DNA of 61,868 nucleotides, from the NCBI GenBank assembly GCA_041936745.1, contig JBHGWS010000135.1, positions 1 to 61,868 of the forward strand. The letters are read 5' to 3'. Below, one piece after another: positions 1 through 61,868 of this stretch; position 1 is the stretch's first letter; each line of letters opens with the position of its first letter. Below the pieces are notes generated by a model. That model was not told the origin of the DNA. It made no database searches and saw nothing but the letters and a program-made list of their open reading frames with translations. Position numbers and translations under genes: made by a program. The DNA comes from Candidatus Darwinibacter acetoxidans (GTDB taxonomy: Bacteria; Bacillota; Limnochordia; Darwinibacteriales; Darwinibacteriaceae).

Positions 1-1053
1 AGGCTGGGCAAGCGCATGCCCTTCATCTTAGGGGGTACCGCAGCCGCGGTGGTTTCCATGCTGCTGCTGCCTATTGCGGATAACTTGGTTAATCTGCCTT
101 TGTTTGTCATCGCCTTGTTGGTTACTTTAGTCGCTATGAGTACATATCGCTCGCCTGCTGTTGCTTTAATGCCCGATGTAACACCAAAACCCCTGCGCTC
201 GAAAGCGAACGGGATCATCAACCTGATGGGTGCTTTGGGCGCCGTGTTTTCCTTGGCTTTGATTGCAATTTTAGTACCTGCTGCGGGGAAACCGGATTAC
301 TTTTCTCTTTTTGCCATCGTGGCAGGCTTAATGGTTGCTGCTGTAGTCGTTTTGTATTTAACAATCGATGAAAGAAAAATTGCCGGTGAAATGGCCGCAG
401 AAGAGGAGGCAGAGGAAAAACCGGCCGCAGGCGGAAAAATGGAACCTGCCCTCAGGCGCAGTTTTATTTTAATCCTGCTGTCGATCTTTTTCTGGTTCAT
501 GTCCTACAATGCGGTTACGACTGCCTTTTCTAAATATGCCCAAGACTTTCTGGGGATGGAAGGGGGCGGGTTTGCCACAACCTTGATGCTGGCCACAATT
601 GCCGCAGTAATCGCTTTTGTCCCTGCCGGGTTTATTGCTTCTAAGATCGGCCGCAAAATAACTATTTTGGGCGGCATTGCCACAATGTTTGTCTCCTTTA
701 CCATCGCCTATTTCTTTACGTCTTACACGCCCTTTTTGAACATACTGTTGGTTTTAATCGGCTTTGGCTGGGCAGCTATTAACGTCAACTCCTACCCCAT
801 GGTGGTAGAAATGGCGAAAGGCGCGGACGTGGGTAAATTTACCGGTTACTACTACACTGCTTCCATGTCGGCTCAAATTGTGACACCGGTCCTTTCCGGC
901 TTTTTTTTGGAATATGTCAATTACCGGACTTTGTTCCCCTACGCGGCAGTTTTCATGGCCATCGCTTTTTATACCATGGCGCAAGTGCAGCACGGTGACA
1001 GCAAGCCGCCGACGCCCGAGGATAAGCTGGAGATGATTAACGCCGGTGATTAG
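1..1053 (+). CDS. MFS transporter (SLC45/maltose-sucrose MFS-like), 5' truncated by window edge
   Basis: Frame is open from base 1 (RLGKRMPFILGG, a typical MFS loop motif); multiple hydrophobic TM segments; second-half loop ASKIGRK. The ORF-track start at 16 is an internal Met. Confidence 0.85.
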   Translation, partial: RLGKRMPFILGGTAAAVVSMLLLPIADNLVNLPLFVIALLVTLVAMSTYRSPAVALMPDVTPKPLRSKANGIINLMGALGAVFSLALIAILVPAAGKPDYFSLFAIVAGLMVAAVVVLYLTIDERKIAGEMAAEEEAEEKPAAGGKMEPALRRSFILILLSIFFWFMSYNAVTTAFSKYAQDFLGMEGGGFATTLMLATIAAVIAFVPAGFIASKIGRKITILGGIATMFVSFTIAYFFTSYTPFLNILLVLIGFGWAAINVNSYPMVVEMAKGADVGKFTGYYYTASMSAQIVTPVLSGFFLEYVNYRTLFPYAAVFMAIAFYTMAQVQHGDSKPPTPEDKLEMINAGD

Positions 1054-1064
1054 GAGATGGTTGG

Positions 1065-1424
1065 ATGTTTTTTGTTGGAATCTTTGGCATCAGGCCCAAA
1101 ACAAAAACAATTGCTGTCAGGCGGGGCGAAATTTGCCCTGCCTGTGGGGCTTTGGATCAGTTTACAGTATTAAAAAGCTATAAGTACTTTCATTTTTTCT
1201 TCATCCCCTTGTGGCGTTGGGACATCCGCTATTTCGGCCAAACCCGCTGCTGCGGGCAAATTGTGAATCTGCCTTCTGAAATGGGTAAGAGGATGGAAAG
1301 GGGGGAGAGAGTCGATTTAAGTGAATTACAAGTAGCGGATACTGTTCAACGCTGCCCAACCTGCTTTACTGCCGTTAAAGATGAATACAACTACTGCCCC
1401 CGCTGTGGGCAAAAACTTTCCTAA
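1065..1424 (+). CDS. Zinc-ribbon domain protein (zinc_ribbon_15-like), 119 aa
   Basis: MFFVGIFGI N-terminus, CPACG, YFHFFFIPLW, terminal CPTC...CPRCG ribbon; GGAG RBS. Confidence 0.7.
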   Translation: MFFVGIFGIRPKTKTIAVRRGEICPACGALDQFTVLKSYKYFHFFFIPLWRWDIRYFGQTRCCGQIVNLPSEMGKRMERGERVDLSELQVADTVQRCPTCFTAVKDEYNYCPRCGQKLS

Positions 1425-1437
1425 GGGGGTTTTTTTA

Positions 1438-2340
1438 ATGCCTTTAGAAAAACTGCAGGAGCCGCAAATAGTGCACGGCTGTATGCGCCTGCACAGCCTG
1501 CCGCCAAAAGAGGCCGCCAGGCTTTTAGAAACCAGCACAGCTTTGGGCATTAATTTTTTCGATCATGCCGATATTTACGGCCGGGGAAAATCAGAAGAAG
1601 TATTTGGGAAAGCTCTAAAGAAGGCGAATCTTCTCAGAGAAGAGGTAGTGATTCAAACTAAATGCGGCATTCGGCCCGGGTTTTATGACTTTTCCAAAAA
1701 ACATATCCTAAATTCGGTTGAAGGAAGTTTAAAAAGGCTGGGAACAGATTACATCGATATTTTACTTTTACACAGGCCCGATACACTAATGGAGCCCGAT
1801 GAAGTGGCGGCGGCCTTTGATAAACTGCAGGGGGAAGGAAAAGTCCGCTATTTCGGAGTCAGCAACCATAATCCGCTGCAGATGGAACTGCTTGGCAGAT
1901 CTGCCAAGCAGAAACTGGCCTTCAACCAGCTTCAGTTTGGCCCGGTGCATACGAGTATGGTTGATGCGGGCATCAATGTAAATTTAATTAATGCCGGCGC
2001 CGTTAATCGAGACGGCGGGGTCTTGGAATACTGCCGCTTGCGGGGAATTACAATTCAGGCTTGGTCCCCTTTCCAACACGGCTTTATTGAAGGTGTCTTT
2101 TTCGCCAACCCGCAGTTTGCCGCTCTTAACGAAAAATTAGAAGAAATCGCCTCGGCAAAAGAGGTCTCCAAAGAGGCCATCGTCACCGCTTGGATCATGC
2201 GCCACCCTGCGGGGATTCAGCCTATCGTGGGGACAACTAATCCTTTAAGGCTTAAAAAAATCAGTCAAGCCTACCTGGTTGAGCTTACGAGGCGGGAATG
2301 GTACGAGATTTATCTTGCCGCGGGTAATGAACTGCCTTAA
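1438..2340 (+). CDS. Aldo/keto reductase (YcsN/YdhF-like)
   Basis: FFDHADIYG, TKCG, LLLHRPD, GVSNH, QAWSP, GTTN motifs; start moved to ATG 1438 behind an AAGGGGG RBS. Confidence 0.88.
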   Translation: MPLEKLQEPQIVHGCMRLHSLPPKEAARLLETSTALGINFFDHADIYGRGKSEEVFGKALKKANLLREEVVIQTKCGIRPGFYDFSKKHILNSVEGSLKRLGTDYIDILLLHRPDTLMEPDEVAAAFDKLQGEGKVRYFGVSNHNPLQMELLGRSAKQKLAFNQLQFGPVHTSMVDAGINVNLINAGAVNRDGGVLEYCRLRGITIQAWSPFQHGFIEGVFFANPQFAALNEKLEEIASAKEVSKEAIVTAWIMRHPAGIQPIVGTTNPLRLKKISQAYLVELTRREWYEIYLAAGNELP

Positions 2341-2403
2341 GTTCAGTAAAAAGAAACAGTAAATGTAACAGCGGAGGCAGAAGTTTCAGAGGAGGGTTTT
2401 TAG

Positions 2404-2946
2404 TTGCGCATTTTGCTGGAGTTAGTCATCACATTTTTTAAGCTGGGCTTATTCACTTTTGGCGGCGGTTACGCCATGCTGCCACTTTTGCAGCGGGAAG
2501 TAGTCGATCAAAAAGGCTGGGCTACAGAAGAAGAGCTGCTGGACTACTACGCCATCGGCCAAAGCACCCCGGGGATTATCGCCGTTAATACGGCAACATT
2601 CATCGGTTTTTTCCAAGCAGGCATTCCGGGTGCTTTTTTGGCCACTTTTGGCCTGGTGCTGCCGTCACTGATCATTATCCTGCTGGTGGCCACCATTTTA
2701 AACCAATACATGGAGCTTGCTCTGCTGCAGCACGCTTTCGGCGGCATCAGGGTAGCCGTGGTTGCTTTGGTTTCTTTTTCCATTTCACGTTTGGCTAAAG
2801 TGGGCGTTGTCGATGCTTTCACCCTTATTTGGACACTGCTTACTTTTCTGGCCATCGCCTTTTTAAATATTTCGCCCCTCCTGGTCGTGCTCGTTTCTTT
2901 CATTTTAGGTAATATAGTGCAAAGAAGGGAGGCGGGGCGGCCGTGA
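2404..2946 (+). CDS. chrA: Short-chain chromate ion transporter (CHR) family, subunit 1
   Basis: FGGGYAML and QSTPG signature; 4-bp overlap with partner gene. Confidence 0.85.
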   Translation: MRILLELVITFFKLGLFTFGGGYAMLPLLQREVVDQKGWATEEELLDYYAIGQSTPGIIAVNTATFIGFFQAGIPGAFLATFGLVLPSLIIILLVATILNQYMELALLQHAFGGIRVAVVALVSFSISRLAKVGVVDAFTLIWTLLTFLAIAFLNISPLLVVLVSFILGNIVQRREAGRP

Positions 2947-3509
2947 TACTGCTTGTTTTATTCAAAGAATTTTTCAAAACGGGCCTTTTTTCCGTCGGCG
3001 GCGGCCTTGCCACACTGCCTTTTTTAAGGGAAATGACTCAGCGTTACGACTGGTTTAGCATGAAAGATTTAATGGACATGATCGCCATTTCCGAAAGCAC
3101 CCCCGGGCCCATCGGCGTCAACATGTCTACCTTTGCCGGCTACAATGCCGCGGGGGTCTTAGGTGGGATAACAGCGACGTTATCTTTGGTTTTCCCCTCG
3201 ATTTTAGTGATTATTGCCATTGCTTATTTTATGCAGCGCTTTCAAAGCTCACTCGCTGTCCAAAGGGGTTTTTACGCTCTGCGGGCGGCCACGGCCGGGC
3301 TGATTGCAGGTGCAATGTTTGAAGTGGTGGTCTTATCCCTGTTCAATGTCGACCTCTTCCGGCAGACGGGCCGGCTTTTAAGCTTTTTCCGCCTGCCCGC
3401 CTTACTCTTATTTGGCCTTTTAATAATTTTGATCAAAAGGTTCCCTAAAGTTCATCCCATCGCCTTCATTTTAGGCAGTGCCGTTATCGGCATAATCTTT
3501 AAACTGTAA
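2943..3509 (+). CDS. chrA: Short-chain chromate ion transporter (CHR) family, subunit 2
   Basis: SVGGGLATL and ESTPGPIGVN signature. Confidence 0.85.
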   Translation: MILLVLFKEFFKTGLFSVGGGLATLPFLREMTQRYDWFSMKDLMDMIAISESTPGPIGVNMSTFAGYNAAGVLGGITATLSLVFPSILVIIAIAYFMQRFQSSLAVQRGFYALRAATAGLIAGAMFEVVVLSLFNVDLFRQTGRLLSFFRLPALLLFGLLIILIKRFPKVHPIAFILGSAVIGIIFKL

Positions 3510-3536
3510 AAAACCCGGGCCTGCCCCGGGCTTTTT
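3508..3536. terminator. Bidirectional intrinsic terminator
   Basis: AAAAAA-CCCGGG-cctgc-CCCGGG-cTTTTT between convergent genes. Confidence 0.75.
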
Positions 3537-5403
3537 ACTGCAGCCTGAAACGCCGCACCATCTCTTCCAGCCTGTCAGCCAGATTATTCAACTCCTGCGC
3601 CGAACCGCCGATATGCTGTAAAACGGCTGCTTGTTCTTCCGTCATCGCCGCTGTGGCTTGGCTGCCTTCGTTTAGGGCCGCAATACCCCTAATGATGTTT
3701 TGGATATTAGCCGCCAGCTCTGCGATAGCCGTTAAGGCTTGGCGTAAAGTAGTGCTGCTGGCCTCTACCACATCCGCCGTGGTTTGGGATTTAGCAGCGG
3801 TCTTGCTCATTTTCGCTAGGGCGGCTTCGGTCGCTTCTTTTATTTCAGCCAGGGATGCGGCAATACTCAACGTGGCTTCTTGCGACTGATCGGATAGGGC
3901 CCTGATTTCCTGTGCCACCACGGCAAAGCCTCTGCCTTCTTCACCGGCGCGGGCCGCTTCAATGGATGCATTCAGAGCCAGGAGATTTGTTTGGTCGGCA
4001 ATTTCCGTAATTAAACCGATGATCCTTTCAATCTCCGCCGAACCGGCCGCCAGCCGGTTCAGCAGCGAAGCTAAATTTTCTAGATCGAGCCGCAGCTCCT
4101 GTGTGTGGGCAATGGTCGCCTCTAAGGCGCCTTCGCCGGCCCTAACCTGCTTGGAGATGCCGTCAGCGGCTCGAGACATTGCCTGCGCTTCGTTATTCAT
4201 ACTGTCCGCGGTGGCCGCAAATTCCACCGCGGTTTGGGCAACTTCGCCCAAAGAGGCATCCGACTCCTGGATGCTGGCGGAAAGTTCCTGGGAGTGGCTC
4301 TGTACTGCATTAACGGAGAGCTGGATCCCGCCAATGAGATCCCGCAGGGCTGTAATCATGGCGGCGAAAGCTCGGCCTAAAGCCCCGATCTCATCCCGCC
4401 GCTCAATTTCTATACTGCTCCTCAAATCACCGTCTGCCGCCGCTTCTGCCTGTTCTTTTAAGGCAGTAATCGGCTGGGCAAGGACGTTGGCCCAAAAAAC
4501 CGCTAAAACTACGCCCACAATTAACGCCCCGATTAAAGTGGGTATAAAGCGGTTGCGAAGAGCCGTTAAATCAGCTAAAACCGCTTTTGTTTCTGCTATG
4601 GCGGCTACAGACCAGCCGGTGAGGCTTACGGGGGCATATGCCGCGGTCATTTCTCTGCCTGCCTGTAAAAAAGTTTCCGTTTCATTTTTGCCTGCACTCA
4701 TATTAACGGCGATTTTTGCCAGCCCGGGGCTGCTTTTCACCAGCTGATCCGTGCCGACGTATTCATTATTGGGGTGGGCGACGGTGAGATGGTTTTTGTC
4801 GATGATCCAACCGTGGCCGTGCCCGTTGATCCGGGTGTTTTCTACTAAATCGTTGATATAAGCGAGCTTGAGGTTGGCGCCCAAAACGCCGACCGGGGAT
4901 TTGCCGTCATAGCCCATAATCGGCCGGGCCAGTTGGATAATAAGTTTTTCGCTTGTGGGGCTGAATAGGGGGTCGGAAAAGGCACTTGCCCCAACTTCCA
5001 AGACGGTGTGAAAGTGGTTTGAATCACCAAGAAAGAAATTATTTCCCTCAACCGTGCGGGCATTTCCCATCAGGTCAGCGACAAAAATGGTTTCATAGTC
5101 AGGGTGGTCTGCCAGGATGCCTTCCAATATGGGTTTTTGTTCCTCCCAAACCATTCCCTTAATCCCAGTTGCCCCTGAGACGGCATCGAGCTCTCTGCCG
5201 GCCGCGGCAAGCCAGTTAGTTATAATTTCCGCATTCTGCCGGGCACTCAGCTTACCGGCATTTTCCAGGGCTGCCCGCATGATGTTTCTGGCAGCGAAAT
5301 ACGAGGTTATCATAGTAGCTGTAACGACAATAAAAATAATCGTGCTGACGCCCAAAATTAATTGAGTCCTTAATTTAAAGGTCCGTGAATGCCCTTTTTT
5401 CAT
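3535..5403 (-). CDS. Methyl-accepting chemotaxis protein (TM-dCache-TM-HAMP-MA)
   Basis: [34 protein letters not shown] signalling hairpin; HAMP ([10 protein letters not shown]); Cache motif [12 protein letters not shown]; start set at ATG 5403 behind a GAGGTG RBS. Confidence 0.93.
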
Positions 5404-5444
5404 AATCCACCTCGTCTTAATAGCAAAAGTTACCAACACAGAAA

Positions 5445-5473
5445 AGTATACCAGAAAAAGCCTTTCGCCTCAA
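5445..5473 (-). promoter_or_regulatory. Putative sigmaA promoter of the MCP gene
   Basis: TTGAGG-17 bp-TATACT with TG extended -10 on the minus strand. Confidence 0.55.
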
Positions 5474-5534
5474 GGGATTTTGCAGCGGCATGTCGAAGAA
5501 TTATTACCAGGTTGATACGGAAAGGAATGAGGTA

Positions 5535-7004
5535 ATGCTGGAAATAGGAGCGGTAGTTTATAAGCCGGAAAACAAGGGAGATTTAGTGATTTTTGTAACG
5601 GAAGAAAACATTTCGCAAATTGAGTGGCCCGCGGCTGAAGTGGGGGATCTTATCTCAGAAAGCGGGCTGGAGGGTAAATTCGGCGAGGCCGTTTCTTTTA
5701 GTTTTTTGCAGGCCGGCAGGCTGCGCCGCCTCATTGTGGCGGGGCTGGGTAAAACGGAAGATCTGGACTTGGAAAAGTTCCGCAAAGCCTGCGGCAGGGC
5801 CTTAAAAGAAGCGGAAAAGCTGAAGATTAAAGAACTGACGGCGGGGCCTTGGCAGGAAGAATTACCGGCGGCGGGGGATGTTGCCCGTGCGCTGGCGGAA
5901 GCGGCGGTTTTAGGCAGTTACCGCTTCGACCGCCATTTGTCAAAACCAAACGATGAATGTTTAAAGTCCTTTAAGATCGGGTATCTTTCGGAACGAAAAG
6001 ATGAGGTTTTAGAAGGGGCCGGCCTCGGTGAAATTTTAGGCGGCGCTACCTGCTTGGCGAGGGATTTGGTCAACGAACCGGCTAATCTTATGACGCCTGC
6101 CCAATTGGCCAAAGAGGCGGAGCGGGCAGGAGAAAAGTACGGCTTTGCCGTGGAAGTGCTGGAGGAAGAAGCAATTGAAAATTTAAAAATGGAAGCATTT
6201 CTGCAGGTGGCAAGGGCAAGTACCAACCGGCCCCGCTTGATTATCATGCGTTACTTTGGCGACGGGGAAAACAGCGAAGATATTTTAGGCTTTGTGGGCA
6301 AAGGGATTACCTTTGACAGCGGCGGGCTTTCTCTTAAACCGGGGACAAGCTTGCCTACCATGAAATATGATATGGGTGGTTCTGCCGCGGTAATCGGCGC
6401 CATGAGTGCCATTGCCCAGCGTAAACTGCCCTTAAATGTAGTTGCCGTGGTGGCGGCCTGTGAAAACCTGATTTCCGGTGCGGGTTACCGGCCCGGTGAT
6501 GTTATAGGCTCAATGGCGGGAAAAAGCATTTTGATTAATTCAACGGATGCGGAAGGCCGTTTGACTTTGGCCGACGCGGTGCACTACATTATTGCGGAAG
6601 AAAAAGTCACCGCGGTGGTAGATGTGGCCACCTTGACAGGTGCTGCCATAGTAGCTTTAGGCAACACTACCACGGGGGTTTTAACGAACGACGATGCTTT
6701 ATACAAAAAGCTGCAGGCGGCCTCGGAAAAATCCGGAGAACGAGTCTGGCAGCTGCCCAGCTTCCCGGAATACAGAGAGTTGAACAAAACACCTCTCGCC
6801 GATCTGGCAAATACGGGCGGCAGGGCCGCAGGTACTATTACCGCCGGCCTTTTCATCGAAGAGTTCGTCCAGGAAACACCGTGGCTTCACTTAGATATCG
6901 CCGGCACTGCCTATACGAGCAAGAATTTGGATTACACGGTTGAAGGCGCTACGGGGGTAGGGGTCCGCCTTTTATACCATTTGGCAGAAGACTTTGTAAA
7001 ATAG
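5535..7004 (+). CDS. pepA: Leucyl aminopeptidase (M17)
   Basis: GKGITFDSGG, MKYDMGG, STDAEGRL, WLHLDIAGT motifs; ATG 5535 follows a GAGG RBS. Confidence 0.95.
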   Translation: MLEIGAVVYKPENKGDLVIFVTEENISQIEWPAAEVGDLISESGLEGKFGEAVSFSFLQAGRLRRLIVAGLGKTEDLDLEKFRKACGRALKEAEKLKIKELTAGPWQEELPAAGDVARALAEAAVLGSYRFDRHLSKPNDECLKSFKIGYLSERKDEVLEGAGLGEILGGATCLARDLVNEPANLMTPAQLAKEAERAGEKYGFAVEVLEEEAIENLKMEAFLQVARASTNRPRLIIMRYFGDGENSEDILGFVGKGITFDSGGLSLKPGTSLPTMKYDMGGSAAVIGAMSAIAQRKLPLNVVAVVAACENLISGAGYRPGDVIGSMAGKSILINSTDAEGRLTLADAVHYIIAEEKVTAVVDVATLTGAAIVALGNTTTGVLTNDDALYKKLQAASEKSGERVWQLPSFPEYRELNKTPLADLANTGGRAAGTITAGLFIEEFVQETPWLHLDIAGTAYTSKNLDYTVEGATGVGVRLLYHLAEDFVK

Positions 7005-7058
7005 AGGGGCAGCGGGGGTTAGCAAAAAAAGCGGTTCCAAAGCCGGGGGGGCGGAACA

Positions 7059-9506
7059 TTGAAAGGTACTTCTTTGGTTTTAAGCGTGCTTTTGATTTGC
7101 TTTTTAATCTCGGCCGGGGCTTCGAGTGCCCCGCGCAGGCGGGTGATAGCCGGCGACGGCTACCAATACCCCCCCTTTGCCTTTTATGGGGAAGACGGGC
7201 AGCCCGCAGGGTTTAATATCGAATTGGCGAGGGCGGTAGGGGATGCTTTAGGCTGGGAAATTGAAATCAGCCTGGCTCCCTGGCCGGAAACCATGGAGCG
7301 TTTTTCCCGCGGTGAAATTGATTTTATCAGCGGCATGTTTTATACGCCCAAGCGGGGGGAGGAATACGGTTTTACAACCCGTCACTCTGTGGCCAGCGGC
7401 GATATTTTCAGCCGCAAAGGCATGGCAGTTGGCAGTGTGGCGGATCTGGGTGGGCAGGCGGTTGCGGTGCAAAACGACGACATTGTTTACCACTACCTGC
7501 GGGAGCTGGATTTAAACATCGATTTTGTAATGGTGCCCGGTATCAGTGAGGCCCTCCATCTGCTGGCTTTGGGCGAGGCCGATTACGCCGCCGTGGTTAC
7601 AATTCCGGCCCACTACGCCATAGAGCGGGAAAAGCTGGCAAACGTGCAGGCTAACGGCCTGCACCTGGCTCCTTTTGACTACAGTTTCATTGTACCACGG
7701 GAGGAGAAAGCCCTCTTAGCGGAATTGGAAAGGGGCTTACGCCAAGTTAAATCCTCAAACAGATACGACGAGCTGTACAATAAATGGTTAGGGCCTTACG
7801 AGAAACCGCCGAACGTTGGCGAAAGGCCCCGCCATTTGCTTTTAACAGCCGTTTTGGGCACGGCCGCCCTGGTCAGCCTGATTTGGGCTTTCGCCCTTAG
7901 GCGCATAGTCCGGCTGAAGACGGCTGATCTGAGCAGGGCCAATAATCGGCTGCTTAAAAGCCAGGAAAACTTGCATCACGCTAATGAAGAACTACAAGCG
8001 GCCGTAGAACAATTAACGGCTACGACAGATGAATTGGCGGAACAGTACAGAAAACTGCAGGATGTAGAAGGCCAGCTGTCGGAAGAAAAAGATCTGCTGC
8101 GGACAACACTGCTTTCGGTAGGCGTCGGTGTGATCGTCACAGATGCCTTTGCTCAAGTTGTGATGATTAACCCGGTGGCGGAAAAACTCACCGGTTGGCT
8201 GGAAGGTTCCGCCATCGGCCGCTACTATTACGAGATCTTTCCCGGCAAGCATGCTGACTTAGCCGAACAGGTAATGTATACGGAGAAAACTTTAGAGATA
8301 GGCCAACAGCGTTTGGCTTCCAAAACGGGCTCTTCCGCTGTCGTAACAACCACAGCCGCTGCCATTTTGGATCGGGGTGGCGCTGTGCGCGGTGCTGTAA
8401 TTGTGTTTCGGGACGTCTCGGACGCGGTGCGGCACCGCAGTGAAATTGAGTACCTCAGCTACCATGATCACCTCACGGGGGTTTTTAACCGCCGGGCGTT
8501 TTCCAGAGAGATGGAACGCTTTGATCAGCAAAGCTACCTGCCTTTAAGCATTATCGTAGCTGACGTGAACGGCCTTAAACTGGCTAATGACGCCTTCGGC
8601 CACGCGGTGGGCGATCAGCTGTTAATCAGGATTGCCCAGATTCTCAAGTCGGCCATAGGCGAGCGGGGGATTATAGCGCGCTTGGGGGGCGACGAATTTG
8701 CCTGCCTGCTGCCTAACACGGCCTTAGCTGAAGCGTCGGGTTTAGTGGCGGAAATTGAAAAAATGGTGAAAGAAGAGATAGTACATTCAATTCAACTTTC
8801 GGTTTCTCTAGGCGTTGGTGTGAAAGAAAAGGCGTCTCAGAATATGACGGATGTCTTTAATGCCGCGGAAGAGCGCATGTACTCGCAAAAAATCTTAACC
8901 AGTCCCGAACAGGACATGGTCGATTTTATCATCAACACCTTGTTTGAAAAAAGCAAAGGGGAAAAAGAGCATTCTTACCGGGTGGCCAAGCTCAGCCAAG
9001 CCGTAGGTGAAGCTTTAGGTTTACCAGCGGAAAAGGCCGCTGATCTATACACTACCGGTTTAATGCACGATATCGGCAAGGTTGCCATCGACGAGCGCAT
9101 TCTGCATAAAGAGGAACCCTTGAGTGAAAAAGAAAAGCGGGAAATTATGAGGCATCCCGAATTAGGCTACCGCATCCTGCGGGGGGCTAAAAACATGGAT
9201 CAGACGGCCTGGCATGTCTTAGCCCATCATGAACACTTTGACGGCACCGGTTTCCCGAAAGGGCTTCGGGGCAAGGAAATACCGCTGCAGGCCAGGATTA
9301 TCGCCGTAGTTGATGCTTATGACGATTTGACTACCGGCAAAGCGAAATTAAGCCCGGCTGAAGCCGCCCGTAAACTTGCGGCTTGGGCGGGCAAAAGGCT
9401 CGATCCTCAAATAGTAGCAGTATTTCTGAACAAGGTTTTACCGCAGTCGGCTGCGATTATAGAAAAGGTGGATGAAACGGTTGGTGAAAACGACGATTTG
9501 GCGTAA
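7059..9506 (+). CDS. Membrane signalling protein: family-3 solute-binding domain, TM, coiled coil, PAS, GGDEF, HD-GYP-like
   Basis: Signal/TM segment, YPPF...G...GFNIELA (PBPb), YHDHLTG, RLGGDEF, MHDIGK...HHEHFDGTGFP. Confidence 0.9.
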   Translation: MKGTSLVLSVLLICFLISAGASSAPRRRVIAGDGYQYPPFAFYGEDGQPAGFNIELARAVGDALGWEIEISLAPWPETMERFSRGEIDFISGMFYTPKRGEEYGFTTRHSVASGDIFSRKGMAVGSVADLGGQAVAVQNDDIVYHYLRELDLNIDFVMVPGISEALHLLALGEADYAAVVTIPAHYAIEREKLANVQANGLHLAPFDYSFIVPREEKALLAELERGLRQVKSSNRYDELYNKWLGPYEKPPNVGERPRHLLLTAVLGTAALVSLIWAFALRRIVRLKTADLSRANNRLLKSQENLHHANEELQAAVEQLTATTDELAEQYRKLQDVEGQLSEEKDLLRTTLLSVGVGVIVTDAFAQVVMINPVAEKLTGWLEGSAIGRYYYEIFPGKHADLAEQVMYTEKTLEIGQQRLASKTGSSAVVTTTAAAILDRGGAVRGAVIVFRDVSDAVRHRSEIEYLSYHDHLTGVFNRRAFSREMERFDQQSYLPLSIIVADVNGLKLANDAFGHAVGDQLLIRIAQILKSAIGERGIIARLGGDEFACLLPNTALAEASGLVAEIEKMVKEEIVHSIQLSVSLGVGVKEKASQNMTDVFNAAEERMYSQKILTSPEQDMVDFIINTLFEKSKGEKEHSYRVAKLSQAVGEALGLPAEKAADLYTTGLMHDIGKVAIDERILHKEEPLSEKEKREIMRHPELGYRILRGAKNMDQTAWHVLAHHEHFDGTGFPKGLRGKEIPLQARIIAVVDAYDDLTTGKAKLSPAEAARKLAAWAGKRLDPQIVAVFLNKVLPQSAAIIEKVDETVGENDDLA

Positions 9507-10449
9507 TAAATATTTTGTTGCTTTCATGGCAGTTATTGCCTGTATTTTATGGGGAAGTGCTTTCCCGGTCTTAAAAGTGACCTACGAAGAACTGCAGTTG
9601 GCGGGGGAGGATCAAGCAAGCCGGCTTTTACTGGCGGGTATGCGCTTTTTCTCAGCCGCCGTTTTATTATTCATTTTTGCTAAATTCGCCCTGAAATTAA
9701 GCTGGCGGGTAAAAAAAGAAATGATCCTGCCTTTAATTTTATTGGGCCTGGGGCAGACGGGCCTGCAGTATTACTTTTTCTACAACGGCTTAGCTTACAC
9801 AGGCGGGATCAAGGCGGCAATTATCAATTCCGCCGGTAATTTTTTAGTCGTTATCTTTGCCCATTTTTTATACGCCGACGACAAACTCTCTTTTGGCAAA
9901 GCAATTGGCCTTTTGACGGGGATTGCGGGGATCGTGTTCGTTAATTGGGAGTCGGGCCCGGGCGGCATCAGTTGGGATTTCAGTTTCAGGGGAGAAGGCT
10001 TTTTACTGCTTTCCGGTTTCGCCAGTGTTTTTGGCACCTTTCAGGCCAAGAGGCTGTCGCAGAAACTACAGCCAATTTTAATCAACGCTTACCAGCTCTT
10101 ATTCGGCTCCCTGCTTTTACTTTTGACAGCCGCTCCCGGTTATCATTCGGGCCAGTTGGCAACCACTCCCCTTTTTTGGGGCCTCTTAATCTACTCGGCT
10201 TTTTTATCGGCGGTAGCCTTTTCAATCTGGTACACTCTCCTGCGTTACAACAAAGCGGGGGAGATAACTTTATACCGCTTTTTAATCCCCGTTTCCGGGG
10301 CAATCCTCTCGGCATTCTTTTTGCCCGCTGAACATTTTACACCGGCTGTTTTCCTCGCTCTGTTTTTAGTAGCCTTAGGCCTTGTGGTGGTAAATTACTT
10401 AAACAGCCGGACACAAAAAGAAAGGATGGAAAGCAGTGAAAGTTATTGA
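9472..10449 (+). CDS. DMT/EamA family transporter
   Basis: About 10 TM segments; LWGSAF and MRF motifs; two-repeat EamA layout. Confidence 0.88.
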   Translation: MKRLVKTTIWRNKYFVAFMAVIACILWGSAFPVLKVTYEELQLAGEDQASRLLLAGMRFFSAAVLLFIFAKFALKLSWRVKKEMILPLILLGLGQTGLQYYFFYNGLAYTGGIKAAIINSAGNFLVVIFAHFLYADDKLSFGKAIGLLTGIAGIVFVNWESGPGGISWDFSFRGEGFLLLSGFASVFGTFQAKRLSQKLQPILINAYQLLFGSLLLLLTAAPGYHSGQLATTPLFWGLLIYSAFLSAVAFSIWYTLLRYNKAGEITLYRFLIPVSGAILSAFFLPAEHFTPAVFLALFLVALGLVVVNYLNSRTQKERMESSESY

Positions 10450-10852
10450 AATCCCAATTGAGGTGCGTTATGCGGAGACGGATCAGATGGGTGTTGTGTA
10501 CCACGCCAATTATCTGATCTGGTTTGAGGTTGGCCGCACCGCTCTTTTAGACAGCATCGGCCTTGACTATTTCCGCTTGGAAGAAGAAGGGTTTGTTTCC
10601 CCGGTTTTAAAAGTGGCGGCCAGTTTTCACCGGCCCGCTCGTTACGGCAAAGAGGCACTGGTTCGAACCTGGGTTGAAGCCTACGATGGGCTGAGAATTA
10701 CTTACGGTTACGAAATTCTAAGCGGCGGCCAGCTTTGCGTGACCGGTACTACCGTCCATGTGCTTGTGCGCAGGGAAGACTTTCGGCCCGTCTCCCTCAG
10801 GCGGCACTTCCCAAAGTGGGATGCTGTTTATAATAAACTAAAGCATAATTAA
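10436..10852 (+). CDS. Acyl-CoA thioesterase (YbgC/YneP hotdog fold)
   Basis: VRYAETDQMGVVYHANYLIWFEVGR signature. Confidence 0.9.
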   Translation: MKVIEIPIEVRYAETDQMGVVYHANYLIWFEVGRTALLDSIGLDYFRLEEEGFVSPVLKVAASFHRPARYGKEALVRTWVEAYDGLRITYGYEILSGGQLCVTGTTVHVLVRREDFRPVSLRRHFPKWDAVYNKLKHN

Positions 10853-10869
10853 GACTGCTTTTATCAGCG

Positions 10870-10893
10870 GCGGCCCTGCGGGGCCGTTTTTTT
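10870..10893 (+). terminator. Intrinsic terminator
   Basis: GCGGCCC-tgcg-GGGCCGT followed by a T-run. Confidence 0.8.
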
Positions 10894-10983
10894 GTATAAT
10901 TAACAATCGGCGCTAAAGGGCTTAGGACTGGGCTTTTTATGGATGGTTAATAAGAAAAGGTAAAGGAAATCCCGGAAAATATG

Positions 10984-11012
10984 TTGACGATATAAAGCCC
11001 GGCCTATATAAT
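10984..11012 (+). promoter_or_regulatory. sigmaA promoter of the catabolic operon
   Basis: TTGACG (10984-10989), 17 bp spacer, TATAAT (11007-11012). Confidence 0.8.
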
Positions 11013-11042
11013 GAAACACAGACAAACTAAATTTCACATAGA

Positions 11043-11056
11043 TGAACAAAAGTTCA
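11043..11056. promoter_or_regulatory. Palindromic operator, probably for the SorC/DeoR regulator
   Basis: TGAAC-AAAA-GTTCA perfect inverted repeat between promoter and RBS; fits the TGAA-N6-TTCA spacing of the B. subtilis DeoR operator. Confidence 0.6.
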
Positions 11057-11079
11057 AGATGAGAAATGAGGTGATAAAA

Positions 11080-12063
11080 ATGTATAACAGTGAACATGTC
11101 TTAATGACCAAGATCGCGATCCTTTATTACGAAGACGGCTATACTCAGGAAGAAATAGGGCAAATGTTAAACATGTCCAGGCTGCAGGTACATAGGCGAT
11201 TGAAAGCTGCAGTGGATTCTCACATCGTGGAGATTCGGGTCGAATCGGAATATCGGAATCCGGCTCTGTTAGAGACAGCTTTAAAAGATATATTCAACCT
11301 AAAACATGTTGTCGTGGTAAGAAGCTCTACAGACTTCGATACAAATGTGAAAAACTTGGCGCAGGGCGGAGCGGAGCTTCTGCTGAAGGTTGCCCAACCG
11401 GGTGATCACCTGGCGGCTTCTTGGGGCAACACTGTTTCTAAAATTCCGCCGTTTTTAGAAGGGAACGAACTGGACATCACTGTTGGCAATATTGTGGGCG
11501 GCCTGTCGGTTTTTGGTGATAAGGGGGCGCAGGAGGTGGCAATGAGAATTGCCTTGGCCTTAAAGGCCACTCCCAGGTTGTTAAACCTGCCTTATAAGCT
11601 GGAAACGCGGCAGATGCGCGATTTGATTTTACAAGATGAAAGCGTTAAAAAAGACCTCAAAACACTGAAATCCTGCGATTTAGCTGTTGTGGGCATCGGC
11701 TACATCGGCCAAAATCCCGACGGTGGGGTTATCTCTCAGTATAAAGAATCAATGCAGGTGGAGATAAAGAAGCTAATTAAAGAAAAAAATGCCGCCGGGG
11801 AGATTTTCAGCAGGTACTTTGATTCGGCCGGCGAGCCCATCCACATTTCTGCTCTGGAAGACACCGTGATCGGCCTGAGCCTGGAAGATCTAAGACACAT
11901 TCCTTTGACCATCGGTGTTGCGGGCGGCATCGAGAAAACCCGGGCAATTGTCGGCGCTCTGCGGGGTAGATTCATCAACTGCCTGGTCACTGACGAAATA
12001 ACGGCACAAGCGGTAATCGATGCAGAAAAAAATGCTGCCGGTGAGACTGAGAAAACAGGGTAG
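11080..12063 (+). CDS. Sugar-binding transcriptional regulator, SorC/DeoR(Bs)/LsrR family
   Basis: N-terminal IAILYY...TQEEIG...SR...R HTH; SWGNT, GG, VVGIG, GVAGG.EK..AI.GAL.G..IN.LVTD sugar-binding domain; ATG 11080 after GAGGTG. Confidence 0.92.
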   Translation: MYNSEHVLMTKIAILYYEDGYTQEEIGQMLNMSRLQVHRRLKAAVDSHIVEIRVESEYRNPALLETALKDIFNLKHVVVVRSSTDFDTNVKNLAQGGAELLLKVAQPGDHLAASWGNTVSKIPPFLEGNELDITVGNIVGGLSVFGDKGAQEVAMRIALALKATPRLLNLPYKLETRQMRDLILQDESVKKDLKTLKSCDLAVVGIGYIGQNPDGGVISQYKESMQVEIKKLIKEKNAAGEIFSRYFDSAGEPIHISALEDTVIGLSLEDLRHIPLTIGVAGGIEKTRAIVGALRGRFINCLVTDEITAQAVIDAEKNAAGETEKTG

Positions 12064-12153
12064 AAGAAAGGAGGCGAGGCGTAAGTTTCGGCACTAACTG
12101 AATAAAAACTAAAATCTATCAGCTATCAGATCCGAAGAGGAGGTCATTACAAA

Positions 12154-13182
12154 ATGACAAGAAAGAAATGTCTCAGTTCAGTTTTAGCAGTCTGCGCTGT
12201 AGTATTGACTGCAGCTTTATTCGCAAGTGGCCCTGCTTTTGCCGCCGATCAGAAATTCAAAGCGGCTATGGTTACAGATGCCGCGGGCTTGGGAGATCAG
12301 AGTTTCAACGACACCGCTTGGGCGGGCCTTAAAAGATTGGAAGAAGAATTCGGTACGCAAATTTCGGTTGTGGAATCAACGGAAATGACACAGTACGTCA
12401 CAAATTTACTCCGTTTGGCAGATTTAGATTACGACATGATTGTAGCTGTCGGGTCGTTGTTGGAAGATGCCATCGAGGACGTTGCGGACCGCAGGCCAAA
12501 CACCAACTTTCTTATGATCGACAGTGTTGCCCAAGGCGACAGCGTTTTATCCGTGCTTTACCGCGAGCAGGAAGGGTCATTTTTAGCCGGGGTTGCCGCA
12601 GGCTTGATGACTAAGGGCAATCGAGTGGGCTTTATCGGCGGCATGGATGTCCCGCCGGTGGAAAGATGGCGTGTTGGCTTTGAGGCAGGCGTTAAAACGG
12701 TAAATCCCGACTGCACAGTTGTTGTGACCTTCATTGAAGACTTCAACGATCCCAATAAAGGCAAGCAGTTGGCCCTCACCCAATACAATTTCGGTATCGA
12801 TATTATCTTTGCCGTGGGCGGCCAATCGGGCTTAGGGGTTATCCATGCAGCGGAAGAAAAAGGCGAAGGTTTCTATGTCATCGGCAGCGACTCCGATCAA
12901 AACCACCTGGCACCGAAAAATGTTTTGGCTTCCGTTGTCAAAGCAGTTGATATGAGTATCTATGAAGCTTTTGCAATTTTAAGGGAAAACGGTAGGTTTT
13001 CCGGCGAAGTTCTCTCTCACGGCCTGCCGGAAGGCGGTATGGCCCTGGCTACGACAGGCGATTTACTGCCTGAAGAGGTGCTGGCAGAAGTTGAATACTG
13101 GCAGGAAAGAGTACTGAACGGCGAAGTTGTGGTGCCGAGCAATCTCAACGAGCTAAAAAGCTTTGCTGCCCCTTCTAAATAG
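12154..13182 (+). CDS. BMP-family ABC substrate-binding protein (nucleoside-type)
   Basis: GLGDQSFND, YREQEGSFLAG, VGFIGG, FNDP.KGK, IG.DSDQ motifs; SPase I-type signal ending AFA-A. Confidence 0.93.
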   Translation: MTRKKCLSSVLAVCAVVLTAALFASGPAFAADQKFKAAMVTDAAGLGDQSFNDTAWAGLKRLEEEFGTQISVVESTEMTQYVTNLLRLADLDYDMIVAVGSLLEDAIEDVADRRPNTNFLMIDSVAQGDSVLSVLYREQEGSFLAGVAAGLMTKGNRVGFIGGMDVPPVERWRVGFEAGVKTVNPDCTVVVTFIEDFNDPNKGKQLALTQYNFGIDIIFAVGGQSGLGVIHAAEEKGEGFYVIGSDSDQNHLAPKNVLASVVKAVDMSIYEAFAILRENGRFSGEVLSHGLPEGGMALATTGDLLPEEVLAEVEYWQERVLNGEVVVPSNLNELKSFAAPSK

Positions 13183-13225
13183 ACAAATCTAATTCTACTC
13201 ACCAAAGACTGGGAGGGACTATACT

Positions 13226-14734
13226 TTGAGTTTAGCGGTAGACATGCGAGGCATCACTAAGCGATTCTCTAAAGTATTAGCTAACGACAAGGTCGACCTG
13301 CAGGTAGAAACCGGGGAAATCCATGCCATTTTGGGCGAAAACGGAGCCGGGAAATCTACTCTGATGAACATTCTGTACGGTCTTTATCAGCCTGACGCAG
13401 GAGAAGTTCGTATTAACGGTGAATTGAAATCGTTTCGCAATTCCAGGGAAGCCGTCCAAGCCGGGATAGGCATGGTTCACCAGCATTTTATGCTCATACC
13501 TACATTGACGGTGGCTCAAAACATTATCTTGGGGCAGGAAATTGAAAAAAACGGGCTGTTGGCCGCAAAACTTGCCGACCAAGTGATTAAAGATTTATCC
13601 AAGCAACACGGCCTAAGGGTCGACCCCCAAGCCTATGTGCGGGATATATCCGTTGGTATTCAGCAGAGGGTGGAGATCTTAAAAATACTGTACAGGAAAG
13701 CAAAGATCATTGTTCTCGACGAACCGACGGCTGTTTTGACGCCGCAGGAAGTAGGGGAGCTGTACGAAATTCTCAACAACCTGAAAAACTCCGGCCACAC
13801 CATAATCTTCATAACCCACAAAATCAAAGAAATCAAAGATATCAGCGATAGAGTAACCGTTTTAAGAGACGGCCGATTTATAAAAACAGTCAAGACAAAA
13901 GAAGTCGACCACCAAGAGCTGGCTCGGTTGATGGTTGGCAGGCCTGTAGAATTAGTATGCCACAAGGACCCTCCCCGCATCGGGGGAGTGGTTCTTGCGG
14001 TGAACAACCTGCAGGCGGAAAATGAGCGGGGCACACCTGCACTGAAGGGAATTGATTTGGTAGTCAGGCGGGGAGAAATTGTCGGTATTGCCGGAGTTGA
14101 CGGTAACGGCCAGACTGAATTGATCGAGTGCCTGGCCGGGCTGAGGCAGCCGACTTGTGGGACAATTAAGCTCTGCGGACAGGATATTACGGGCTGTGAT
14201 CCGGAAACAGCTTACAAAACGGGCCTGGGGCACATCCCGGAAGACAGGCATAAACACGGGTTGATCTTGGATTTTTCACTCACGCAAAATCTATTAATGG
14301 GGAATTTGGGCGACAAGCAATTCTTTAAAGGACCGGTGATCGATTACCAAAAAGCCCGCAAGCGGATTACTGAATTAATTGAACGCTATTCCATCAGGGC
14401 ACCTCACGCGGAGGCCAGAGCGGGTGGGCTGTCCGGCGGCAATCAGCAAAAAGTGATTATCGCCCGGGAGATCGATAAGGACCCCGATCTCTTGATTGCG
14501 GCCCAGCCGACCAGGGGTGTGGATGTGGGGGCCATCGAATTTATCCACCGGCAGTTGATTGAACAGCGGGACAAGGGCAAGGGTATTTTGCTTGTATCCA
14601 TGGAATTGGATGAAATTATGCAGCTTTGTGACAGGATTTATGTTATGTATGACGGCTGCTTTGTTGGTGAAATGGACGCAGCAGATGCAACAACCGACAA
14701 TTTAGGCCTTCTTATGGCGGGGGTGAGGGAATGA
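13226..14734 (+). CDS. Nucleoside/sugar ABC ATP-binding protein (double ATPase domain)
   Basis: GENGAGKST, ILDEPT-like DEPT, LSGGNQQK, QPTRGVD motifs. Confidence 0.95.
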   Translation: MSLAVDMRGITKRFSKVLANDKVDLQVETGEIHAILGENGAGKSTLMNILYGLYQPDAGEVRINGELKSFRNSREAVQAGIGMVHQHFMLIPTLTVAQNIILGQEIEKNGLLAAKLADQVIKDLSKQHGLRVDPQAYVRDISVGIQQRVEILKILYRKAKIIVLDEPTAVLTPQEVGELYEILNNLKNSGHTIIFITHKIKEIKDISDRVTVLRDGRFIKTVKTKEVDHQELARLMVGRPVELVCHKDPPRIGGVVLAVNNLQAENERGTPALKGIDLVVRRGEIVGIAGVDGNGQTELIECLAGLRQPTCGTIKLCGQDITGCDPETAYKTGLGHIPEDRHKHGLILDFSLTQNLLMGNLGDKQFFKGPVIDYQKARKRITELIERYSIRAPHAEARAGGLSGGNQQKVIIAREIDKDPDLLIAAQPTRGVDVGAIEFIHRQLIEQRDKGKGILLVSMELDEIMQLCDRIYVMYDGCFVGEMDAADATTDNLGLLMAGVRE

Positions 14735-15852
14735 ACTGTTCCAAAGCAGCAGCTGAAAAAAAGAACACTTTTAGGCACTTCTTGACCCGTGAAAAAACGG
14801 AACCGCTTTTGACAATGCTGTCGTCTTTAATTATTTCATTCTGTATCATCGCAGCACTGCTCCTTTTGACAGGCTACAATCCGGTGTTTGTGTTTTCCAC
14901 GCTGTTTACCGGTGCCTTCGTGGGCGAAGTGAATATTTCGGAAACTCTTTTAAGCGCAACACCTTTAATGCTTTTGGGCTTGGCGGTAGCTTTTTCTTTC
15001 AAAGCGAGCCTTTTAAACATTGGCGTGGAAGGGCAGATGATAGTGGGTGCGCTGGCCGCGGGTGCAGTAGGCATCTACTTGAAAAATATGCCGGCGTTTT
15101 TACACGTCACATTATCTCTCTCGGCGGGAATGGCTGCCGGTGCACTGTGGGCTTTTTTGCCCGGCTACCTGAAGGCCAAAAGGGGTTCCCATGAAGTTAT
15201 CATTACGGTCATGATGAACTACATTTCGTTTCGGGTCTCCGCTTATTTATTGAATGGGCCGCTGAAGGCTCCCGGGGCGAATATTGCCGCTTCGCCGCGC
15301 ATTTTGCCGACGGCAAGGCTGCCCATTTTAATCACCGGCACCAGGTTAAGCATAGGGATTCTTTTTGCACTGCTGACCGCTGCCATCCTGTGGTATATGT
15401 TTCGCTACACAAAATACGGATACGGCGTGGAGGCTGTTGGTTTAAATGCCCATGCCGCAGAGTACTCAGGCATTAAAATTGACCGGACAATAATCACGAG
15501 CATGCTGATCAGCGGTGCTATCGCGGGTTTGGCGGGGGGAGTTGAAATCTTGGGGCTTCATTACCGGGTTTATGACCAGTTTTCACCGGGCTACGGCTTC
15601 GAATCGATAGCAGTTGCTTTAGTAGGCGGCGGCAGCCCCCTGGGAGTTGTCTTATCCGGGCTCCTCTTTGGTGCTTTAAAAGCGGGCTCCGTCAACATGC
15701 AGACCGTTGCGGGGACCAGTAAAGATTTAGTCAAAATCATTCAAGCCATCATCATTTTCTTCGCAGTTGCGGGATTTTCGTTTAAAAACCTGCTTGCGGG
15801 CCTTAGAAGGAAATTTAAAGCGCAAGAGGCTGTACTGCCCGGAGGTGAGTAA
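14731..15852 (+). CDS. Nucleoside ABC permease 1
   Basis: LLNIGVEGQ, HEVIITVMMNYI, GYGFESIAVALVG motifs. Confidence 0.92.
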   Translation: MNCSKAAAEKKNTFRHFLTREKTEPLLTMLSSLIISFCIIAALLLLTGYNPVFVFSTLFTGAFVGEVNISETLLSATPLMLLGLAVAFSFKASLLNIGVEGQMIVGALAAGAVGIYLKNMPAFLHVTLSLSAGMAAGALWAFLPGYLKAKRGSHEVIITVMMNYISFRVSAYLLNGPLKAPGANIAASPRILPTARLPILITGTRLSIGILFALLTAAILWYMFRYTKYGYGVEAVGLNAHAAEYSGIKIDRTIITSMLISGAIAGLAGGVEILGLHYRVYDQFSPGYGFESIAVALVGGGSPLGVVLSGLLFGALKAGSVNMQTVAGTSKDLVKIIQAIIIFFAVAGFSFKNLLAGLRRKFKAQEAVLPGGE

Positions 15853-16774
15853 AATAATTTACCAGATTTGCATTACATTAATCAACACGACGCTGCGCAT
15901 GGCAACTCCGCTCATCTTCGCGGCTTTAGGCGGCACTTTCTCCGAAAGATCGGGGATAATTAACTTGGCCTTGGAAGGCATCATGCTGGCAGGGGCGTTT
16001 GGCGGCGTCTTCGGTTCCTATTACACCAGTAACATACTGTTGTCAGTTATTGCGGCAATGCTCACAGGTGGCTTAATGGCCTTGATTTTAGCTTACGTCA
16101 GCATCAATCACAAGGCAAACCAAGTGGTTGTCGGTACGGCAATCAATATGCTTTCTGTGGGGCTTTTAGGCTATTTGCTCCTGGAGCTTTGGAACCAAGC
16201 GGGCCGCTCACCCATGGTGGCCAAGGTTAAGCCGTTAAATTTTCCCTTTCTTAAGTCAGTGCCCTTTTTAGGCGATGTCCTCAACGGCTTGGATATTTTC
16301 GTTTACCTGGCCCTTCTTTTGGTCCCCCTGGCGCACATTGTACTTTTTAAAACGAAGTTCGGCCTCCGGGTGCGGGCTGTTGGTGAACATCCCATGGCGG
16401 CGGAAACAGCGGGCATCAATGTGAATGCGGTACGCTACGTCTGCGTAGTGTTAAGCGGCGTTTTAGCGGGGATTGGCGGTGCTTATCTCTCCATCGGCGA
16501 GCTTGGCATGTTTACAAATCAGATGACTGCCGGCCGGGGCTTTATCGCCATGGCGGCTATGATTTTCGGGAAATGGTCCCCGGGCAAAGCTTTCGCCGCC
16601 TGCCTGATGTTTGGTGCTGCGGAAGCTTTGCAGATGGCGGGCCAAGTGTTGGGCTGGCCCATCCCCAAAGATGTCTTAATCGCCTTTCCCTATATCTTAA
16701 CAATTGTAGTATTAGCCGGCTTTGTCGGGCGGGCCGTAGCACCTGCCGCACTCGGCAAACCTTATCCTGAATAA
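15845..16774 (+). CDS. Nucleoside ABC permease 2
   Basis: ATPLIFAALGGTFSERSGIINLALEG, RVRAVGEHP, GRGFIAMAA; start uncertain (GTG 15845 overlapping the upstream stop). Confidence 0.9.
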   Translation: MSKIIYQICITLINTTLRMATPLIFAALGGTFSERSGIINLALEGIMLAGAFGGVFGSYYTSNILLSVIAAMLTGGLMALILAYVSINHKANQVVVGTAINMLSVGLLGYLLLELWNQAGRSPMVAKVKPLNFPFLKSVPFLGDVLNGLDIFVYLALLLVPLAHIVLFKTKFGLRVRAVGEHPMAAETAGINVNAVRYVCVVLSGVLAGIGGAYLSIGELGMFTNQMTAGRGFIAMAAMIFGKWSPGKAFAACLMFGAAEALQMAGQVLGWPIPKDVLIAFPYILTIVVLAGFVGRAVAPAALGKPYPE

Positions 16775-16819
16775 AATTCTGCTGAAATGAACAAGTGACA
16801 ACCAGAATGGAGGGAAACC

Positions 16820-17842
16820 ATGGAAATGAAAACGGCGCGATTTTTAGGTAATAAAAAGGTGGCGCTTGAAAGAAAAGAAAAACCGAAGGCCGGCCCGGGC
16901 CAGGTCGTTATAGAAGTTAAAGCCTGCGGGCTCTGCGGGTCCGAGCGGCCCCAATACCTAGCGGGCTTCCACCACCACCAAGGCCATGAGGCCGCCGGTG
17001 TGGTCAGCGAGATCGGCGACGGGGTAACAAACGTTAAATTGGGGGAGAGGGTCGTCGGCTATTTAACGGGCTTTTGCGGTGAATGCGAGGCCTGCAAAGC
17101 GGGCTTAACGACAGCCTGCCAAGCCTACCCGGAAAAGGAGAATATGGGCTGGGCCTATCCCGGCGGCTTTGCGGAATATCTGCTGGTTGATGCACAAAAT
17201 GCACTGCCCTTAGATGACAGCTTATCTTTTGCTGAGGGAGTCTTACTTTTAGATACTTTAGGGACTCCTTATCACGGCCTGCGTCTCGCCGGCGCCAAAA
17301 AGGCAAAAACAGCCGCTGTCATCGGCTGCGGCACCGTAGGCTTAGGAACAGTAATCATCTTGAAATCCCTCGGCGTGGAAAAAATCTTCGCCAGCGATGT
17401 TTCCGCCTACCGGTTGGAAAAAGCTGCCGAGTTCGGCGCAGTCGCCATCGATGCGGCCAAACACGATGTTGTTGAATTTATCAGGGAAAACACTGCGAAT
17501 TCAGGCGTGGATCTTGTCGTAGAAGCAGTGGGACGGCCGGCAACTTTAGAGCAGGCAGTAAAAGCGGCCCGCTTTGGCGGTACCGTTTTAGGCCTGGGCG
17601 AACAACCTGATGAATTTAAGCTGCAGATCGATTTGGAGATGAGGTTGAAAGACTTAACTTTCGTCCGCTCTTGGTACTTTCCCGTCAAGGAATACTACGA
17701 AAACATGGAGCTGATGAAAGACGGTTTCTTTCAAGACATCAATAAGCTGGTTACACACACATTCCCCTTGGAAAAAATGCAAAAAGCGTGCGATCTTTTC
17801 TACGGGGGCGAGACCTTAAAGGCAATTATAAAATTCAGTTAA
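16820..17842 (+). CDS. Zn-dependent (MDR) sugar/polyol dehydrogenase
   Basis: CGLCGSE, GHE, structural Zn C-x2-C-x2-C-x7-C, GCGTVG Rossmann motif. Confidence 0.9.
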   Translation: MEMKTARFLGNKKVALERKEKPKAGPGQVVIEVKACGLCGSERPQYLAGFHHHQGHEAAGVVSEIGDGVTNVKLGERVVGYLTGFCGECEACKAGLTTACQAYPEKENMGWAYPGGFAEYLLVDAQNALPLDDSLSFAEGVLLLDTLGTPYHGLRLAGAKKAKTAAVIGCGTVGLGTVIILKSLGVEKIFASDVSAYRLEKAAEFGAVAIDAAKHDVVEFIRENTANSGVDLVVEAVGRPATLEQAVKAARFGGTVLGLGEQPDEFKLQIDLEMRLKDLTFVRSWYFPVKEYYENMELMKDGFFQDINKLVTHTFPLEKMQKACDLFYGGETLKAIIKFS

Positions 17843-17854
17843 GAGGTGACAGGC

Positions 17855-18820
17855 ATGAAAGCACTAATTACAGCACCTTTTTCGCAAAGCTCTTACGACC
17901 GCCTGGCTGAACACATGGAGGTGGAGTTGGCCGGCTGGGGTGTAGACGGTGAACCAATGAGCAGAGATGTACTTTTAGAAAAAATCAAGAATGTAGATAT
18001 TTTCATCAGCGAAATGGAGTTTGCCGACAAAGAAGTCATTGATGCGGGCAAAAACCTTAAAGTCATCGGCTCCGTGCGGGGAACGCCCTTTAACATCGAT
18101 GCGGAGTACGCCAAAGAAAAAGGAATCATCCCTTTATACACACCGGGCCGTAACGCGATAGGGGTTGCCGAATTGACGTTTTTTCTAATGGGCGAGCTGG
18201 CCCGCCACATTACAAAAGCCCACAACTATATGAAGGCAGGCAAGTGGAGCGCAGACGATGAGATGAGTTATATCAAATTCCGCGGTTTTGAACTTTACGG
18301 CAAACGCCTGGGCTTAGTTGGCCTGGGGGCAATCGGCCTCAAGGTAGCTAAGCTGGCACAGGCTTTTAACATGGAAGTGGCCTGCTACGATCCTTATATT
18401 GACAAAGACTGCGCCGCCGGGCACAACATTGCCCTGGTCGGCCTTAAGGAACTGTTTGCCACAGCTGATTTTGTTTCGGTGCACTGTAAGGTAACGCCGG
18501 AAACAGAAGGGATGATCGATTACGAGCTGTTGAGCTCAATGAAGGAAAGTGCCTATTTTATCAACACCGCCCGCTCCAAGATTACTAAGGAAGCTGACAT
18601 TGTCAGAGTCTTGGAAGAGGGGCGGATTGCAGGAGCAGCTCTCGATGTTTTCGATGAAGAGCCCCTTAATCCCGATCATCCCTTCCTCAAACTCGATAAT
18701 GCCTTTGTGGTACCCCATATCGGCGGGGCCACAGATGAAGTAATAGACCACCATTCAGCCATAATAACTGCTGATTTGATTAGATTTGTCAAAGGCGAAA
18801 AACCGAAGTTCATTGTTTGA
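17855..18820 (+). CDS. D-isomer-specific 2-hydroxyacid dehydrogenase family protein
   Basis: PGRNAIGVAE, GLVGLGAIG, INTAR, LDVF, PHIGG motifs; ATG 17855 after GAGGTG. Confidence 0.9.
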   Translation: MKALITAPFSQSSYDRLAEHMEVELAGWGVDGEPMSRDVLLEKIKNVDIFISEMEFADKEVIDAGKNLKVIGSVRGTPFNIDAEYAKEKGIIPLYTPGRNAIGVAELTFFLMGELARHITKAHNYMKAGKWSADDEMSYIKFRGFELYGKRLGLVGLGAIGLKVAKLAQAFNMEVACYDPYIDKDCAAGHNIALVGLKELFATADFVSVHCKVTPETEGMIDYELLSSMKESAYFINTARSKITKEADIVRVLEEGRIAGAALDVFDEEPLNPDHPFLKLDNAFVVPHIGGATDEVIDHHSAIITADLIRFVKGEKPKFIV

Positions 18821-18849
18821 ACTAAAAATAGGGCGAAAGGAGGGATTTT

Positions 18850-20388
18850 GTGCGGGATAAGTATTTGCTTGTATTTGATGCGGGAACAGGCGCGGGCCGC
18901 TGCAGCATTTTCGATCTTAAGGGATCTTTGGCAGCCGTCGATTATTGTGAATGGAATTACGTGACACCTTATGAAAACAAGGAAATCCGGGAGTTTATCC
19001 CTGCGGACTTTTGGGAAATTCTATCTCGAGTGGCCCGGGGTGCGCTGGCCAAGGCCGGCATAGATCCGAATCAGGTCATTGGCGTCACCTCGACCAGCCA
19101 GCGGGAAGGCGTAGTTATTATTGATAAGGGGGGCCAAGAGATTTATGCCGGCCCAAATATAGACTTCCGCGGCGAAGTGCAAGGGAAGTGGCTGCATGAA
19201 AACTTCGGCCCGGAAATGTATGAAATTTCCGGCCACTGGCCGTCTGCCATGACCGCTCCGGCCAGGCTTTTGTGGTTTAAAGAGCATAAACCTCATCTCT
19301 ACAAGCGAATGCATGCGCTGATGATGATCAATGATTGGATTTTGTACCGCTTGACGGGTGAAGTAGCCAGTGAACCTTCCAATGCCTGTGAGACACTGTT
19401 TTTTAACATTCACACTATGGCTTGGGACTACGATCTCATAGACAAGCTGGGCGTGAATCCCATGCTCTTTCCCAAAATACTGCGCTCCGGCGATCAACTT
19501 GGTTTGGTCAGTGAAAAAGCAGCCGCGGCAACGGGCTTAAAGGCAGGGACACCTGTGTTTATGGGCGGTGCCGATACCCAATGCGCTCTCTTGGCCACCG
19601 GTGGCCTTAAAGAAGGGCACACTGCCATCGTCTCAGGAACATCAACACCTGTCCAGGCAGTGGTAAAAGAACCCCTTTTAGATGGTAAAGCACGGGTAAG
19701 GACAGGCTGTTACCTGCCCGCAGGCAGTTGGGTCATTGACAGTAATGCCAGGCCGACGGGTGTAGTATACCGCTGGCTGCGCGATACTTTCTATGCGAAC
19801 GACTGCGCCGGCGCCGCAGATCTTTATGAAGTAATGAACAAAGAAGCGGCTGCCGTACCGCCGGGCTCTGAGGGCTTAGTGGCCTTTGGCGGGCCCAGCA
19901 TTTTGAATGTCAGTGATCAGAGGGATTTTCCCAATATGTTTTTCGGGATCAAACCAGGCTATGAAAAGGAACTCTGCCGGCGCGGGCTTTTTGCCCGCAG
20001 CATCTTGGAAAACATCGCTTTTGCCGTCAGGGGTAATATTGAACAAATCTATGATCTGCTCAATTACAAGCCCCCTTATGTCTACATGACCGGAGGCGCG
20101 GCTAAATCGGCCCTTCAGTTGGAAATTATGGCGAATGTGCTGGGCCTGCCCATCCACGTGGCTCAAGGCGAAGAGTCGACGTCACTGGGGGCCGCAATCT
20201 GTGGCGCAGTGGGTGCAGGAGTGTTCGCCGATTTTGACCGGGCCGTGGCGGCCATGGTCCGGCCCGCGGCAGTAGTTGAGCCCCGGCCTTTGTTAACAGG
20301 CGAATACGAGAAACATTATCGACGCTGGAAAAAACTTTACGATTATATGACTGAAAATATCAATGCACTAACAAACAATTTAAACTAA
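18850..20388 (+). CDS. FGGY-family carbohydrate kinase, LsrK (AI-2 kinase)-like
   Basis: DAGTG.GR.SIFDL.G, SQREG, ARLLW, GLKAGTPVFMGGAD, TGG, TSLGAAI; from memory, closely parallels LsrK. Confidence 0.88.
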   Translation: MRDKYLLVFDAGTGAGRCSIFDLKGSLAAVDYCEWNYVTPYENKEIREFIPADFWEILSRVARGALAKAGIDPNQVIGVTSTSQREGVVIIDKGGQEIYAGPNIDFRGEVQGKWLHENFGPEMYEISGHWPSAMTAPARLLWFKEHKPHLYKRMHALMMINDWILYRLTGEVASEPSNACETLFFNIHTMAWDYDLIDKLGVNPMLFPKILRSGDQLGLVSEKAAAATGLKAGTPVFMGGADTQCALLATGGLKEGHTAIVSGTSTPVQAVVKEPLLDGKARVRTGCYLPAGSWVIDSNARPTGVVYRWLRDTFYANDCAGAADLYEVMNKEAAAVPPGSEGLVAFGGPSILNVSDQRDFPNMFFGIKPGYEKELCRRGLFARSILENIAFAVRGNIEQIYDLLNYKPPYVYMTGGAAKSALQLEIMANVLGLPIHVAQGEESTSLGAAICGAVGAGVFADFDRAVAAMVRPAAVVEPRPLLTGEYEKHYRRWKKLYDYMTENINALTNNLN

Positions 20389-20406
20389 ATTAGAGGAGTG
20401 TTATTA

Positions 20407-21069
20407 ATGAAAAAAATCAACACGGAATTGGCTCAACAGGTTGTCGATTACGGTAAGAAAATGTTCCGGGCCGGCCTTGTAACCGGAACGGGCGGCAATA
20501 TCAGTGTCAGGGTACCGGGGGAAAATGCCTATTTGATTTCACCCTCCGGCATGCCCTACGAAGAAGTCACCGTAGATGACATTGTCATGATCGACTTTGA
20601 GGGAAACCAGATTGGCGGCAAAAGGCGCCCTTCCGTGGAAAAAAACATGCACAGGCTGATTTTAAAGAACAGGCCTGAATTCAATGCGGTGATCCACACC
20701 CATTCCACCTATGCTTCCGCTTATGCTTCGCTGCGCAGGCCCCTGCCCGTCTTTTTAGATGTTATGTCCTGCGTTTTCGGCGGCCCGGTGCCTGTTGCGG
20801 AGTATGCCCGCATCGGTTCTGAAGAGCTGGCTGTTAATGTGGAAAAGGCAATGCGGGGAACCAACGTTGTCTTGATCGCCAACCACGGCAGTATCGGTGC
20901 GGCTGACAGCTTAGAGTTCGCGTACGGTAACGTGGAACTTTTGGAAGTCTGCTGCAAGAGCTACTTTGCTGCCTGCGCAGCCGGTGTCCCCATTTCTGTA
21001 AGTGACGAAGATGTAAGGCTGACAGTTGAAGAGCAGGCTAAGAAATACGGCCAAAAAGGCAAAGACTGA
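20407..21069 (+). CDS. Class II aldolase (L-fuculose-1-phosphate aldolase/DrdA-like)
   Basis: GTGGNISVR, PSG, PSVE (catalytic Glu), HTH, NHG, C-terminal KKYG tail. Confidence 0.9.
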   Translation: MKKINTELAQQVVDYGKKMFRAGLVTGTGGNISVRVPGENAYLISPSGMPYEEVTVDDIVMIDFEGNQIGGKRRPSVEKNMHRLILKNRPEFNAVIHTHSTYASAYASLRRPLPVFLDVMSCVFGGPVPVAEYARIGSEELAVNVEKAMRGTNVVLIANHGSIGAADSLEFAYGNVELLEVCCKSYFAACAAGVPISVSDEDVRLTVEEQAKKYGQKGKD

Positions 21070-21112
21070 GTGCCCAATTACTTGATTCGAAGATTCTTTA
21101 AGGAGGATTCAA

Positions 21113-22099
21113 TTGGTAAAAAAATCACTGCACGAACTAGCGTTAAAAAGCAAAAAAGCATTGTTGATCGGCATTGGCGGCGGCGGGGACATCATCCAAG
21201 GTATTCCCATCCGCAACTATTTCAAAGATTTAGGTGTAGAAGAGGTCGCTTTGGCGGGGATTGCCGGCGAGTGGTGGCCCTTTGATACAACATCGCCCAG
21301 CGAATACATTTGGGCACCTACGGTCTATCGCGTGGAAGATTTGGAAAATGCCAAGCTTATCTGCCCCGGCGCGGCCGAAGTAACAAAGGATACGAAATAT
21401 GAGGGCAGGGCAATTGCAGAAGCCAAGGTAAGCGGCGTAATCGGTGAAAACACCTTCGTTTTTTCTGCCAAAGACGGGGTCCAAGGCTTGCTCAAGACAC
21501 TTAATGAGTTTGTGGCAGTAATGGGCTTCGATCTGGTTGTGGGCATGGATGTGGGAACCGATTCGCTCTACAGCGGTGATGATGAAATCCACCAGCCCAA
21601 AACACCTTTGGTGGACTTTATCGCCCTTTCGGCTTTGGCTAATCTCAATGTAACATCAGTCTACGGTTTGGCGGGCTTTGGTGCCGACGGCGAGATGGAG
21701 ATCGTCGATGCTGAGCGCAACTTGGGTAAAATCATGCAGGCGGGCGGCTTTATCGGTGCTTACGGCCTCGGCCAGCAGGACATTATCGACATGGAAGCGG
21801 CTTGTGATGAGTTCGCCGACCCTGTGGAGAGGTTTCCCTGTCTGGCGGCTAAAGGGGACTTTTCTTATAAACTGATGAAACTCTCCGATATTTGGGGGAC
21901 AACCGTCAAACTCATGCCGATTACGGCCGTGACCATGTTCTTCGATCCCAAGGTAGTCGTGGAATCCTGTGCGAAGCTGGCGATTGAAATCTTCGAAACA
22001 AACAGCTTGGAAGAAGCGGAAGACATCTTCCTGGCCAATGATGTGGTGCCTGAAACCAGGCTGCCCCGCGCCGTTGATTTCCTGCCGCCCAGACAATAG
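21113..22099 (+). CDS. DUF1152 family protein of unknown function
   Basis: GIGGGGD, DVGTD..YSGDD...P.VD, GFGADGE motifs as recalled for DUF1152; TTG start after AAGGAGG. Confidence 0.75.
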   Translation: MVKKSLHELALKSKKALLIGIGGGGDIIQGIPIRNYFKDLGVEEVALAGIAGEWWPFDTTSPSEYIWAPTVYRVEDLENAKLICPGAAEVTKDTKYEGRAIAEAKVSGVIGENTFVFSAKDGVQGLLKTLNEFVAVMGFDLVVGMDVGTDSLYSGDDEIHQPKTPLVDFIALSALANLNVTSVYGLAGFGADGEMEIVDAERNLGKIMQAGGFIGAYGLGQQDIIDMEAACDEFADPVERFPCLAAKGDFSYKLMKLSDIWGTTVKLMPITAVTMFFDPKVVVESCAKLAIEIFETNSLEEAEDIFLANDVVPETRLPRAVDFLPPRQ

Positions 22100-22110
22100 G
22101 AGGTAAGACA

Positions 22111-23445
22111 ATGCAGCCGAAAACGGTTGATCTGCTGATCAAAGATGTAATGGTTTTAAAAATGGATCCTAAAAGGACTTTTCTTGAAAAAGCTTCTCTA
22201 GCCGTTGACGGCGGCTACATTGTAGACATCGGCAGTGAGCTTGCGTATGAGCCGGAAAAGGTGATCACCCTTAAACAGGGTGTCGCCCTTCCCGGGCTCA
22301 TTAACTGCCACATGCACGGCACCTTAACCAGGGGTATCTGTGAAGATATGAAGCTGATGGACTGGCTGAACGAAATTTGTTATCCCCTGGATGCACAGTA
22401 TAACCCGGAGATTATCTCCGTTTCCGAACAGCTGAACCAGCTGGAGATGATCATGTCCGGCACCACCACGTTTGTAGATATCTATCGGTATATGGATTCA
22501 GCGGCCCGGGTTCTGCTTAAATCGGGTTTGCGGGGCTTTTTAACACCCCAAGTAGTTGACATTCCGCAGGGTGTGGGAGAGACGTTTGCGGACAACGTTG
22601 AGCTTTTCCACAATTGGCATGGGAAAGGCAACGGCAGAATCAATGTTTGGATGGGTGTTCATGCCCCCTATACTTCAGTTGAGGAGACTTACGTCAGGGC
22701 AAAAGAGTTTGCCGATGCTCACAATATAGGGATCCACACCCACGTGGCGGAAACCTTGGACGAGGTGGCTATGTTCCAAGAGAAACACGGTAAAACCCCC
22801 TTTGAATTCCTGGACTCTCTAGGGGTGCTGGGCGGCCCGTTTTTGGCAGCCCACTGCATCCATGTTACTGAAAGTGATATGGATATTATGGCCGCCAACG
22901 ATGTCACAGCCGTTTACAACCCGATCAGCAACATGAAGCTGGCTTCCGGTATTGCCCCCGTTGCCCGGATGAGGGAAAAAGGGATCCGGGTCGTGTTGGG
23001 TACAGACTCTAACTTAAGCAACAACAGCATTGATTTGGTGAAAGAGCTCCAAATTGCGGGCCCCCTGCAGAAATTAGGCAGAATGGATGCAGCCGTCTTA
23101 AAAAGTTATGAAGTATTGGAAATGGCCACAATCCGGGCGGCGGAGGCCTTGGGTATTGAAGAAAGCGTCGGGTCTTTGGAGGTCGGCAAAAAAGCGGATA
23201 TTATCCTCTTCGATTTCGACAGGCCCCATCTTTGGCCTTATCTGACCGGTGAGCGAAACAACATTGTGGAGCAGATAGTCTATTCCGCAAACGGGGCGGA
23301 TGTCCACACAACGATAGTGGATGGGAAAGTGCTGATGGAAAACAGAGAGGTCAAGACACTGTGCCGCCAAGAGATTTTTGCAAAATCACAAAAAATGCTG
23401 AAGCGCCTCTGTGTGGGGGCCGGGCTTATTAGCGGTAACGATTAG
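22111..23445 (+). CDS. Amidohydrolase, MTA/SAH/5'-deoxyadenosine deaminase (MtaD)-like
   Basis: PGLINCHMH, HAPYT, HTHVAET, AHCIH, SNMKLASG, LGTD, GSLEVGKKAD motifs. Confidence 0.85.
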   Translation: MQPKTVDLLIKDVMVLKMDPKRTFLEKASLAVDGGYIVDIGSELAYEPEKVITLKQGVALPGLINCHMHGTLTRGICEDMKLMDWLNEICYPLDAQYNPEIISVSEQLNQLEMIMSGTTTFVDIYRYMDSAARVLLKSGLRGFLTPQVVDIPQGVGETFADNVELFHNWHGKGNGRINVWMGVHAPYTSVEETYVRAKEFADAHNIGIHTHVAETLDEVAMFQEKHGKTPFEFLDSLGVLGGPFLAAHCIHVTESDMDIMAANDVTAVYNPISNMKLASGIAPVARMREKGIRVVLGTDSNLSNNSIDLVKELQIAGPLQKLGRMDAAVLKSYEVLEMATIRAAEALGIEESVGSLEVGKKADIILFDFDRPHLWPYLTGERNNIVEQIVYSANGADVHTTIVDGKVLMENREVKTLCRQEIFAKSQKMLKRLCVGAGLISGND

Positions 23446-23456
23446 GGGAGGCCGAT

Positions 23457-24095
23457 ATGGGCATTGTTATTTTAGGCAAAGAAATTACGTTGAAAAAATT
23501 AGTTGTATTCCTGGGCGGCCTGGCGCTTTTGGCACTCGGCATGACCCTGTTTATGAAAACATCCCTGGGCGCTGAGCCGTGGGCATTGTTATATGCCGGT
23601 GTGAGCGGTTTCACGGGACTTGACGTAGGTTTAACCATCCAGCTGATTGGAATTGCCATGGTTTTGTTAGTCTGCGTAAGTGAAAGAAGCCTGCCCAAAC
23701 CGGGTACTCTAGCCTCTTTTATAGTAATCGGCCTTTTTGCCAATTTTTTTGCGGGGCTTGGTTTTAACTTTTCCGAGTTAGGTTTTTTAGCTAACCTGGC
23801 GGCCTTCATCACCGCGGTCATCACAGCCTCGTTAGGCTTAGGTTTGTATGTGGCTGCTGATTTAGGCGAAGGGAATATAGAACTTCTGCAATTTTTTCTC
23901 GCGGGCAGGCTGAAGAAAAATATAACTGCGGTGCGGGTAGTAATGGACTGTTCGGCTGCACTTTTGGGCTTTCTGCTCGGCGGCCCGCTCGGTGTCGGGA
24001 CAGTTATTTCCGCTTTTGCCATTGGGCCTCTCCTGACTTTCTTTTTAAACCTCTCCCGGCGCTATCTTTTCCCGGAACACAACGAGCAAATTTAA
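23457..24095 (+). CDS. YczE/YyaS/YitT-type membrane protein
   Basis: LG.EPW..L..G, GTL, D.....LG..LGGP.GVGTV repeats; highly hydrophobic. Confidence 0.75.
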   Translation: MGIVILGKEITLKKLVVFLGGLALLALGMTLFMKTSLGAEPWALLYAGVSGFTGLDVGLTIQLIGIAMVLLVCVSERSLPKPGTLASFIVIGLFANFFAGLGFNFSELGFLANLAAFITAVITASLGLGLYVAADLGEGNIELLQFFLAGRLKKNITAVRVVMDCSAALLGFLLGGPLGVGTVISAFAIGPLLTFFLNLSRRYLFPEHNEQI

Positions 24096-24106
24096 GGAGG
24101 AAAAAT

Positions 24107-25258
24107 ATGTTTTATGAAATTTTAATTCCACAAAGGACAGTACGTAAAGCAGGCGCACTCGGCGAAATCGGCCGGTTGGTGGAGCGCCGCGGCGATAAAG
24201 CTTTTCTTGTAACCAGCAGTTTTCTGGTAGATTACGCAAAAACAGCGGCGGCAAGCCTAAAAGAAGCCGGCTTTGACACTAAAATCGGCGACTTTGTTGA
24301 TGCAGAGCCTGATATTGCTGTGGTTGACAAACTTACCGAAGATGCCAAAGAGTACGGGGCAGATATGGTTGTCTCCATCGGCGGCGGCAGTGTTTTAGAT
24401 ACGGGTAAAGCAGTTGCCCTAATGATCAACAATCCCGGTTCTGTCAGGGAGTACCTCCACGGTGTCCCCTTCGGCATGTTCGAAAACCGGGGAGTTTATT
24501 CCGCCTGTGTGGCAACAACGGCGGGAACCGGCTCGGAAGCGAGCCCCTGTTCCGTAGTAATTGATCACGAAAAACAAGTCAAGCCGAATATGCTGCACCA
24601 ATTTTTAATTCCGGATCTGGCCGTACTCGATCCTGAACTGCTCCTTTCTCTGCCGAAACCGATAGTGGCAGCCACCGGTTTTGATGCCCTAACTCACGCC
24701 ATCGAAGCGTATGTTTCCCTTTGGTCTAACGCAGCAACGAAAATGTACAGCCTGGAAGCGATTCGCTGCGTTGCGGCAAACTTGGAAAAATTCGTGAACA
24801 GCGATGATTTAGAGGCCGCAGCGGAACTTTTAAGGGGCAGCAACCTGGCAGGTACGGCGATGAATGCAGCGACAGGCATTGCTCACGGCATCGGCCAACC
24901 AATCGGTGCAGTTTACGGCATCTCCCATGGTGATGCCATGAGCATTCTTCTACCCATATCCATGGAAGCCAACTTGGACTGGGCAGTAGACGCTTACGGG
25001 CAAGTCGCTGTGGCTTTAGGTGTTGATCCCTTAGGCAAGTCGCCGAGGGAAACCGCTTTAGCCGGCACGGCCAAAGTGAGAGAAATCGCGGCGGCTATCG
25101 GTGTTAAAACTAAAATCAGTGAATGCGGCGATTTTTCTAAAGATAAGTTCGCCGAAATCGTGCAGAGCGTTAACGATACAATTGATGCAGATAACTACTG
25201 CAACCCGCGGCCGCTCACAGATGAACTTGTCCTGGAGATCTTAGAAAAAGCCTTTTAA
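24107..25258 (+). CDS. Iron-containing alcohol dehydrogenase
   Basis: GGGSVLDTGK, TTAGTGSE, DALTHAIE, AHG...SHG metal ligands. Confidence 0.92.
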   Translation: MFYEILIPQRTVRKAGALGEIGRLVERRGDKAFLVTSSFLVDYAKTAAASLKEAGFDTKIGDFVDAEPDIAVVDKLTEDAKEYGADMVVSIGGGSVLDTGKAVALMINNPGSVREYLHGVPFGMFENRGVYSACVATTAGTGSEASPCSVVIDHEKQVKPNMLHQFLIPDLAVLDPELLLSLPKPIVAATGFDALTHAIEAYVSLWSNAATKMYSLEAIRCVAANLEKFVNSDDLEAAAELLRGSNLAGTAMNAATGIAHGIGQPIGAVYGISHGDAMSILLPISMEANLDWAVDAYGQVAVALGVDPLGKSPRETALAGTAKVREIAAAIGVKTKISECGDFSKDKFAEIVQSVNDTIDADNYCNPRPLTDELVLEILEKAF

Positions 25259-25269
25259 GGGAGGGGACG

Positions 25270-25725
25270 ATGTTGAAATTAGCAGTTGGGGCTGATTACT
25301 ACGCGGGCCTGGATCTAAAAGATATTCTTGTGGCAGCCTTAAAGGCTCAAGGCTACGAAATAACGGACTGCGGCGCCAAACGAGGCGAAGCCGTTGATTA
25401 CCCTTTCGTTGCCCAAAAAGTGGCGAAAGCCGTTTTAAGCGGTGAATGCGAGAAGGGGATTTTAATCTGCGGGACCGGTATCGGTATCAGTATCGCGGCG
25501 AATAAGATTAAAGGCATTATCGCCGCCCACTGTACAGACACCTACTCCGCCAGGATGGCCGCGGAACACAATAACGCCAATATCATTACGCTGGGCGAAA
25601 GAATCACCGGTGTAGAAGTGGCCAAGGAGATTGTCACTACCTGGCTGAACAGTAAATTCCAAGCAGGCCCCCATAAAGCCTGCGTTGCCCAAATTTTACA
25701 GTTGGAAGCAGAAGGGTCCATCTAA
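25270..25725 (+). CDS. rpiB: RpiB/LacAB-family sugar isomerase (phosphate-binding residues substituted)
   Basis: DYP, ICGTGIGISIAANK, HNNAN, LGER; DH motif changed to DYY and the C-terminal Arg residues are absent. Confidence 0.85.
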   Translation: MLKLAVGADYYAGLDLKDILVAALKAQGYEITDCGAKRGEAVDYPFVAQKVAKAVLSGECEKGILICGTGIGISIAANKIKGIIAAHCTDTYSARMAAEHNNANIITLGERITGVEVAKEIVTTWLNSKFQAGPHKACVAQILQLEAEGSI

Positions 25726-25767
25726 AAAAAGAAGCCCTGCCACCAAGGTGGGAGGGTTTCTCTCTTT
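25726..25767. terminator. Bidirectional terminator ending the catabolic operon
   Basis: A-run, GAAGCCCT..CCACC-aa-GGTGG..AGGGTTTC hairpin, T-rich tail, between convergent genes. Confidence 0.65.
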
Positions 25768-26614
25768 AATCCAAAGCCGGGCCGCCGTAAGCAGCGATGC
25801 CTAGCATGCCTGCACCGCCGTGTACCGCCAAAGATGCGCTCATTTCCGCCGTGAAAATTTGGATATGCTTGAGGCGTTTTTCCACGGCTTTTTTTAATTC
25901 CTCCGCTTGGGCGGGGGCGTTGGTGTGTAAAATAGCGATGTTCAGTTCAGTGGCGGGGAAGCGCTCTTCTATCAAAGTGATCAGCCGCTGTAAGGCCCGG
26001 GGGTAGGAGCGGACCCGTGCCACAACGTCAACTAAACCATCTTTAACGCCCAAAATGGGTTTGATGGCCAAAGCACTTGCTATCAGGCTTTTCATTGAGC
26101 CGACGCGGCCGCTTTTCGTTAAATATTTTAAAGTGGGTACTGCGACAAAAATCGCCGTGCGCTGTTTTACGTTTTCAATAATTTCCATAATCTCTTCCCT
26201 GGTTTTACCAGCCTGCGCGGCCTTGGCCGCAGCCAGGGCCATAAAACCCTGGGCCATACTGGCAGTTTTGGAATCTACAACACTGATCGGTACAGACAGC
26301 TGTTTTTTAATTAAATTAGCAACATTGACTGTCCCGCTGCCCAGGCCGGTGACGTGGATAGAAATGATTTCCTTTGCCCTTTTTGCAGCCCGTTTATAGA
26401 CTGCCAAAAAATCTCCCGGCGAGGGCTGCGAAGTAGTAACGCTTTTGGCTTTCTCCAATTGGCTGTAAAAATGCTCCGCCGAAAGATCAACGCCCTCTTT
26501 ATAGACCTCATCATCTATCTGCACACTGATGGGGACCACATCTAAGCCCAACAGGCGGGCAAGCCTTTCGGGGATGCCCGCGGAACTGTCTGTAACAATA
26601 ACTATGTTTTTCAT
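25766..26614 (-). CDS. DegV family fatty-acid-binding protein
   Basis: IVTDSS, TTSQPSPG, SGT, VDSKTAS, YL.KSGR, IKPIL motifs. Confidence 0.92.
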   Translation of the reverse strand: MKNIVIVTDSSAGIPERLARLLGLDVVPISVQIDDEVYKEGVDLSAEHFYSQLEKAKSVTTSQPSPGDFLAVYKRAAKRAKEIISIHVTGLGSGTVNVANLIKKQLSVPISVVDSKTASMAQGFMALAAAKAAQAGKTREEIMEIIENVKQRTAIFVAVPTLKYLTKSGRVGSMKSLIASALAIKPILGVKDGLVDVVARVRSYPRALQRLITLIEERFPATELNIAILHTNAPAQAEELKKAVEKRLKHIQIFTAEMSASLAVHGGAGMLGIAAYGGPALD

Positions 26615-26688
26615 TTAATCCACCTTCCCAACTCCACTACCTTGTTTATACCACGAGGCGGCTGAATTACCTGCCGGGCAAAGCGAAT

Positions 26689-29055
26689 CTAAATATTTTC
26701 CACTGTTCGAAAAAGGCTCTGCTGCAGTTTTTCATTTAAGCGTAGGGCCGTCTGGGGGTACTTCTGCCAGGGAACAGGCGGGCTGAAATAGAAGCCTTGG
26801 GCGCCGGCGCAGCCCATGTCTAAAAGCAGGCGCAGCTGTTCTTTTCTTTCAACGCCTTCCGCCACTACCTGCATTGAAAGGTTTTCGCCCATGGCAACAA
26901 CGGAGCGGACTAGGCCCGCCGTCCGGGTATTTTTGTCCAGCGGTTCTATAAAAGCTCGGTCAATTTTAAGAATTTCCATGGGGTACCTGACTATATATTC
27001 TAAACTTGAATAAGCTGTGCCAAAATCATCTATGGCCAGGCTGACGCCCATGCGGCGCAGTTCTTTTAAATTGTCTAAAACTGCATTGGTCGGTGCCAGC
27101 ATGGCATCTTCCGTAATTTCTATATGCAGTGTAAAATCGCTGCCCGCGCACTTGGCAAAGATAGATTGAATCAGGGCGGGGAAGTTGGGTGAGCGGAATT
27201 GATTTGCCGAAATATTGACGGCTACCCAACCGAGGTTGTCGTGTTCTGCGCGCCAGGCGTTGTGGTGCAGGCAGGCTTTCCACATGACATATTCGCCGAT
27301 GTCTTCAATTAAACCGCCCTGTTCAGCAGCTGGCAGGAAATCCGCGGGCAAAAGCAGGCCCCTTTTAGGATGGTGCCAGCGGATTAAAGCCTCCTTGCCC
27401 ACAACCTGCCTTTTTCTTAAATCGATGATCGGCTGGTAAAAAAGCGTCAGCTCGTCTTTTTCCAAAGCGCTGCGGATTTCTGTTTGAAAGCGAACCCTGT
27501 TCCTAATGGCGGCTTGGGTTGTGGGATTAAAGAGTTTAATCTGCTGCTCTTTGGCAAGCTCCGCTTCGTAGAGGGCCGCTTGAGCTTGTTGATAAAAAGC
27601 CTCCGAGTCGAGATCGCTCTGCTCTGAAATGGCCGCTCCGCCGTAAAGGCGCACCTGCCAATTACAGCTTTCAACGTGGAAGGGCCTGCTTAAAAAGTGC
27701 TCCAGTTCGTCAATGAGCTTGAGCACGCCCCTGGCGTTGAAGGGAATGATTAAGCCGAACTCGCCATCCCCAATGCGGGCGATGAAAGCATCTTCATTTT
27801 GGAAAGACTGTAAAGACTCAGCAACGGCAAGCAGAGCCTGATCGGTTATTTCCGGCCCCGACAAAGTTTTCAGCTCGGAAAAATCACGGATGGCAAGCAG
27901 GGCCAATAAGGTTATGCCTTCGCCCGTTAACGTATTCTTTAAATGAGCCAGAAAACTCTGCCTGTTGGGGAGCCCCGTTAAGGGATCGTAATAAGTCATG
28001 GTGCCTATTGTTTCCATCATCCGGTTAAAAGCAGCACCCGTTTCGCCGATCTCGTCATAGGATTGAACCTGGGCCCGGACCGTTAAATCACCCTCAGAGC
28101 CCCGTTTTAAAACACCGCTTAACTCAACTATGGGATCTGTGATGGTGGCGGAAAACCAAGAGCCGATCCAAACGGTGATAATAATAAAGCCTGCGGCCAG
28201 CAGAGCTAAGTAAATTACCAAGCGGCGGACAGGTTCGTTAATGTACTCCGTGGGAATTTGAACCACTAAACGCCAGCTGTCGGAGCCGGGGATCTCTGCA
28301 AAGTAACCGCGGTACCGCCCTTTTTCTCCTTGATAGGTGATGGAGCCTTCTTTTGCAAGAAGCGCCGCCTCCCAAGGAGGATGCTGCTCAGCGATATTCG
28401 CCTGCATAATCACATTGGTGTCGGGGTGAGTGACGAAATAACCGTTTTTGTCCACAATGAAAGCTTGGGAATTAGGAAACTCCATTTTTAAGGCCCCCAG
28501 CTCTCTGTGGATTTCCGCAAGGGAGATAGAAAGGCCTAAAACGCCGATTGTTTCCGTTTCCTCTTTGTTTGTGACAGGAGTGGCGATAACGATGGACTTC
28601 TCGCCTGTCGAGCGGGAGATCAAGGGTTCGGAAATTGTAGTCCGTCCGTTAAGAGCCGCCGGGAAATAGCTGCGATCGCTGAGATTGCCCGCTGATCTTT
28701 TAAGGGAAGTGTGGTAATTTCCGTTGGGCTCCGCCAGAAAAAAGATGAGGTAGTAGTCGGCCAGATCGCGAATCTGCCGCTGCAAAAACGGTTCTATCTG
28801 ATCCCAATCCATGGTCTTTAAAAGAGGGGTGTTAGCCAACTGCTGGATTTCCTGCATTCTTTCCTGCCGCCAAGATGTGATATTTTGCACATGTGTCCTG
28901 ACAGCGCAAAAAGCATTCTGTTGGACCAGGGAATTAACCTGCAGGCGCGTCAAATATCCTGTAATGGCAATGCTTAAGAAGGTTATGGCGATAGTAACAG
29001 CTAAGAATAATACCAGGACGCGTTGGCGGATACTGGTAAAGGAGAACTTCTGCAA
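26689..29055 (-). CDS. Cache-HAMP-GGDEF(degenerate)-EAL c-di-GMP phosphodiesterase
   Basis: GDGEF instead of GGDEF; intact EAL, VNIS, EITE, DDFGT, KID, AEGVE, QGF; TTG 29055 with GGAGG RBS. Confidence 0.9.
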   Translation of the reverse strand: MQKFSFTSIRQRVLVLFLAVTIAITFLSIAITGYLTRLQVNSLVQQNAFCAVRTHVQNITSWRQERMQEIQQLANTPLLKTMDWDQIEPFLQRQIRDLADYYLIFFLAEPNGNYHTSLKRSAGNLSDRSYFPAALNGRTTISEPLISRSTGEKSIVIATPVTNKEETETIGVLGLSISLAEIHRELGALKMEFPNSQAFIVDKNGYFVTHPDTNVIMQANIAEQHPPWEAALLAKEGSITYQGEKGRYRGYFAEIPGSDSWRLVVQIPTEYINEPVRRLVIYLALLAAGFIIITVWIGSWFSATITDPIVELSGVLKRGSEGDLTVRAQVQSYDEIGETGAAFNRMMETIGTMTYYDPLTGLPNRQSFLAHLKNTLTGEGITLLALLAIRDFSELKTLSGPEITDQALLAVAESLQSFQNEDAFIARIGDGEFGLIIPFNARGVLKLIDELEHFLSRPFHVESCNWQVRLYGGAAISEQSDLDSEAFYQQAQAALYEAELAKEQQIKLFNPTTQAAIRNRVRFQTEIRSALEKDELTLFYQPIIDLRKRQVVGKEALIRWHHPKRGLLLPADFLPAAEQGGLIEDIGEYVMWKACLHHNAWRAEHDNLGWVAVNISANQFRSPNFPALIQSIFAKCAGSDFTLHIEITEDAMLAPTNAVLDNLKELRRMGVSLAIDDFGTAYSSLEYIVRYPMEILKIDRAFIEPLDKNTRTAGLVRSVVAMGENLSMQVVAEGVERKEQLRLLLDMGCAGAQGFYFSPPVPWQKYPQTALRLNEKLQQSLFRTVENI

Positions 29056-29118
29056 GATTGCACCTCCAAGCCTTGGCACACTCTATTCGCTAAAATGGCA
29101 TAATTCCCCTGCAAGAGT

Positions 29119-30657
29119 CTATAATAAAGGGGCAAACAATCTTAAAATCGACCATTTCAGCCGTCTGTAAGCAGGCAGCCTGCCGTATACGTCCAATGTC
29201 ATTTCCACACAAAACTCCAAGGTCTGCAAAAAGTCTTCTTTAATCTCCAAAACGCTGGCCGTTTTATACAGCCAGACGCCGTTTTCAAAGTGTAAATAGA
29301 GGCTGCGGTAGTCTAAATTAATCGTGCCCACTACGGCAACCTCATCATCTGCCACGAACGTCTTCGAGTGCATAAAGCCCGGTGTGTATTCGTAAATACG
29401 CACTCCGCTTTTTAAAAGCACCCGGTAATAAGAACGGGTGACCGAATGGACGATGGCTTTATCGGCTATGTGAGGCGTAACAATGCGTACATCAACGCCT
29501 GATTTCGCGGCGGAGCAGAGCGCAGTCAAGATTTCACTGTCTAAAATCAAATACGGTGTATTGATATAAAGATAGCGTTTGGCCCGGGCGATCAAGTTTA
29601 AATAGACGGTTTCTCCCACCGCTTCATCATCTAAGGGGCTGTCGCTGAAGGGTTGGATGTACCCTTCCGGTTCTTCCGAAAACTCAAGTGCCTCTTTGGG
29701 TAGAAAACTGGCGAAATCTTCCGTGGTGCCCCGCAGATATTCCCACATCGTTAAAAACATGACCGTAAAAGACCAAGCCGCCTCCCCTTTGATTAAAATC
29801 CCCGAATCTTTCCAATGGCCGTGTTTAGCAAAAGCATTGATGTATTCGTCCGCTAAATTAATACCGCCGGTGAAGGCGGTATGGCCATCGATCACGGTGA
29901 TCTTGCGGTGGTCGCGGTTATTTAAATGGGCGGAAATAATCGGCACGATCGGGTGGAAGCGGCAGGTTTTAATGCCCATTGCTTCCAGCTTGCGGTCGTA
30001 GCGGTAGGGAAGGGTAAAGATACAGCCCGCATCATCGTAAATTAAGCGTACATCAACGCCTTCCGCCACTTTTTCCACCAAAATGTCCAAAATACTGTCC
30101 CACATGACCCCTTCTGTAATAATAAAGTATTCCATGAAGATATAGTGTTTGGCTTTGCGCAGCTCTTCTTTCATGCGCTCAAATTTTAATTCCCCCAAGG
30201 GGTAAAATTCGGAAAAATCGTGGCGGTAAACGGGGTAAAAAGCGTGGTTTTGAATATAGCGGGCTTGGTTTGCCGCATGTTCATCTACCGCGGCCACCTC
30301 TTTAATGATCGCTTCCCCGAAGTTTAAGGCTTCTTGGGTGTGCTTTTGCACGCTGTCTAACTTTTTTCGCAGGCGCCTGCTTGAGCGGTGTGTACCGAAA
30401 AGCAGGTAAAAAAGGCCGCCAAAAATCGGGAAAAGGATAATTGGGATGATCCAGGCAATCTTGTAAGCAGATTTGCTGGTGCCGCTGGCAATTGCTAAAA
30501 CTGCCACCGCACTGATTAGTGTTGTGGCAGCATAAAATTTGGGAAAATAACTACCGAAGCGCCCGATCATTAAAATTAAAGCTACAATTTGCACAATTAG
30601 GGCGGCACCGATAAAAAAGACGCGGTGGAAGAGAAGAGAGAAGATCCTTTTCACCAA
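29119..30657 (-). CDS. cls: Cardiolipin synthase
   Basis: Two HKD motifs (HRKITVID, HSKTFVAD); N-terminal TM/PLDc_N segment. Confidence 0.93.
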   Translation of the reverse strand: MVKRIFSLLFHRVFFIGAALIVQIVALILMIGRFGSYFPKFYAATTLISAVAVLAIASGTSKSAYKIAWIIPIILFPIFGGLFYLLFGTHRSSRRLRKKLDSVQKHTQEALNFGEAIIKEVAAVDEHAANQARYIQNHAFYPVYRHDFSEFYPLGELKFERMKEELRKAKHYIFMEYFIITEGVMWDSILDILVEKVAEGVDVRLIYDDAGCIFTLPYRYDRKLEAMGIKTCRFHPIVPIISAHLNNRDHRKITVIDGHTAFTGGINLADEYINAFAKHGHWKDSGILIKGEAAWSFTVMFLTMWEYLRGTTEDFASFLPKEALEFSEEPEGYIQPFSDSPLDDEAVGETVYLNLIARAKRYLYINTPYLILDSEILTALCSAAKSGVDVRIVTPHIADKAIVHSVTRSYYRVLLKSGVRIYEYTPGFMHSKTFVADDEVAVVGTINLDYRSLYLHFENGVWLYKTASVLEIKEDFLQTLEFCVEMTLDVYGRLPAYRRLKWSILRLFAPLL

Positions 30658-30726
30658 ATTACCTCCCCAAAAACCATCTTATACCTCAATCTTGCAGTAA
30701 CAGCCCGGTTTTGTCAAGTTTGGTGA

Positions 30727-30742
30727 ATGTGAGCGCAAACAA
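30727..30742. promoter_or_regulatory. cre/LacI-family operator-like site
   Basis: ATGTGAGCGCAAACAA fits WTGNNARCGNWWWCAW; lies in the divergent cls/tlpA intergenic region. Confidence 0.3.
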
Positions 30743-30800
30743 AATGTTGCCAGCGGGCCTTCCCAGCCGTTATACTAACTTAAAAGGGGGGTTTCGGTTT

Positions 30801-31307
30801 ATGAAAAAACAACGGTTGAACCTCTGCCTGTTCCTGCTGATCGGCGTCTTGCTTTTAGCAGCAGGCACTGTGGCCGCGCAAGAGAAGGTTTTGGTGCCCA
30901 ACTTCACCGTGACTGACAGCAGCGGTGAATCAGTCAGTTTGTCAGACTACAGAGGTAAAGTTGTGGTTTTAAATTTCTGGGCCAGCTGGTGCCCGCCCTG
31001 CCGAGCGGAAATGGGCGAACTTCAAAAACTCCACGATGAGCTGGTAGAATCGGGAGATGCCGTTTTATTGATGCTCAATCAAATTGACGGGCAGCGGGAA
31101 ACAACGGCAAGCGGCACGGAATACCTGAAAAAGAACAACTACACCATGCGCAATCTCTTTGATTACGGCCAAGTTTCTTTTGCCATCTTTGGCGTGCCCG
31201 GGCTGCCCACAACTGTCGTAATCGATGAGGAAGGGTACCTGGCCAGCTATGTAGTTGGGCCGACCACTTTAAAAACAGTTTCCAGGATGATTGAGGAGGC
31301 GAGGTAA
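30801..31307 (+). CDS. Exported TlpA/ResA-like thiol-disulfide oxidoreductase
   Basis: NFWASWCPPC, LPTT motifs; signal peptide ending VAA-Q; ATG 30801. Confidence 0.88.
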   Translation: MKKQRLNLCLFLLIGVLLLAAGTVAAQEKVLVPNFTVTDSSGESVSLSDYRGKVVVLNFWASWCPPCRAEMGELQKLHDELVESGDAVLLMLNQIDGQRETTASGTEYLKKNNYTMRNLFDYGQVSFAIFGVPGLPTTVVIDEEGYLASYVVGPTTLKTVSRMIEEAR

Positions 31308-32014
31308 TGCTCAGCCAGATGGCTCCCGAAGTAACCTTATCCCTTTTCGGGCTGACTTTTGTAGAAGGGTTCTTTGCATTTTTATCGCCCTGTATCTTAC
31401 CGATGATTCCCATCTATTTGATGTATTTAGGGGGCACTAAGGCAGAAGTGGGCGGTTCCCGAAATCTTTTGTTTACCAACACTCTTGGCTTTATCGCCGG
31501 CTTTAGTTTGGTTTTTATCCTTTTGGGTGCAACGGCTTCCGCTTTAGGCAGCCTGCTTGCGAGTCACAGGCTGCTGCTGCAGAGGGTGAGCGGGCTGGTT
31601 GTCATCCTGTTTGGCTTGAACTACCTGGGTGTTTTCCGGCTTAACATCCTCAACCGCACGAAGTCTTTCGGTGTGCGCCTGCAGAATCTGCGGTTTTGGT
31701 CCAGCCTGCTTTTCGGTGCCGTTTTTTCCATCGGCTGGACGCCTTGTTTAAGTGCGTTTTTGGGCAGTGCCCTGCTTTTGGCATCCAACGTGAGTACGCT
31801 GTATCAAGGGATGGGGCTGCTCTTGGCGTTTTCCTTAGGTTTAGGCATCCCTTTTTTATTTACCGCTGTTTTGTGGAACCACCTGCAGTCCACTTTCGAT
31901 TTCATCAAAAGAAACCTGCGGCGCATCCAAATTGTTTCCGGTGCGCTTCTGCTTCTAGTTGGGTTTTTGCTGGTTTTTGACCTTTTTGGCCGGTATGCCA
32001 ACATCTTTTTATAA
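31307..32014 (+). CDS. ccdA: CcdA/DsbD-type transmembrane electron transporter
   Basis: FLSPCILPMIP and GWTPC motifs. Confidence 0.9.
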   Translation: MLSQMAPEVTLSLFGLTFVEGFFAFLSPCILPMIPIYLMYLGGTKAEVGGSRNLLFTNTLGFIAGFSLVFILLGATASALGSLLASHRLLLQRVSGLVVILFGLNYLGVFRLNILNRTKSFGVRLQNLRFWSSLLFGAVFSIGWTPCLSAFLGSALLLASNVSTLYQGMGLLLAFSLGLGIPFLFTAVLWNHLQSTFDFIKRNLRRIQIVSGALLLLVGFLLVFDLFGRYANIFL

Positions 32015-32050
32015 AAAGAAACCCTCCCGGTCGAGAAAGGGAGGGTTTTC
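32014..32050. terminator. Bidirectional terminator
   Basis: GAAACCCTCCC...GGGAGGGTTTT hairpin between convergent ccdA and tpl. Confidence 0.75.
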
Positions 32051-32061
32051 AGCTTTCCGCT

Positions 32062-33462
<1,401 letters not shown>

Positions 33463-33505
33463 TTACATTCTAAGTATAACGCAACGTTAATTAAAAGTAA
33501 AACAA

Positions 33506-34393
33506 TTAAACTTCCTGCGGCAGGTTAGGGATATCGGCCCGGGAGTTGACAAAAAAAGCGGCCACCCCGCCGAGGCCGATGTGGCAGCTTAAAACACTGC
33601 CCACTGCGTTAATAAGAAAGTTGGAATAGCCTAAAGTAGTCTTGATCATTTCCTGCAGTTTTTCGGCTGCCGCTAAATCATCCGCGTGGCTGATTGCGAT
33701 GATCTGCTCTAAATTCCCCAACGATCTTTCCTTTAGTAAGGACACTATCCGTTTCAGGGCCGCATTTTTCCCCCGTACCTTTTGAATAGGGATCATTAAG
33801 CCGTCTTTGACATGCAGGATTGGTTTTATATTGAGGATCCCTCCTAAAAAAGCGTTGGCATAGCCAACCCGGCCGCCCCTGTAGAGATAATTGAGATCGT
33901 CCACGGAAAAGATATGCTCCACATTATTTTTCGCCCGCAGATTGACCCTGGCAACAATTTCTTGGCTGCTGGCCCCGGCCAAGGCCAGCTGGGCGGCTTC
34001 CAGAACAATGAGGCCTTGGCCCAGCGAACCGCTTAAAGTATCGCAGACCGTAATTTTGAAATCGGGATAGTTCCGCTTCAATTCCGCGGCTACGGCGCGA
34101 GCAGTGTTGCATGTGCCGGAAAGTTTAGAAGAAAAAGCGATGTAAATGCATTCTTGCCCCGCGGCAGCATACTCTTTAAAGGCCTCAACGATAATCTTTG
34201 TCGGCACTTGAGCGGTTTTAGGCACTTGCCCTTCCCGAATGGCTTGGTAGACTTGGGCTTCCTTAATCGTTTCCCCGGCCACGAATTCCTCTCCCTCTAT
34301 GAAAACGAGGAAGGGGAGTACATGAATGCCGTATTCGTCTAGCAGGTTTTGCGGCAGATCACAAGCACTGTCTGTAATTATTTTTATGGTCAA
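33506..34393 (-). CDS. DegV family protein
   Basis: IITDSACD, KTAQ, SSKLSGT, DTLSGSLG, YL.RGGR, IKPIL; TTG 34393 after GGAGG. Confidence 0.92.
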   Translation of the reverse strand: MTIKIITDSACDLPQNLLDEYGIHVLPFLVFIEGEEFVAGETIKEAQVYQAIREGQVPKTAQVPTKIIVEAFKEYAAAGQECIYIAFSSKLSGTCNTARAVAAELKRNYPDFKITVCDTLSGSLGQGLIVLEAAQLALAGASSQEIVARVNLRAKNNVEHIFSVDDLNYLYRGGRVGYANAFLGGILNIKPILHVKDGLMIPIQKVRGKNAALKRIVSLLKERSLGNLEQIIAISHADDLAAAEKLQEMIKTTLGYSNFLINAVGSVLSCHIGLGGVAAFFVNSRADIPNLPQEV

Positions 34394-34481
34394 TTCCGGA
34401 TACCTCCAACAATGAACTAGAGAAATATTCTCTTTACTGCCTGCCAAATCCTTTCGTTTTTCGTAAACAGCGGCAGCAGCC

Positions 34482-34510
34482 TTGTATTTTACACATCAAT
34501 CAGGTACAAT
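34482..34510 (+). promoter_or_regulatory. Putative sigmaA promoter of the small ORF
   Basis: TTGTAT-17 bp-TACAAT. Confidence 0.5.
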
Positions 34511-34544
34511 TTAAAGCAGCATTATTTAGAAGCGGGGTTTGGTT

Positions 34545-34721
34545 ATGCGTAACGAAGCTTTGGCCGATGAGATTCAAGATCGTATTCTTGAGCTTAAGTC
34601 GGAACAGGTCCTTTTAAAACCTTTTATTGCCTCAGACCAGTCGCGGTGGGAGGCTTTGGCAAAAGCGATCGATGAATTAAACTGGGTTTTAAAACGGGTG
34701 GAATCAGCGGAGGAAAGCTGA
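34545..34721 (+). CDS. Small hypothetical protein (58 aa, helical)
   Basis: Occupies an otherwise empty gap, has an upstream promoter-like element and a G-rich RBS, and is followed by hairpins; no family recognised. Confidence 0.55.
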   Translation: MRNEALADEIQDRILELKSEQVLLKPFIASDQSRWEALAKAIDELNWVLKRVESAEES

Positions 34722-34766
34722 TTTACTGGCTTGCTTGGCAGTTTTTCGAAGCCAGCGGCAAAATCA

Positions 34767-34795
34767 AAAGCCCTGTTCGCTGTGAACAGGGCTTT
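34767..34795. terminator. Bidirectional terminator
   Basis: AAAGCCCTGTTC-gctgt-GAACAGGGCTTT, a perfect 12-bp stem. Confidence 0.85.
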
Positions 34796-34808
34796 CAAAC
34801 CTAATCGA

Positions 34809-35006
34809 TTACAACCGTACTACATTGGCGGCTTGGGGGCCTCTGTCGCCTTCAACGATATCAAAGGTTACTTCTTCGCCTTCGTTGAGGGACTTAAACC
34901 CGGTGCCTTGGATTGCAGAATAGTGCACGAATACATCTTCGCCGTCTTCGCGCTCGATAAATCCAAAACCTTTTTCTGCGTTAAACCATTTTACTCTGCC
35001 AGTCAT
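34809..35006 (-). CDS. csp: Cold-shock protein (CspA family)
   Basis: [15 protein letters not shown] (RNP1), DVFVHYSAI (RNP2); GGAGG RBS. Confidence 0.97.
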
Positions 35007-35133
35007 TCAATGGCCTCCTAAAAATTTTTTACTAGTCAAAGCCTAAATTACGCAAACAGCTAAAACCCTTGCTCATTGTAAATCAGAACTCGAGGCCACA
35101 TTGTTCGCTTCATTTTAAGTCTCAACTGTTATT

Positions 35134-35162
35134 AGTTTAACATAGAGTGCCAGCTCTGTCAA
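35134..35162 (-). promoter_or_regulatory. sigmaA promoter of csp, giving a leader of about 120 nt
   Basis: TTGACA-17 bp-TAAACT with TG extended -10 on the minus strand. Confidence 0.75.
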
Positions 35163-35241
35163 CATAATATTAGGCGACGAAAAATCAAATTTTTCGAAAA
35201 AAACGGTGATTGCAAATAAGGGGGAATTAGGAATCGTTCTC

Positions 35242-35268
35242 TAAAGTATACCCCGGATCTGCCGATAT
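35242..35268 (+). promoter_or_regulatory. sigma28 (SigD/FliA) promoter
   Basis: TAAA-N15-GCCGATAT, an exact consensus match, upstream of fliD. Confidence 0.9.
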
Positions 35269-35303
35269 CAAGGGTAGAAAGACTCTTGAATGGAGTGAAA
35301 ACA

Positions 35304-36794
35304 ATGAGGATAGCCGGATTAGCTTCTGGTATGGATACAGAAAACATGATCAAGGATTTAATGAGAGCGGAACGCATTCCTGTCGATCGAGTCTACCAAA
35401 AAAAGGTACAGGCAGAATGGACGAGGGACGCTTACAGAGATGTGAACAGCCGGCTTTTACGGCTGCGCAACATGGCTTTCGATCTGAGGCTCCAGGGGGC
35501 TTATCAAACACGGGCCGCTTCTTCCAGCCACGAAAGTATAATCAGTGCTGCTGCAACGGGCAGCTCTCAGGACGGCACCTTTTATTTAAAGGTCAACGCC
35601 CTGGCAGAAACCGCCAGCTTTCAAAGCTCGGTGGAAGGCGGGGTAGAGGCTGCCTATGCAGCTTTTTTAAATGAGCTGCCCGCAGATGAAACCGCGTCAT
35701 TTCAAATACGGGGTTCAGACGGGGAAATGAACGAAATTACAATTTCCAAGCAGACAAGCCTGGCAGGTGTGCTGGCGGAGATAAATCAAAATAAAAACCT
35801 GGGCATAAACGCCTATTACGACAGCTACACTGACCAGGTTGCCTTTTCCAGCAAAGCCACAGGTGAAAATGCCGTTATTGAAATGGGTGCAGCCAACGAT
35901 TCAGGCATTGGCTTTTTAAACGACGTTTTCGGGCTGCAGATCGATGCGGGCGCACAATCTCGAGTCGCTGCCCGAGGCGCAAATGCCAAGCTTGAGATCA
36001 ACGGTTTAAAGACAGAGCGGGAAGCTAATACTTTTGAACTGAACGGTACGGCCATTACATTAAACGAAGTCTCGCAAACGGAAGTCCGGATCGACGTTAA
36101 GCATGATGTTGATGCAGTGGTGGAAAAGATCAGCGGCTTTGTCGAATTGTATAATGAAATTGTGGAGGAATTAAATGCAGCCATGCGAGAGGAGGTCCAC
36201 AGGGATTTTCCCCCTTTAACGCCTGAGCAGCGAAATGAAATGTCGGACAAAGAAATAGAGCTGTGGGAAGAGCGGGCGAAAAGTGGCCTTTTGCGCTCAG
36301 ACAGCTTAGTTTCCGGCACTTTAAGCGAAATGAGGCTGGCCTTAGGCGGTATGGTAGAAGGGGCAGGCGGTTTTAAACACCTCAGCCAAGTAGGCATTAC
36401 AACAGGTGCCTGGTTTGAGCACGGAAAACTGCACTTGGATGAAAATAAATTAAAGGAAGCCCTGGCAGAAGATGCGGCCGGAGTAATAGAGCTTTTTACC
36501 AGGCCGGGGGATACCCGAGCCGAACAGGGCATAGCCAGGCGCCTGGGCGAAGTCTTGGATGAGCGCATGAACAGAATAGCATCGACGGCGGGCAAAGCTT
36601 CTGTCCCGTACGACCAGAGCTATTTGGGCAGGCAGATTAGGGAATACGAATCGCGCTTGACTGACATGGAAGAAAGGCTGGTCCGGGTAGAACAGAGCTA
36701 TTGGGATAAATTTACGGCCATGGAGCGGGTTTTAAGCCAGCTCTACAGCCAAAGCGATTGGCTGTATCAGCAAATAATGGCGATGCAGGGGTGA
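35304..36794 (+). CDS. fliD: Flagellar filament cap protein
   Basis: MRIAGLASGMDT, PLT.EQR.EMS.KEIE.WEE.AK.GLLR.D, C-terminal YWDKFTAME..LSQLYSQ motifs. Confidence 0.95.
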   Translation: MRIAGLASGMDTENMIKDLMRAERIPVDRVYQKKVQAEWTRDAYRDVNSRLLRLRNMAFDLRLQGAYQTRAASSSHESIISAAATGSSQDGTFYLKVNALAETASFQSSVEGGVEAAYAAFLNELPADETASFQIRGSDGEMNEITISKQTSLAGVLAEINQNKNLGINAYYDSYTDQVAFSSKATGENAVIEMGAANDSGIGFLNDVFGLQIDAGAQSRVAARGANAKLEINGLKTEREANTFELNGTAITLNEVSQTEVRIDVKHDVDAVVEKISGFVELYNEIVEELNAAMREEVHRDFPPLTPEQRNEMSDKEIELWEERAKSGLLRSDSLVSGTLSEMRLALGGMVEGAGGFKHLSQVGITTGAWFEHGKLHLDENKLKEALAEDAAGVIELFTRPGDTRAEQGIARRLGEVLDERMNRIASTAGKASVPYDQSYLGRQIREYESRLTDMEERLVRVEQSYWDKFTAMERVLSQLYSQSDWLYQQIMAMQG

Positions 36795-36801
36795 GAAATC
36801 C

Positions 36802-37218
36802 ATGCACGTAGAACTCTATAAGCAGAAGCTGGCCCTCTTTCGAAAACTTGCGGAAATCAGCGAGAAACTGGCGGATTTTTCAGCCGATGATTTAATGGCG
36901 GAAAATGGGGCATTAGCGGATTTAGAGGCATTTTTAGAAAAAAGGGATGGTTTGATTGAAAAAATCGATGCCTTGGATAAACAGCTGGTAGGGCTGGCAG
37001 GGGAGCCTTCCCGGGCAGTCAAACCACTTAAGGGATCTTTGGTCAAAATAGCCGAAGATATCAGAAAAAACGATGCCAAAGCAGAGCTGAGCGTAAAAGA
37101 CGGCTTAAAGCAACTGAGGCGGCAGAGAAGAAAAATTCAGGAAGGAAAACAGTCAAGCCGGGCCTACGGCCCCCGAGGTGACGTGCACGAAGGGGTCTTT
37201 GTAGACAAAAGGCGTTAG
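36802..37218 (+). CDS. FliT/FlgN-like flagellar chaperone
   Basis: Helical 138 aa protein directly after fliD; EKRD.LIEKID.LD segment and GVFVDKRR tail seen in Firmicute FliT-like proteins. Confidence 0.65.
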   Translation: MHVELYKQKLALFRKLAEISEKLADFSADDLMAENGALADLEAFLEKRDGLIEKIDALDKQLVGLAGEPSRAVKPLKGSLVKIAEDIRKNDAKAELSVKDGLKQLRRQRRKIQEGKQSSRAYGPRGDVHEGVFVDKRR

Positions 37219-37228
37219 GTTAAAAAAT

Positions 37229-38020
37229 ATGAGTAAATACTTTGGTTTTGCCCAAGAACTTCTGGACAAGGGCCTGGCAAGGCCCACGGGGGTTTACGAA
37301 CAAGTCGAACTTTATGATCTTTTAGTTCAAACAACGGACGATCGAGACTTTTATTTGTCTTTGGCAGAAAAGAAGGGCGGCAGTGTTTTAGATCTGGCCT
37401 GCGGTTCGGGCCGCCTTTTAAAACCCTTGGCCGAGCTGGGCTTGGAAGTAGTTGGCCTCGATTTGTCGCGGGCAATGCTGGATCTTGCCCGGCAGAACTT
37501 GGGGGAAAATAAAAATGTGCACTTAATCCAGGGCGATATGCGCTCCTTTTCTCTTGGCGTCAAATTTAATACCATTATCATCCCCTATTTTTCCTTAATC
37601 TACATGTTGACGGACGCGGAGCGAAAAAGTGTCTTTCAGCAGTGCTGGAAACACCTGCATGAAGGAGGCCTTTTAGCCTTTGACTTTTTAACGGGTGAAA
37701 TAGAGGAGGGAGAACATTGGCCCGCCCTTGCCCTGCAGGGGATTCACCCCATCAGCGGCGAAGTTTTAATCAGCGTGGTGCAGATCAAGGGCTTAGCCGG
37801 TAATTTAAGGCAGCTTAATCAAATAAATTACTGCCTGAAGCCGGCTGCGCAAACTTATGAAATTACGGTGCAGGCAAGCAAAGAGGCCTTAGTTTCCGCT
37901 GACCGGATGGAGAAGCTGGTAAGCGACTGCAATTTTTCCATAGAAGGGGTCTACGGCGGTTATTTAAGGGAAAAATATACCGGTGGCGAGGAATGTGTAA
38001 TTGTGGCCAGAAAATGCTGA
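37229..38020 (+). CDS. Class I SAM-dependent methyltransferase
   Basis: VLDLACGSGR, GLDLS..ML, GDMRSF motifs. Confidence 0.9.
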   Translation: MSKYFGFAQELLDKGLARPTGVYEQVELYDLLVQTTDDRDFYLSLAEKKGGSVLDLACGSGRLLKPLAELGLEVVGLDLSRAMLDLARQNLGENKNVHLIQGDMRSFSLGVKFNTIIIPYFSLIYMLTDAERKSVFQQCWKHLHEGGLLAFDFLTGEIEEGEHWPALALQGIHPISGEVLISVVQIKGLAGNLRQLNQINYCLKPAAQTYEITVQASKEALVSADRMEKLVSDCNFSIEGVYGGYLREKYTGGEECVIVARKC

Positions 38021-38040
38021 AAGCGGAGAGGAGCCTATGC

Positions 38041-38604
38041 ATGAAACTTGGTTTTTCAAGCTACAGTGTGCACAATAACAGGGAGGAATTGGCAAAACTT
38101 GCAATTCACAGAGTGCTGTCCGAGGAAAAGGAGGCTTGTTCCTGCCCCCTTTGTACCAACGATATGCTGGCCCTGGTTTTAAACTCTCTGAAAGCAGATT
38201 ACATCCCTACAAGTGAGGCGGAAGCCAAAAAGGAAACTCCGAGGTTAGAAACACTGCCCAGGGATCTTTTCAACAAACTGATGGTCGAAGCATACCGGGC
38301 TATGGCTGTGGTAAAAGAAAATCCTCGGCACGAAGGTGAGCGCTCGCCTTTAAGAAACGGCGTGGCGGAAATACTGCTGCTGGCTTTAGAAGAAATTCTG
38401 CCCAGGCACGATCCTGCCTGGCGGGAATTTGATAATTTGAGCCAAATTATGGCTCTGGCTTTAAACGAACTGCCGCCTCAGTATTCCACAACCTACAAAG
38501 GCCGCGTTTACTCCCGTTTAGCGGAAATAGATGCGGGTTATCTCGCCCGGGTTTATGCTGTGGTCTACAACGCGATTAATAAACTGAAAGAAAAGACAGG
38601 CTAG
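38041..38604 (+). CDS. ComFB-family protein with two tandem ComFB domains
   Basis: CSCPLCTNDMLALVLNSLKADY and QIMALALNELPPQY; ATG 38041 after GAGAGGAG. Confidence 0.75.
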   Translation: MKLGFSSYSVHNNREELAKLAIHRVLSEEKEACSCPLCTNDMLALVLNSLKADYIPTSEAEAKKETPRLETLPRDLFNKLMVEAYRAMAVVKENPRHEGERSPLRNGVAEILLLALEEILPRHDPAWREFDNLSQIMALALNELPPQYSTTYKGRVYSRLAEIDAGYLARVYAVVYNAINKLKEKTG

Positions 38605-38620
38605 CCCGAAAACTCGACAG

Positions 38621-38649
38621 GCGCTCTCATTTTTTGAGAGCGTTTTTTT
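38621..38649 (+). terminator. Intrinsic terminator
   Basis: GCGCTCTCA-ttttt-TGAGAGCGT followed by a T-run. Confidence 0.8.
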
Positions 38650-38716
38650 ATTTGGCTAAATAATCCTGTACTGCCTGGATATACTATTGGCAGAGTAAGG
38701 CAGGGGTGGTGGAGAT

Positions 38717-40240
38717 GTGTTTTTTTGGGGAAAGCGCCGGCGTAAGGAACAATCGGGCTGGCCAAAAGCAAAGCTTGGCGCTTCTTTACAGGCGAATGTG
38801 GCGTATTTCAAACAAACCCTATTAAAAGATGACGATCACATCATGTATCGGGAATTTAAAACGGCGGAGCCAGCCGCCAGAGACTGCGTTCTCATTTACG
38901 CCGATAATATGACGGACAGGACTTATTTTACGGATTTTGTCCTGCGCCCTTTAATGGCGGCCTCTTTAGGCAGGCTTAAGGGCCGGAAACTCATCGATCA
39001 CCTCATCCAAAATGTGCTGCCGGTTGACGATGCCGGTGCGCAAAACGAGATGGCAAAACTCGCTGACAGCATCATCGGGGGCAGCGTCGTTTTACTTGTG
39101 GAAGGCTGTGATCTGGCGGTAGTGGCGGAAGCCATGGGCTGGGAAAAAAGAGGCGTCACTGAGCCTTTTTCGGAAGCAGTGGTGCGGGGCCCCCGCGTTG
39201 GTTTTACCGAGGATTTGCACGTGGGCGTGGCCTTGCTGCGCAGAAGGGTTAACAGCCCCAATTTTAAGGTGAAAGTGATGAAGGTCGGCACCCAAACGCG
39301 GACGGAAGTTGCCGTTGTTTATCTTGACGGGATTGTTCGGCCCAATCTTGTGGAGCAAGTTATAAAAAGAATCGAAGACATTGAAATTGACGCTATTTTG
39401 GAATCGGGCTATATCGAAGAGCTGATCCGCGATTCTCCCAATTCTCCCTTTCCCACCATCGGCCGCACCGAGCGGCCTGATGTGGTTGCGGGCAAGATTT
39501 TGGAAGGGCGGGTGGCAGTTTTAGTTGACGGCACTCCTTTTGCTTTAACTATGCCCTATCTTTTCTTGGAATCTTTTCAGGCCAACGAAGATTATTATAA
39601 AAGTTGGCTGGGCGCTTCGTTCGTCCGCTTTTTGCGCTACCTGGGCTTTTTCTTAACTACCAGTATCCCCGCAATCTACTTGGCTTTAATAACCTATCAT
39701 CCCCATTTGATTCCCACGGAATTAGTTTTAAGTATTTCGGCCAGCCGCAAAGCCGTGCCTTTTCCCGCGGTTGTGGAAGTTTTGGCCATGGGCCTTGTTT
39801 TTGAAATCCTGAGAGAAGGGGGGCTGCGCCTGCCGCAGCCTATCGGCGAATCGGTGAGTATCGTCGGTGCAATCGTCCTCGGTGAAGCCGCGGTCACTGC
39901 CCGCTTGATCAGCGCTCCCATGATTATAATCGTTGCTTTAACGGGGATTGCGGGATTTCTAAACCCCAAGCTGCACGACCCCGCGGTTCAATTACGATTT
40001 ATTTTTGTTCTTTTAGCGTCTGTACTGGGAGTTTACGGCTACCTCTTCGGTTTGATCGGGGTAACGATCCATTTGGCTGCCGTGACTTCATTTGGCGTGC
40101 CTTATCTCAGCAGTTTAACATCTTTCAAGGCACAGGATCTGAAAGACACGATGTTTCGCGCGCCCTGGCGCGCCATGTTTTTAAGGCCCCGTTTTTTGGC
40201 CCCTAAGGATCGAAAAAGGCTGCGGAGGAAGGGAAGATGA
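38717..40240 (+). CDS. Spore germinant receptor A subunit (GerAA/KA family)
   Basis: RGPRVGFTE, TERPD, EGRVA.LVDG.P, E.LRE.GLRLP..IG motifs. Confidence 0.95.
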   Translation: MFFWGKRRRKEQSGWPKAKLGASLQANVAYFKQTLLKDDDHIMYREFKTAEPAARDCVLIYADNMTDRTYFTDFVLRPLMAASLGRLKGRKLIDHLIQNVLPVDDAGAQNEMAKLADSIIGGSVVLLVEGCDLAVVAEAMGWEKRGVTEPFSEAVVRGPRVGFTEDLHVGVALLRRRVNSPNFKVKVMKVGTQTRTEVAVVYLDGIVRPNLVEQVIKRIEDIEIDAILESGYIEELIRDSPNSPFPTIGRTERPDVVAGKILEGRVAVLVDGTPFALTMPYLFLESFQANEDYYKSWLGASFVRFLRYLGFFLTTSIPAIYLALITYHPHLIPTELVLSISASRKAVPFPAVVEVLAMGLVFEILREGGLRLPQPIGESVSIVGAIVLGEAAVTARLISAPMIIIVALTGIAGFLNPKLHDPAVQLRFIFVLLASVLGVYGYLFGLIGVTIHLAAVTSFGVPYLSSLTSFKAQDLKDTMFRAPWRAMFLRPRFLAPKDRKRLRRKGR

Positions 40241-41382
40241 AGCGGAGATCGAAGATTATAATTCTCACTGTGTTGGCCTTGTTGTCTGCAGGCTGCTGGG
40301 ATTACCTCGAATTGGAATTCGTTGATTTTGTCTTTGGTTTCGGCGTTGATGAAATAGAGCCGAAGTTTGCTGTCGTCGCAGAAGTTATTAAAGTAGGGGA
40401 TGAACCCGAGACCCAATTCCAATCGGTGGTACTCACAAATAAAGGGGATAGCTTCTTTGCTGCCGCGCGGCCCCTTTCTAAAATGGCCGGCATGAGACTT
40501 TTTTGGGCTCATTCCCAGGTTTTTATTATCTCTGAGGAAGTAGCTAAACAGGGTGTTTTGCCCGCCATTGAGTCAGCACTGCGTGATCCCAGTGTGCGCA
40601 CGTCTGTTTTGATGTATGTGGCCAGGGGCTGCACCGCGGAGGAGATTTTCAAAAGCAAAGTCCCGTTTACCGACTCTGTGACGGGCCACTTGGTGAATAT
40701 CGCCGATTTTCACCACCGTGTACCGACTTGTTTTAATCAAGAGCTTTGGGAATTCCGCCAATGCCTGCAGATGAGCGGTATTTCCGCTGTTATGCCCACA
40801 ATTCAACTCGTGCAGGAAGGGACGGAAGAAATCCCGCAGCTGGAAGGCACAGCCCTTTTTAAAAATGACCGGTTCGTCGGCTGGATTAACGGCCAAGAGA
40901 CTCGTTTTTTTTCAATGATGCGGGGTTTGATTGATCGAGGCCCTTTAGTGGTAGATGTTGCTTTCAACGGGGAAAAAGGGAAAATAACAGTGGAGATCCG
41001 CGGCAATCAAGTGAAGATTAAGCCCGTGGTAAACGAACAGGCTGTCCACATGAAAGTTGATGTCCAGCTGCAGGTAAGCCTGTTGGAAATGGGTGCTCTG
41101 CATCTTAGATATGAACGGCCGGAAATAAAAGCGGAATTGGAAAGGCAGATCAGTTTCGCAGTGACAAATTCAATACGAAATCTAATCACGAAAGTGCAAA
41201 AGGAAACAGGCAGTGACGTTTTTGGTTTTGGCAGGATCTTAAAAAGAGCAAAACCTAAGGTTTGGCAGGCACTGGAGAGCGATTGGGATCGAATTTTTCC
41301 CAATTTAGATGTGGCGATTGGAGTTAAAACAAGAATTTCGGCCGCAGGTGTGCTTTCAACACCTGTACAAATGAGGGAGTAG
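40237..41382 (+). CDS. Germinant receptor C subunit, Ger(x)C lipoprotein
   Basis: AGCWDY.EL lipoprotein N-terminus; D.FGFG near the C-terminus. Confidence 0.92.
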   Translation: MKRRSKIIILTVLALLSAGCWDYLELEFVDFVFGFGVDEIEPKFAVVAEVIKVGDEPETQFQSVVLTNKGDSFFAAARPLSKMAGMRLFWAHSQVFIISEEVAKQGVLPAIESALRDPSVRTSVLMYVARGCTAEEIFKSKVPFTDSVTGHLVNIADFHHRVPTCFNQELWEFRQCLQMSGISAVMPTIQLVQEGTEEIPQLEGTALFKNDRFVGWINGQETRFFSMMRGLIDRGPLVVDVAFNGEKGKITVEIRGNQVKIKPVVNEQAVHMKVDVQLQVSLLEMGALHLRYERPEIKAELERQISFAVTNSIRNLITKVQKETGSDVFGFGRILKRAKPKVWQALESDWDRIFPNLDVAIGVKTRISAAGVLSTPVQMRE

Positions 41383-41383
41383 A

Positions 41384-41608
41384 TTGGCAGTCTTAGTCTT
41401 GTTCGGGTTTGTGGTGGTGGGGATCGTGGAAATGAGGCTTTGGCCAAAACGGCCCTTAAAAAAGGTCCTTGTCTATTGGATTTTTCTTGCGGCAGCAGCT
41501 TTGTTATCCGCCTTAATGGTCGTCAATATTGATCTGCCGGTGCCGTCTCCACTGGACTTTTTAAATCGGCTTGCGAAAGAAATCTGGCAGGGGTGGTTAG
41601 TTGATTAA
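41384..41608 (+). CDS. Small two-TM protein in the ger operon (putative receptor D-like subunit)
   Basis: 74 aa, two hydrophobic helices, VPSP motif; 1 bp after gerC and overlapping gerB; TTG start after GAGGGAG. Confidence 0.65.
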   Translation: MAVLVLFGFVVVGIVEMRLWPKRPLKKVLVYWIFLAAAALLSALMVVNIDLPVPSPLDFLNRLAKEIWQGWLVD

Positions 41609-42695
41609 AGAAATGGTTCCCACGAGGCAGGGCGCGGCTTTAGTAACTTTATTCGTCTTAGGCAACACATCTATTTTTGGTTTGGGGGCCCGGGCAGGCA
41701 CCGATCTTTGGCTCGCCTTTTTGACCGCGATTGTGCTTTCCCTGCCTTTTATCTTGCTCTATTCCCGCCTCCGCACCCTTTTGCCCGGTGCGGATCTTTG
41801 GGAAGGCCTAGAACAGCTTCTGGGATTGTGGCCAAGCCGCCTTGTCGCTCTGTTTTATGCTTTTTATGCCTGGCGGCTGGCCTGTTTTGTGGGCCAAGAT
41901 GTGGCAAGTTTTCTGACGGGCATACCTTTGGAAAACACTCCTAACGTTGTTTTGCTGCTGTTCGCCGCCGTACTGAGCTTGTGGGCGGTTAAAGCGGGGT
42001 TGGAGGTTTTAGCCAGGTGGAGCGGTATCTTTTTTAAAATCGTCCTGTTTATAATTTCTATAACCTTTTTTTTGGTTTTAACCCAGGTCGATTTAGAAAA
42101 TCTGCGGCCCGTCCTTTATCACGGTTTCGAGCCGGTAATTTTAGGAGCACTGGAACTGGTGGATTTCCCCTTCTTGGAAACGGTTCTTTTGTTTTGGGTT
42201 TTTGATACCTTCGGCGAAAAAGGTTCAGTTTACAAAATTATGGTGCCGGGCTTTTTGCTTGCCGCTTTTATCTTAATGATTACGAGTACAACAGCCCTGA
42301 CAGTGGAAGGCGTGGACAAATATGTCGGTTCCTTTTTTCCCGGTTACGTTGCGGTCTCGCGCATTGATATCGCCCGTTTTTTGACCAGGTTGGAAATTTT
42401 AGCCGGGGTGTACTTCGTCATCGGCGGGTTTTTAAAGCTGAGCATCTGCCTTTTGACGGCCAGCAAAGGTTTTGCCAGGGGCTTGGGCTTTCGGGACTAC
42501 CGTTTTTTAGTAACCCCCTTGGCTTTGGGCTTAATTGCGGGTTCCCAGTGGTTTGCCAAATCTCTTCTGGAAACCCACGTGGCGGCAATTAAGATTTGGC
42601 ACCCTTACGATGCTTCCATCCAAATGGTAATCCCTTTTCTTCTTTGGCTGCTGGCCGAGATTAAATTCAGGCCCAAGGCAAGTGGGCATCAATAG
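41601..42695 (+). CDS. Germinant receptor B subunit (GerAB/KB, APC fold)
   Basis: About 10 TM segments; GTDLWL, ENTP, ARW, RLE motifs; position in the ger operon. Confidence 0.9.
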   Translation: MIKEMVPTRQGAALVTLFVLGNTSIFGLGARAGTDLWLAFLTAIVLSLPFILLYSRLRTLLPGADLWEGLEQLLGLWPSRLVALFYAFYAWRLACFVGQDVASFLTGIPLENTPNVVLLLFAAVLSLWAVKAGLEVLARWSGIFFKIVLFIISITFFLVLTQVDLENLRPVLYHGFEPVILGALELVDFPFLETVLLFWVFDTFGEKGSVYKIMVPGFLLAAFILMITSTTALTVEGVDKYVGSFFPGYVAVSRIDIARFLTRLEILAGVYFVIGGFLKLSICLLTASKGFARGLGFRDYRFLVTPLALGLIAGSQWFAKSLLETHVAAIKIWHPYDASIQMVIPFLLWLLAEIKFRPKASGHQ

Positions 42696-43743
42696 CTTGG
42701 CAGATCGCCTGATAAAATTTAGGCCGCAGCGCAATTATTGCCTGGTTTTGGCGGCTGGGGTGAACCCTGTTAGTTAATAAAATGCCGTAAAAGCGGCGCC
42801 TAAAATCAAGCCAGATGGAAGTACCCGTAAAGCCTGTATGGCCCACTGAACGCGGTGAGATGAGTTCACCGGCGGAACAAGCCTTAGGGCTTGGCAGCAG
42901 CCAGCCTAAGGTTCTCGGTTGGTTTTTAGCGGGGCTGTAGTTATTAAAAAGCAGATTGATTGTGCTTTCTTGCAAGATTTTTTTGTCCTTAAATGAGCCT
43001 TTCTGCAGCAGCATTTCACAAAACCGCCCCAAATCTAAAGCAGTACCAAAAAGCCCCGCATTGCCGCTGATACCTCCCAGGGCGCGGGCGTTTTCATCGT
43101 GAACCGTGCCCTGGAGGAATTCTTTTTCCGCCCAGTCCCACTCCGTGTAAGCTATATTGGCCCGGGCTTCCTGCGGCGGGTTGTAGCAGGTATCTTTTAA
43201 AGCAAGGGGCTCGGCGACAAATTTTTCAAAAAGCGCCGCCAAAGAGGATGATGCCAGCTGCTCCATGATTAAGCCCAGGATAATAAAGCCGACGCAGGAG
43301 TATTCAACCGCCGTGCCCGTTTTATAGCTGAGGGGGATTTCAAAAAGGGCGGCCCAAGCCGTTTCTTTTTCCTTAAAACGCGGGTCTTTGTATAAAGGGA
43401 AAACAGCGGGCAGACCAGAAGTATGAGTAAGAAGCTGCCTGATTGTAATTTCCCCTTTATCATTGGGTACGCCGGCCGTTAGGGTGCCAATTTTGTCATC
43501 TAAACTAAAGATGCCCTCTTCCCAGAGCTTGAGGGCAATGGTAGTTGTGGCAACCACCTTGGTCAGTGATGCCAAATCAAAAACGGTATTCGTGCGGGCG
43601 GGTTTTGGGTTGGGGAAAAAGCTGAGGCTGCCGAAAGCGTGCGGGCCGTATAATTTGCCCTGAAAGCCAACGAGCGCCACCGCCGCGGAGGTATTTTTTG
43701 CTGAAACAAAATGTTCTACTGTTTGAAACGCTTTTGTAAACAT
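42667..43743 (-). CDS. Serine hydrolase, beta-lactamase/esterase family
   Basis: FDLASLTK (SxxK), LLTHTSGL, YSC, HTGFTG; ATG 43743 best fits the RBS. Confidence 0.88.
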   Translation of the reverse strand: MFTKAFQTVEHFVSAKNTSAAVALVGFQGKLYGPHAFGSLSFFPNPKPARTNTVFDLASLTKVVATTTIALKLWEEGIFSLDDKIGTLTAGVPNDKGEITIRQLLTHTSGLPAVFPLYKDPRFKEKETAWAALFEIPLSYKTGTAVEYSCVGFIILGLIMEQLASSSLAALFEKFVAEPLALKDTCYNPPQEARANIAYTEWDWAEKEFLQGTVHDENARALGGISGNAGLFGTALDLGRFCEMLLQKGSFKDKKILQESTINLLFNNYSPAKNQPRTLGWLLPSPKACSAGELISPRSVGHTGFTGTSIWLDFRRRFYGILLTNRVHPSRQNQAIIALRPKFYQAICQAIDAHLPWA

Positions 43744-43849
43744 AAAGGTCACACCTTCCCACAGGTATTTGATCTTATTCCGTTAATAAGCCTGTTTTCC
43801 TTGTAGGTAAATTTTCCGGGTTGGCAGGTAACAGAAAGGAAGAAAAACA

Positions 43850-45568
43850 ATGACGGAAGCTAAACAGCGCCTGCAGGCATGGCTTGCTGATCCGCTGATC
43901 GATGAAGCCACAAAAGAGGAACTTCGTAATTTAAAGGACGGCCCGGACCTGGAAGATCGGTTTTTCCGCTGGCTGGAATTCGGCACCGGCGGTTTAAGGG
44001 GTAAAATGGGGGCAGGCTCCAACCGCATGAACATCTACACAGTGCGGCTTGTAACCCAGGCTTTGGCGGATACCATTAAGCTGAAAGGCTCGGCCAAAAA
44101 AGGGGTAGCCATTGCTTACGATTCCCGCCACCGCTCTTTTGAGTTTGCCAAAGCCAGCGCCGCTGTTTTAGTGGCTAACGAGATCCCCGTTTATGTCTTT
44201 CGGGAATTAGCCCCAACACCCCTACTTTCCTTTGCTGTCAGGTACTTTAAAGCGGCGGGGGGCATTGTAATAACAGCAAGCCACAATCCCTCCGAGTATA
44301 ACGGGTACAAAGCTTATAACGAACACGGCAACCAGCTTCTGCCAAAGGATGCTTTAACGGTCAGCTCACGGCAGGCTGAGCTCAGCTTTAAAGATGTAAG
44401 GGTTTCGGATCAGCCGAAAAAAAGCCCCCTTTGGCATTGGGTGGGAGAAGAGGTTATCCAAGCTTACCTGGCAAGCCTGCTTGAGATTGCGCCAAACAGG
44501 GGCCCGGTGGAAACCTTAGGCGTTCTTTATACCCCGCTGCACGGCACAGGTGCCCGATTTGTGCCGGAGATCTTAAAGAAAGCGGGCTTTAAAAACGTGG
44601 GCACAGTTTTGGAACAGATGGCGCCTGACGGGGATTTTCCCACAGTAAAGATGCCTAACCCGGAAGATGAAGCCGCTTTTCGGCTTGCCTTTGCCCGGGC
44701 AAAAAAAGAGCATTTTGATCTAATCATCGCCACGGACCCCGATGCGGACCGCATGGGGATTGCCGTCAATCATCAAAAGCGCTGGGTGTTTTTAAACGGC
44801 CACCAGATTGGGCTTTTGCTTTTAGATTTCATCTTACAGCATCAATCGGCGGAAGAGTTGGAAAAAGCAGTCGCCATAAAAACCATAGTTACTTCCGAAA
44901 TGGTTATGCCCATTGCGGAAAAATATGGGATTGAAGTTGAAAACACCTTAACCGGGTTTAAATACATCGGGGCTTTAATAGACCGCTTGGCGGCTGAGGG
45001 CAGGCGTTTCATTTTTGGTTTCGAAGAAAGCTACGGTTATCTGGCAGGCTCTGCCATTCGAGATAAAGATGCTGTTTTAGCGGCGCTTTTAACAGCCCAG
45101 GCGGCGGCGTTTTACAAAAATAAAGGGCACACGCTTGTCGCTCGTTGGGAAAACCTAATGCAGGAGCACGGCTATTACAAGCAGGGCTTAGCCTATTATT
45201 CTTTTGCCACCAGTCAAGAGGCGGAGCGCTCGCAAAGGCTCTTAAGCCGGCTGCGCCAGGCCCCCTTAGAGGAAATTGGCGGTGAAAGAGTTGTCAAGGT
45301 CTTGGATTACAGTAAAAATGAGTGCTATAATTTATTGACAAAAGAAAGAACGGCCATTGGGCTGCCCCGGGAAAACGTCCTCCAGTGGCTGACAGAGGAG
45401 AAAAGCAAAATAACACTGCGCCCTTCCGGCACGGAACCGAAGATGAAGCTTTATGTGGAAGCGGTGGCCTGTGACAGCGATAAAGCGGAACGCCGTTTAC
45501 AGCGGCTGAAAAAAGCGTTTAACCGGCTGGTTGAAGCAGGCTTGGCGGAAAAAACGGCCTCTCTTTAA
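43850..45568 (+). CDS. pgm: Phosphoglucomutase/phosphomannomutase
   Basis: FGTGGLRG, TASHNP (catalytic Ser), DPDADR, FEESYG, RPSGTEPK motifs. Confidence 0.95.
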   Translation: MTEAKQRLQAWLADPLIDEATKEELRNLKDGPDLEDRFFRWLEFGTGGLRGKMGAGSNRMNIYTVRLVTQALADTIKLKGSAKKGVAIAYDSRHRSFEFAKASAAVLVANEIPVYVFRELAPTPLLSFAVRYFKAAGGIVITASHNPSEYNGYKAYNEHGNQLLPKDALTVSSRQAELSFKDVRVSDQPKKSPLWHWVGEEVIQAYLASLLEIAPNRGPVETLGVLYTPLHGTGARFVPEILKKAGFKNVGTVLEQMAPDGDFPTVKMPNPEDEAAFRLAFARAKKEHFDLIIATDPDADRMGIAVNHQKRWVFLNGHQIGLLLLDFILQHQSAEELEKAVAIKTIVTSEMVMPIAEKYGIEVENTLTGFKYIGALIDRLAAEGRRFIFGFEESYGYLAGSAIRDKDAVLAALLTAQAAAFYKNKGHTLVARWENLMQEHGYYKQGLAYYSFATSQEAERSQRLLSRLRQAPLEEIGGERVVKVLDYSKNECYNLLTKERTAIGLPRENVLQWLTEEKSKITLRPSGTEPKMKLYVEAVACDSDKAERRLQRLKKAFNRLVEAGLAEKTASL

Positions 45569-46764
45569 GATGAGGCCGCCGCGGCATTGCCCGCAATTTC
45601 CCCTAAGTGATCTAAAGCTAATTGAGTCAGTTCCCCATCTAGATGCCCCAGCCGGACATTTTCCAATAAGATTTCCGTAATTTTCTCCTGCGAGAAGCTG
45701 GGCCTGTAAGGGCGTGCTTCCAAAAGAGACTGCGTAATATCGGCAACGGCAATTAACCTTGCCTCCGGCTCCAATTCGGGGCCACCAAGGGCGAAAGGAT
45801 AACCGGTGCCGTTTAACCTTTCGTGGTGGTAAGCTGCCCAACGCTGTAGGGGGGCCGCGCCCGGGCCGATGGCACCGATTAAGTAATAGGTGTGGTAGGT
45901 GTGCTGCTTCATAATGTCCCTCTGCCGTTTGTCAAGCCGGCCCGGATGCATTAAAACTTCATCGGGCACTGCTAGTTTACCCACATCGTGCAAAAGAGCG
46001 GCGATTTTTATCAACCTCACCTTTTCCGGCCCCATCCCCAACTTCGCCGCCAAAAAAGCGGCCACCCTAGCCACCCCCAAAGAATGATCCCCTGTGAAAG
46101 GGGATTTGCTGTCGACAATGACTGCCATCAGGTGGGCTATTTCTTCCAGTTCATCTAAATTTAAAAGATGGTAGGCAGACAACTCCGCCTGAAAAACGGC
46201 GCGGTAGTTGCCGTGCTGCAGATCGAGCCAAAAGCCCGCTATCTCCCCTAACTCAGCTAACGCCTCGCAGGCCGCGGGGTGGAAGATCTTTTTCTTTCTG
46301 GCCTGAAAATAGGCCAGGATATCGTCAATCTGCCAGAGGTAGTATTTGTCGCGTTTCAGGATGTGATCGAGCCTGTCCGCCAAATGGATAATGGCAGGCA
46401 TTAAACTCATGTTAGGCGTGTAATAATCGTGGTGTTCCAAAACCGTCCGGGCATAACGGCCAAACAGCTTAGTAGGCTTTAAAAGCTCATAACCCCGCTC
46501 ACAGTGGATGGCGGTTAAACCGGGCTCCGGTTCTAAATCAGCCAATTTAAGTTTTTCATCAGTGGTCATAATGCCAAAATCGTGCAACAGGGCGCTTAAA
46601 ACCAAGTCGTAAAGCTGCTCCTTGGAAAACTGCATTTTCCTGCCGATGCGCCAAGAGGTATAGGCTACCCTTTCCGCATGATAGAGGAATTCCAGGTTGT
46701 TTAGATCTCCCGCCCGGGAGAAGCCGCTGATGGTGGAAATTAAATCCGCTTCAATTTTATGCAT
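45565..46764 (-). CDS. Tandem HD / HD-GYP phosphohydrolase
   Basis: N-terminal LLHDFG...HH...D; C-terminal LLHDVGK...HHERLNGTGYP...D...RPYR. Confidence 0.9.
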   Translation of the reverse strand: MHKIEADLISTISGFSRAGDLNNLEFLYHAERVAYTSWRIGRKMQFSKEQLYDLVLSALLHDFGIMTTDEKLKLADLEPEPGLTAIHCERGYELLKPTKLFGRYARTVLEHHDYYTPNMSLMPAIIHLADRLDHILKRDKYYLWQIDDILAYFQARKKKIFHPAACEALAELGEIAGFWLDLQHGNYRAVFQAELSAYHLLNLDELEEIAHLMAVIVDSKSPFTGDHSLGVARVAAFLAAKLGMGPEKVRLIKIAALLHDVGKLAVPDEVLMHPGRLDKRQRDIMKQHTYHTYYLIGAIGPGAAPLQRWAAYHHERLNGTGYPFALGGPELEPEARLIAVADITQSLLEARPYRPSFSQEKITEILLENVRLGHLDGELTQLALDHLGEIAGNAAAASS

Positions 46765-46862
46765 AAAATCACCTGCGCCTCTTATATGTAATAGATAGCA
46801 TGAAGGAGTTTGGGCCTCTAACTAGAATGCTAACACGTAAACAAGCTGGGAGTGGTTGACCG

Positions 46863-47414
46863 ATGCGCCGCTGCAAAACGTGGTGGAATTTATTTCAAGC
46901 CTTTTTCCGAATCGGCATTTTTGCCTTTGGCGGCGGCTTTGCCATGCTGCCTCTTATAGAAAGAGAAATCATCGACCGGCACGGCTGGGCGACCAAAGAT
47001 GAAATCATTAACATTTACGCCTTGGCCCAGGCGGTGCCCGGCGCCATTGGTGTAAACACGGCTATTTTTATCGGCGGCCGGCTCTATGGCGTGCCCGGTG
47101 CAGTAATTGCTCTTTTAGGTGTTGTAACCCCTTCGGTTTTAATTATTTTAATAATAGCACATTTTTTCGCGCAGTTCCAATCCAACGTTTATTTTGCCAG
47201 GGCGTTTAACGGCGTGCGCGGAGCAGTCGTCGGTTTGATTGCCGCAGCCGCCCTACGGATTAGCAGGAGTGCCGTGAAAGACAAGTTTGGGCTTTTTTTA
47301 GCCGCAGCTGCCTTAGTGCTCAGCGTTTTCGATCTCATACATGTTATTTGGATTATGCTTTTAGGGGGCCTGGCCGGCTCTTTCTATTATTATTTTAAGG
47401 GGCAGGGTTCGTGA
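46863..47414 (+). CDS. chrA: Short-chain CHR family transporter, subunit 1 (second pair)
   Basis: FGGGFAML and QAVPG motifs. Confidence 0.85.
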   Translation: MRRCKTWWNLFQAFFRIGIFAFGGGFAMLPLIEREIIDRHGWATKDEIINIYALAQAVPGAIGVNTAIFIGGRLYGVPGAVIALLGVVTPSVLIILIIAHFFAQFQSNVYFARAFNGVRGAVVGLIAAAALRISRSAVKDKFGLFLAAAALVLSVFDLIHVIWIMLLGGLAGSFYYYFKGQGS

Positions 47415-47947
47415 TCTTAAAACTATTTTTTGCCTTTTTCAAAATCGGCTTATTCACCATCGGCGGCGGCTATGCCATGCTGCCTTTAATCAGGCAGGAA
47501 ATCCTCCGCTATGGCTGGCTGACTCCTGAGGAGTTTGTTGATATAGTGGGCATTGCGGAAATGACGCCGGGGCCTATTGCCGTTAATGCGGCAACTTTCG
47601 TCGGCTACCGCTGTGTTGGCTTTTGGGGTGCTTTAACTGCCACCTTGGCGGTTGTTTTGCCCTCTTTTATCAGTGTGCTTGCGGTAAGTAAATTTTGGAT
47701 GCGTTATCAGGATAACCACAAGGTGCAGGGTTTTTTCGCCGGGGTTAGGCCGACTGTGGCGGGCCTGGTGGGTGCCGCTGCTTTATTATTAGGCCTGACT
47801 ACTTTTCAGGCAATCAACCCCGGCACTGTTGACACTGCTACTGCCTTAATTGCTGCCGGTGTGTTTGTGGGCATTTATTTTTTCAAACTTGACCCCATAA
47901 AAATTCTGGTGGCCAGTGCCGTCTTGGGATTAATTGTCTTTAAATAA
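47411..47947 (+). CDS. chrA: Short-chain CHR family transporter, subunit 2 (second pair)
   Basis: IGGGYAML and EMTPGPIAVNAATFVG motifs. Confidence 0.87.
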   Translation: MILKLFFAFFKIGLFTIGGGYAMLPLIRQEILRYGWLTPEEFVDIVGIAEMTPGPIAVNAATFVGYRCVGFWGALTATLAVVLPSFISVLAVSKFWMRYQDNHKVQGFFAGVRPTVAGLVGAAALLLGLTTFQAINPGTVDTATALIAAGVFVGIYFFKLDPIKILVASAVLGLIVFK

Positions 47948-48018
47948 ATAACTTTTTGTAAAATACCATGTTTACCCTTTTAGTTGCGGCTTAAGCGTGG
48001 TATACTTTTTACAGAGAA

Positions 48019-48036
48019 TATGACTGGGTGGTCATA
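48019..48036. promoter_or_regulatory. TetR-type operator palindrome
   Basis: TATGAC-TGGGTG-GTCATA, downstream of an extended -10 (TGGTATACT, 47998-48006) and abutting the tetR RBS. Confidence 0.65.
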
Positions 48037-48048
48037 AGGGGGTGCTTC

Positions 48049-48651
48049 ATGCCGAAAGAGACTTTTTTAAATCTTCCGCCTGAAAAAAGGGAGCTGATTG
48101 AGAAAAGGGCAATGGAGGAGTTCGCCCGCCTCCCATATGAGCAGGCATCGTTAAGCCGCATTGTCGACACCTGCGGTATTGCCAAAGGGAGCATGTACCA
48201 GTACTTTTCGGATAAACTGGCCCTCTATTTATACATCGTGGAACTGGCTTATGAGAAAAAACGCACCTATGTCAATAAAGCGTTTGCCGCCGAAGGGGGC
48301 ATGTTCAAGATTTTAGAGGAGTATTACCACCAGTCTTATTTGTTTTCTAGGGATTACCCCCTCATGCATAAGGTGGTGAACAATTTTTGGGAAAGCCGGG
48401 CGCAAAGGCTCCATTCTCAACTGTCTCGGGGGAAAATAGCCAGGGAACAGGATTTCCTTAAATTTCTCACCAAAGCGGTTGAGGAAGGGGAAGCGAATCC
48501 CAGTTTAAACCCGGCAGCGGTTTTCTTTGTTTACCATGCCGTGGGCAAAGACTTAATCGACCACTTCGGCGAGGAGATGAACGGCGAATTCGTTTCCCAA
48601 GTGTTGGATGTACTTAAGTTAGGCCTGCAAAGGCGAGAGGAGAAGCGGTAA
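48049..48651 (+). CDS. TetR/AcrR family transcriptional regulator
   Basis: TF.NLP.EKR, EEFA...YEQAS..RIV...GIAKGSMYQYF.DK HTH. Confidence 0.92.
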   Translation: MPKETFLNLPPEKRELIEKRAMEEFARLPYEQASLSRIVDTCGIAKGSMYQYFSDKLALYLYIVELAYEKKRTYVNKAFAAEGGMFKILEEYYHQSYLFSRDYPLMHKVVNNFWESRAQRLHSQLSRGKIAREQDFLKFLTKAVEEGEANPSLNPAAVFFVYHAVGKDLIDHFGEEMNGEFVSQVLDVLKLGLQRREEKR

Positions 48652-50126
48652 TGAGAAAAAATTACGCTCTGATTGTTTTGCTTGTGTTAGCAGCACTGTG
48701 GCCTGCCAAAAGCGGGTTGGCGCAGGTGATTAATATAGCGGTGCCGGCGGATCCGGACAGTTTCGATCCGACTAAAACCGTGGCTGCGGCCACCGGTGAA
48801 ATAGCTTTTAATATTTACGAAGGCTTAGTCAAAGCAACTCCCACAGGTGGGGTAGCGGGCGCCCTTGCCACGCATTGGGAGATAGATGAGGCCCAGACCC
48901 TTTATACTTTCTACTTACGGCAAGCACGCTTTCACGACGGAACTTTGCTTACTGAAAACGATGTGGTCAATGCATTGAATCGTGCCCGCGATCCAAATAT
49001 CGCAGCCCGGGCCGGCGAGCTTGCGGTAATCGAGTCTGTCACTGCCGGGGAAGGTTTTGTGAATATAAAATTGAAAGAGCCGCACGGCGCCTTTTTATAC
49101 ACCCTGACAGAGGTATTTGGTGCAGTTTATCCGGCCGGGGCGGAGAATTTGGCCAGGCAGCCTGTGGGCACGGGCCCTTATTACTTGGAGGAATGGCGGC
49201 CCAATCAGCATCTCAAACTGCGCCGTTTTGAGCAGCATTGGTCGGGAGTAAAACCTTACTTTGAGACGGCGGTCTTTCAAATTATCCCCAACGAAAACAG
49301 CATGGTCTTGAACTTAAAGGCGGGCCGGATAGATCTTATACCCCGCTTGGAAATCTCTGTTTTACACCAAGTTGAAAACGATCCTCTCCTGCGGGTGTTG
49401 TCCTCACCTATGAACCTGGTGCAGGTTTTAGCCGTGAACAACAAAAGGGAGCCTTTTGATGACCCTCGGGTGCGCAGGGCTTTAACTCTCGCTGTGGACC
49501 GCCAAGAGGTAATCGATGCCACGACCTGGGGCAGGGGCCAAATTTTACACAGCGGTATCAGCCCCGCCATGGCTGAGTTTTATAACACCGAATTAGCGGC
49601 AGTTAACCCCTACGATCCGAAAGAAGCGCAGGCCCTCTTAAAAGAGGCGGGCCGGGAGAATCTCCATTTTACTTTGGTGCTGCCGGCAAACTATCCTCTG
49701 CATGTGCAGACGGGCGAGTTAGTCGCCGAGCACTGGAAAGCGATAGGCATTAAGGTTGATCTGCAGATCGTGGAATGGGGCACTTGGCTGGAGCGGGTGT
49801 ACAGCCAGCGGGACTATGATGTCTCAATCATCGGCCTGGCGGGCAGGCTCGATCCGCATGCGATTTTAGTGCGTTACCAAAGCCAAAACAGCCGCAACTT
49901 TTTCAATTTCGCCAACAGCGAATACGATCAGCTGATAGAAGCGGGCCTGCAGGCGGAAGGGGAGGAGCGCACCGGGATTTACAAAGAGGCGCAGCGGATC
50001 TTAGCAGAAGAGGCCGCGGGCATCTTCATCATGGACCCGCCGCAGCTGGCGGTGATGGACCAACGAATTAACGGTTGGCAGTATTATCCCACCTATGTAG
50101 TCGATCTGGCGGGGTTATATAGATAA
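48651..50126 (+). CDS. Peptide/nickel ABC substrate-binding protein (family 5)
   Basis: IYEGLVK, LA..W, FHDGT, PVGTGPY, DPRVRRAL motifs; SPase I-type signal. Confidence 0.92.
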   Translation: MRKNYALIVLLVLAALWPAKSGLAQVINIAVPADPDSFDPTKTVAAATGEIAFNIYEGLVKATPTGGVAGALATHWEIDEAQTLYTFYLRQARFHDGTLLTENDVVNALNRARDPNIAARAGELAVIESVTAGEGFVNIKLKEPHGAFLYTLTEVFGAVYPAGAENLARQPVGTGPYYLEEWRPNQHLKLRRFEQHWSGVKPYFETAVFQIIPNENSMVLNLKAGRIDLIPRLEISVLHQVENDPLLRVLSSPMNLVQVLAVNNKREPFDDPRVRRALTLAVDRQEVIDATTWGRGQILHSGISPAMAEFYNTELAAVNPYDPKEAQALLKEAGRENLHFTLVLPANYPLHVQTGELVAEHWKAIGIKVDLQIVEWGTWLERVYSQRDYDVSIIGLAGRLDPHAILVRYQSQNSRNFFNFANSEYDQLIEAGLQAEGEERTGIYKEAQRILAEEAAGIFIMDPPQLAVMDQRINGWQYYPTYVVDLAGLYR

Positions 50127-50141
50127 GGGAGTTAGAAGCTA

Positions 50142-51062
50142 ATGGGGCTTTATTTCTGGCAGAAAAGTTTAAGCTTAGTTCTCACAGCAGTTTTAGTCAG
50201 CTTAGTTACCTTCATTATCCTGCAGGTACTGCCAGGGGATCCGGCTCTTTTGGTTTTGGGCACGGAGGCAAGCCCGCAGGCTTTGGCAAATTTACGGGCC
50301 GAGCTCAAATTGGATGAGCCGGCGCCGGCCCGCTACCTGCAGTGGCTGGCCTCGTTTTTTACGGGCAGCTGGGGCAATTCCCTCCGCTACAGTTTACCCG
50401 TTAGGGAACTTTTGGGGCAGGCTTTCCCGTTGTCTTTAGCTTTAGCTTTTTTGGCGGTGGCTGCGGCTTTGGCCGCGGCCATTCCCGGCGGTATTTATAT
50501 TTCGAGCGGGGCAAATCGCAGTTTACGGCGGTTTTTCTCTTTAACGGCGCAGTTAGGCATGGCTGTGCCCCAGTTTTGGCTGGGCGTGCTTTTGATCCGC
50601 ATCTTTGCCGTGCGCCTGCGCATCCTGCCGCCGGGCGGCGCTGATGGTTGGCTTAGTTTGGTTTTACCGGTGCTGACTTTAAGCCTGCCGCGGGCCGCTG
50701 TTTTAACGCGGCAGGTGCAGATCGGCGTTAGGGAGGCTTTAAAATCAGATTACATCAGGACTGCCAGGGCGAAAGGTTTACCCGAATCGGTTGTTTTTTA
50801 TAAACATGCTTTAGTTAACGGCGCCATCAGCGTTTTTACCATCGCCGGGGTACAGCTGGCGCAGCTTTTGGCGGGCACCGTCGTGGTGGAGCAGGTCTTT
50901 GGGCTGCCCGGTGTGGGCCAACTCCTTTTAACAGGGGTTATGCAGCGCGATCTGCCTTTAGTGCAGGCTTTGGTGATGATTATCGCTATTTTGATAATCC
51001 TGCTTAATTTTATCGCCGATTTACTGCTCGGCTTTTTGGATCCCAGAATACGCTATGAGTAG
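50142..51062 (+). CDS. Peptide/nickel ABC permease (DppB-like)
   Basis: LPGDPA, DYIRTARAKGL, VVVEQVFGLPG.G, DPRIR motifs. Confidence 0.93.
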   Translation: MGLYFWQKSLSLVLTAVLVSLVTFIILQVLPGDPALLVLGTEASPQALANLRAELKLDEPAPARYLQWLASFFTGSWGNSLRYSLPVRELLGQAFPLSLALAFLAVAAALAAAIPGGIYISSGANRSLRRFFSLTAQLGMAVPQFWLGVLLIRIFAVRLRILPPGGADGWLSLVLPVLTLSLPRAAVLTRQVQIGVREALKSDYIRTARAKGLPESVVFYKHALVNGAISVFTIAGVQLAQLLAGTVVVEQVFGLPGVGQLLLTGVMQRDLPLVQALVMIIAILIILLNFIADLLLGFLDPRIRYE

Positions 51063-51073
51063 GGAGATGCTTC

Positions 51074-51844
51074 ATGAACAAAAGACAGTGGGGAGTTTTG
51101 ATTGTAGGGGCCGTTTTAGCCGTGATTGCCGCGGGGTTTGTTTATACACCCTACGATCCTTCGCGCATCAGTATTGCCGACCGCCTGCAGGCACCGTCTC
51201 GGCAGCATCTGTTAGGCACTGATCTTTTCGGCAGGGATATTCTCAGCCGTATTTTAATAGGCGGCCGCATTTCATTGATGGTGGGCAGCGCGGCTGTTTT
51301 TTTGGGTGCGGTTGGCGGAATTTCCCTGGGCCTTTGGGCAGGCTTTAGAGGCGGTTTGTGGGATGAGCTATCCACCCGTACCGCCGACGGCTTATACGCC
51401 CTACCGGCAATACTGCTGGCCCTGCTTTTAGCGACCGTCTGGGGGCCGGGCATCCCTGTTGTCCTGTGGGCCGTTGCTTTGGGCAACGTGCCTATTTTTT
51501 TGCGCCTGACGCGCAATCACACCTTGAAGCTCAAACAGGAGCCCTATATCGATGCGGCAAGGGCGGTGGGCGCATCCGATGCGCGCTTGATGCTGTGCCA
51601 CATCCTGCCCAACCTGCAGGCCCCTTTATTGGTCCAGTTTTCCTTAAGTTTGGCAGGTGCCATCTTGGCGGAGGCCTCCTTAAGCTATTTAGGTGTGGGC
51701 ATCCAACCGCCTTACCCCAGCTGGGGCCGCATGCTGAAAGATGCTCAATCGTATGTTTATTTGGCCCCTTGGGCCGTGTATGCCCCGGGGATTTTAATAG
51801 CCTTGGCGGTCGTGGGCTTTAATTTTTTGGGAGATCCCGAATAA
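51074..51844 (+). CDS. Peptide/nickel ABC permease (DppC-like)
   Basis: LLGTD.FGRD.LSR, YIDAARAVGA, EASLSYLG, PSWG; ends early at NFLGDPE. Confidence 0.92.
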   Translation: MNKRQWGVLIVGAVLAVIAAGFVYTPYDPSRISIADRLQAPSRQHLLGTDLFGRDILSRILIGGRISLMVGSAAVFLGAVGGISLGLWAGFRGGLWDELSTRTADGLYALPAILLALLLATVWGPGIPVVLWAVALGNVPIFLRLTRNHTLKLKQEPYIDAARAVGASDARLMLCHILPNLQAPLLVQFSLSLAGAILAEASLSYLGVGIQPPYPSWGRMLKDAQSYVYLAPWAVYAPGILIALAVVGFNFLGDPE

Positions 51845-51908
51845 TAAGAGGTAAACGGAGGCGGAAAAGAGAAGTTTATACGAGCTGATTTTGCAAAGGG
51901 GGCAGATT

Positions 51909-52658
51909 ATGCTTCAACTGGCAGGTGTCTCTAAAAAATACAAAGGTGCTTCAAATTATGCGGTCCGTAATTTGGATCTCAATGTCAAAAGAGGTGAGAT
52001 CTTCGGCTTTTTAGGGCCCAACGGTGCCGGCAAAACTACCACCATCAAGATGATTGTCGGCCTTCTGGCGGCCGACTGCGGTGAAATTACCGTCAACGGC
52101 TTTAATGTAAAGGCCGATCCCATTGCTGCCAAACGGGCCTGCGGCTTTGTGCCGGATAACCCCAATCTCTATGCCCGGCTTTCGGGGATTGAATATTTGA
52201 ATTTTATCGGCGATGTCTTTGAAATTGAGCCCTCCGTGCGGCAGGAGCGGATTCAACATTATTTAAATATGTTTCAACTGCAGGAAGCGGTGGGGGATCT
52301 GATCCAAAGTTTCTCCCAAGGGATGCAGCAAAAGTTAGCTCTCACCGGTGCTCTGCTTCATTCACCCCCCCTGTTTATCTTGGATGAGCCCATGACCGGT
52401 TTGGACCCCCGCTCGGCGCATTTATTTAAAGAGGTGATGCACCGCCACGTTGCGGCAGGCAATACCGTGTTTTTCTCCACCCATATTTTGGAAGTGGCGG
52501 AAAGGCTCTGCGACAGGGTCGGGATTATCCACAAAGGCCGCCTGATCGCCTGTGGGACCATGGCGGAACTGAGGAGCCAAAGTTCGCAGGGCGAAGACGG
52601 CAGCCTGGAAAGGCTGTTCCTGGAACTGACCGAGGAGGGTGGGGTTTATGGGGGGTAA
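51909..52658 (+). CDS. ABC exporter ATP-binding protein (EcsA-like)
   Basis: GPNGAGKTT, FSQGMQQK, LDEP, STH motifs; ATG 51909. Confidence 0.92.
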   Translation: MLQLAGVSKKYKGASNYAVRNLDLNVKRGEIFGFLGPNGAGKTTTIKMIVGLLAADCGEITVNGFNVKADPIAAKRACGFVPDNPNLYARLSGIEYLNFIGDVFEIEPSVRQERIQHYLNMFQLQEAVGDLIQSFSQGMQQKLALTGALLHSPPLFILDEPMTGLDPRSAHLFKEVMHRHVAAGNTVFFSTHILEVAERLCDRVGIIHKGRLIACGTMAELRSQSSQGEDGSLERLFLELTEEGGVYGG

Positions 52659-54321
52659 ATTTTTCGCTTTGTACCGGTCTTTGCTTAACGTCCACTATGG
52701 TTGGTCGGCCAATAAATATTATTATTTTAAAAAAAGGCGCCGGATCTGGGAGCCGCTTTTACTGGCTTTCTTTTTAATACCGTTTTTGCTCACCGTGATG
52801 ATTGCCGCCTGGCGGCTGGCGGAAGATCTGTATCTGGGCGGTTTGGCTTTCGGCCAGCCCCATTTGGCGTTAGTTTACACCAGCCTCTTAGTTTCGCTTT
52901 TAGGCCTGTTTTACGGCTTTTTCTATGTAATCTCCGCCTTTTATTTTTCAACCGATCTGCCTGTTTTACTGCCCCTGCCACTCACAGCCGGCGAAATTCT
53001 CGGAGCCAAGCTGGGGGTTGTTTTAACCGGGCAGTATGTGGCAAACGCGCTAGTGCTTATCCCCGTTTGGCTGAAATACGGGCTTTTGGCTAAAACCGGC
53101 ATAAGCTTTCTTTTAAGCGCGGCCTTAGTCTTTTTCAGCCTGCCCATCATACCTTTAGTGATTGCCAGCCTGTTGAGTGTGCTTTTAATGCGGTTTGTCA
53201 ACTTAAGCAGGCATAAGGATAAGCTCAGCTTAATCGGGGGCTTTTTGTTGTTTGTGGTCGTCATAGGTTTCCAAGTCTGGCTCAGGACCCATCCGGAAGG
53301 CGATCCGGAAGCTTTATTAACTATAATGCTTGGGCAAGGCGACGGTTTGGTGCGCCTGATCGGGCGCTATTTCCCGCCCGCTTTGTGGGCGTCCCGGGCG
53401 ATGGGTTACTCCCATTTAGGCCGAGGCTGGCTGAATATGGCTTATCTCCTTGGGGCAAGTGCCGCGGCTTTAGGTGTTTTGTACCTAACGGCAAAAAGGG
53501 TTTTTATCCAAAGCCTGCTTGCGGGCCAGGAAGTCGATCGGGGCAAAAGGAAGCGCGTTTCTCTGGCGGCACGGGCGGTAAGGCCTGCTGTGTGGGCCTT
53601 AGCTTTAAACGAGATCAAACTGTTTATCCGCAACCCCGGTTACGCTTTAAACGGCCTTATAGGCTATCTGCTTTTTCCTTTTTTAGCCGTTTTGCCGCTC
53701 TTTACAAAAAACATGCCGCAAAATCCTTTGGACTTTTTGGCCGGGCAGCAGTTCCCGCCCCAAATAATAGTGGCGATTACAGCTTTGTTTTTCTTTCTGA
53801 TGACCGCCTTTTCCAGCATCCCGGCAACTACTTTTTCCCGGGAGGGAAGAAAACTGTGGGTTGTTAAGAGCTTGCCCCTTTCTATTCACCGGCTGATGGC
53901 AGGGAAGGTGTTGGGGGCCCAGATGATCAACTTTCTCGGCTGCTTTATAGGTTTACTGCCGCTTGCTTTCGTTTTTCGCTGGCCGCCCGCCGCCGTTTTA
54001 GGCGGTATAGCTTGTGGAATCCCTTTAGCGGCAGCCTCTTCTTACCTGCTGGCTCTTTTAGACTTATGGCGGCCCATGTTGGATTGGGTTAACCCCATTA
54101 AAGCGGTCAAATCCAACCTAAATGTCCTGATCGGCACATTTGCCGCTGTGTTTTTAGTCATCGGTTTGGGCATACGCTTCTATTTTAATTTCGTAGGCGG
54201 CCGCTTATGGCTGATTCCTCTGGAGCTTTTACTGCTAACAGCGGTTTTAATGACTGCTGCAGGTTTTCTGGCGAAGGCGTTTGCCGCGGAACTTTGGCGG
54301 CAAATAGAGGGGGGAAGTTAA
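52648..54321 (+). CDS. ABC-2 type exporter permease
   Basis: About 12 TM segments in two repeats; D..LL.LP....I..AK and SREG..LW..KSLP motifs. Confidence 0.85.
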   Translation: MGGKFFALYRSLLNVHYGWSANKYYYFKKRRRIWEPLLLAFFLIPFLLTVMIAAWRLAEDLYLGGLAFGQPHLALVYTSLLVSLLGLFYGFFYVISAFYFSTDLPVLLPLPLTAGEILGAKLGVVLTGQYVANALVLIPVWLKYGLLAKTGISFLLSAALVFFSLPIIPLVIASLLSVLLMRFVNLSRHKDKLSLIGGFLLFVVVIGFQVWLRTHPEGDPEALLTIMLGQGDGLVRLIGRYFPPALWASRAMGYSHLGRGWLNMAYLLGASAAALGVLYLTAKRVFIQSLLAGQEVDRGKRKRVSLAARAVRPAVWALALNEIKLFIRNPGYALNGLIGYLLFPFLAVLPLFTKNMPQNPLDFLAGQQFPPQIIVAITALFFFLMTAFSSIPATTFSREGRKLWVVKSLPLSIHRLMAGKVLGAQMINFLGCFIGLLPLAFVFRWPPAAVLGGIACGIPLAAASSYLLALLDLWRPMLDWVNPIKAVKSNLNVLIGTFAAVFLVIGLGIRFYFNFVGGRLWLIPLELLLLTAVLMTAAGFLAKAFAAELWRQIEGGS

Positions 54322-54324
54322 AAA

Positions 54325-55287
54325 ATGAGTAAATACAGACGCACGGAGTACCCACAGTGGTCCTGGTCTTTTTCCCGGCAGCAGATGTTTGAAGCCTGCC
54401 GGCGCCGCTACTATTACAACTATTACGCCTCCCATAACGGTTGGGAATTCGGCGCAGCCGAAGAGGCCGCCGCGGCCTACCGTTTAAAAAAGCTGACAAA
54501 TATCTATATGGTTTTAGGTGAGGCCGTACACCAGAGCGCTGAGCGCCTGATAGAAAAAGCGGCTGCGGGGGAGGAACTGCCCAATGCGGCAGAAGTTGAG
54601 GCTTCTTTGCGTAGGGAGCTGCGGCGGGTGTGGCTTGCTTCCCGCAATCAACGGCAGCTTTTTTTACAAAGGCCCGGCCGCCAGCCGATGCTGCACGAAT
54701 TTTATTACGGCGGCGGCCCCACAGAAGAGGCGGTGGCGCGCATTAACGAAAGGCTGCCCCTGGTCTCTGAAGCTTTAGTAAGCTCACCGCTTTGGCGGGA
54801 ATTAAAAACGCCCGCAAGCAGGGTGATCTCAGTTGAAAAATTTGATACATTTGATCTTGCGGGTACACCAGTTTACGCAGTGCCTGATTTAATCTATCAA
54901 GACGGCGCCGGCTTATGGGTAATTGCAGATTGGAAAAGCGGCGAGCAGGTAGAGGACAACCGGGCGCAGGTGGCTTTATACGCACTTTATGCTCATAAAA
55001 AGCACGGCGTGCCCGTGGAGCAAATTTTGGCCCGCTTGGAGTATTTAAGCTTGGGCGAATCTGTGGAGATGACTTTTTCCCAAACAGATTTAGAAGAAGT
55101 TAAAAAAGAAGCTCTGGCGGGCATGGCCCAAATGCAGAGCCTGCTGGGCGATAGGGAATTAAATGCGGCCCTGCCCAGAGAAAACTTTCCTTTAACCACT
55201 GCCCGTTGGCAGTGTGCCGGCTGCAATTTTTATGAACTCTGCGAAGAAGAATTGCAAGAAACGCCCCTAGAGCCCGAGGTCTCTTAG
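54325..55287 (+). CDS. PD-(D/E)xK nuclease (RecB/AddB/Cas4-like) with a four-Cys Fe-S signature
   Basis: SFS...F..CRRRY, H..AE, PDL...DWKSG, Q..LY, C-terminal C-x2-C-x5-C. Confidence 0.8.
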   Translation: MSKYRRTEYPQWSWSFSRQQMFEACRRRYYYNYYASHNGWEFGAAEEAAAAYRLKKLTNIYMVLGEAVHQSAERLIEKAAAGEELPNAAEVEASLRRELRRVWLASRNQRQLFLQRPGRQPMLHEFYYGGGPTEEAVARINERLPLVSEALVSSPLWRELKTPASRVISVEKFDTFDLAGTPVYAVPDLIYQDGAGLWVIADWKSGEQVEDNRAQVALYALYAHKKHGVPVEQILARLEYLSLGESVEMTFSQTDLEEVKKEALAGMAQMQSLLGDRELNAALPRENFPLTTARWQCAGCNFYELCEEELQETPLEPEVS

Positions 55288-55890
55288 GGGCCGGCGGTGG
55301 AAACTTCGGATATAGGCCTCGATTTCCAGCCAGTCTTTAACCCTGGGCAGGCTGGTAGGCCTGTCGCGATTGTGAGAGGCATGGAACAGCAGGGTGAAAA
55401 TCCCGCGGCCTGCAGCACTTTCCGCGTTTTCAAGATTGTCATCCACGAATAAATCTACGCCCAATTTCAAACACTTGGTCCCTTTGCAGTAAGATTTATC
55501 AGGCGGGCTCATCCATAAAGTGTCGTATGGTATCTCATGTTTTTTCAGCCATCTTTTTGTCAAAGCGCGGTGGCGCTCGTCTCGGGCCGTGATCAGGTGG
55601 ATTTTTGCACCAAAGCCCTGCAGTTTTTGGAGGACTCTGGCGCAGTGGGGGCGGGGGGCAACTGTTTTATAGACGGTTTCCAGCATTTCGCAAAAGAACC
55701 TTTCAGCTTCTTCGCCGGTTACATCGAAGGCTTCTTCGATGTAAAAAGAAGGTTTAACGATTGGCCTTTGAAAAAATTCCTCTGCCCGTAAAAGCCAAAT
55801 ATTGCTGCTGCCGTCATCGTCTGCGGTTAATACTCCGTCGATATCAAATCCGAAAGTTAAATTAGAAATAGTTTTCACTCCTTTAAGCAT
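55267..55890 (-). CDS. HAD-superfamily 5'(3')-deoxyribonucleotidase-like protein
   Basis: FDIDGVL, ITAR, K, FVDD HAD motifs; start uncertain. Confidence 0.8.
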   Translation of the reverse strand: MLKGVKTISNLTFGFDIDGVLTADDDGSSNIWLLRAEEFFQRPIVKPSFYIEEAFDVTGEEAERFFCEMLETVYKTVAPRPHCARVLQKLQGFGAKIHLITARDERHRALTKRWLKKHEIPYDTLWMSPPDKSYCKGTKCLKLGVDLFVDDNLENAESAAGRGIFTLLFHASHNRDRPTSLPRVKDWLEIEAYIRSFHRRPLRDLGL

Positions 55891-56380
55891 TCACCTTGGG
55901 CGGGAGCTGGGCGCCTTCCAGTTCTAAAAGCAGGCGTTTGCGGTTTAAACCGCCGCCGTAGCCCCCAAACCAGTTGGTCCCCAACACTCGGTGGCAGGGG
56001 ACGATGATGCTGATGGGGTTGGCCCCCACGGCTTGGCCCACCGCCTGAAACGCTTTTGTGTTTAAGGCTTCGCCGATGTGCTTATAAGTAGTAAATTGGC
56101 CCTGGGGTATTTTTTGAATTTCCCTCCAAACTGCTTGTTGAAAAGGTGTGCCAATTAACTTGATTGGCCAAGCCCAAGCAATTTTGCGGCCTTGAAAATA
56201 GTGGTTTAGATCTTCAGTGTAAGCGGGGGTAAGCTCAGTTTCCCTTGCTTTGGCTTGGGGAAAATGCCGCCGCAGCCATTTTGTGCCCGACTCTTTAGAA
56301 AAAGAGGCATAAATGAGGCTGCCCTGTAAAAACCAAAAGTTGAGGGTGCCTAAAGGCGATTGATATTGCGATAGTTTCAC
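55883..56380 (-). CDS. ogt: Methylated-DNA--protein-cysteine methyltransferase
   Basis: GTPFQQAVW, AVG.NP..I.VPCHRV active site. Confidence 0.93.
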   Translation of the reverse strand: MKLSQYQSPLGTLNFWFLQGSLIYASFSKESGTKWLRRHFPQAKARETELTPAYTEDLNHYFQGRKIAWAWPIKLIGTPFQQAVWREIQKIPQGQFTTYKHIGEALNTKAFQAVGQAVGANPISIIVPCHRVLGTNWFGGYGGGLNRKRLLLELEGAQLPPKVNA

Positions 56381-56461
56381 AAAACAGCTCTCCTTCAGTG
56401 TATAATAATAGAATAGTTCGCAGTAATTTTCATTTATCCTTCCTAAGAAAGGTGTGAGGTA

Positions 56462-57823
56462 ATGGCCTTAGAACCGCAAACAGCCGCCCAGCGGGACGAG
56501 TTGCGCAAAAGAGTTGTGGGTTTAGCTTGGCCCGCCATTGTGGAAAACCTCCTGCATACAATGGTAGGCATAGTGGATACGGCTATGGTCGGCCGCTTAG
56601 GCGCCGCCTCTTTGGCAGCTGTCGGCTTAGGCAATCAAATTTTTAATATCGGCTTGACCGTTTTTGCCGCCTTAGCTACAGGCAGTACCGCTTTGGTAGC
56701 CAGGCACATCGGCGCCAGGGAGCCGAAACAGGCGGGGGAAGTAGCTCGCCAATCTTTGATTTTAGGCGTTTTCGTCTCCGGCACCGTGATGCTTCTTTTA
56801 TTGTTTACCGCAAAAGATCTGCTGGGCTTTCTGTTTCGCCGCACAGAGGCGGCGGTCTTGGAACTGGGCGCATCATATGTGCGGATCGTTGCCTTAGTCG
56901 TCATCTTTAATTACTTTTTAATTGTGATCAACGCTATCTTACGAGGCGCGGGCGATACTAAAACGCCTATGCGCATTACTGCTTTAGTCAATGTTATAAA
57001 CATTATCGGCAACACCATTTTTATTTACGGTGTTGGGCCCATCCCCGCTTTAGGTGTAGCCGGCGCTGCTTTGGGAACCGCCGTGGCGCAGGCCTGCGGT
57101 GGCGTTTTAGCATTCATCGTGCTTTTAAGAAATGAAGCATTAGGCATCAGCCTAGCCGATTCTTTTTGGCCCGATAGTGCAATCATCCGCCGCATTGCCA
57201 ACATCGGCATCCCGGCAGGGGTAGAACAGGGGATCATGCGGGTGGGCCAATTATTTTACACCATGGTTGTCTCTTCTTTGGGGACAGTTGCTTATGCCGC
57301 TCACCAAGTGGCTTTAAATGCCGAATCGCTTTCGTTTATGCCCGGTGCCGGTTTTGCTACTGCCTCCACAACTTTGGTGGGGCAGAATTTAGGTGCCTTA
57401 AGGCCGGCCGATGCGGAAGAATCGGGTAAAATCACCCGCAATATGGCGGTTATGGTTATGTCCGCCATGGGTTTAGTTTTCTTTTTCGCCCCGGGGCCCT
57501 TAGTCGGTATTTTCTCAAAGGATCCGGAAGTGATGGAATTGGCAGTTGTCTGCCTCCGCTTGGTAGCGGTGGCCCAGCCCGCTTTAGCCGTTTGGATGGT
57601 CTTAGCGGGCGGCTTACGGGGTGCCGGTGATACGAGGGCCATCATGAAAATCGTTGCGGTAGGCTTTTTATTTGTCCGCTTAGGCCTTGCTTATCTTTTG
57701 GCAGTCCACCTGAATTACGGCTTAATTGGGGCTTGGGTAGCCATGGTAACCGATTTGTTTTTACGGGGGTTTTTAATCCACAGGCGTTTCAGGCAGGGAA
57801 AATGGAAAACAGTTCGTATCTAA
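56462..57823 (+). CDS. MATE family efflux transporter
   Basis: LAWPAI, D.AMVGRLG, RGAGDTK.P, GVAGAA, RGAGDT repeats. Confidence 0.93.
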   Translation: MALEPQTAAQRDELRKRVVGLAWPAIVENLLHTMVGIVDTAMVGRLGAASLAAVGLGNQIFNIGLTVFAALATGSTALVARHIGAREPKQAGEVARQSLILGVFVSGTVMLLLLFTAKDLLGFLFRRTEAAVLELGASYVRIVALVVIFNYFLIVINAILRGAGDTKTPMRITALVNVINIIGNTIFIYGVGPIPALGVAGAALGTAVAQACGGVLAFIVLLRNEALGISLADSFWPDSAIIRRIANIGIPAGVEQGIMRVGQLFYTMVVSSLGTVAYAAHQVALNAESLSFMPGAGFATASTTLVGQNLGALRPADAEESGKITRNMAVMVMSAMGLVFFFAPGPLVGIFSKDPEVMELAVVCLRLVAVAQPALAVWMVLAGGLRGAGDTRAIMKIVAVGFLFVRLGLAYLLAVHLNYGLIGAWVAMVTDLFLRGFLIHRRFRQGKWKTVRI

Positions 57824-57838
57824 GGAAGGAGAAGGAAT

Positions 57839-58939
57839 ATGCGGAATTTGAGTTTTTTTATGCCGACTAAAGTCCTGTACGGCAGGAAAGTTGTCACTGA
57901 AAGAAAAGATGATCTTGTTTTAGGCAAAAAAGCACTGATTGTCACGGGCAGATCTTCCGCCAAGCTTTCCGGCGCTTTGGACGAAGTTTTGGCAGTACTG
58001 CCCGGGGATTATGAAATTTTTTCGGAAGTGGAAAACAACCCCTCGCCGGAAACGGTGGCCAAGGGAGGGGAAGCGGCCAAAAGAGCCGGCTGTGATTATA
58101 TTATAGCTGTCGGCGGCGGCTCGCCTTTGGATGCTGCTAAAGTAATCGGTATCTTGGCAGTTAATGATAAAGACCCCTTGGAGCTGTATAAAAGCGGCTG
58201 GGAAAACCCGGCGCTGCCCGTAGCAGCGATCCCCACCACCGCGGGTACAGGCAGTGAAGTTACCCAGTATGCGGTTTTAACACTTGAAGAAGATGAGACC
58301 AAAAAAGGTTTAAGCGGCCCGGATCTCTTTCCCAAAACAGCTTTCCTCGATCCCCGCTACACAGCTTCACTGCCGCTGCAGGTTACCGTCGATACGGCGG
58401 TTGATGCCCTTTCGCACCTTGTGGAAGGCTATTTAAGTGAGCGGGCCACGCCTGCCAGCGATTTAACCGCACTAAAGGGCATGGAACTTTGGGGCGAAAA
58501 CATTGCTGCGTTAAAAGCGGGGAAATTCAGCCTTGCTGAGCGCGGGGCGCTTTTGCTCGCCTCTGCTTTAGGCGGCGTTACCATCGCCCACACGGGCACC
58601 GCGTTAGTGCATGCCCTCGGTTATTCCCTGACTTATTTCCATGATTTCCCCCACGGCCGGGCTAACGGGTTTTTAATGGGAGAATACTTGGCATATACTA
58701 AAACTGTCGCTCCCAAGCGGGTTGGGAAGGTGCTTGAGGCCCTGGGCCTTTCTTTGGCAGGCCTGCAGGAATTAATGGCCGAGCTGTTTGCGGATTATTT
58801 CCCCGGGTTTACATTGAGTGAAAAAGAAATAAAGGAATATGTGGCTAAAGCCAACCGAACGAGAAATGTAGCCAATTCTCTGGGCAGCCCCACTGAAAAA
58901 GAGCTGGTTGAAATACTGAAAGCCAGCCTGCAGGGATAA
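57839..58939 (+). CDS. Iron-containing alcohol dehydrogenase
   Basis: GGGSPLDAAK, PTTAGTGSE, DALSH, VHALG...PHG motifs. Confidence 0.92.
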   Translation: MRNLSFFMPTKVLYGRKVVTERKDDLVLGKKALIVTGRSSAKLSGALDEVLAVLPGDYEIFSEVENNPSPETVAKGGEAAKRAGCDYIIAVGGGSPLDAAKVIGILAVNDKDPLELYKSGWENPALPVAAIPTTAGTGSEVTQYAVLTLEEDETKKGLSGPDLFPKTAFLDPRYTASLPLQVTVDTAVDALSHLVEGYLSERATPASDLTALKGMELWGENIAALKAGKFSLAERGALLLASALGGVTIAHTGTALVHALGYSLTYFHDFPHGRANGFLMGEYLAYTKTVAPKRVGKVLEALGLSLAGLQELMAELFADYFPGFTLSEKEIKEYVAKANRTRNVANSLGSPTEKELVEILKASLQG

Positions 58940-58961
58940 AAAGGGCCGCAAGGCCCTTTTT
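58938..58961. terminator. Bidirectional terminator
   Basis: AAAAGGGCC-gcaa-GGCCCTTTT. Confidence 0.85.
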
Positions 58962-60072
58962 AACTAACTTTTATAATTGACACCACGTATTCTGCGGCTT
59001 TAACCAACTCATCGATGGGCATCCTTTCCGAGGTAGTATGTACGTTAGCATAGCCTACCCCCAGGACAACGGAAGGAATGCCGTAGGCATTAATGATGTT
59101 GGCATCGCTGCCTCCGCCCGTGCTTTCGAAGTGTGGTTCTACGCCCATTGCCTCAGCCGCTTGACAGGCTAATTTGACTACGTAATCATCTTGGTTTAAA
59201 CTGAATGAGCGGTAACTGTCTTCAATTTCAATGTCTGCGGTTACCCCGTAATCGGTGCAGACTTTCCTGACTGTCTCAGCCATATGTTCAATTTGTTTAT
59301 CTAATTTAGCATCATCCCGGGAGCGGGCCTCGCCCCAAAGTTTCACTTTGTCCGGCACAATGTTTGTCGCTCCGCCTCCTTTGATGATGCCGATATTAGC
59401 GGTGGTTTCCATATCCAGGCGCCCTAAATTCATCTTGGTGATGGCGTGCGCTGCCACAACTATGGCGTTGATGCCTGTTTCAGGTGCCACGCCGGCGTGG
59501 GCAGCCTTGCCGTGGACGGTAATTTCGATACCTTTTTGAGCCGGGGCCTGGACAATGATTGTGCCGACGGGCCCATCCGAATCTAAAAAGTAGCCCGCTT
59601 GGGCCTGCAGTTTTGTGTGATCGAGGGATTTGGCGCCAAAGAGGCCACCTTCTTCCGCGACGGTGAAGAGGATTTCTATCCTGCCGTGGGGAATTTTCTC
59701 TTCCTTGACAACGCGTAAGCCTTCCAAAATTGCTGCCAAGCCGGTTACATCGTCAGCGGCCAAAATGGTAGTGCCGTCGCTTGTAATAATTCCGTCGCTG
59801 ATCTTAGGTTTGATGCCGCTGCCTGGTTCAACCCGATCCATATGGGCGCAAAAAAGCAGGGGTGTAGTATCTAATTCCCCTTCTAAGACAGCGATAATAT
59901 TGCCTGTGTTGCCGCCGATCTTTTCGCCTGCGTCATCTTCGGTTACGGCAAGCCCTAAATCTTTGAGTTTAGTTTTAAGTACATCGGCGATCTGCCTTTC
60001 ATTTTTAGTGGCGGCGTCAATTTGCACCAATTCCAAAAACTCGTCTAATAAGCGTTGTTGATTTACGCTCAT
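58960..60072 (-). CDS. M20 peptidase, peptidase T-like (YqjE)
   Basis: AHMDRV, AADD, EEGG, HAG, GGSDAN, HT..E motifs; ATG 60072. Confidence 0.9.
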   Translation of the reverse strand: MSVNQQRLLDEFLELVQIDAATKNERQIADVLKTKLKDLGLAVTEDDAGEKIGGNTGNIIAVLEGELDTTPLLFCAHMDRVEPGSGIKPKISDGIITSDGTTILAADDVTGLAAILEGLRVVKEEKIPHGRIEILFTVAEEGGLFGAKSLDHTKLQAQAGYFLDSDGPVGTIIVQAPAQKGIEITVHGKAAHAGVAPETGINAIVVAAHAITKMNLGRLDMETTANIGIIKGGGATNIVPDKVKLWGEARSRDDAKLDKQIEHMAETVRKVCTDYGVTADIEIEDSYRSFSLNQDDYVVKLACQAAEAMGVEPHFESTGGGSDANIINAYGIPSVVLGVGYANVHTTSERMPIDELVKAAEYVVSIIKVS

Positions 60073-60170
60073 GCCAATCAACCTCCTTCTAGCCTATTTT
60101 TTCAACATCTGTGTTCTGTTTCCTGCAAAGGATTGGAGGCGGTGGGCAGCGAAGTATATGATGAAATGGA

Positions 60171-60923
60171 TTGATGGCAGTGGAAGATATGGTCAGCCTG
60201 GTTTTATACGCAGGAGAACTTCTGTTAACCTGCGGGGCGGAAATGTACCGGGTGGAAGAAACCATCGAACGTATGGGTAAAGCTGCAGGTTTCAGCCAAG
60301 TTGAGGTGTTTGCGACACCAACGGGGCTGTTTATCTCGCTGCACACCTTGGCAGGCCGCGTCTATACTAGAGTGCGGCGTATCCGCAGTGCACAGAACAA
60401 TTTAGAGGTGATTGCGGAAGTAAATTCCCTCAGCAGGGAGTTTTCCCAAGGTTTAATCACCGCCGGCGGTGTCAGAGAAAAACTGTCTGTTTTGGCTGAT
60501 TCTGTTCAAAATACGGATTACAAGCGCTGCTTGGCCGGGGGGCTGGGGGCGGGCGCTTTTACCTTAATGTATCAGGGGGGCTTTTTGGAAAGCCTGCTGG
60601 CGGCAGCGATTGGGGCTTTGGTATTAATTTTAACTGCCAAACTCGGCCAATATCCCGTGCCCACCGTCTTGAAAGCGGCAGTAGGCGCCATTACCGCTGC
60701 TGCCTTGGCGCTGGTTTTAGGCTCTTGCGCGGGTTTAAACGTCAACCTGGCGGTCTTAGGCTCCGTCATGGTTTTGGCTCCGGGGGTGGTTATGACTACC
60801 GCCGTGAGGGATCTGTTAAGCGGGGAATTGGTATCCGGTGTTTCCCGCGCCGCGGAAGCGTTAGCGGTAGCTGTGGCCGTGGCCACCGGGGTGGCAGTTG
60901 TCCTTAGTATTGGGGGCGGGTAA
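60171..60923 (+). CDS. Threonine/serine exporter ThrE-family, large subunit
   Basis: GELLL.CGAE.YRVEET..R, PG...T.A.RDL..G.L.SG motifs. Confidence 0.88.
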   Translation: MMAVEDMVSLVLYAGELLLTCGAEMYRVEETIERMGKAAGFSQVEVFATPTGLFISLHTLAGRVYTRVRRIRSAQNNLEVIAEVNSLSREFSQGLITAGGVREKLSVLADSVQNTDYKRCLAGGLGAGAFTLMYQGGFLESLLAAAIGALVLILTAKLGQYPVPTVLKAAVGAITAAALALVLGSCAGLNVNLAVLGSVMVLAPGVVMTTAVRDLLSGELVSGVSRAAEALAVAVAVATGVAVVLSIGGG

Positions 60924-60924
60924 A

Positions 60925-61365
60925 ATGGGCGTGCAGATTGCAGCCGGGTTTGTCTCCGCGGCGGCCTTTGCTTATTTATATCGGGCGCCTAAAAACCAAA
61001 TTTTGCGCAGCGGGTTAGTTGGCGGGGCGGGCTGGCTCGTCTTTTTACTCGCTAAAGATATTTTAGGCGAGATCAGTGCAATGTTTCTCGCCGCCACGGT
61101 GGCGGCCGTCTTAAGCGAAACCTTTGCCAGGCGGATTAAACAGCCTGTGGTGGTACTTTTGATCCCCGGGGTGATTCCTTTGGTCCCCGGCGGCAAAGCG
61201 TATTTAACCATGCTCAGCTTTTTGCAGGACGATTACATCCAAGGGTTGGAGCTTTTAGTTTCAACCATGTTTCTCGCCGGTGCCGTAGCGGCCGGGATTA
61301 TCCTGGCTAGCTCAGCTTTTCGGATCTTTCACCGGGCTAACTCTTTAGGAGGTAGGAACACATGA
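60925..61365 (+). CDS. ThrE-family small subunit (DUF3815-like)
   Basis: IPG.IPLVPGG.AY motif; coupled to the upstream gene. Confidence 0.85.
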   Translation: MGVQIAAGFVSAAAFAYLYRAPKNQILRSGLVGGAGWLVFLLAKDILGEISAMFLAATVAAVLSETFARRIKQPVVVLLIPGVIPLVPGGKAYLTMLSFLQDDYIQGLELLVSTMFLAGAVAAGIILASSAFRIFHRANSLGGRNT

Positions 61366-61868
61366 AGAAGAAAATGATTACGGTTGCTTTGGATAACCGA
61401 GAAATTGAGGTGGCAAAAGGGACTTTAATCGGCGACTTGGCGAAAAACCTGCCGGAAGCGGAAGGTGCGGTGATAGCCCGGGTCAATAATGAAATTATGG
61501 GCTATCAATTCCCCTTGGAGGAAGACTGCAGCCTGCAGTTTTTAAGCACAAACACTTCGGATGGGGTCCGTGCCTACCGGGCAAGCCTGGTCTTTTTATT
61601 CGTGCGGGCCGCTCTGGAGGTGCTGCCGGGCTGTACGGTGCATATTCAGCATTCTTTAAATAACGGCCTTTACGGCGAGATTGATTACAGCCAGCCCGTA
61701 ATAGAAAAAGATATCAAAGCCATTGAAAACAGAATGCGCGAATTTGTGGCCATGGACATCCCCTTCCACCGGCGGACGGTACCTGTGGCCAAGGCCCGGG
61801 AGATCTATACTAAGCAGGGTTTTCATGATAAACTGCGGCTTTTAGAGCAGTATGAAGGGGAGGAAGTC
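61362..61868 (+). CDS. Nucleoside (uridine) kinase family protein with N-terminal TGS/ThrRS-like domain, 3' truncated (absent from ORF track)
   Basis: Manual translation MKKKMITVALDN...ARVNNE...DGVRAYRASLVFLF...HSLNNGLYGE...RMREFVAMDIPF; GGAGG RBS; the kinase domain would lie beyond the window. Confidence 0.7.
   Translation, partial: MKKKMITVALDNREIEVAKGTLIGDLAKNLPEAEGAVIARVNNEIMGYQFPLEEDCSLQFLSTNTSDGVRAYRASLVFLFVRAALEVLPGCTVHIQHSLNNGLYGEIDYSQPVIEKDIKAIENRMREFVAMDIPFHRRTVPVAKAREIYTKQGFHDKLRLLEQYEGEEV

Follow-up and report, generated by a model that had tools for sequence, protein, structure and literature searches.

The question raised by this locus, which lies in a window of 61,868 nt (the whole stretch of DNA that was analysed), is what an isomerase does when it has the fold and the catalytic residues of RpiB and has lost most of the residues that clamp the phosphate of the substrate. 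The gene for this RpiB-like protein is the last gene of an operon (25270..25725, + strand). It starts with ATG and encodes a product of 151 amino acids. The protein matched PF02502 with an E value of 1.3e-51 (174.6 bits), and its identity to C. thermocellum RpiB was 52-57%. The AlphaFold2 model of the protein (pLDDT 96.6) was superposed on the 3HE8 structure with a TM of 0.95 and an rmsd of 1.2 A. The scores were 176 with NF004051 (cut-off 135) and 163 with the rpiB equivalog model TIGR01120 (cut-off 138.65). Since the equivalog cut-off is passed, the NCBI model would name the protein ribose-5-phosphate isomerase B automatically. Metabolic reconstructions would thereby credit these anaerobic-digester Bacillota with a pentose-phosphate enzyme that is perhaps absent at this locus. 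A second RpiB homologue was not found within the 61,868-nt window, and no RNA runs with the RpiB-like gene were found.

In order to clarify which residues are kept and which are replaced, the protein was aligned pairwise by HMMER with C. thermocellum RpiB (3HE8) and E. coli RpiB (1NN4). The first-pass annotation had read GCDH as changed to GADYY and GGRHQQR as changed to AGPHKAC, with CGTG and HN intact, and these alignments gave the same result. That is, GADYYAG stands in place of GSDH-GG (C. thermocellum) or GCDH-VG (E. coli), and AGPHKAC in place of GGRHATR or GGRHQQR, respectively, while ICGTG and EHN are unaltered. Tyr10 is inserted, and Tyr11 takes the place of the phosphate-contacting His (E. 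coli His10); the codons of both lie at 25297..25302 (+ strand). In the stretch Pro134-His135-Lys136-Ala137-Cys138 (codons at 25669..25683, + strand), the two Arg residues that clamp the phosphate (R132 and R136 in C. thermocellum, R133 and R137 in E. coli) have given way to Pro and Cys. The catalytic set of Asp9, Tyr44, Cys67, Thr69, His100, Asn101, Arg111 and His135 is retained.

We then counted the residues in 8 members of the subfamily to which this protein belongs and in 113 close canonical RpiB homologues. Asp9, Cys67, Thr69, His100 and Asn101 (E. coli Asp9, Cys66, Thr68, His99 and Asn100) were invariant in both sets, which bears out the earlier claim that the catalytic residues are kept. 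Cys67-Gly68-Thr69 (codons at 25468..25476, + strand), with the catalytic base and the proton shuttle, are conserved in 121 of 121 aligned sequences, and the ring-opening His100 and Asn101 (codons at 25567..25572, + strand) are likewise invariant across the alignment. At the three anchor positions the canonical RpiBs had His (112 of 113), Arg (110 of 113, with Lys in the other 3) and Arg (113 of 113), and none of the 113 had the inserted residue. In contrast, all eight known subfamily members had Tyr-Tyr, Pro (Gly in one) and Cys at these positions. By this count, such a pattern of replacement is far beyond chance. Positive charges were also lost elsewhere in the subfamily, since K/R98 was changed to Ala in 8 of 8 members, R84 to Ile in 7 of 8, and K141 to Gln in 7 of 8. 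These results indicate that the protein has an RpiB fold and is distinct from canonical RpiB by the loss of the clamp.

The replaced His and Arg residues had been taken as phosphate-binding residues, and the literature agrees. The phosphate anchors of RpiB are named as His11, Arg137 and Arg141, and also Arg113, in PMC4783025, which gives the roles of the anchor His and of the catalytic Cys and Thr as well, and the equivalent residues of LacAB are described in PMC3755991. The equivalent of Arg113 is retained here. Among the anchors His10, Arg133, Arg137 and Arg110 in E. coli numbering, the residue now present as Arg111 is the sole one retained. In addition, a basic residue (Lys or Arg) has been gained in loop 36-41 in 8 of 8 subfamily members vs 16 of 113 canonical RpiBs; the equivalent loop holds a phosphate-binding Arg in LacB (Arg39) and in E. 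coli RpiB (Arg40). Because Arg111 and His135 are kept and this loop has gained Lys or Arg, an anionic group may still be bound in a different manner. As a separate observation, C. immitis RpiB still binds phosphate with most of the basic residues absent and only one left.

A change at one of these positions has also been made in the laboratory. In C. thermocellum RpiB, the mutation R132E, at the position of Pro134, is reported to increase the activity towards unphosphorylated D-allulose. The subfamily resembles this mutant in that the positive charge is gone at the same position, but R132E is one laboratory mutation, whereas the natural subfamily is changed at at least six positions. The subfamily presents a natural change of specificity, in which the phosphate clamp would have been dismantled with the catalytic residues in place, and so a clean case for the study of enzyme evolution. 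The parallel with a mutant engineered for making rare sugars suggests that the enzyme might be a useful scaffold for biocatalysts that act on free or deoxy sugars.

We further examined whether other members of PF02502 explain the protein better. DerI/EryI (D-erythrulose-4-phosphate isomerase) and LacAB (galactose-6-phosphate isomerase) share this family with it, but the scores were far below the equivalog cut-offs: 137 against 240 for the DerI/EryI model NF051858, 116.5 against 234 for LacB, and 104 against 164 for LacA. The gene is also single and does not form a LacA/LacB pair. RpiB-fold enzymes for non-phosphorylated sugars are already known from DhuI (4-deoxy-L-threo-5-hexosulose-uronate ketol-isomerase; 4U8E/4U8F) of the RpiB/LacAB superfamily. 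DhuI, however, has about 210 amino acids, belongs to another subfamily, acts on a uronate and is only 15-18% identical to our protein (18% for 4U8F). The DhuI-type model PRK09273 gave 29 bits against a cut-off of 137. Fold and catalytic residues are shared most closely with RpiB itself (EC 5.3.1.6; 3HE8/3HEE, and E. coli RpiB/AlsI, 1NN4), and the differences lie in the replaced anchor His and both C-terminal Arg, the residue inserted after Asp9 and the three further basic residues lost.

Of 185,579 species genomes, only 2 contained members of the subfamily, and in the tree the subfamily formed one clade inside the Clostridia-type RpiBs. Within it, pN was 0.07-0.24 and pS was 0.48-1.0, and the single unsaturated pair gave a dN/dS of 0.10; these values indicate that the subfamily is under purifying selection. 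At every subfamily locus the gene was the final gene of one and the same cassette, and its position, ribosome-binding site and terminator were conserved. It was never found in a housekeeping, pentose-phosphate or allose (als) context, unlike canonical rpiB, and among about 78 canonical rpiB loci there was not one with another cassette-specific gene. The proposal of a new RpiB subfamily was thus upheld, that is, the group is distinct, conserved, monophyletic and under selection. In the window, the ribosome-binding site AAGGGAGGGGA of the gene was read from the sequence at 25257..25267 (+ strand), at the 11-nt gap past the stop codon of the preceding Fe-dependent alcohol dehydrogenase gene; it reads GGGAGGGGA downstream of that stop codon. 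A GC-rich hairpin with runs of A and T at its sides lies 3' of the gene (25735..25768), and by its sequence it is a predicted bidirectional terminator separating convergent genes.

The cassette itself gives further information on the substrate. All its genes are on the + strand. At its upstream end lie a SorC/DeoR regulator of the LsrR type, which is a sugar-binding type (11011..12063), and a BMP/PnrA-type ABC importer consisting of a binding protein, an ATPase and two permeases (12154..16774). Orthologues of the regulator (PF04198) were found upstream of the cassette at loci L004, L089, L091, L092 and L095. Then follow, in a conserved order, a Zn-dependent alcohol dehydrogenase (Zn-ADH) resembling polyol and threonine dehydrogenases (16820..17842), an adjoining D-2-hydroxyacid dehydrogenase family protein (17846..18820), an LsrK-like FGGY kinase (18850..20388), a FucA/DrdA-like class II aldolase (20398..21069), a DUF1152 protein (21113..22099), an amidohydrolase of the MTA/SAH/5'-deoxyadenosine deaminase group (22111..23445), a YczE/DUF6198 membrane protein (23457..24095), an Fe-dependent alcohol dehydrogenase (Fe-ADH; 24107..25258) and the RpiB-like protein. 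The kinase scored 353 bits with the LsrK model (cut-off 528), and in the PDB it matched LsrK with 268 bits vs 124 bits for the next protein. The PDB matches of the aldolase were S. pneumoniae FucA (165 bits), B. thuringiensis DrdA (6BTD, 135 bits) and E. coli FucA (121 bits); DrdA is a 5-deoxyribulose-1-P aldolase. The best PDB match of the amidohydrolase was the MTA/SAH deaminase 4F0R (233 bits). The closest model for the Fe-ADH was the FucO-like lactaldehyde reductase TIGR02638 (226 bits, under the cut-off).

The DUF1152 protein gave a confident AlphaFold2 model (pLDDT 94.8), and a fold search of the PDB with it returned nothing significant (best E = 0.014, TM 0.33). A weak resemblance to purine nucleoside phosphorylase and MTA/SAH nucleosidase (MTAN), with probabilities of about 0.1 and TM values of 0.15-0.2, was not used. 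Our literature search found no paper that mentions DUF1152. The nucleoside-type pathway proposed for the cassette would include this family, which is without a known function or fold relative.

A new finding of the present analysis came from six sister cassettes that have no RpiB-like gene and whose orthologues are 43-63% identical to those described above. In 6 of 6, a XylA/RhaI-like TIM-barrel protein (XI-like) was encoded between the Zn-ADH and the 2-hydroxyacid dehydrogenase, where the cassette in the window has no such gene. The XI-like proteins keep the xylose isomerase residues E181, K183, H220, D255 and D257, and they scored 75-91 bits with XylA, 40-64 with RhaI and 31-47 with OtnI. 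Xylose isomerase and L-rhamnose isomerase act on free sugars. The operon positions of the XI-like and the RpiB-like genes differ, and we regard the two as equivalent because they are mutually exclusive, which is the sole basis for it. This alternation looks like non-orthologous displacement. If so, it would fix one step of a conserved and uncharacterised nucleoside-type pathway, and the pathway would become approachable by experiment. Two of the sister cassettes lead into xanthine-dehydrogenase genes, and three contain an aldehyde:ferredoxin oxidoreductase.

The clamp residues are lost, and the slot in the cassette is filled elsewhere by an enzyme of the xylose isomerase type; therefore a phosphate-free sugar is the most likely substrate. 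The first-pass annotation had also proposed a sugar without a terminal phosphate, and both the XI-like sister isomerases and the D-allulose activity of R132E lend support to this proposal. We infer the substrate class, the order of the reactions and the identity of the sugar as follows. With about even confidence, we think that the enzyme is a neofunctionalised RpiB paralogue that would isomerise a free, non-phosphorylated aldose to the 2-ketose. From the sequences of the cassette, the most likely substrate would be a pentose derived from an adenine-type nucleoside, namely 5-deoxyribose, 5-methylthioribose or plain ribose. The enzyme would use the retained cis-enediol machinery of RpiB, with Cys67 as the base, Thr69 as the proton shuttle, His100 as the ring opener, and Asp9 and Asn101, while the cationic clamp for the terminal phosphate of ribose-5-phosphate would have been dismantled by the changes of His to Tyr-Tyr, of Arg to Pro and of Arg to Cys and by the loss of K/R98, R84 and K141. 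The ketose would then be phosphorylated at C1 by the LsrK-like kinase, the aldolase would split the product into DHAP and a short aldehyde, and the Fe-ADH would reduce the aldehyde.

Such an order of isomerase, kinase and aldolase would be that of L-fucose and L-rhamnose catabolism (FucI/RhaA, FucK/RhaB, FucA/RhaD and FucO), an analogy for the step order that is drawn in PMC6079011. The four enzyme classes of those pathways are all present and conserved in the cassette. The isomerase, however, has the RpiB fold and is not a FucI/RhaA homologue (in the sister cassettes it is a 3KTC-type XI-like protein), the kinase is LsrK-like, and the cassette adds a nucleoside-type importer, a deaminase, DUF1152 and two extra dehydrogenases. 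The isomerase-kinase-aldolase scheme leaves the strictly conserved Zn-ADH, 2-hydroxyacid dehydrogenase and DUF1152 without a role.

The cassette also resembles the DHAP shunt of 5-deoxyribose salvage in its FucA-like class II aldolase. Judged from its genes, it is likely to be fed by 5'-deoxy-adenosine-type nucleosides and to end in DHAP and an aldehyde, as that shunt does. In the known DHAP shunt (MtnK/DrdK kinase, MtnA/DrdI isomerase and Ald2/DrdA aldolase), phosphorylation comes first and the 1-phosphate is then isomerised, whereas in the cassette the first step appears to be the isomerisation of the free sugar. Homologues of MtnK, MtnA, MtnP and MtnN were not recognised in Pfam and NCBIfam scans of ten cassette proteins, which included the binding protein of the importer but not its ATPase or permeases. 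Our literature search found no link of RpiB with 5-deoxyribose, the DHAP shunt or methylthioribose.

We consider it somewhat unlikely that the substrate is non-phosphorylated and something other than a simple aldose. It might be a keto- or diketo-5-deoxypentose, formed when the Zn-ADH oxidises the sugar of a nucleoside and the base is eliminated, or a 2-oxo or 3-oxo acid sugar comparable to that of the OtnI step in tetronate catabolism, and the same enediolate chemistry would bring about a carbonyl shift or an elimination. The conserved Zn-ADH and 2-hydroxyacid dehydrogenase would then have roles, and the gene order of Zn-ADH, isomerase, 2-hydroxyacid dehydrogenase, kinase and aldolase would be matched. 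The kinase is far nearer to LsrK, a diketo-pentose kinase, than to other FGGY kinases, and the regulator is of the LsrR type. The XI-like proteins weakly match models of hydroxypyruvate and 2-oxo-tetronate isomerases, but they favour XylA and RhaI over OtnI; the aldolase gave 105 bits with the model of the OtnC decarboxylase, but it scored higher with FucA and DrdA. A carboxylate could be bound by the Lys or Arg gained in the loop, and DhuI, with its keto-uronate substrate, is a precedent for the RpiB fold. Against this, no hydratase or lyase was identified in the cassette, DUF1152 has no fold match, and the scheme consists of inferred steps throughout.

It is unlikely that the enzyme has remained an isomerase of sugar phosphates, with ribose-5-phosphate or some other phosphosugar as the substrate, and leads the ribose of nucleosides into the pentose-phosphate pathway, with the phosphate bound by Arg111, His135 and the new Lys or Arg of the loop. 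The score above the rpiB equivalog cut-off is as such an enzyme would give, the residues named are indeed present, one basic residue suffices for phosphate binding in C. immitis RpiB, and a gene described below (P0012), if real, lacks both of these Arg anchors of the C-terminus and occupies a housekeeping position. However, up to six positive charges are jointly lost throughout the clade, neither a housekeeping nor an als context was ever seen for the gene, and the sister cassettes use a free-sugar isomerase of the XylA/RhaI type. Moreover, the type of aldolase in the cassette requires a ketose-1-phosphate and not a 5-phosphate, and removal of the charge at R132 of C. thermocellum RpiB reportedly raises the activity on unphosphorylated sugar.

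We think it quite unlikely, and mention as a speculation, that the cassette processes adenine-type nucleosides (perhaps 5'-deoxyadenosine, MTA or SAH) by an anaerobic route that has not been described. In such a route the Zn-ADH would oxidise the sugar, and the base would be freed without a classical nucleosidase or phosphorylase, with DUF1152 as the candidate for this step. From the 5-deoxy keto-pentose, the enzyme derived from RpiB, or the XylA-like one in its place, would make a DPD-like diketone, which the LsrK-like kinase would trap; the 2-hydroxyacid dehydrogenase would carry out a reduction, and the FucA-like aldolase would yield DHAP and an aldehyde. If this were true, the RpiB fold would have been put to use for the isomerisation of free 5-deoxy sugars. 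Our literature search on oxidative nucleoside cleavage found nothing relevant.

The decay of the gene, which had been named as a possibility, or its persistence as a non-catalytic rpiB remnant, is scarcely credible and was rejected, because the loss of conserved functional residues, which such a gene would show, is accompanied by the retention of every catalytic residue, strong purifying selection (the dN/dS of 0.10), the same replacements in 8 diverged orthologues, a conserved position, ribosome-binding site and terminator, and a confident structural model.

One further sequence, P0012, has the N-terminus of a canonical RpiB and housekeeping surroundings together with the C-terminus of the subfamily. 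We rejected it as an evolutionary intermediate. The first 177 nt show no relationship to the paralogue, the part from nt 178 to the contig end has 96.5% identity with the gene of P0006, and the contig stops 21 nt past the P0012 gene; P0012 is probably an assembly chimera or a product of gene conversion. If it is real, P0012 is an rpiB in the housekeeping position that lacks both Arg residues.

The RpiB-like isomerase gene (25270..25725, + strand) encodes a protein of 151 aa with a full-length PF02502 (LacAB_rpiB) domain (E = 1.3e-51). A gap of 11 nt, which contains a ribosome-binding site (GGGAGGGGA), separates it from the stop codon of the upstream Fe-ADH gene. Because a GC-rich hairpin and then a convergent gene follow on its 3' side, the gene closes a long co-directional operon. 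The protein scored 163 bits against the rpiB equivalog model TIGR01120, whose curated cut-off is 138.65; therefore, annotation pipelines will label it ribose-5-phosphate isomerase B. Its AlphaFold2 model was very confident (pLDDT 96.6) and superposed on C. thermocellum RpiB (3HE8) with a TM of 0.95 at 1.2 A.

We compared the eight known members of the variant subfamily with 113 close canonical homologues, and made pairwise HMMER alignments with the RpiB proteins of C. thermocellum (3HE8) and E. coli (1NN4). The protein has GADYYAG where 3HE8 and 1NN4 have GSDH-GG and GCDH-VG, and AGPHKAC where they have GGRHATR and GGRHQQR, with ICGTG and EHN unchanged. The phosphate-site His was found in 112 of the 113 canonical sequences, the first C-terminal Arg in 110 (the other three have Lys) and the second in all; none of the 113 has an extra residue beside the His position. 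All eight variants possess Tyr-Tyr, Pro and Cys instead, except that one member has Gly for Pro. Further positive charge is gone from the variants, that is, Lys/Arg-98 is replaced by Ala in all eight, and Arg-84 by Ile and Lys-141 by Gln in seven of the eight each. The loop at 36-41 changed in the opposite direction, Lys/Arg being present there in 8/8 variants and in 16/113 canonical sequences. Neither group varies at Asp9, Tyr44, Cys67, Thr69, His100, Asn101 or His135, and Arg111 is found in seven variants and is Lys in one. Both replacements described by the first-pass annotation (GCDH to GADYY and GGRHQQR to AGPHKAC), as well as the retention of CGTG and HN, were thus seen again, and the phosphate-site His and both C-terminal Arg residues are replaced in the whole subfamily.

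In RpiB, the phosphate is touched by a His (His11 in T. cruzi, His10 in E. coli) and is anchored by His11, Arg137 and Arg141 together with Arg113 (PMC4783025), and the equivalents in LacAB, Arg130, Arg134 and His9, grip the phosphate (PMC3755991). These roles agree with the phosphate binding that had been assigned to the replaced His and Arg residues. Pro134 of our protein aligns with R132 of C. thermocellum RpiB, and the R132E mutant is more active on unphosphorylated D-allulose, according to Yeom 2011 as cited in PMC9633178. As a caveat, C. immitis RpiB still binds phosphate, although just one of the basic residues normally found is present (PMC3212906). Taken together, the alignments show an RpiB scaffold in which the enediol catalytic residues are intact and the phosphate clamp is dismantled. 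The protein shares its fold and catalytic residues with RpiB but differs in phosphate-binding residues and gene context, and by these two features it would not be ribose-5-phosphate isomerase B. DhuI (PDB 4U8F) is a precedent for an RpiB fold that acts on a non-phosphorylated sugar, but its identity is only 15-18% and its substrate is a uronate. The models for LacAB, DerI and DhuI each scored under their cut-offs, and these identities were rejected.

All loci of the subfamily (the window, L001-3, L004-5, L006-7, L008 and L009) lie within one syntenic cassette, at 16820..25725 (+) in the window, in the order Zn-ADH, D-2-hydroxyacid dehydrogenase, FGGY kinase, class II aldolase, DUF1152, amidohydrolase, YczE/DUF6198 membrane protein, Fe-ADH and RpiB-like gene. 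At about 78 canonical rpiB loci of the same scan, none of the other cassette-specific genes was found, there being just weak ABC-ATPase matches. The importer differs in type (BMP/PnrA-type ABC in the window and L001; ECF in L004, L005 and L008), and a SorC/LsrR-type regulator precedes the cassette in the window and L004/L005. The closest characterised relative of the kinase was LsrK (268 bits), followed by glycerol kinase (124 bits). The aldolase matched FucA of S. pneumoniae (165 bits) and of E. coli (121 bits), and the B. thuringiensis 5-deoxyribulose-1-phosphate aldolase DrdA (6BTD; 135 bits). The amidohydrolase scored 233 bits with the MTA/SAH deaminase 4F0R, and 338 bits, under the cut-off, with the 5'-deoxyadenosine deaminase model. 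The nearest model of the Fe-ADH was lactaldehyde reductase, also under its cut-off.

We propose that the RpiB-like enzyme would convert a free aldose to its 2-ketose, that the FGGY kinase would phosphorylate the ketose at C1, and that the FucA/DrdA-like aldolase would yield DHAP and an aldehyde. The aldehyde may then be reduced by the Fe-ADH or, in related cassettes that have no RpiB-like gene (sister cassettes), oxidised by an aldehyde:ferredoxin oxidoreductase (AFOR). The order isomerase, kinase, aldolase is that of the fucose and rhamnose pathways (PMC6079011). In contrast, the characterised DHAP shunt and 5-deoxyribose salvage have the opposite order, in which phosphorylation comes first and the 1-phosphate is isomerised by MtnA-type enzymes.

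The substrate probably lacks a terminal phosphate, and the odds of a free pentose derived from a nucleoside seem about even. Three points speak for a 5-deoxy or 5-thio pentose, namely that C5 phosphorylation is impossible on such sugars, that the deaminase is MTA/SAH/5'-deoxyadenosine-like, and that Tyr, Tyr, Pro, Cys and Ala stand where charges were lost; specifically 5-deoxy- or 5-methylthio-ribose is a tentative assignment. Plain D-ribose could also serve, and haloarchaea have a route through a ribulose-1-phosphate aldolase (NF053831 model, 147 bits).

When the DUF1152 gene was traced into more distant relatives, six sister cassettes came to light (L088, L089 from a Bacteroidota MAG, L091, L092, L094 and L095). 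Their Zn-ADH, 2-hydroxyacid dehydrogenase, kinase, aldolase, DUF1152 and amidohydrolase were 43-63% identical to the window proteins. None of the six has the RpiB-like gene, and all have a PF01261 TIM-barrel gene of about 320 aa, XylA/RhaI-like, between the Zn-ADH and 2-hydroxyacid dehydrogenase genes (L088:5792-6757, L089:2139-3104, L091:2408-3373, L092:2039-2998, L094:5798-6769 and L095:3328-4311). In the window, L001, L004 and L006, these two genes adjoin and the RpiB-like gene is at the 3' end. Among protein families, the TIM-barrel protein came closest to xylose isomerase, at 75-91 bits with xylA_Arthro, and to L-rhamnose isomerase, at 40-64 bits; in the PDB, it matched an uncharacterised 'xylose isomerase' (3KTC, 218 bits) and that of A. 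missouriensis (71 bits). It retains the equivalents of E181, K183, H220, D255 and D257 of xylose isomerase, with His at the D245 position. Xylose and L-rhamnose isomerases act on free, not phosphorylated, sugars. The pattern is strictly either-or, with six cassettes having the TIM-barrel gene and four fully visible ones the RpiB-like gene, and its simplest reading is non-orthologous displacement between two free-sugar isomerases. The claim of a non-phosphorylated substrate, made in the first-pass annotation from the residues, thereby gains independent support.

In L091 (17012-19465) and L095 (14254-20996), the cassette leads straight into xanthine-dehydrogenase-family genes; a PucR regulator precedes them in L091, and in L095 there are genes for FAD-binding and dihydroorotate-DH-like proteins and for further amidohydrolases. 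This arrangement points to a purine as the released base, broken down alongside the sugar. AFOR genes were seen in L089 (13484-15767), L091 (6586-8439) and L095 (12333-14231), together with Fe-ADH in L089 and without a recognised one in the other two. Both gene types are consistent with a purine nucleoside as the substrate and with an aldehyde as the aldolase product.

The Zn-ADH, 2-hydroxyacid dehydrogenase and DUF1152 genes are strictly conserved, yet superfluous to a simple three-step scheme. One alternative is to oxidise, eliminate or isomerise, and then reduce, the RpiB-like enzyme acting on a keto- or diketo-5-deoxypentose or an oxo-acid sugar. This order would give both dehydrogenases a use, the gained Lys/Arg of the loop could hold a carboxylate, and the LsrK-like kinase and LsrR-like regulator might be accounted for. 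The kinase (18850-20388) is far nearer the AI-2 kinase LsrK than other FGGY kinases and may phosphorylate a keto- or diketo-pentose similar to DPD; the regulator at 11011-12063 is LsrR-type, and LsrB, LsrF and LsrG were all absent alongside the two. DUF1152 (21113-22099) lies directly upstream of the amidohydrolase in every cassette, with GxGGGGD, DxGxD and DGE invariant in the alignment. Its AlphaFold2 model was very confident (pLDDT 94.8), but nothing in the PDB resembled it significantly, the best match having E = 0.014 and a TM of 0.33. DUF1152 may carry out the missing step that releases the base, or else a hydratase or lyase step.

A decaying gene was ruled out by pN of 0.07-0.24 against pS of 0.48-1.0 (synonymous sites saturated), and by dN/dS of 0.10 in the sole unsaturated pair. 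The subfamily is real, selected and very rare. A search of 5.8 billion protein clusters showed a sharp gap in identity between six clusters at 69% or more and the canonical RpiBs, which reach 61% at most. Of the 185,579 species genomes scanned, only two were carriers, both Bacillota MAGs from digesters (73-74% identity), the next match being at 57%. In the maximum-likelihood tree, all eight members formed one clade within Clostridia-type RpiBs (support 86/89). The new RpiB subfamily proposed in the first-pass annotation is upheld by this single clade, the identity gap and purifying selection. Our literature search found no paper on it or on DUF1152, and none that places an RpiB-type enzyme in the metabolism of 5-deoxyribose or methylthioribose. 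The protein by itself is moderately surprising, and is worth more as a handle on an uncharacterised nucleoside-type pathway.

Clade support was 97/95 when P0012, an rpiB sequence at L093:4219-4662 in a sua5/tsaC-rpiB housekeeping context, was added. Its first 177 nt are canonical, and the rest, nt 178 up to the end of the contig, has 96.5% DNA identity to the paralogue gene of L006/L007. P0012 is probably a chimera that arose in assembly, with the junction in the conserved CGTG region, the other option being gene conversion; if real, it weakens the case that the housekeeping role cannot do without the two Arg residues.

The host organism turns up repeatedly in anaerobic-digester, bioreactor and sludge metagenomes of many studies, and no RNA runs containing the gene were found. 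A conserved protein of about 306 aa (55-73% identity, no Pfam domain) goes with the ECF-transporter cassettes (L004:13777-14697, L008:9408-10298, L009:8627-9517, L091:15982-16905 and L095:2-277) and is missing from the BMP-ABC version of the window. At L008:6106-7650 (MAG), the RpiB-like frame has no stop and reads on into the ECF ATPase gene that follows; either the fusion is genuine, or a frameshift or an assembly error produced it. Two ABC permease ORFs of the window (14731-15852 and 15767-16774) overlap by 86 nt when called from the first TTG, and the real start of the second is probably further downstream.
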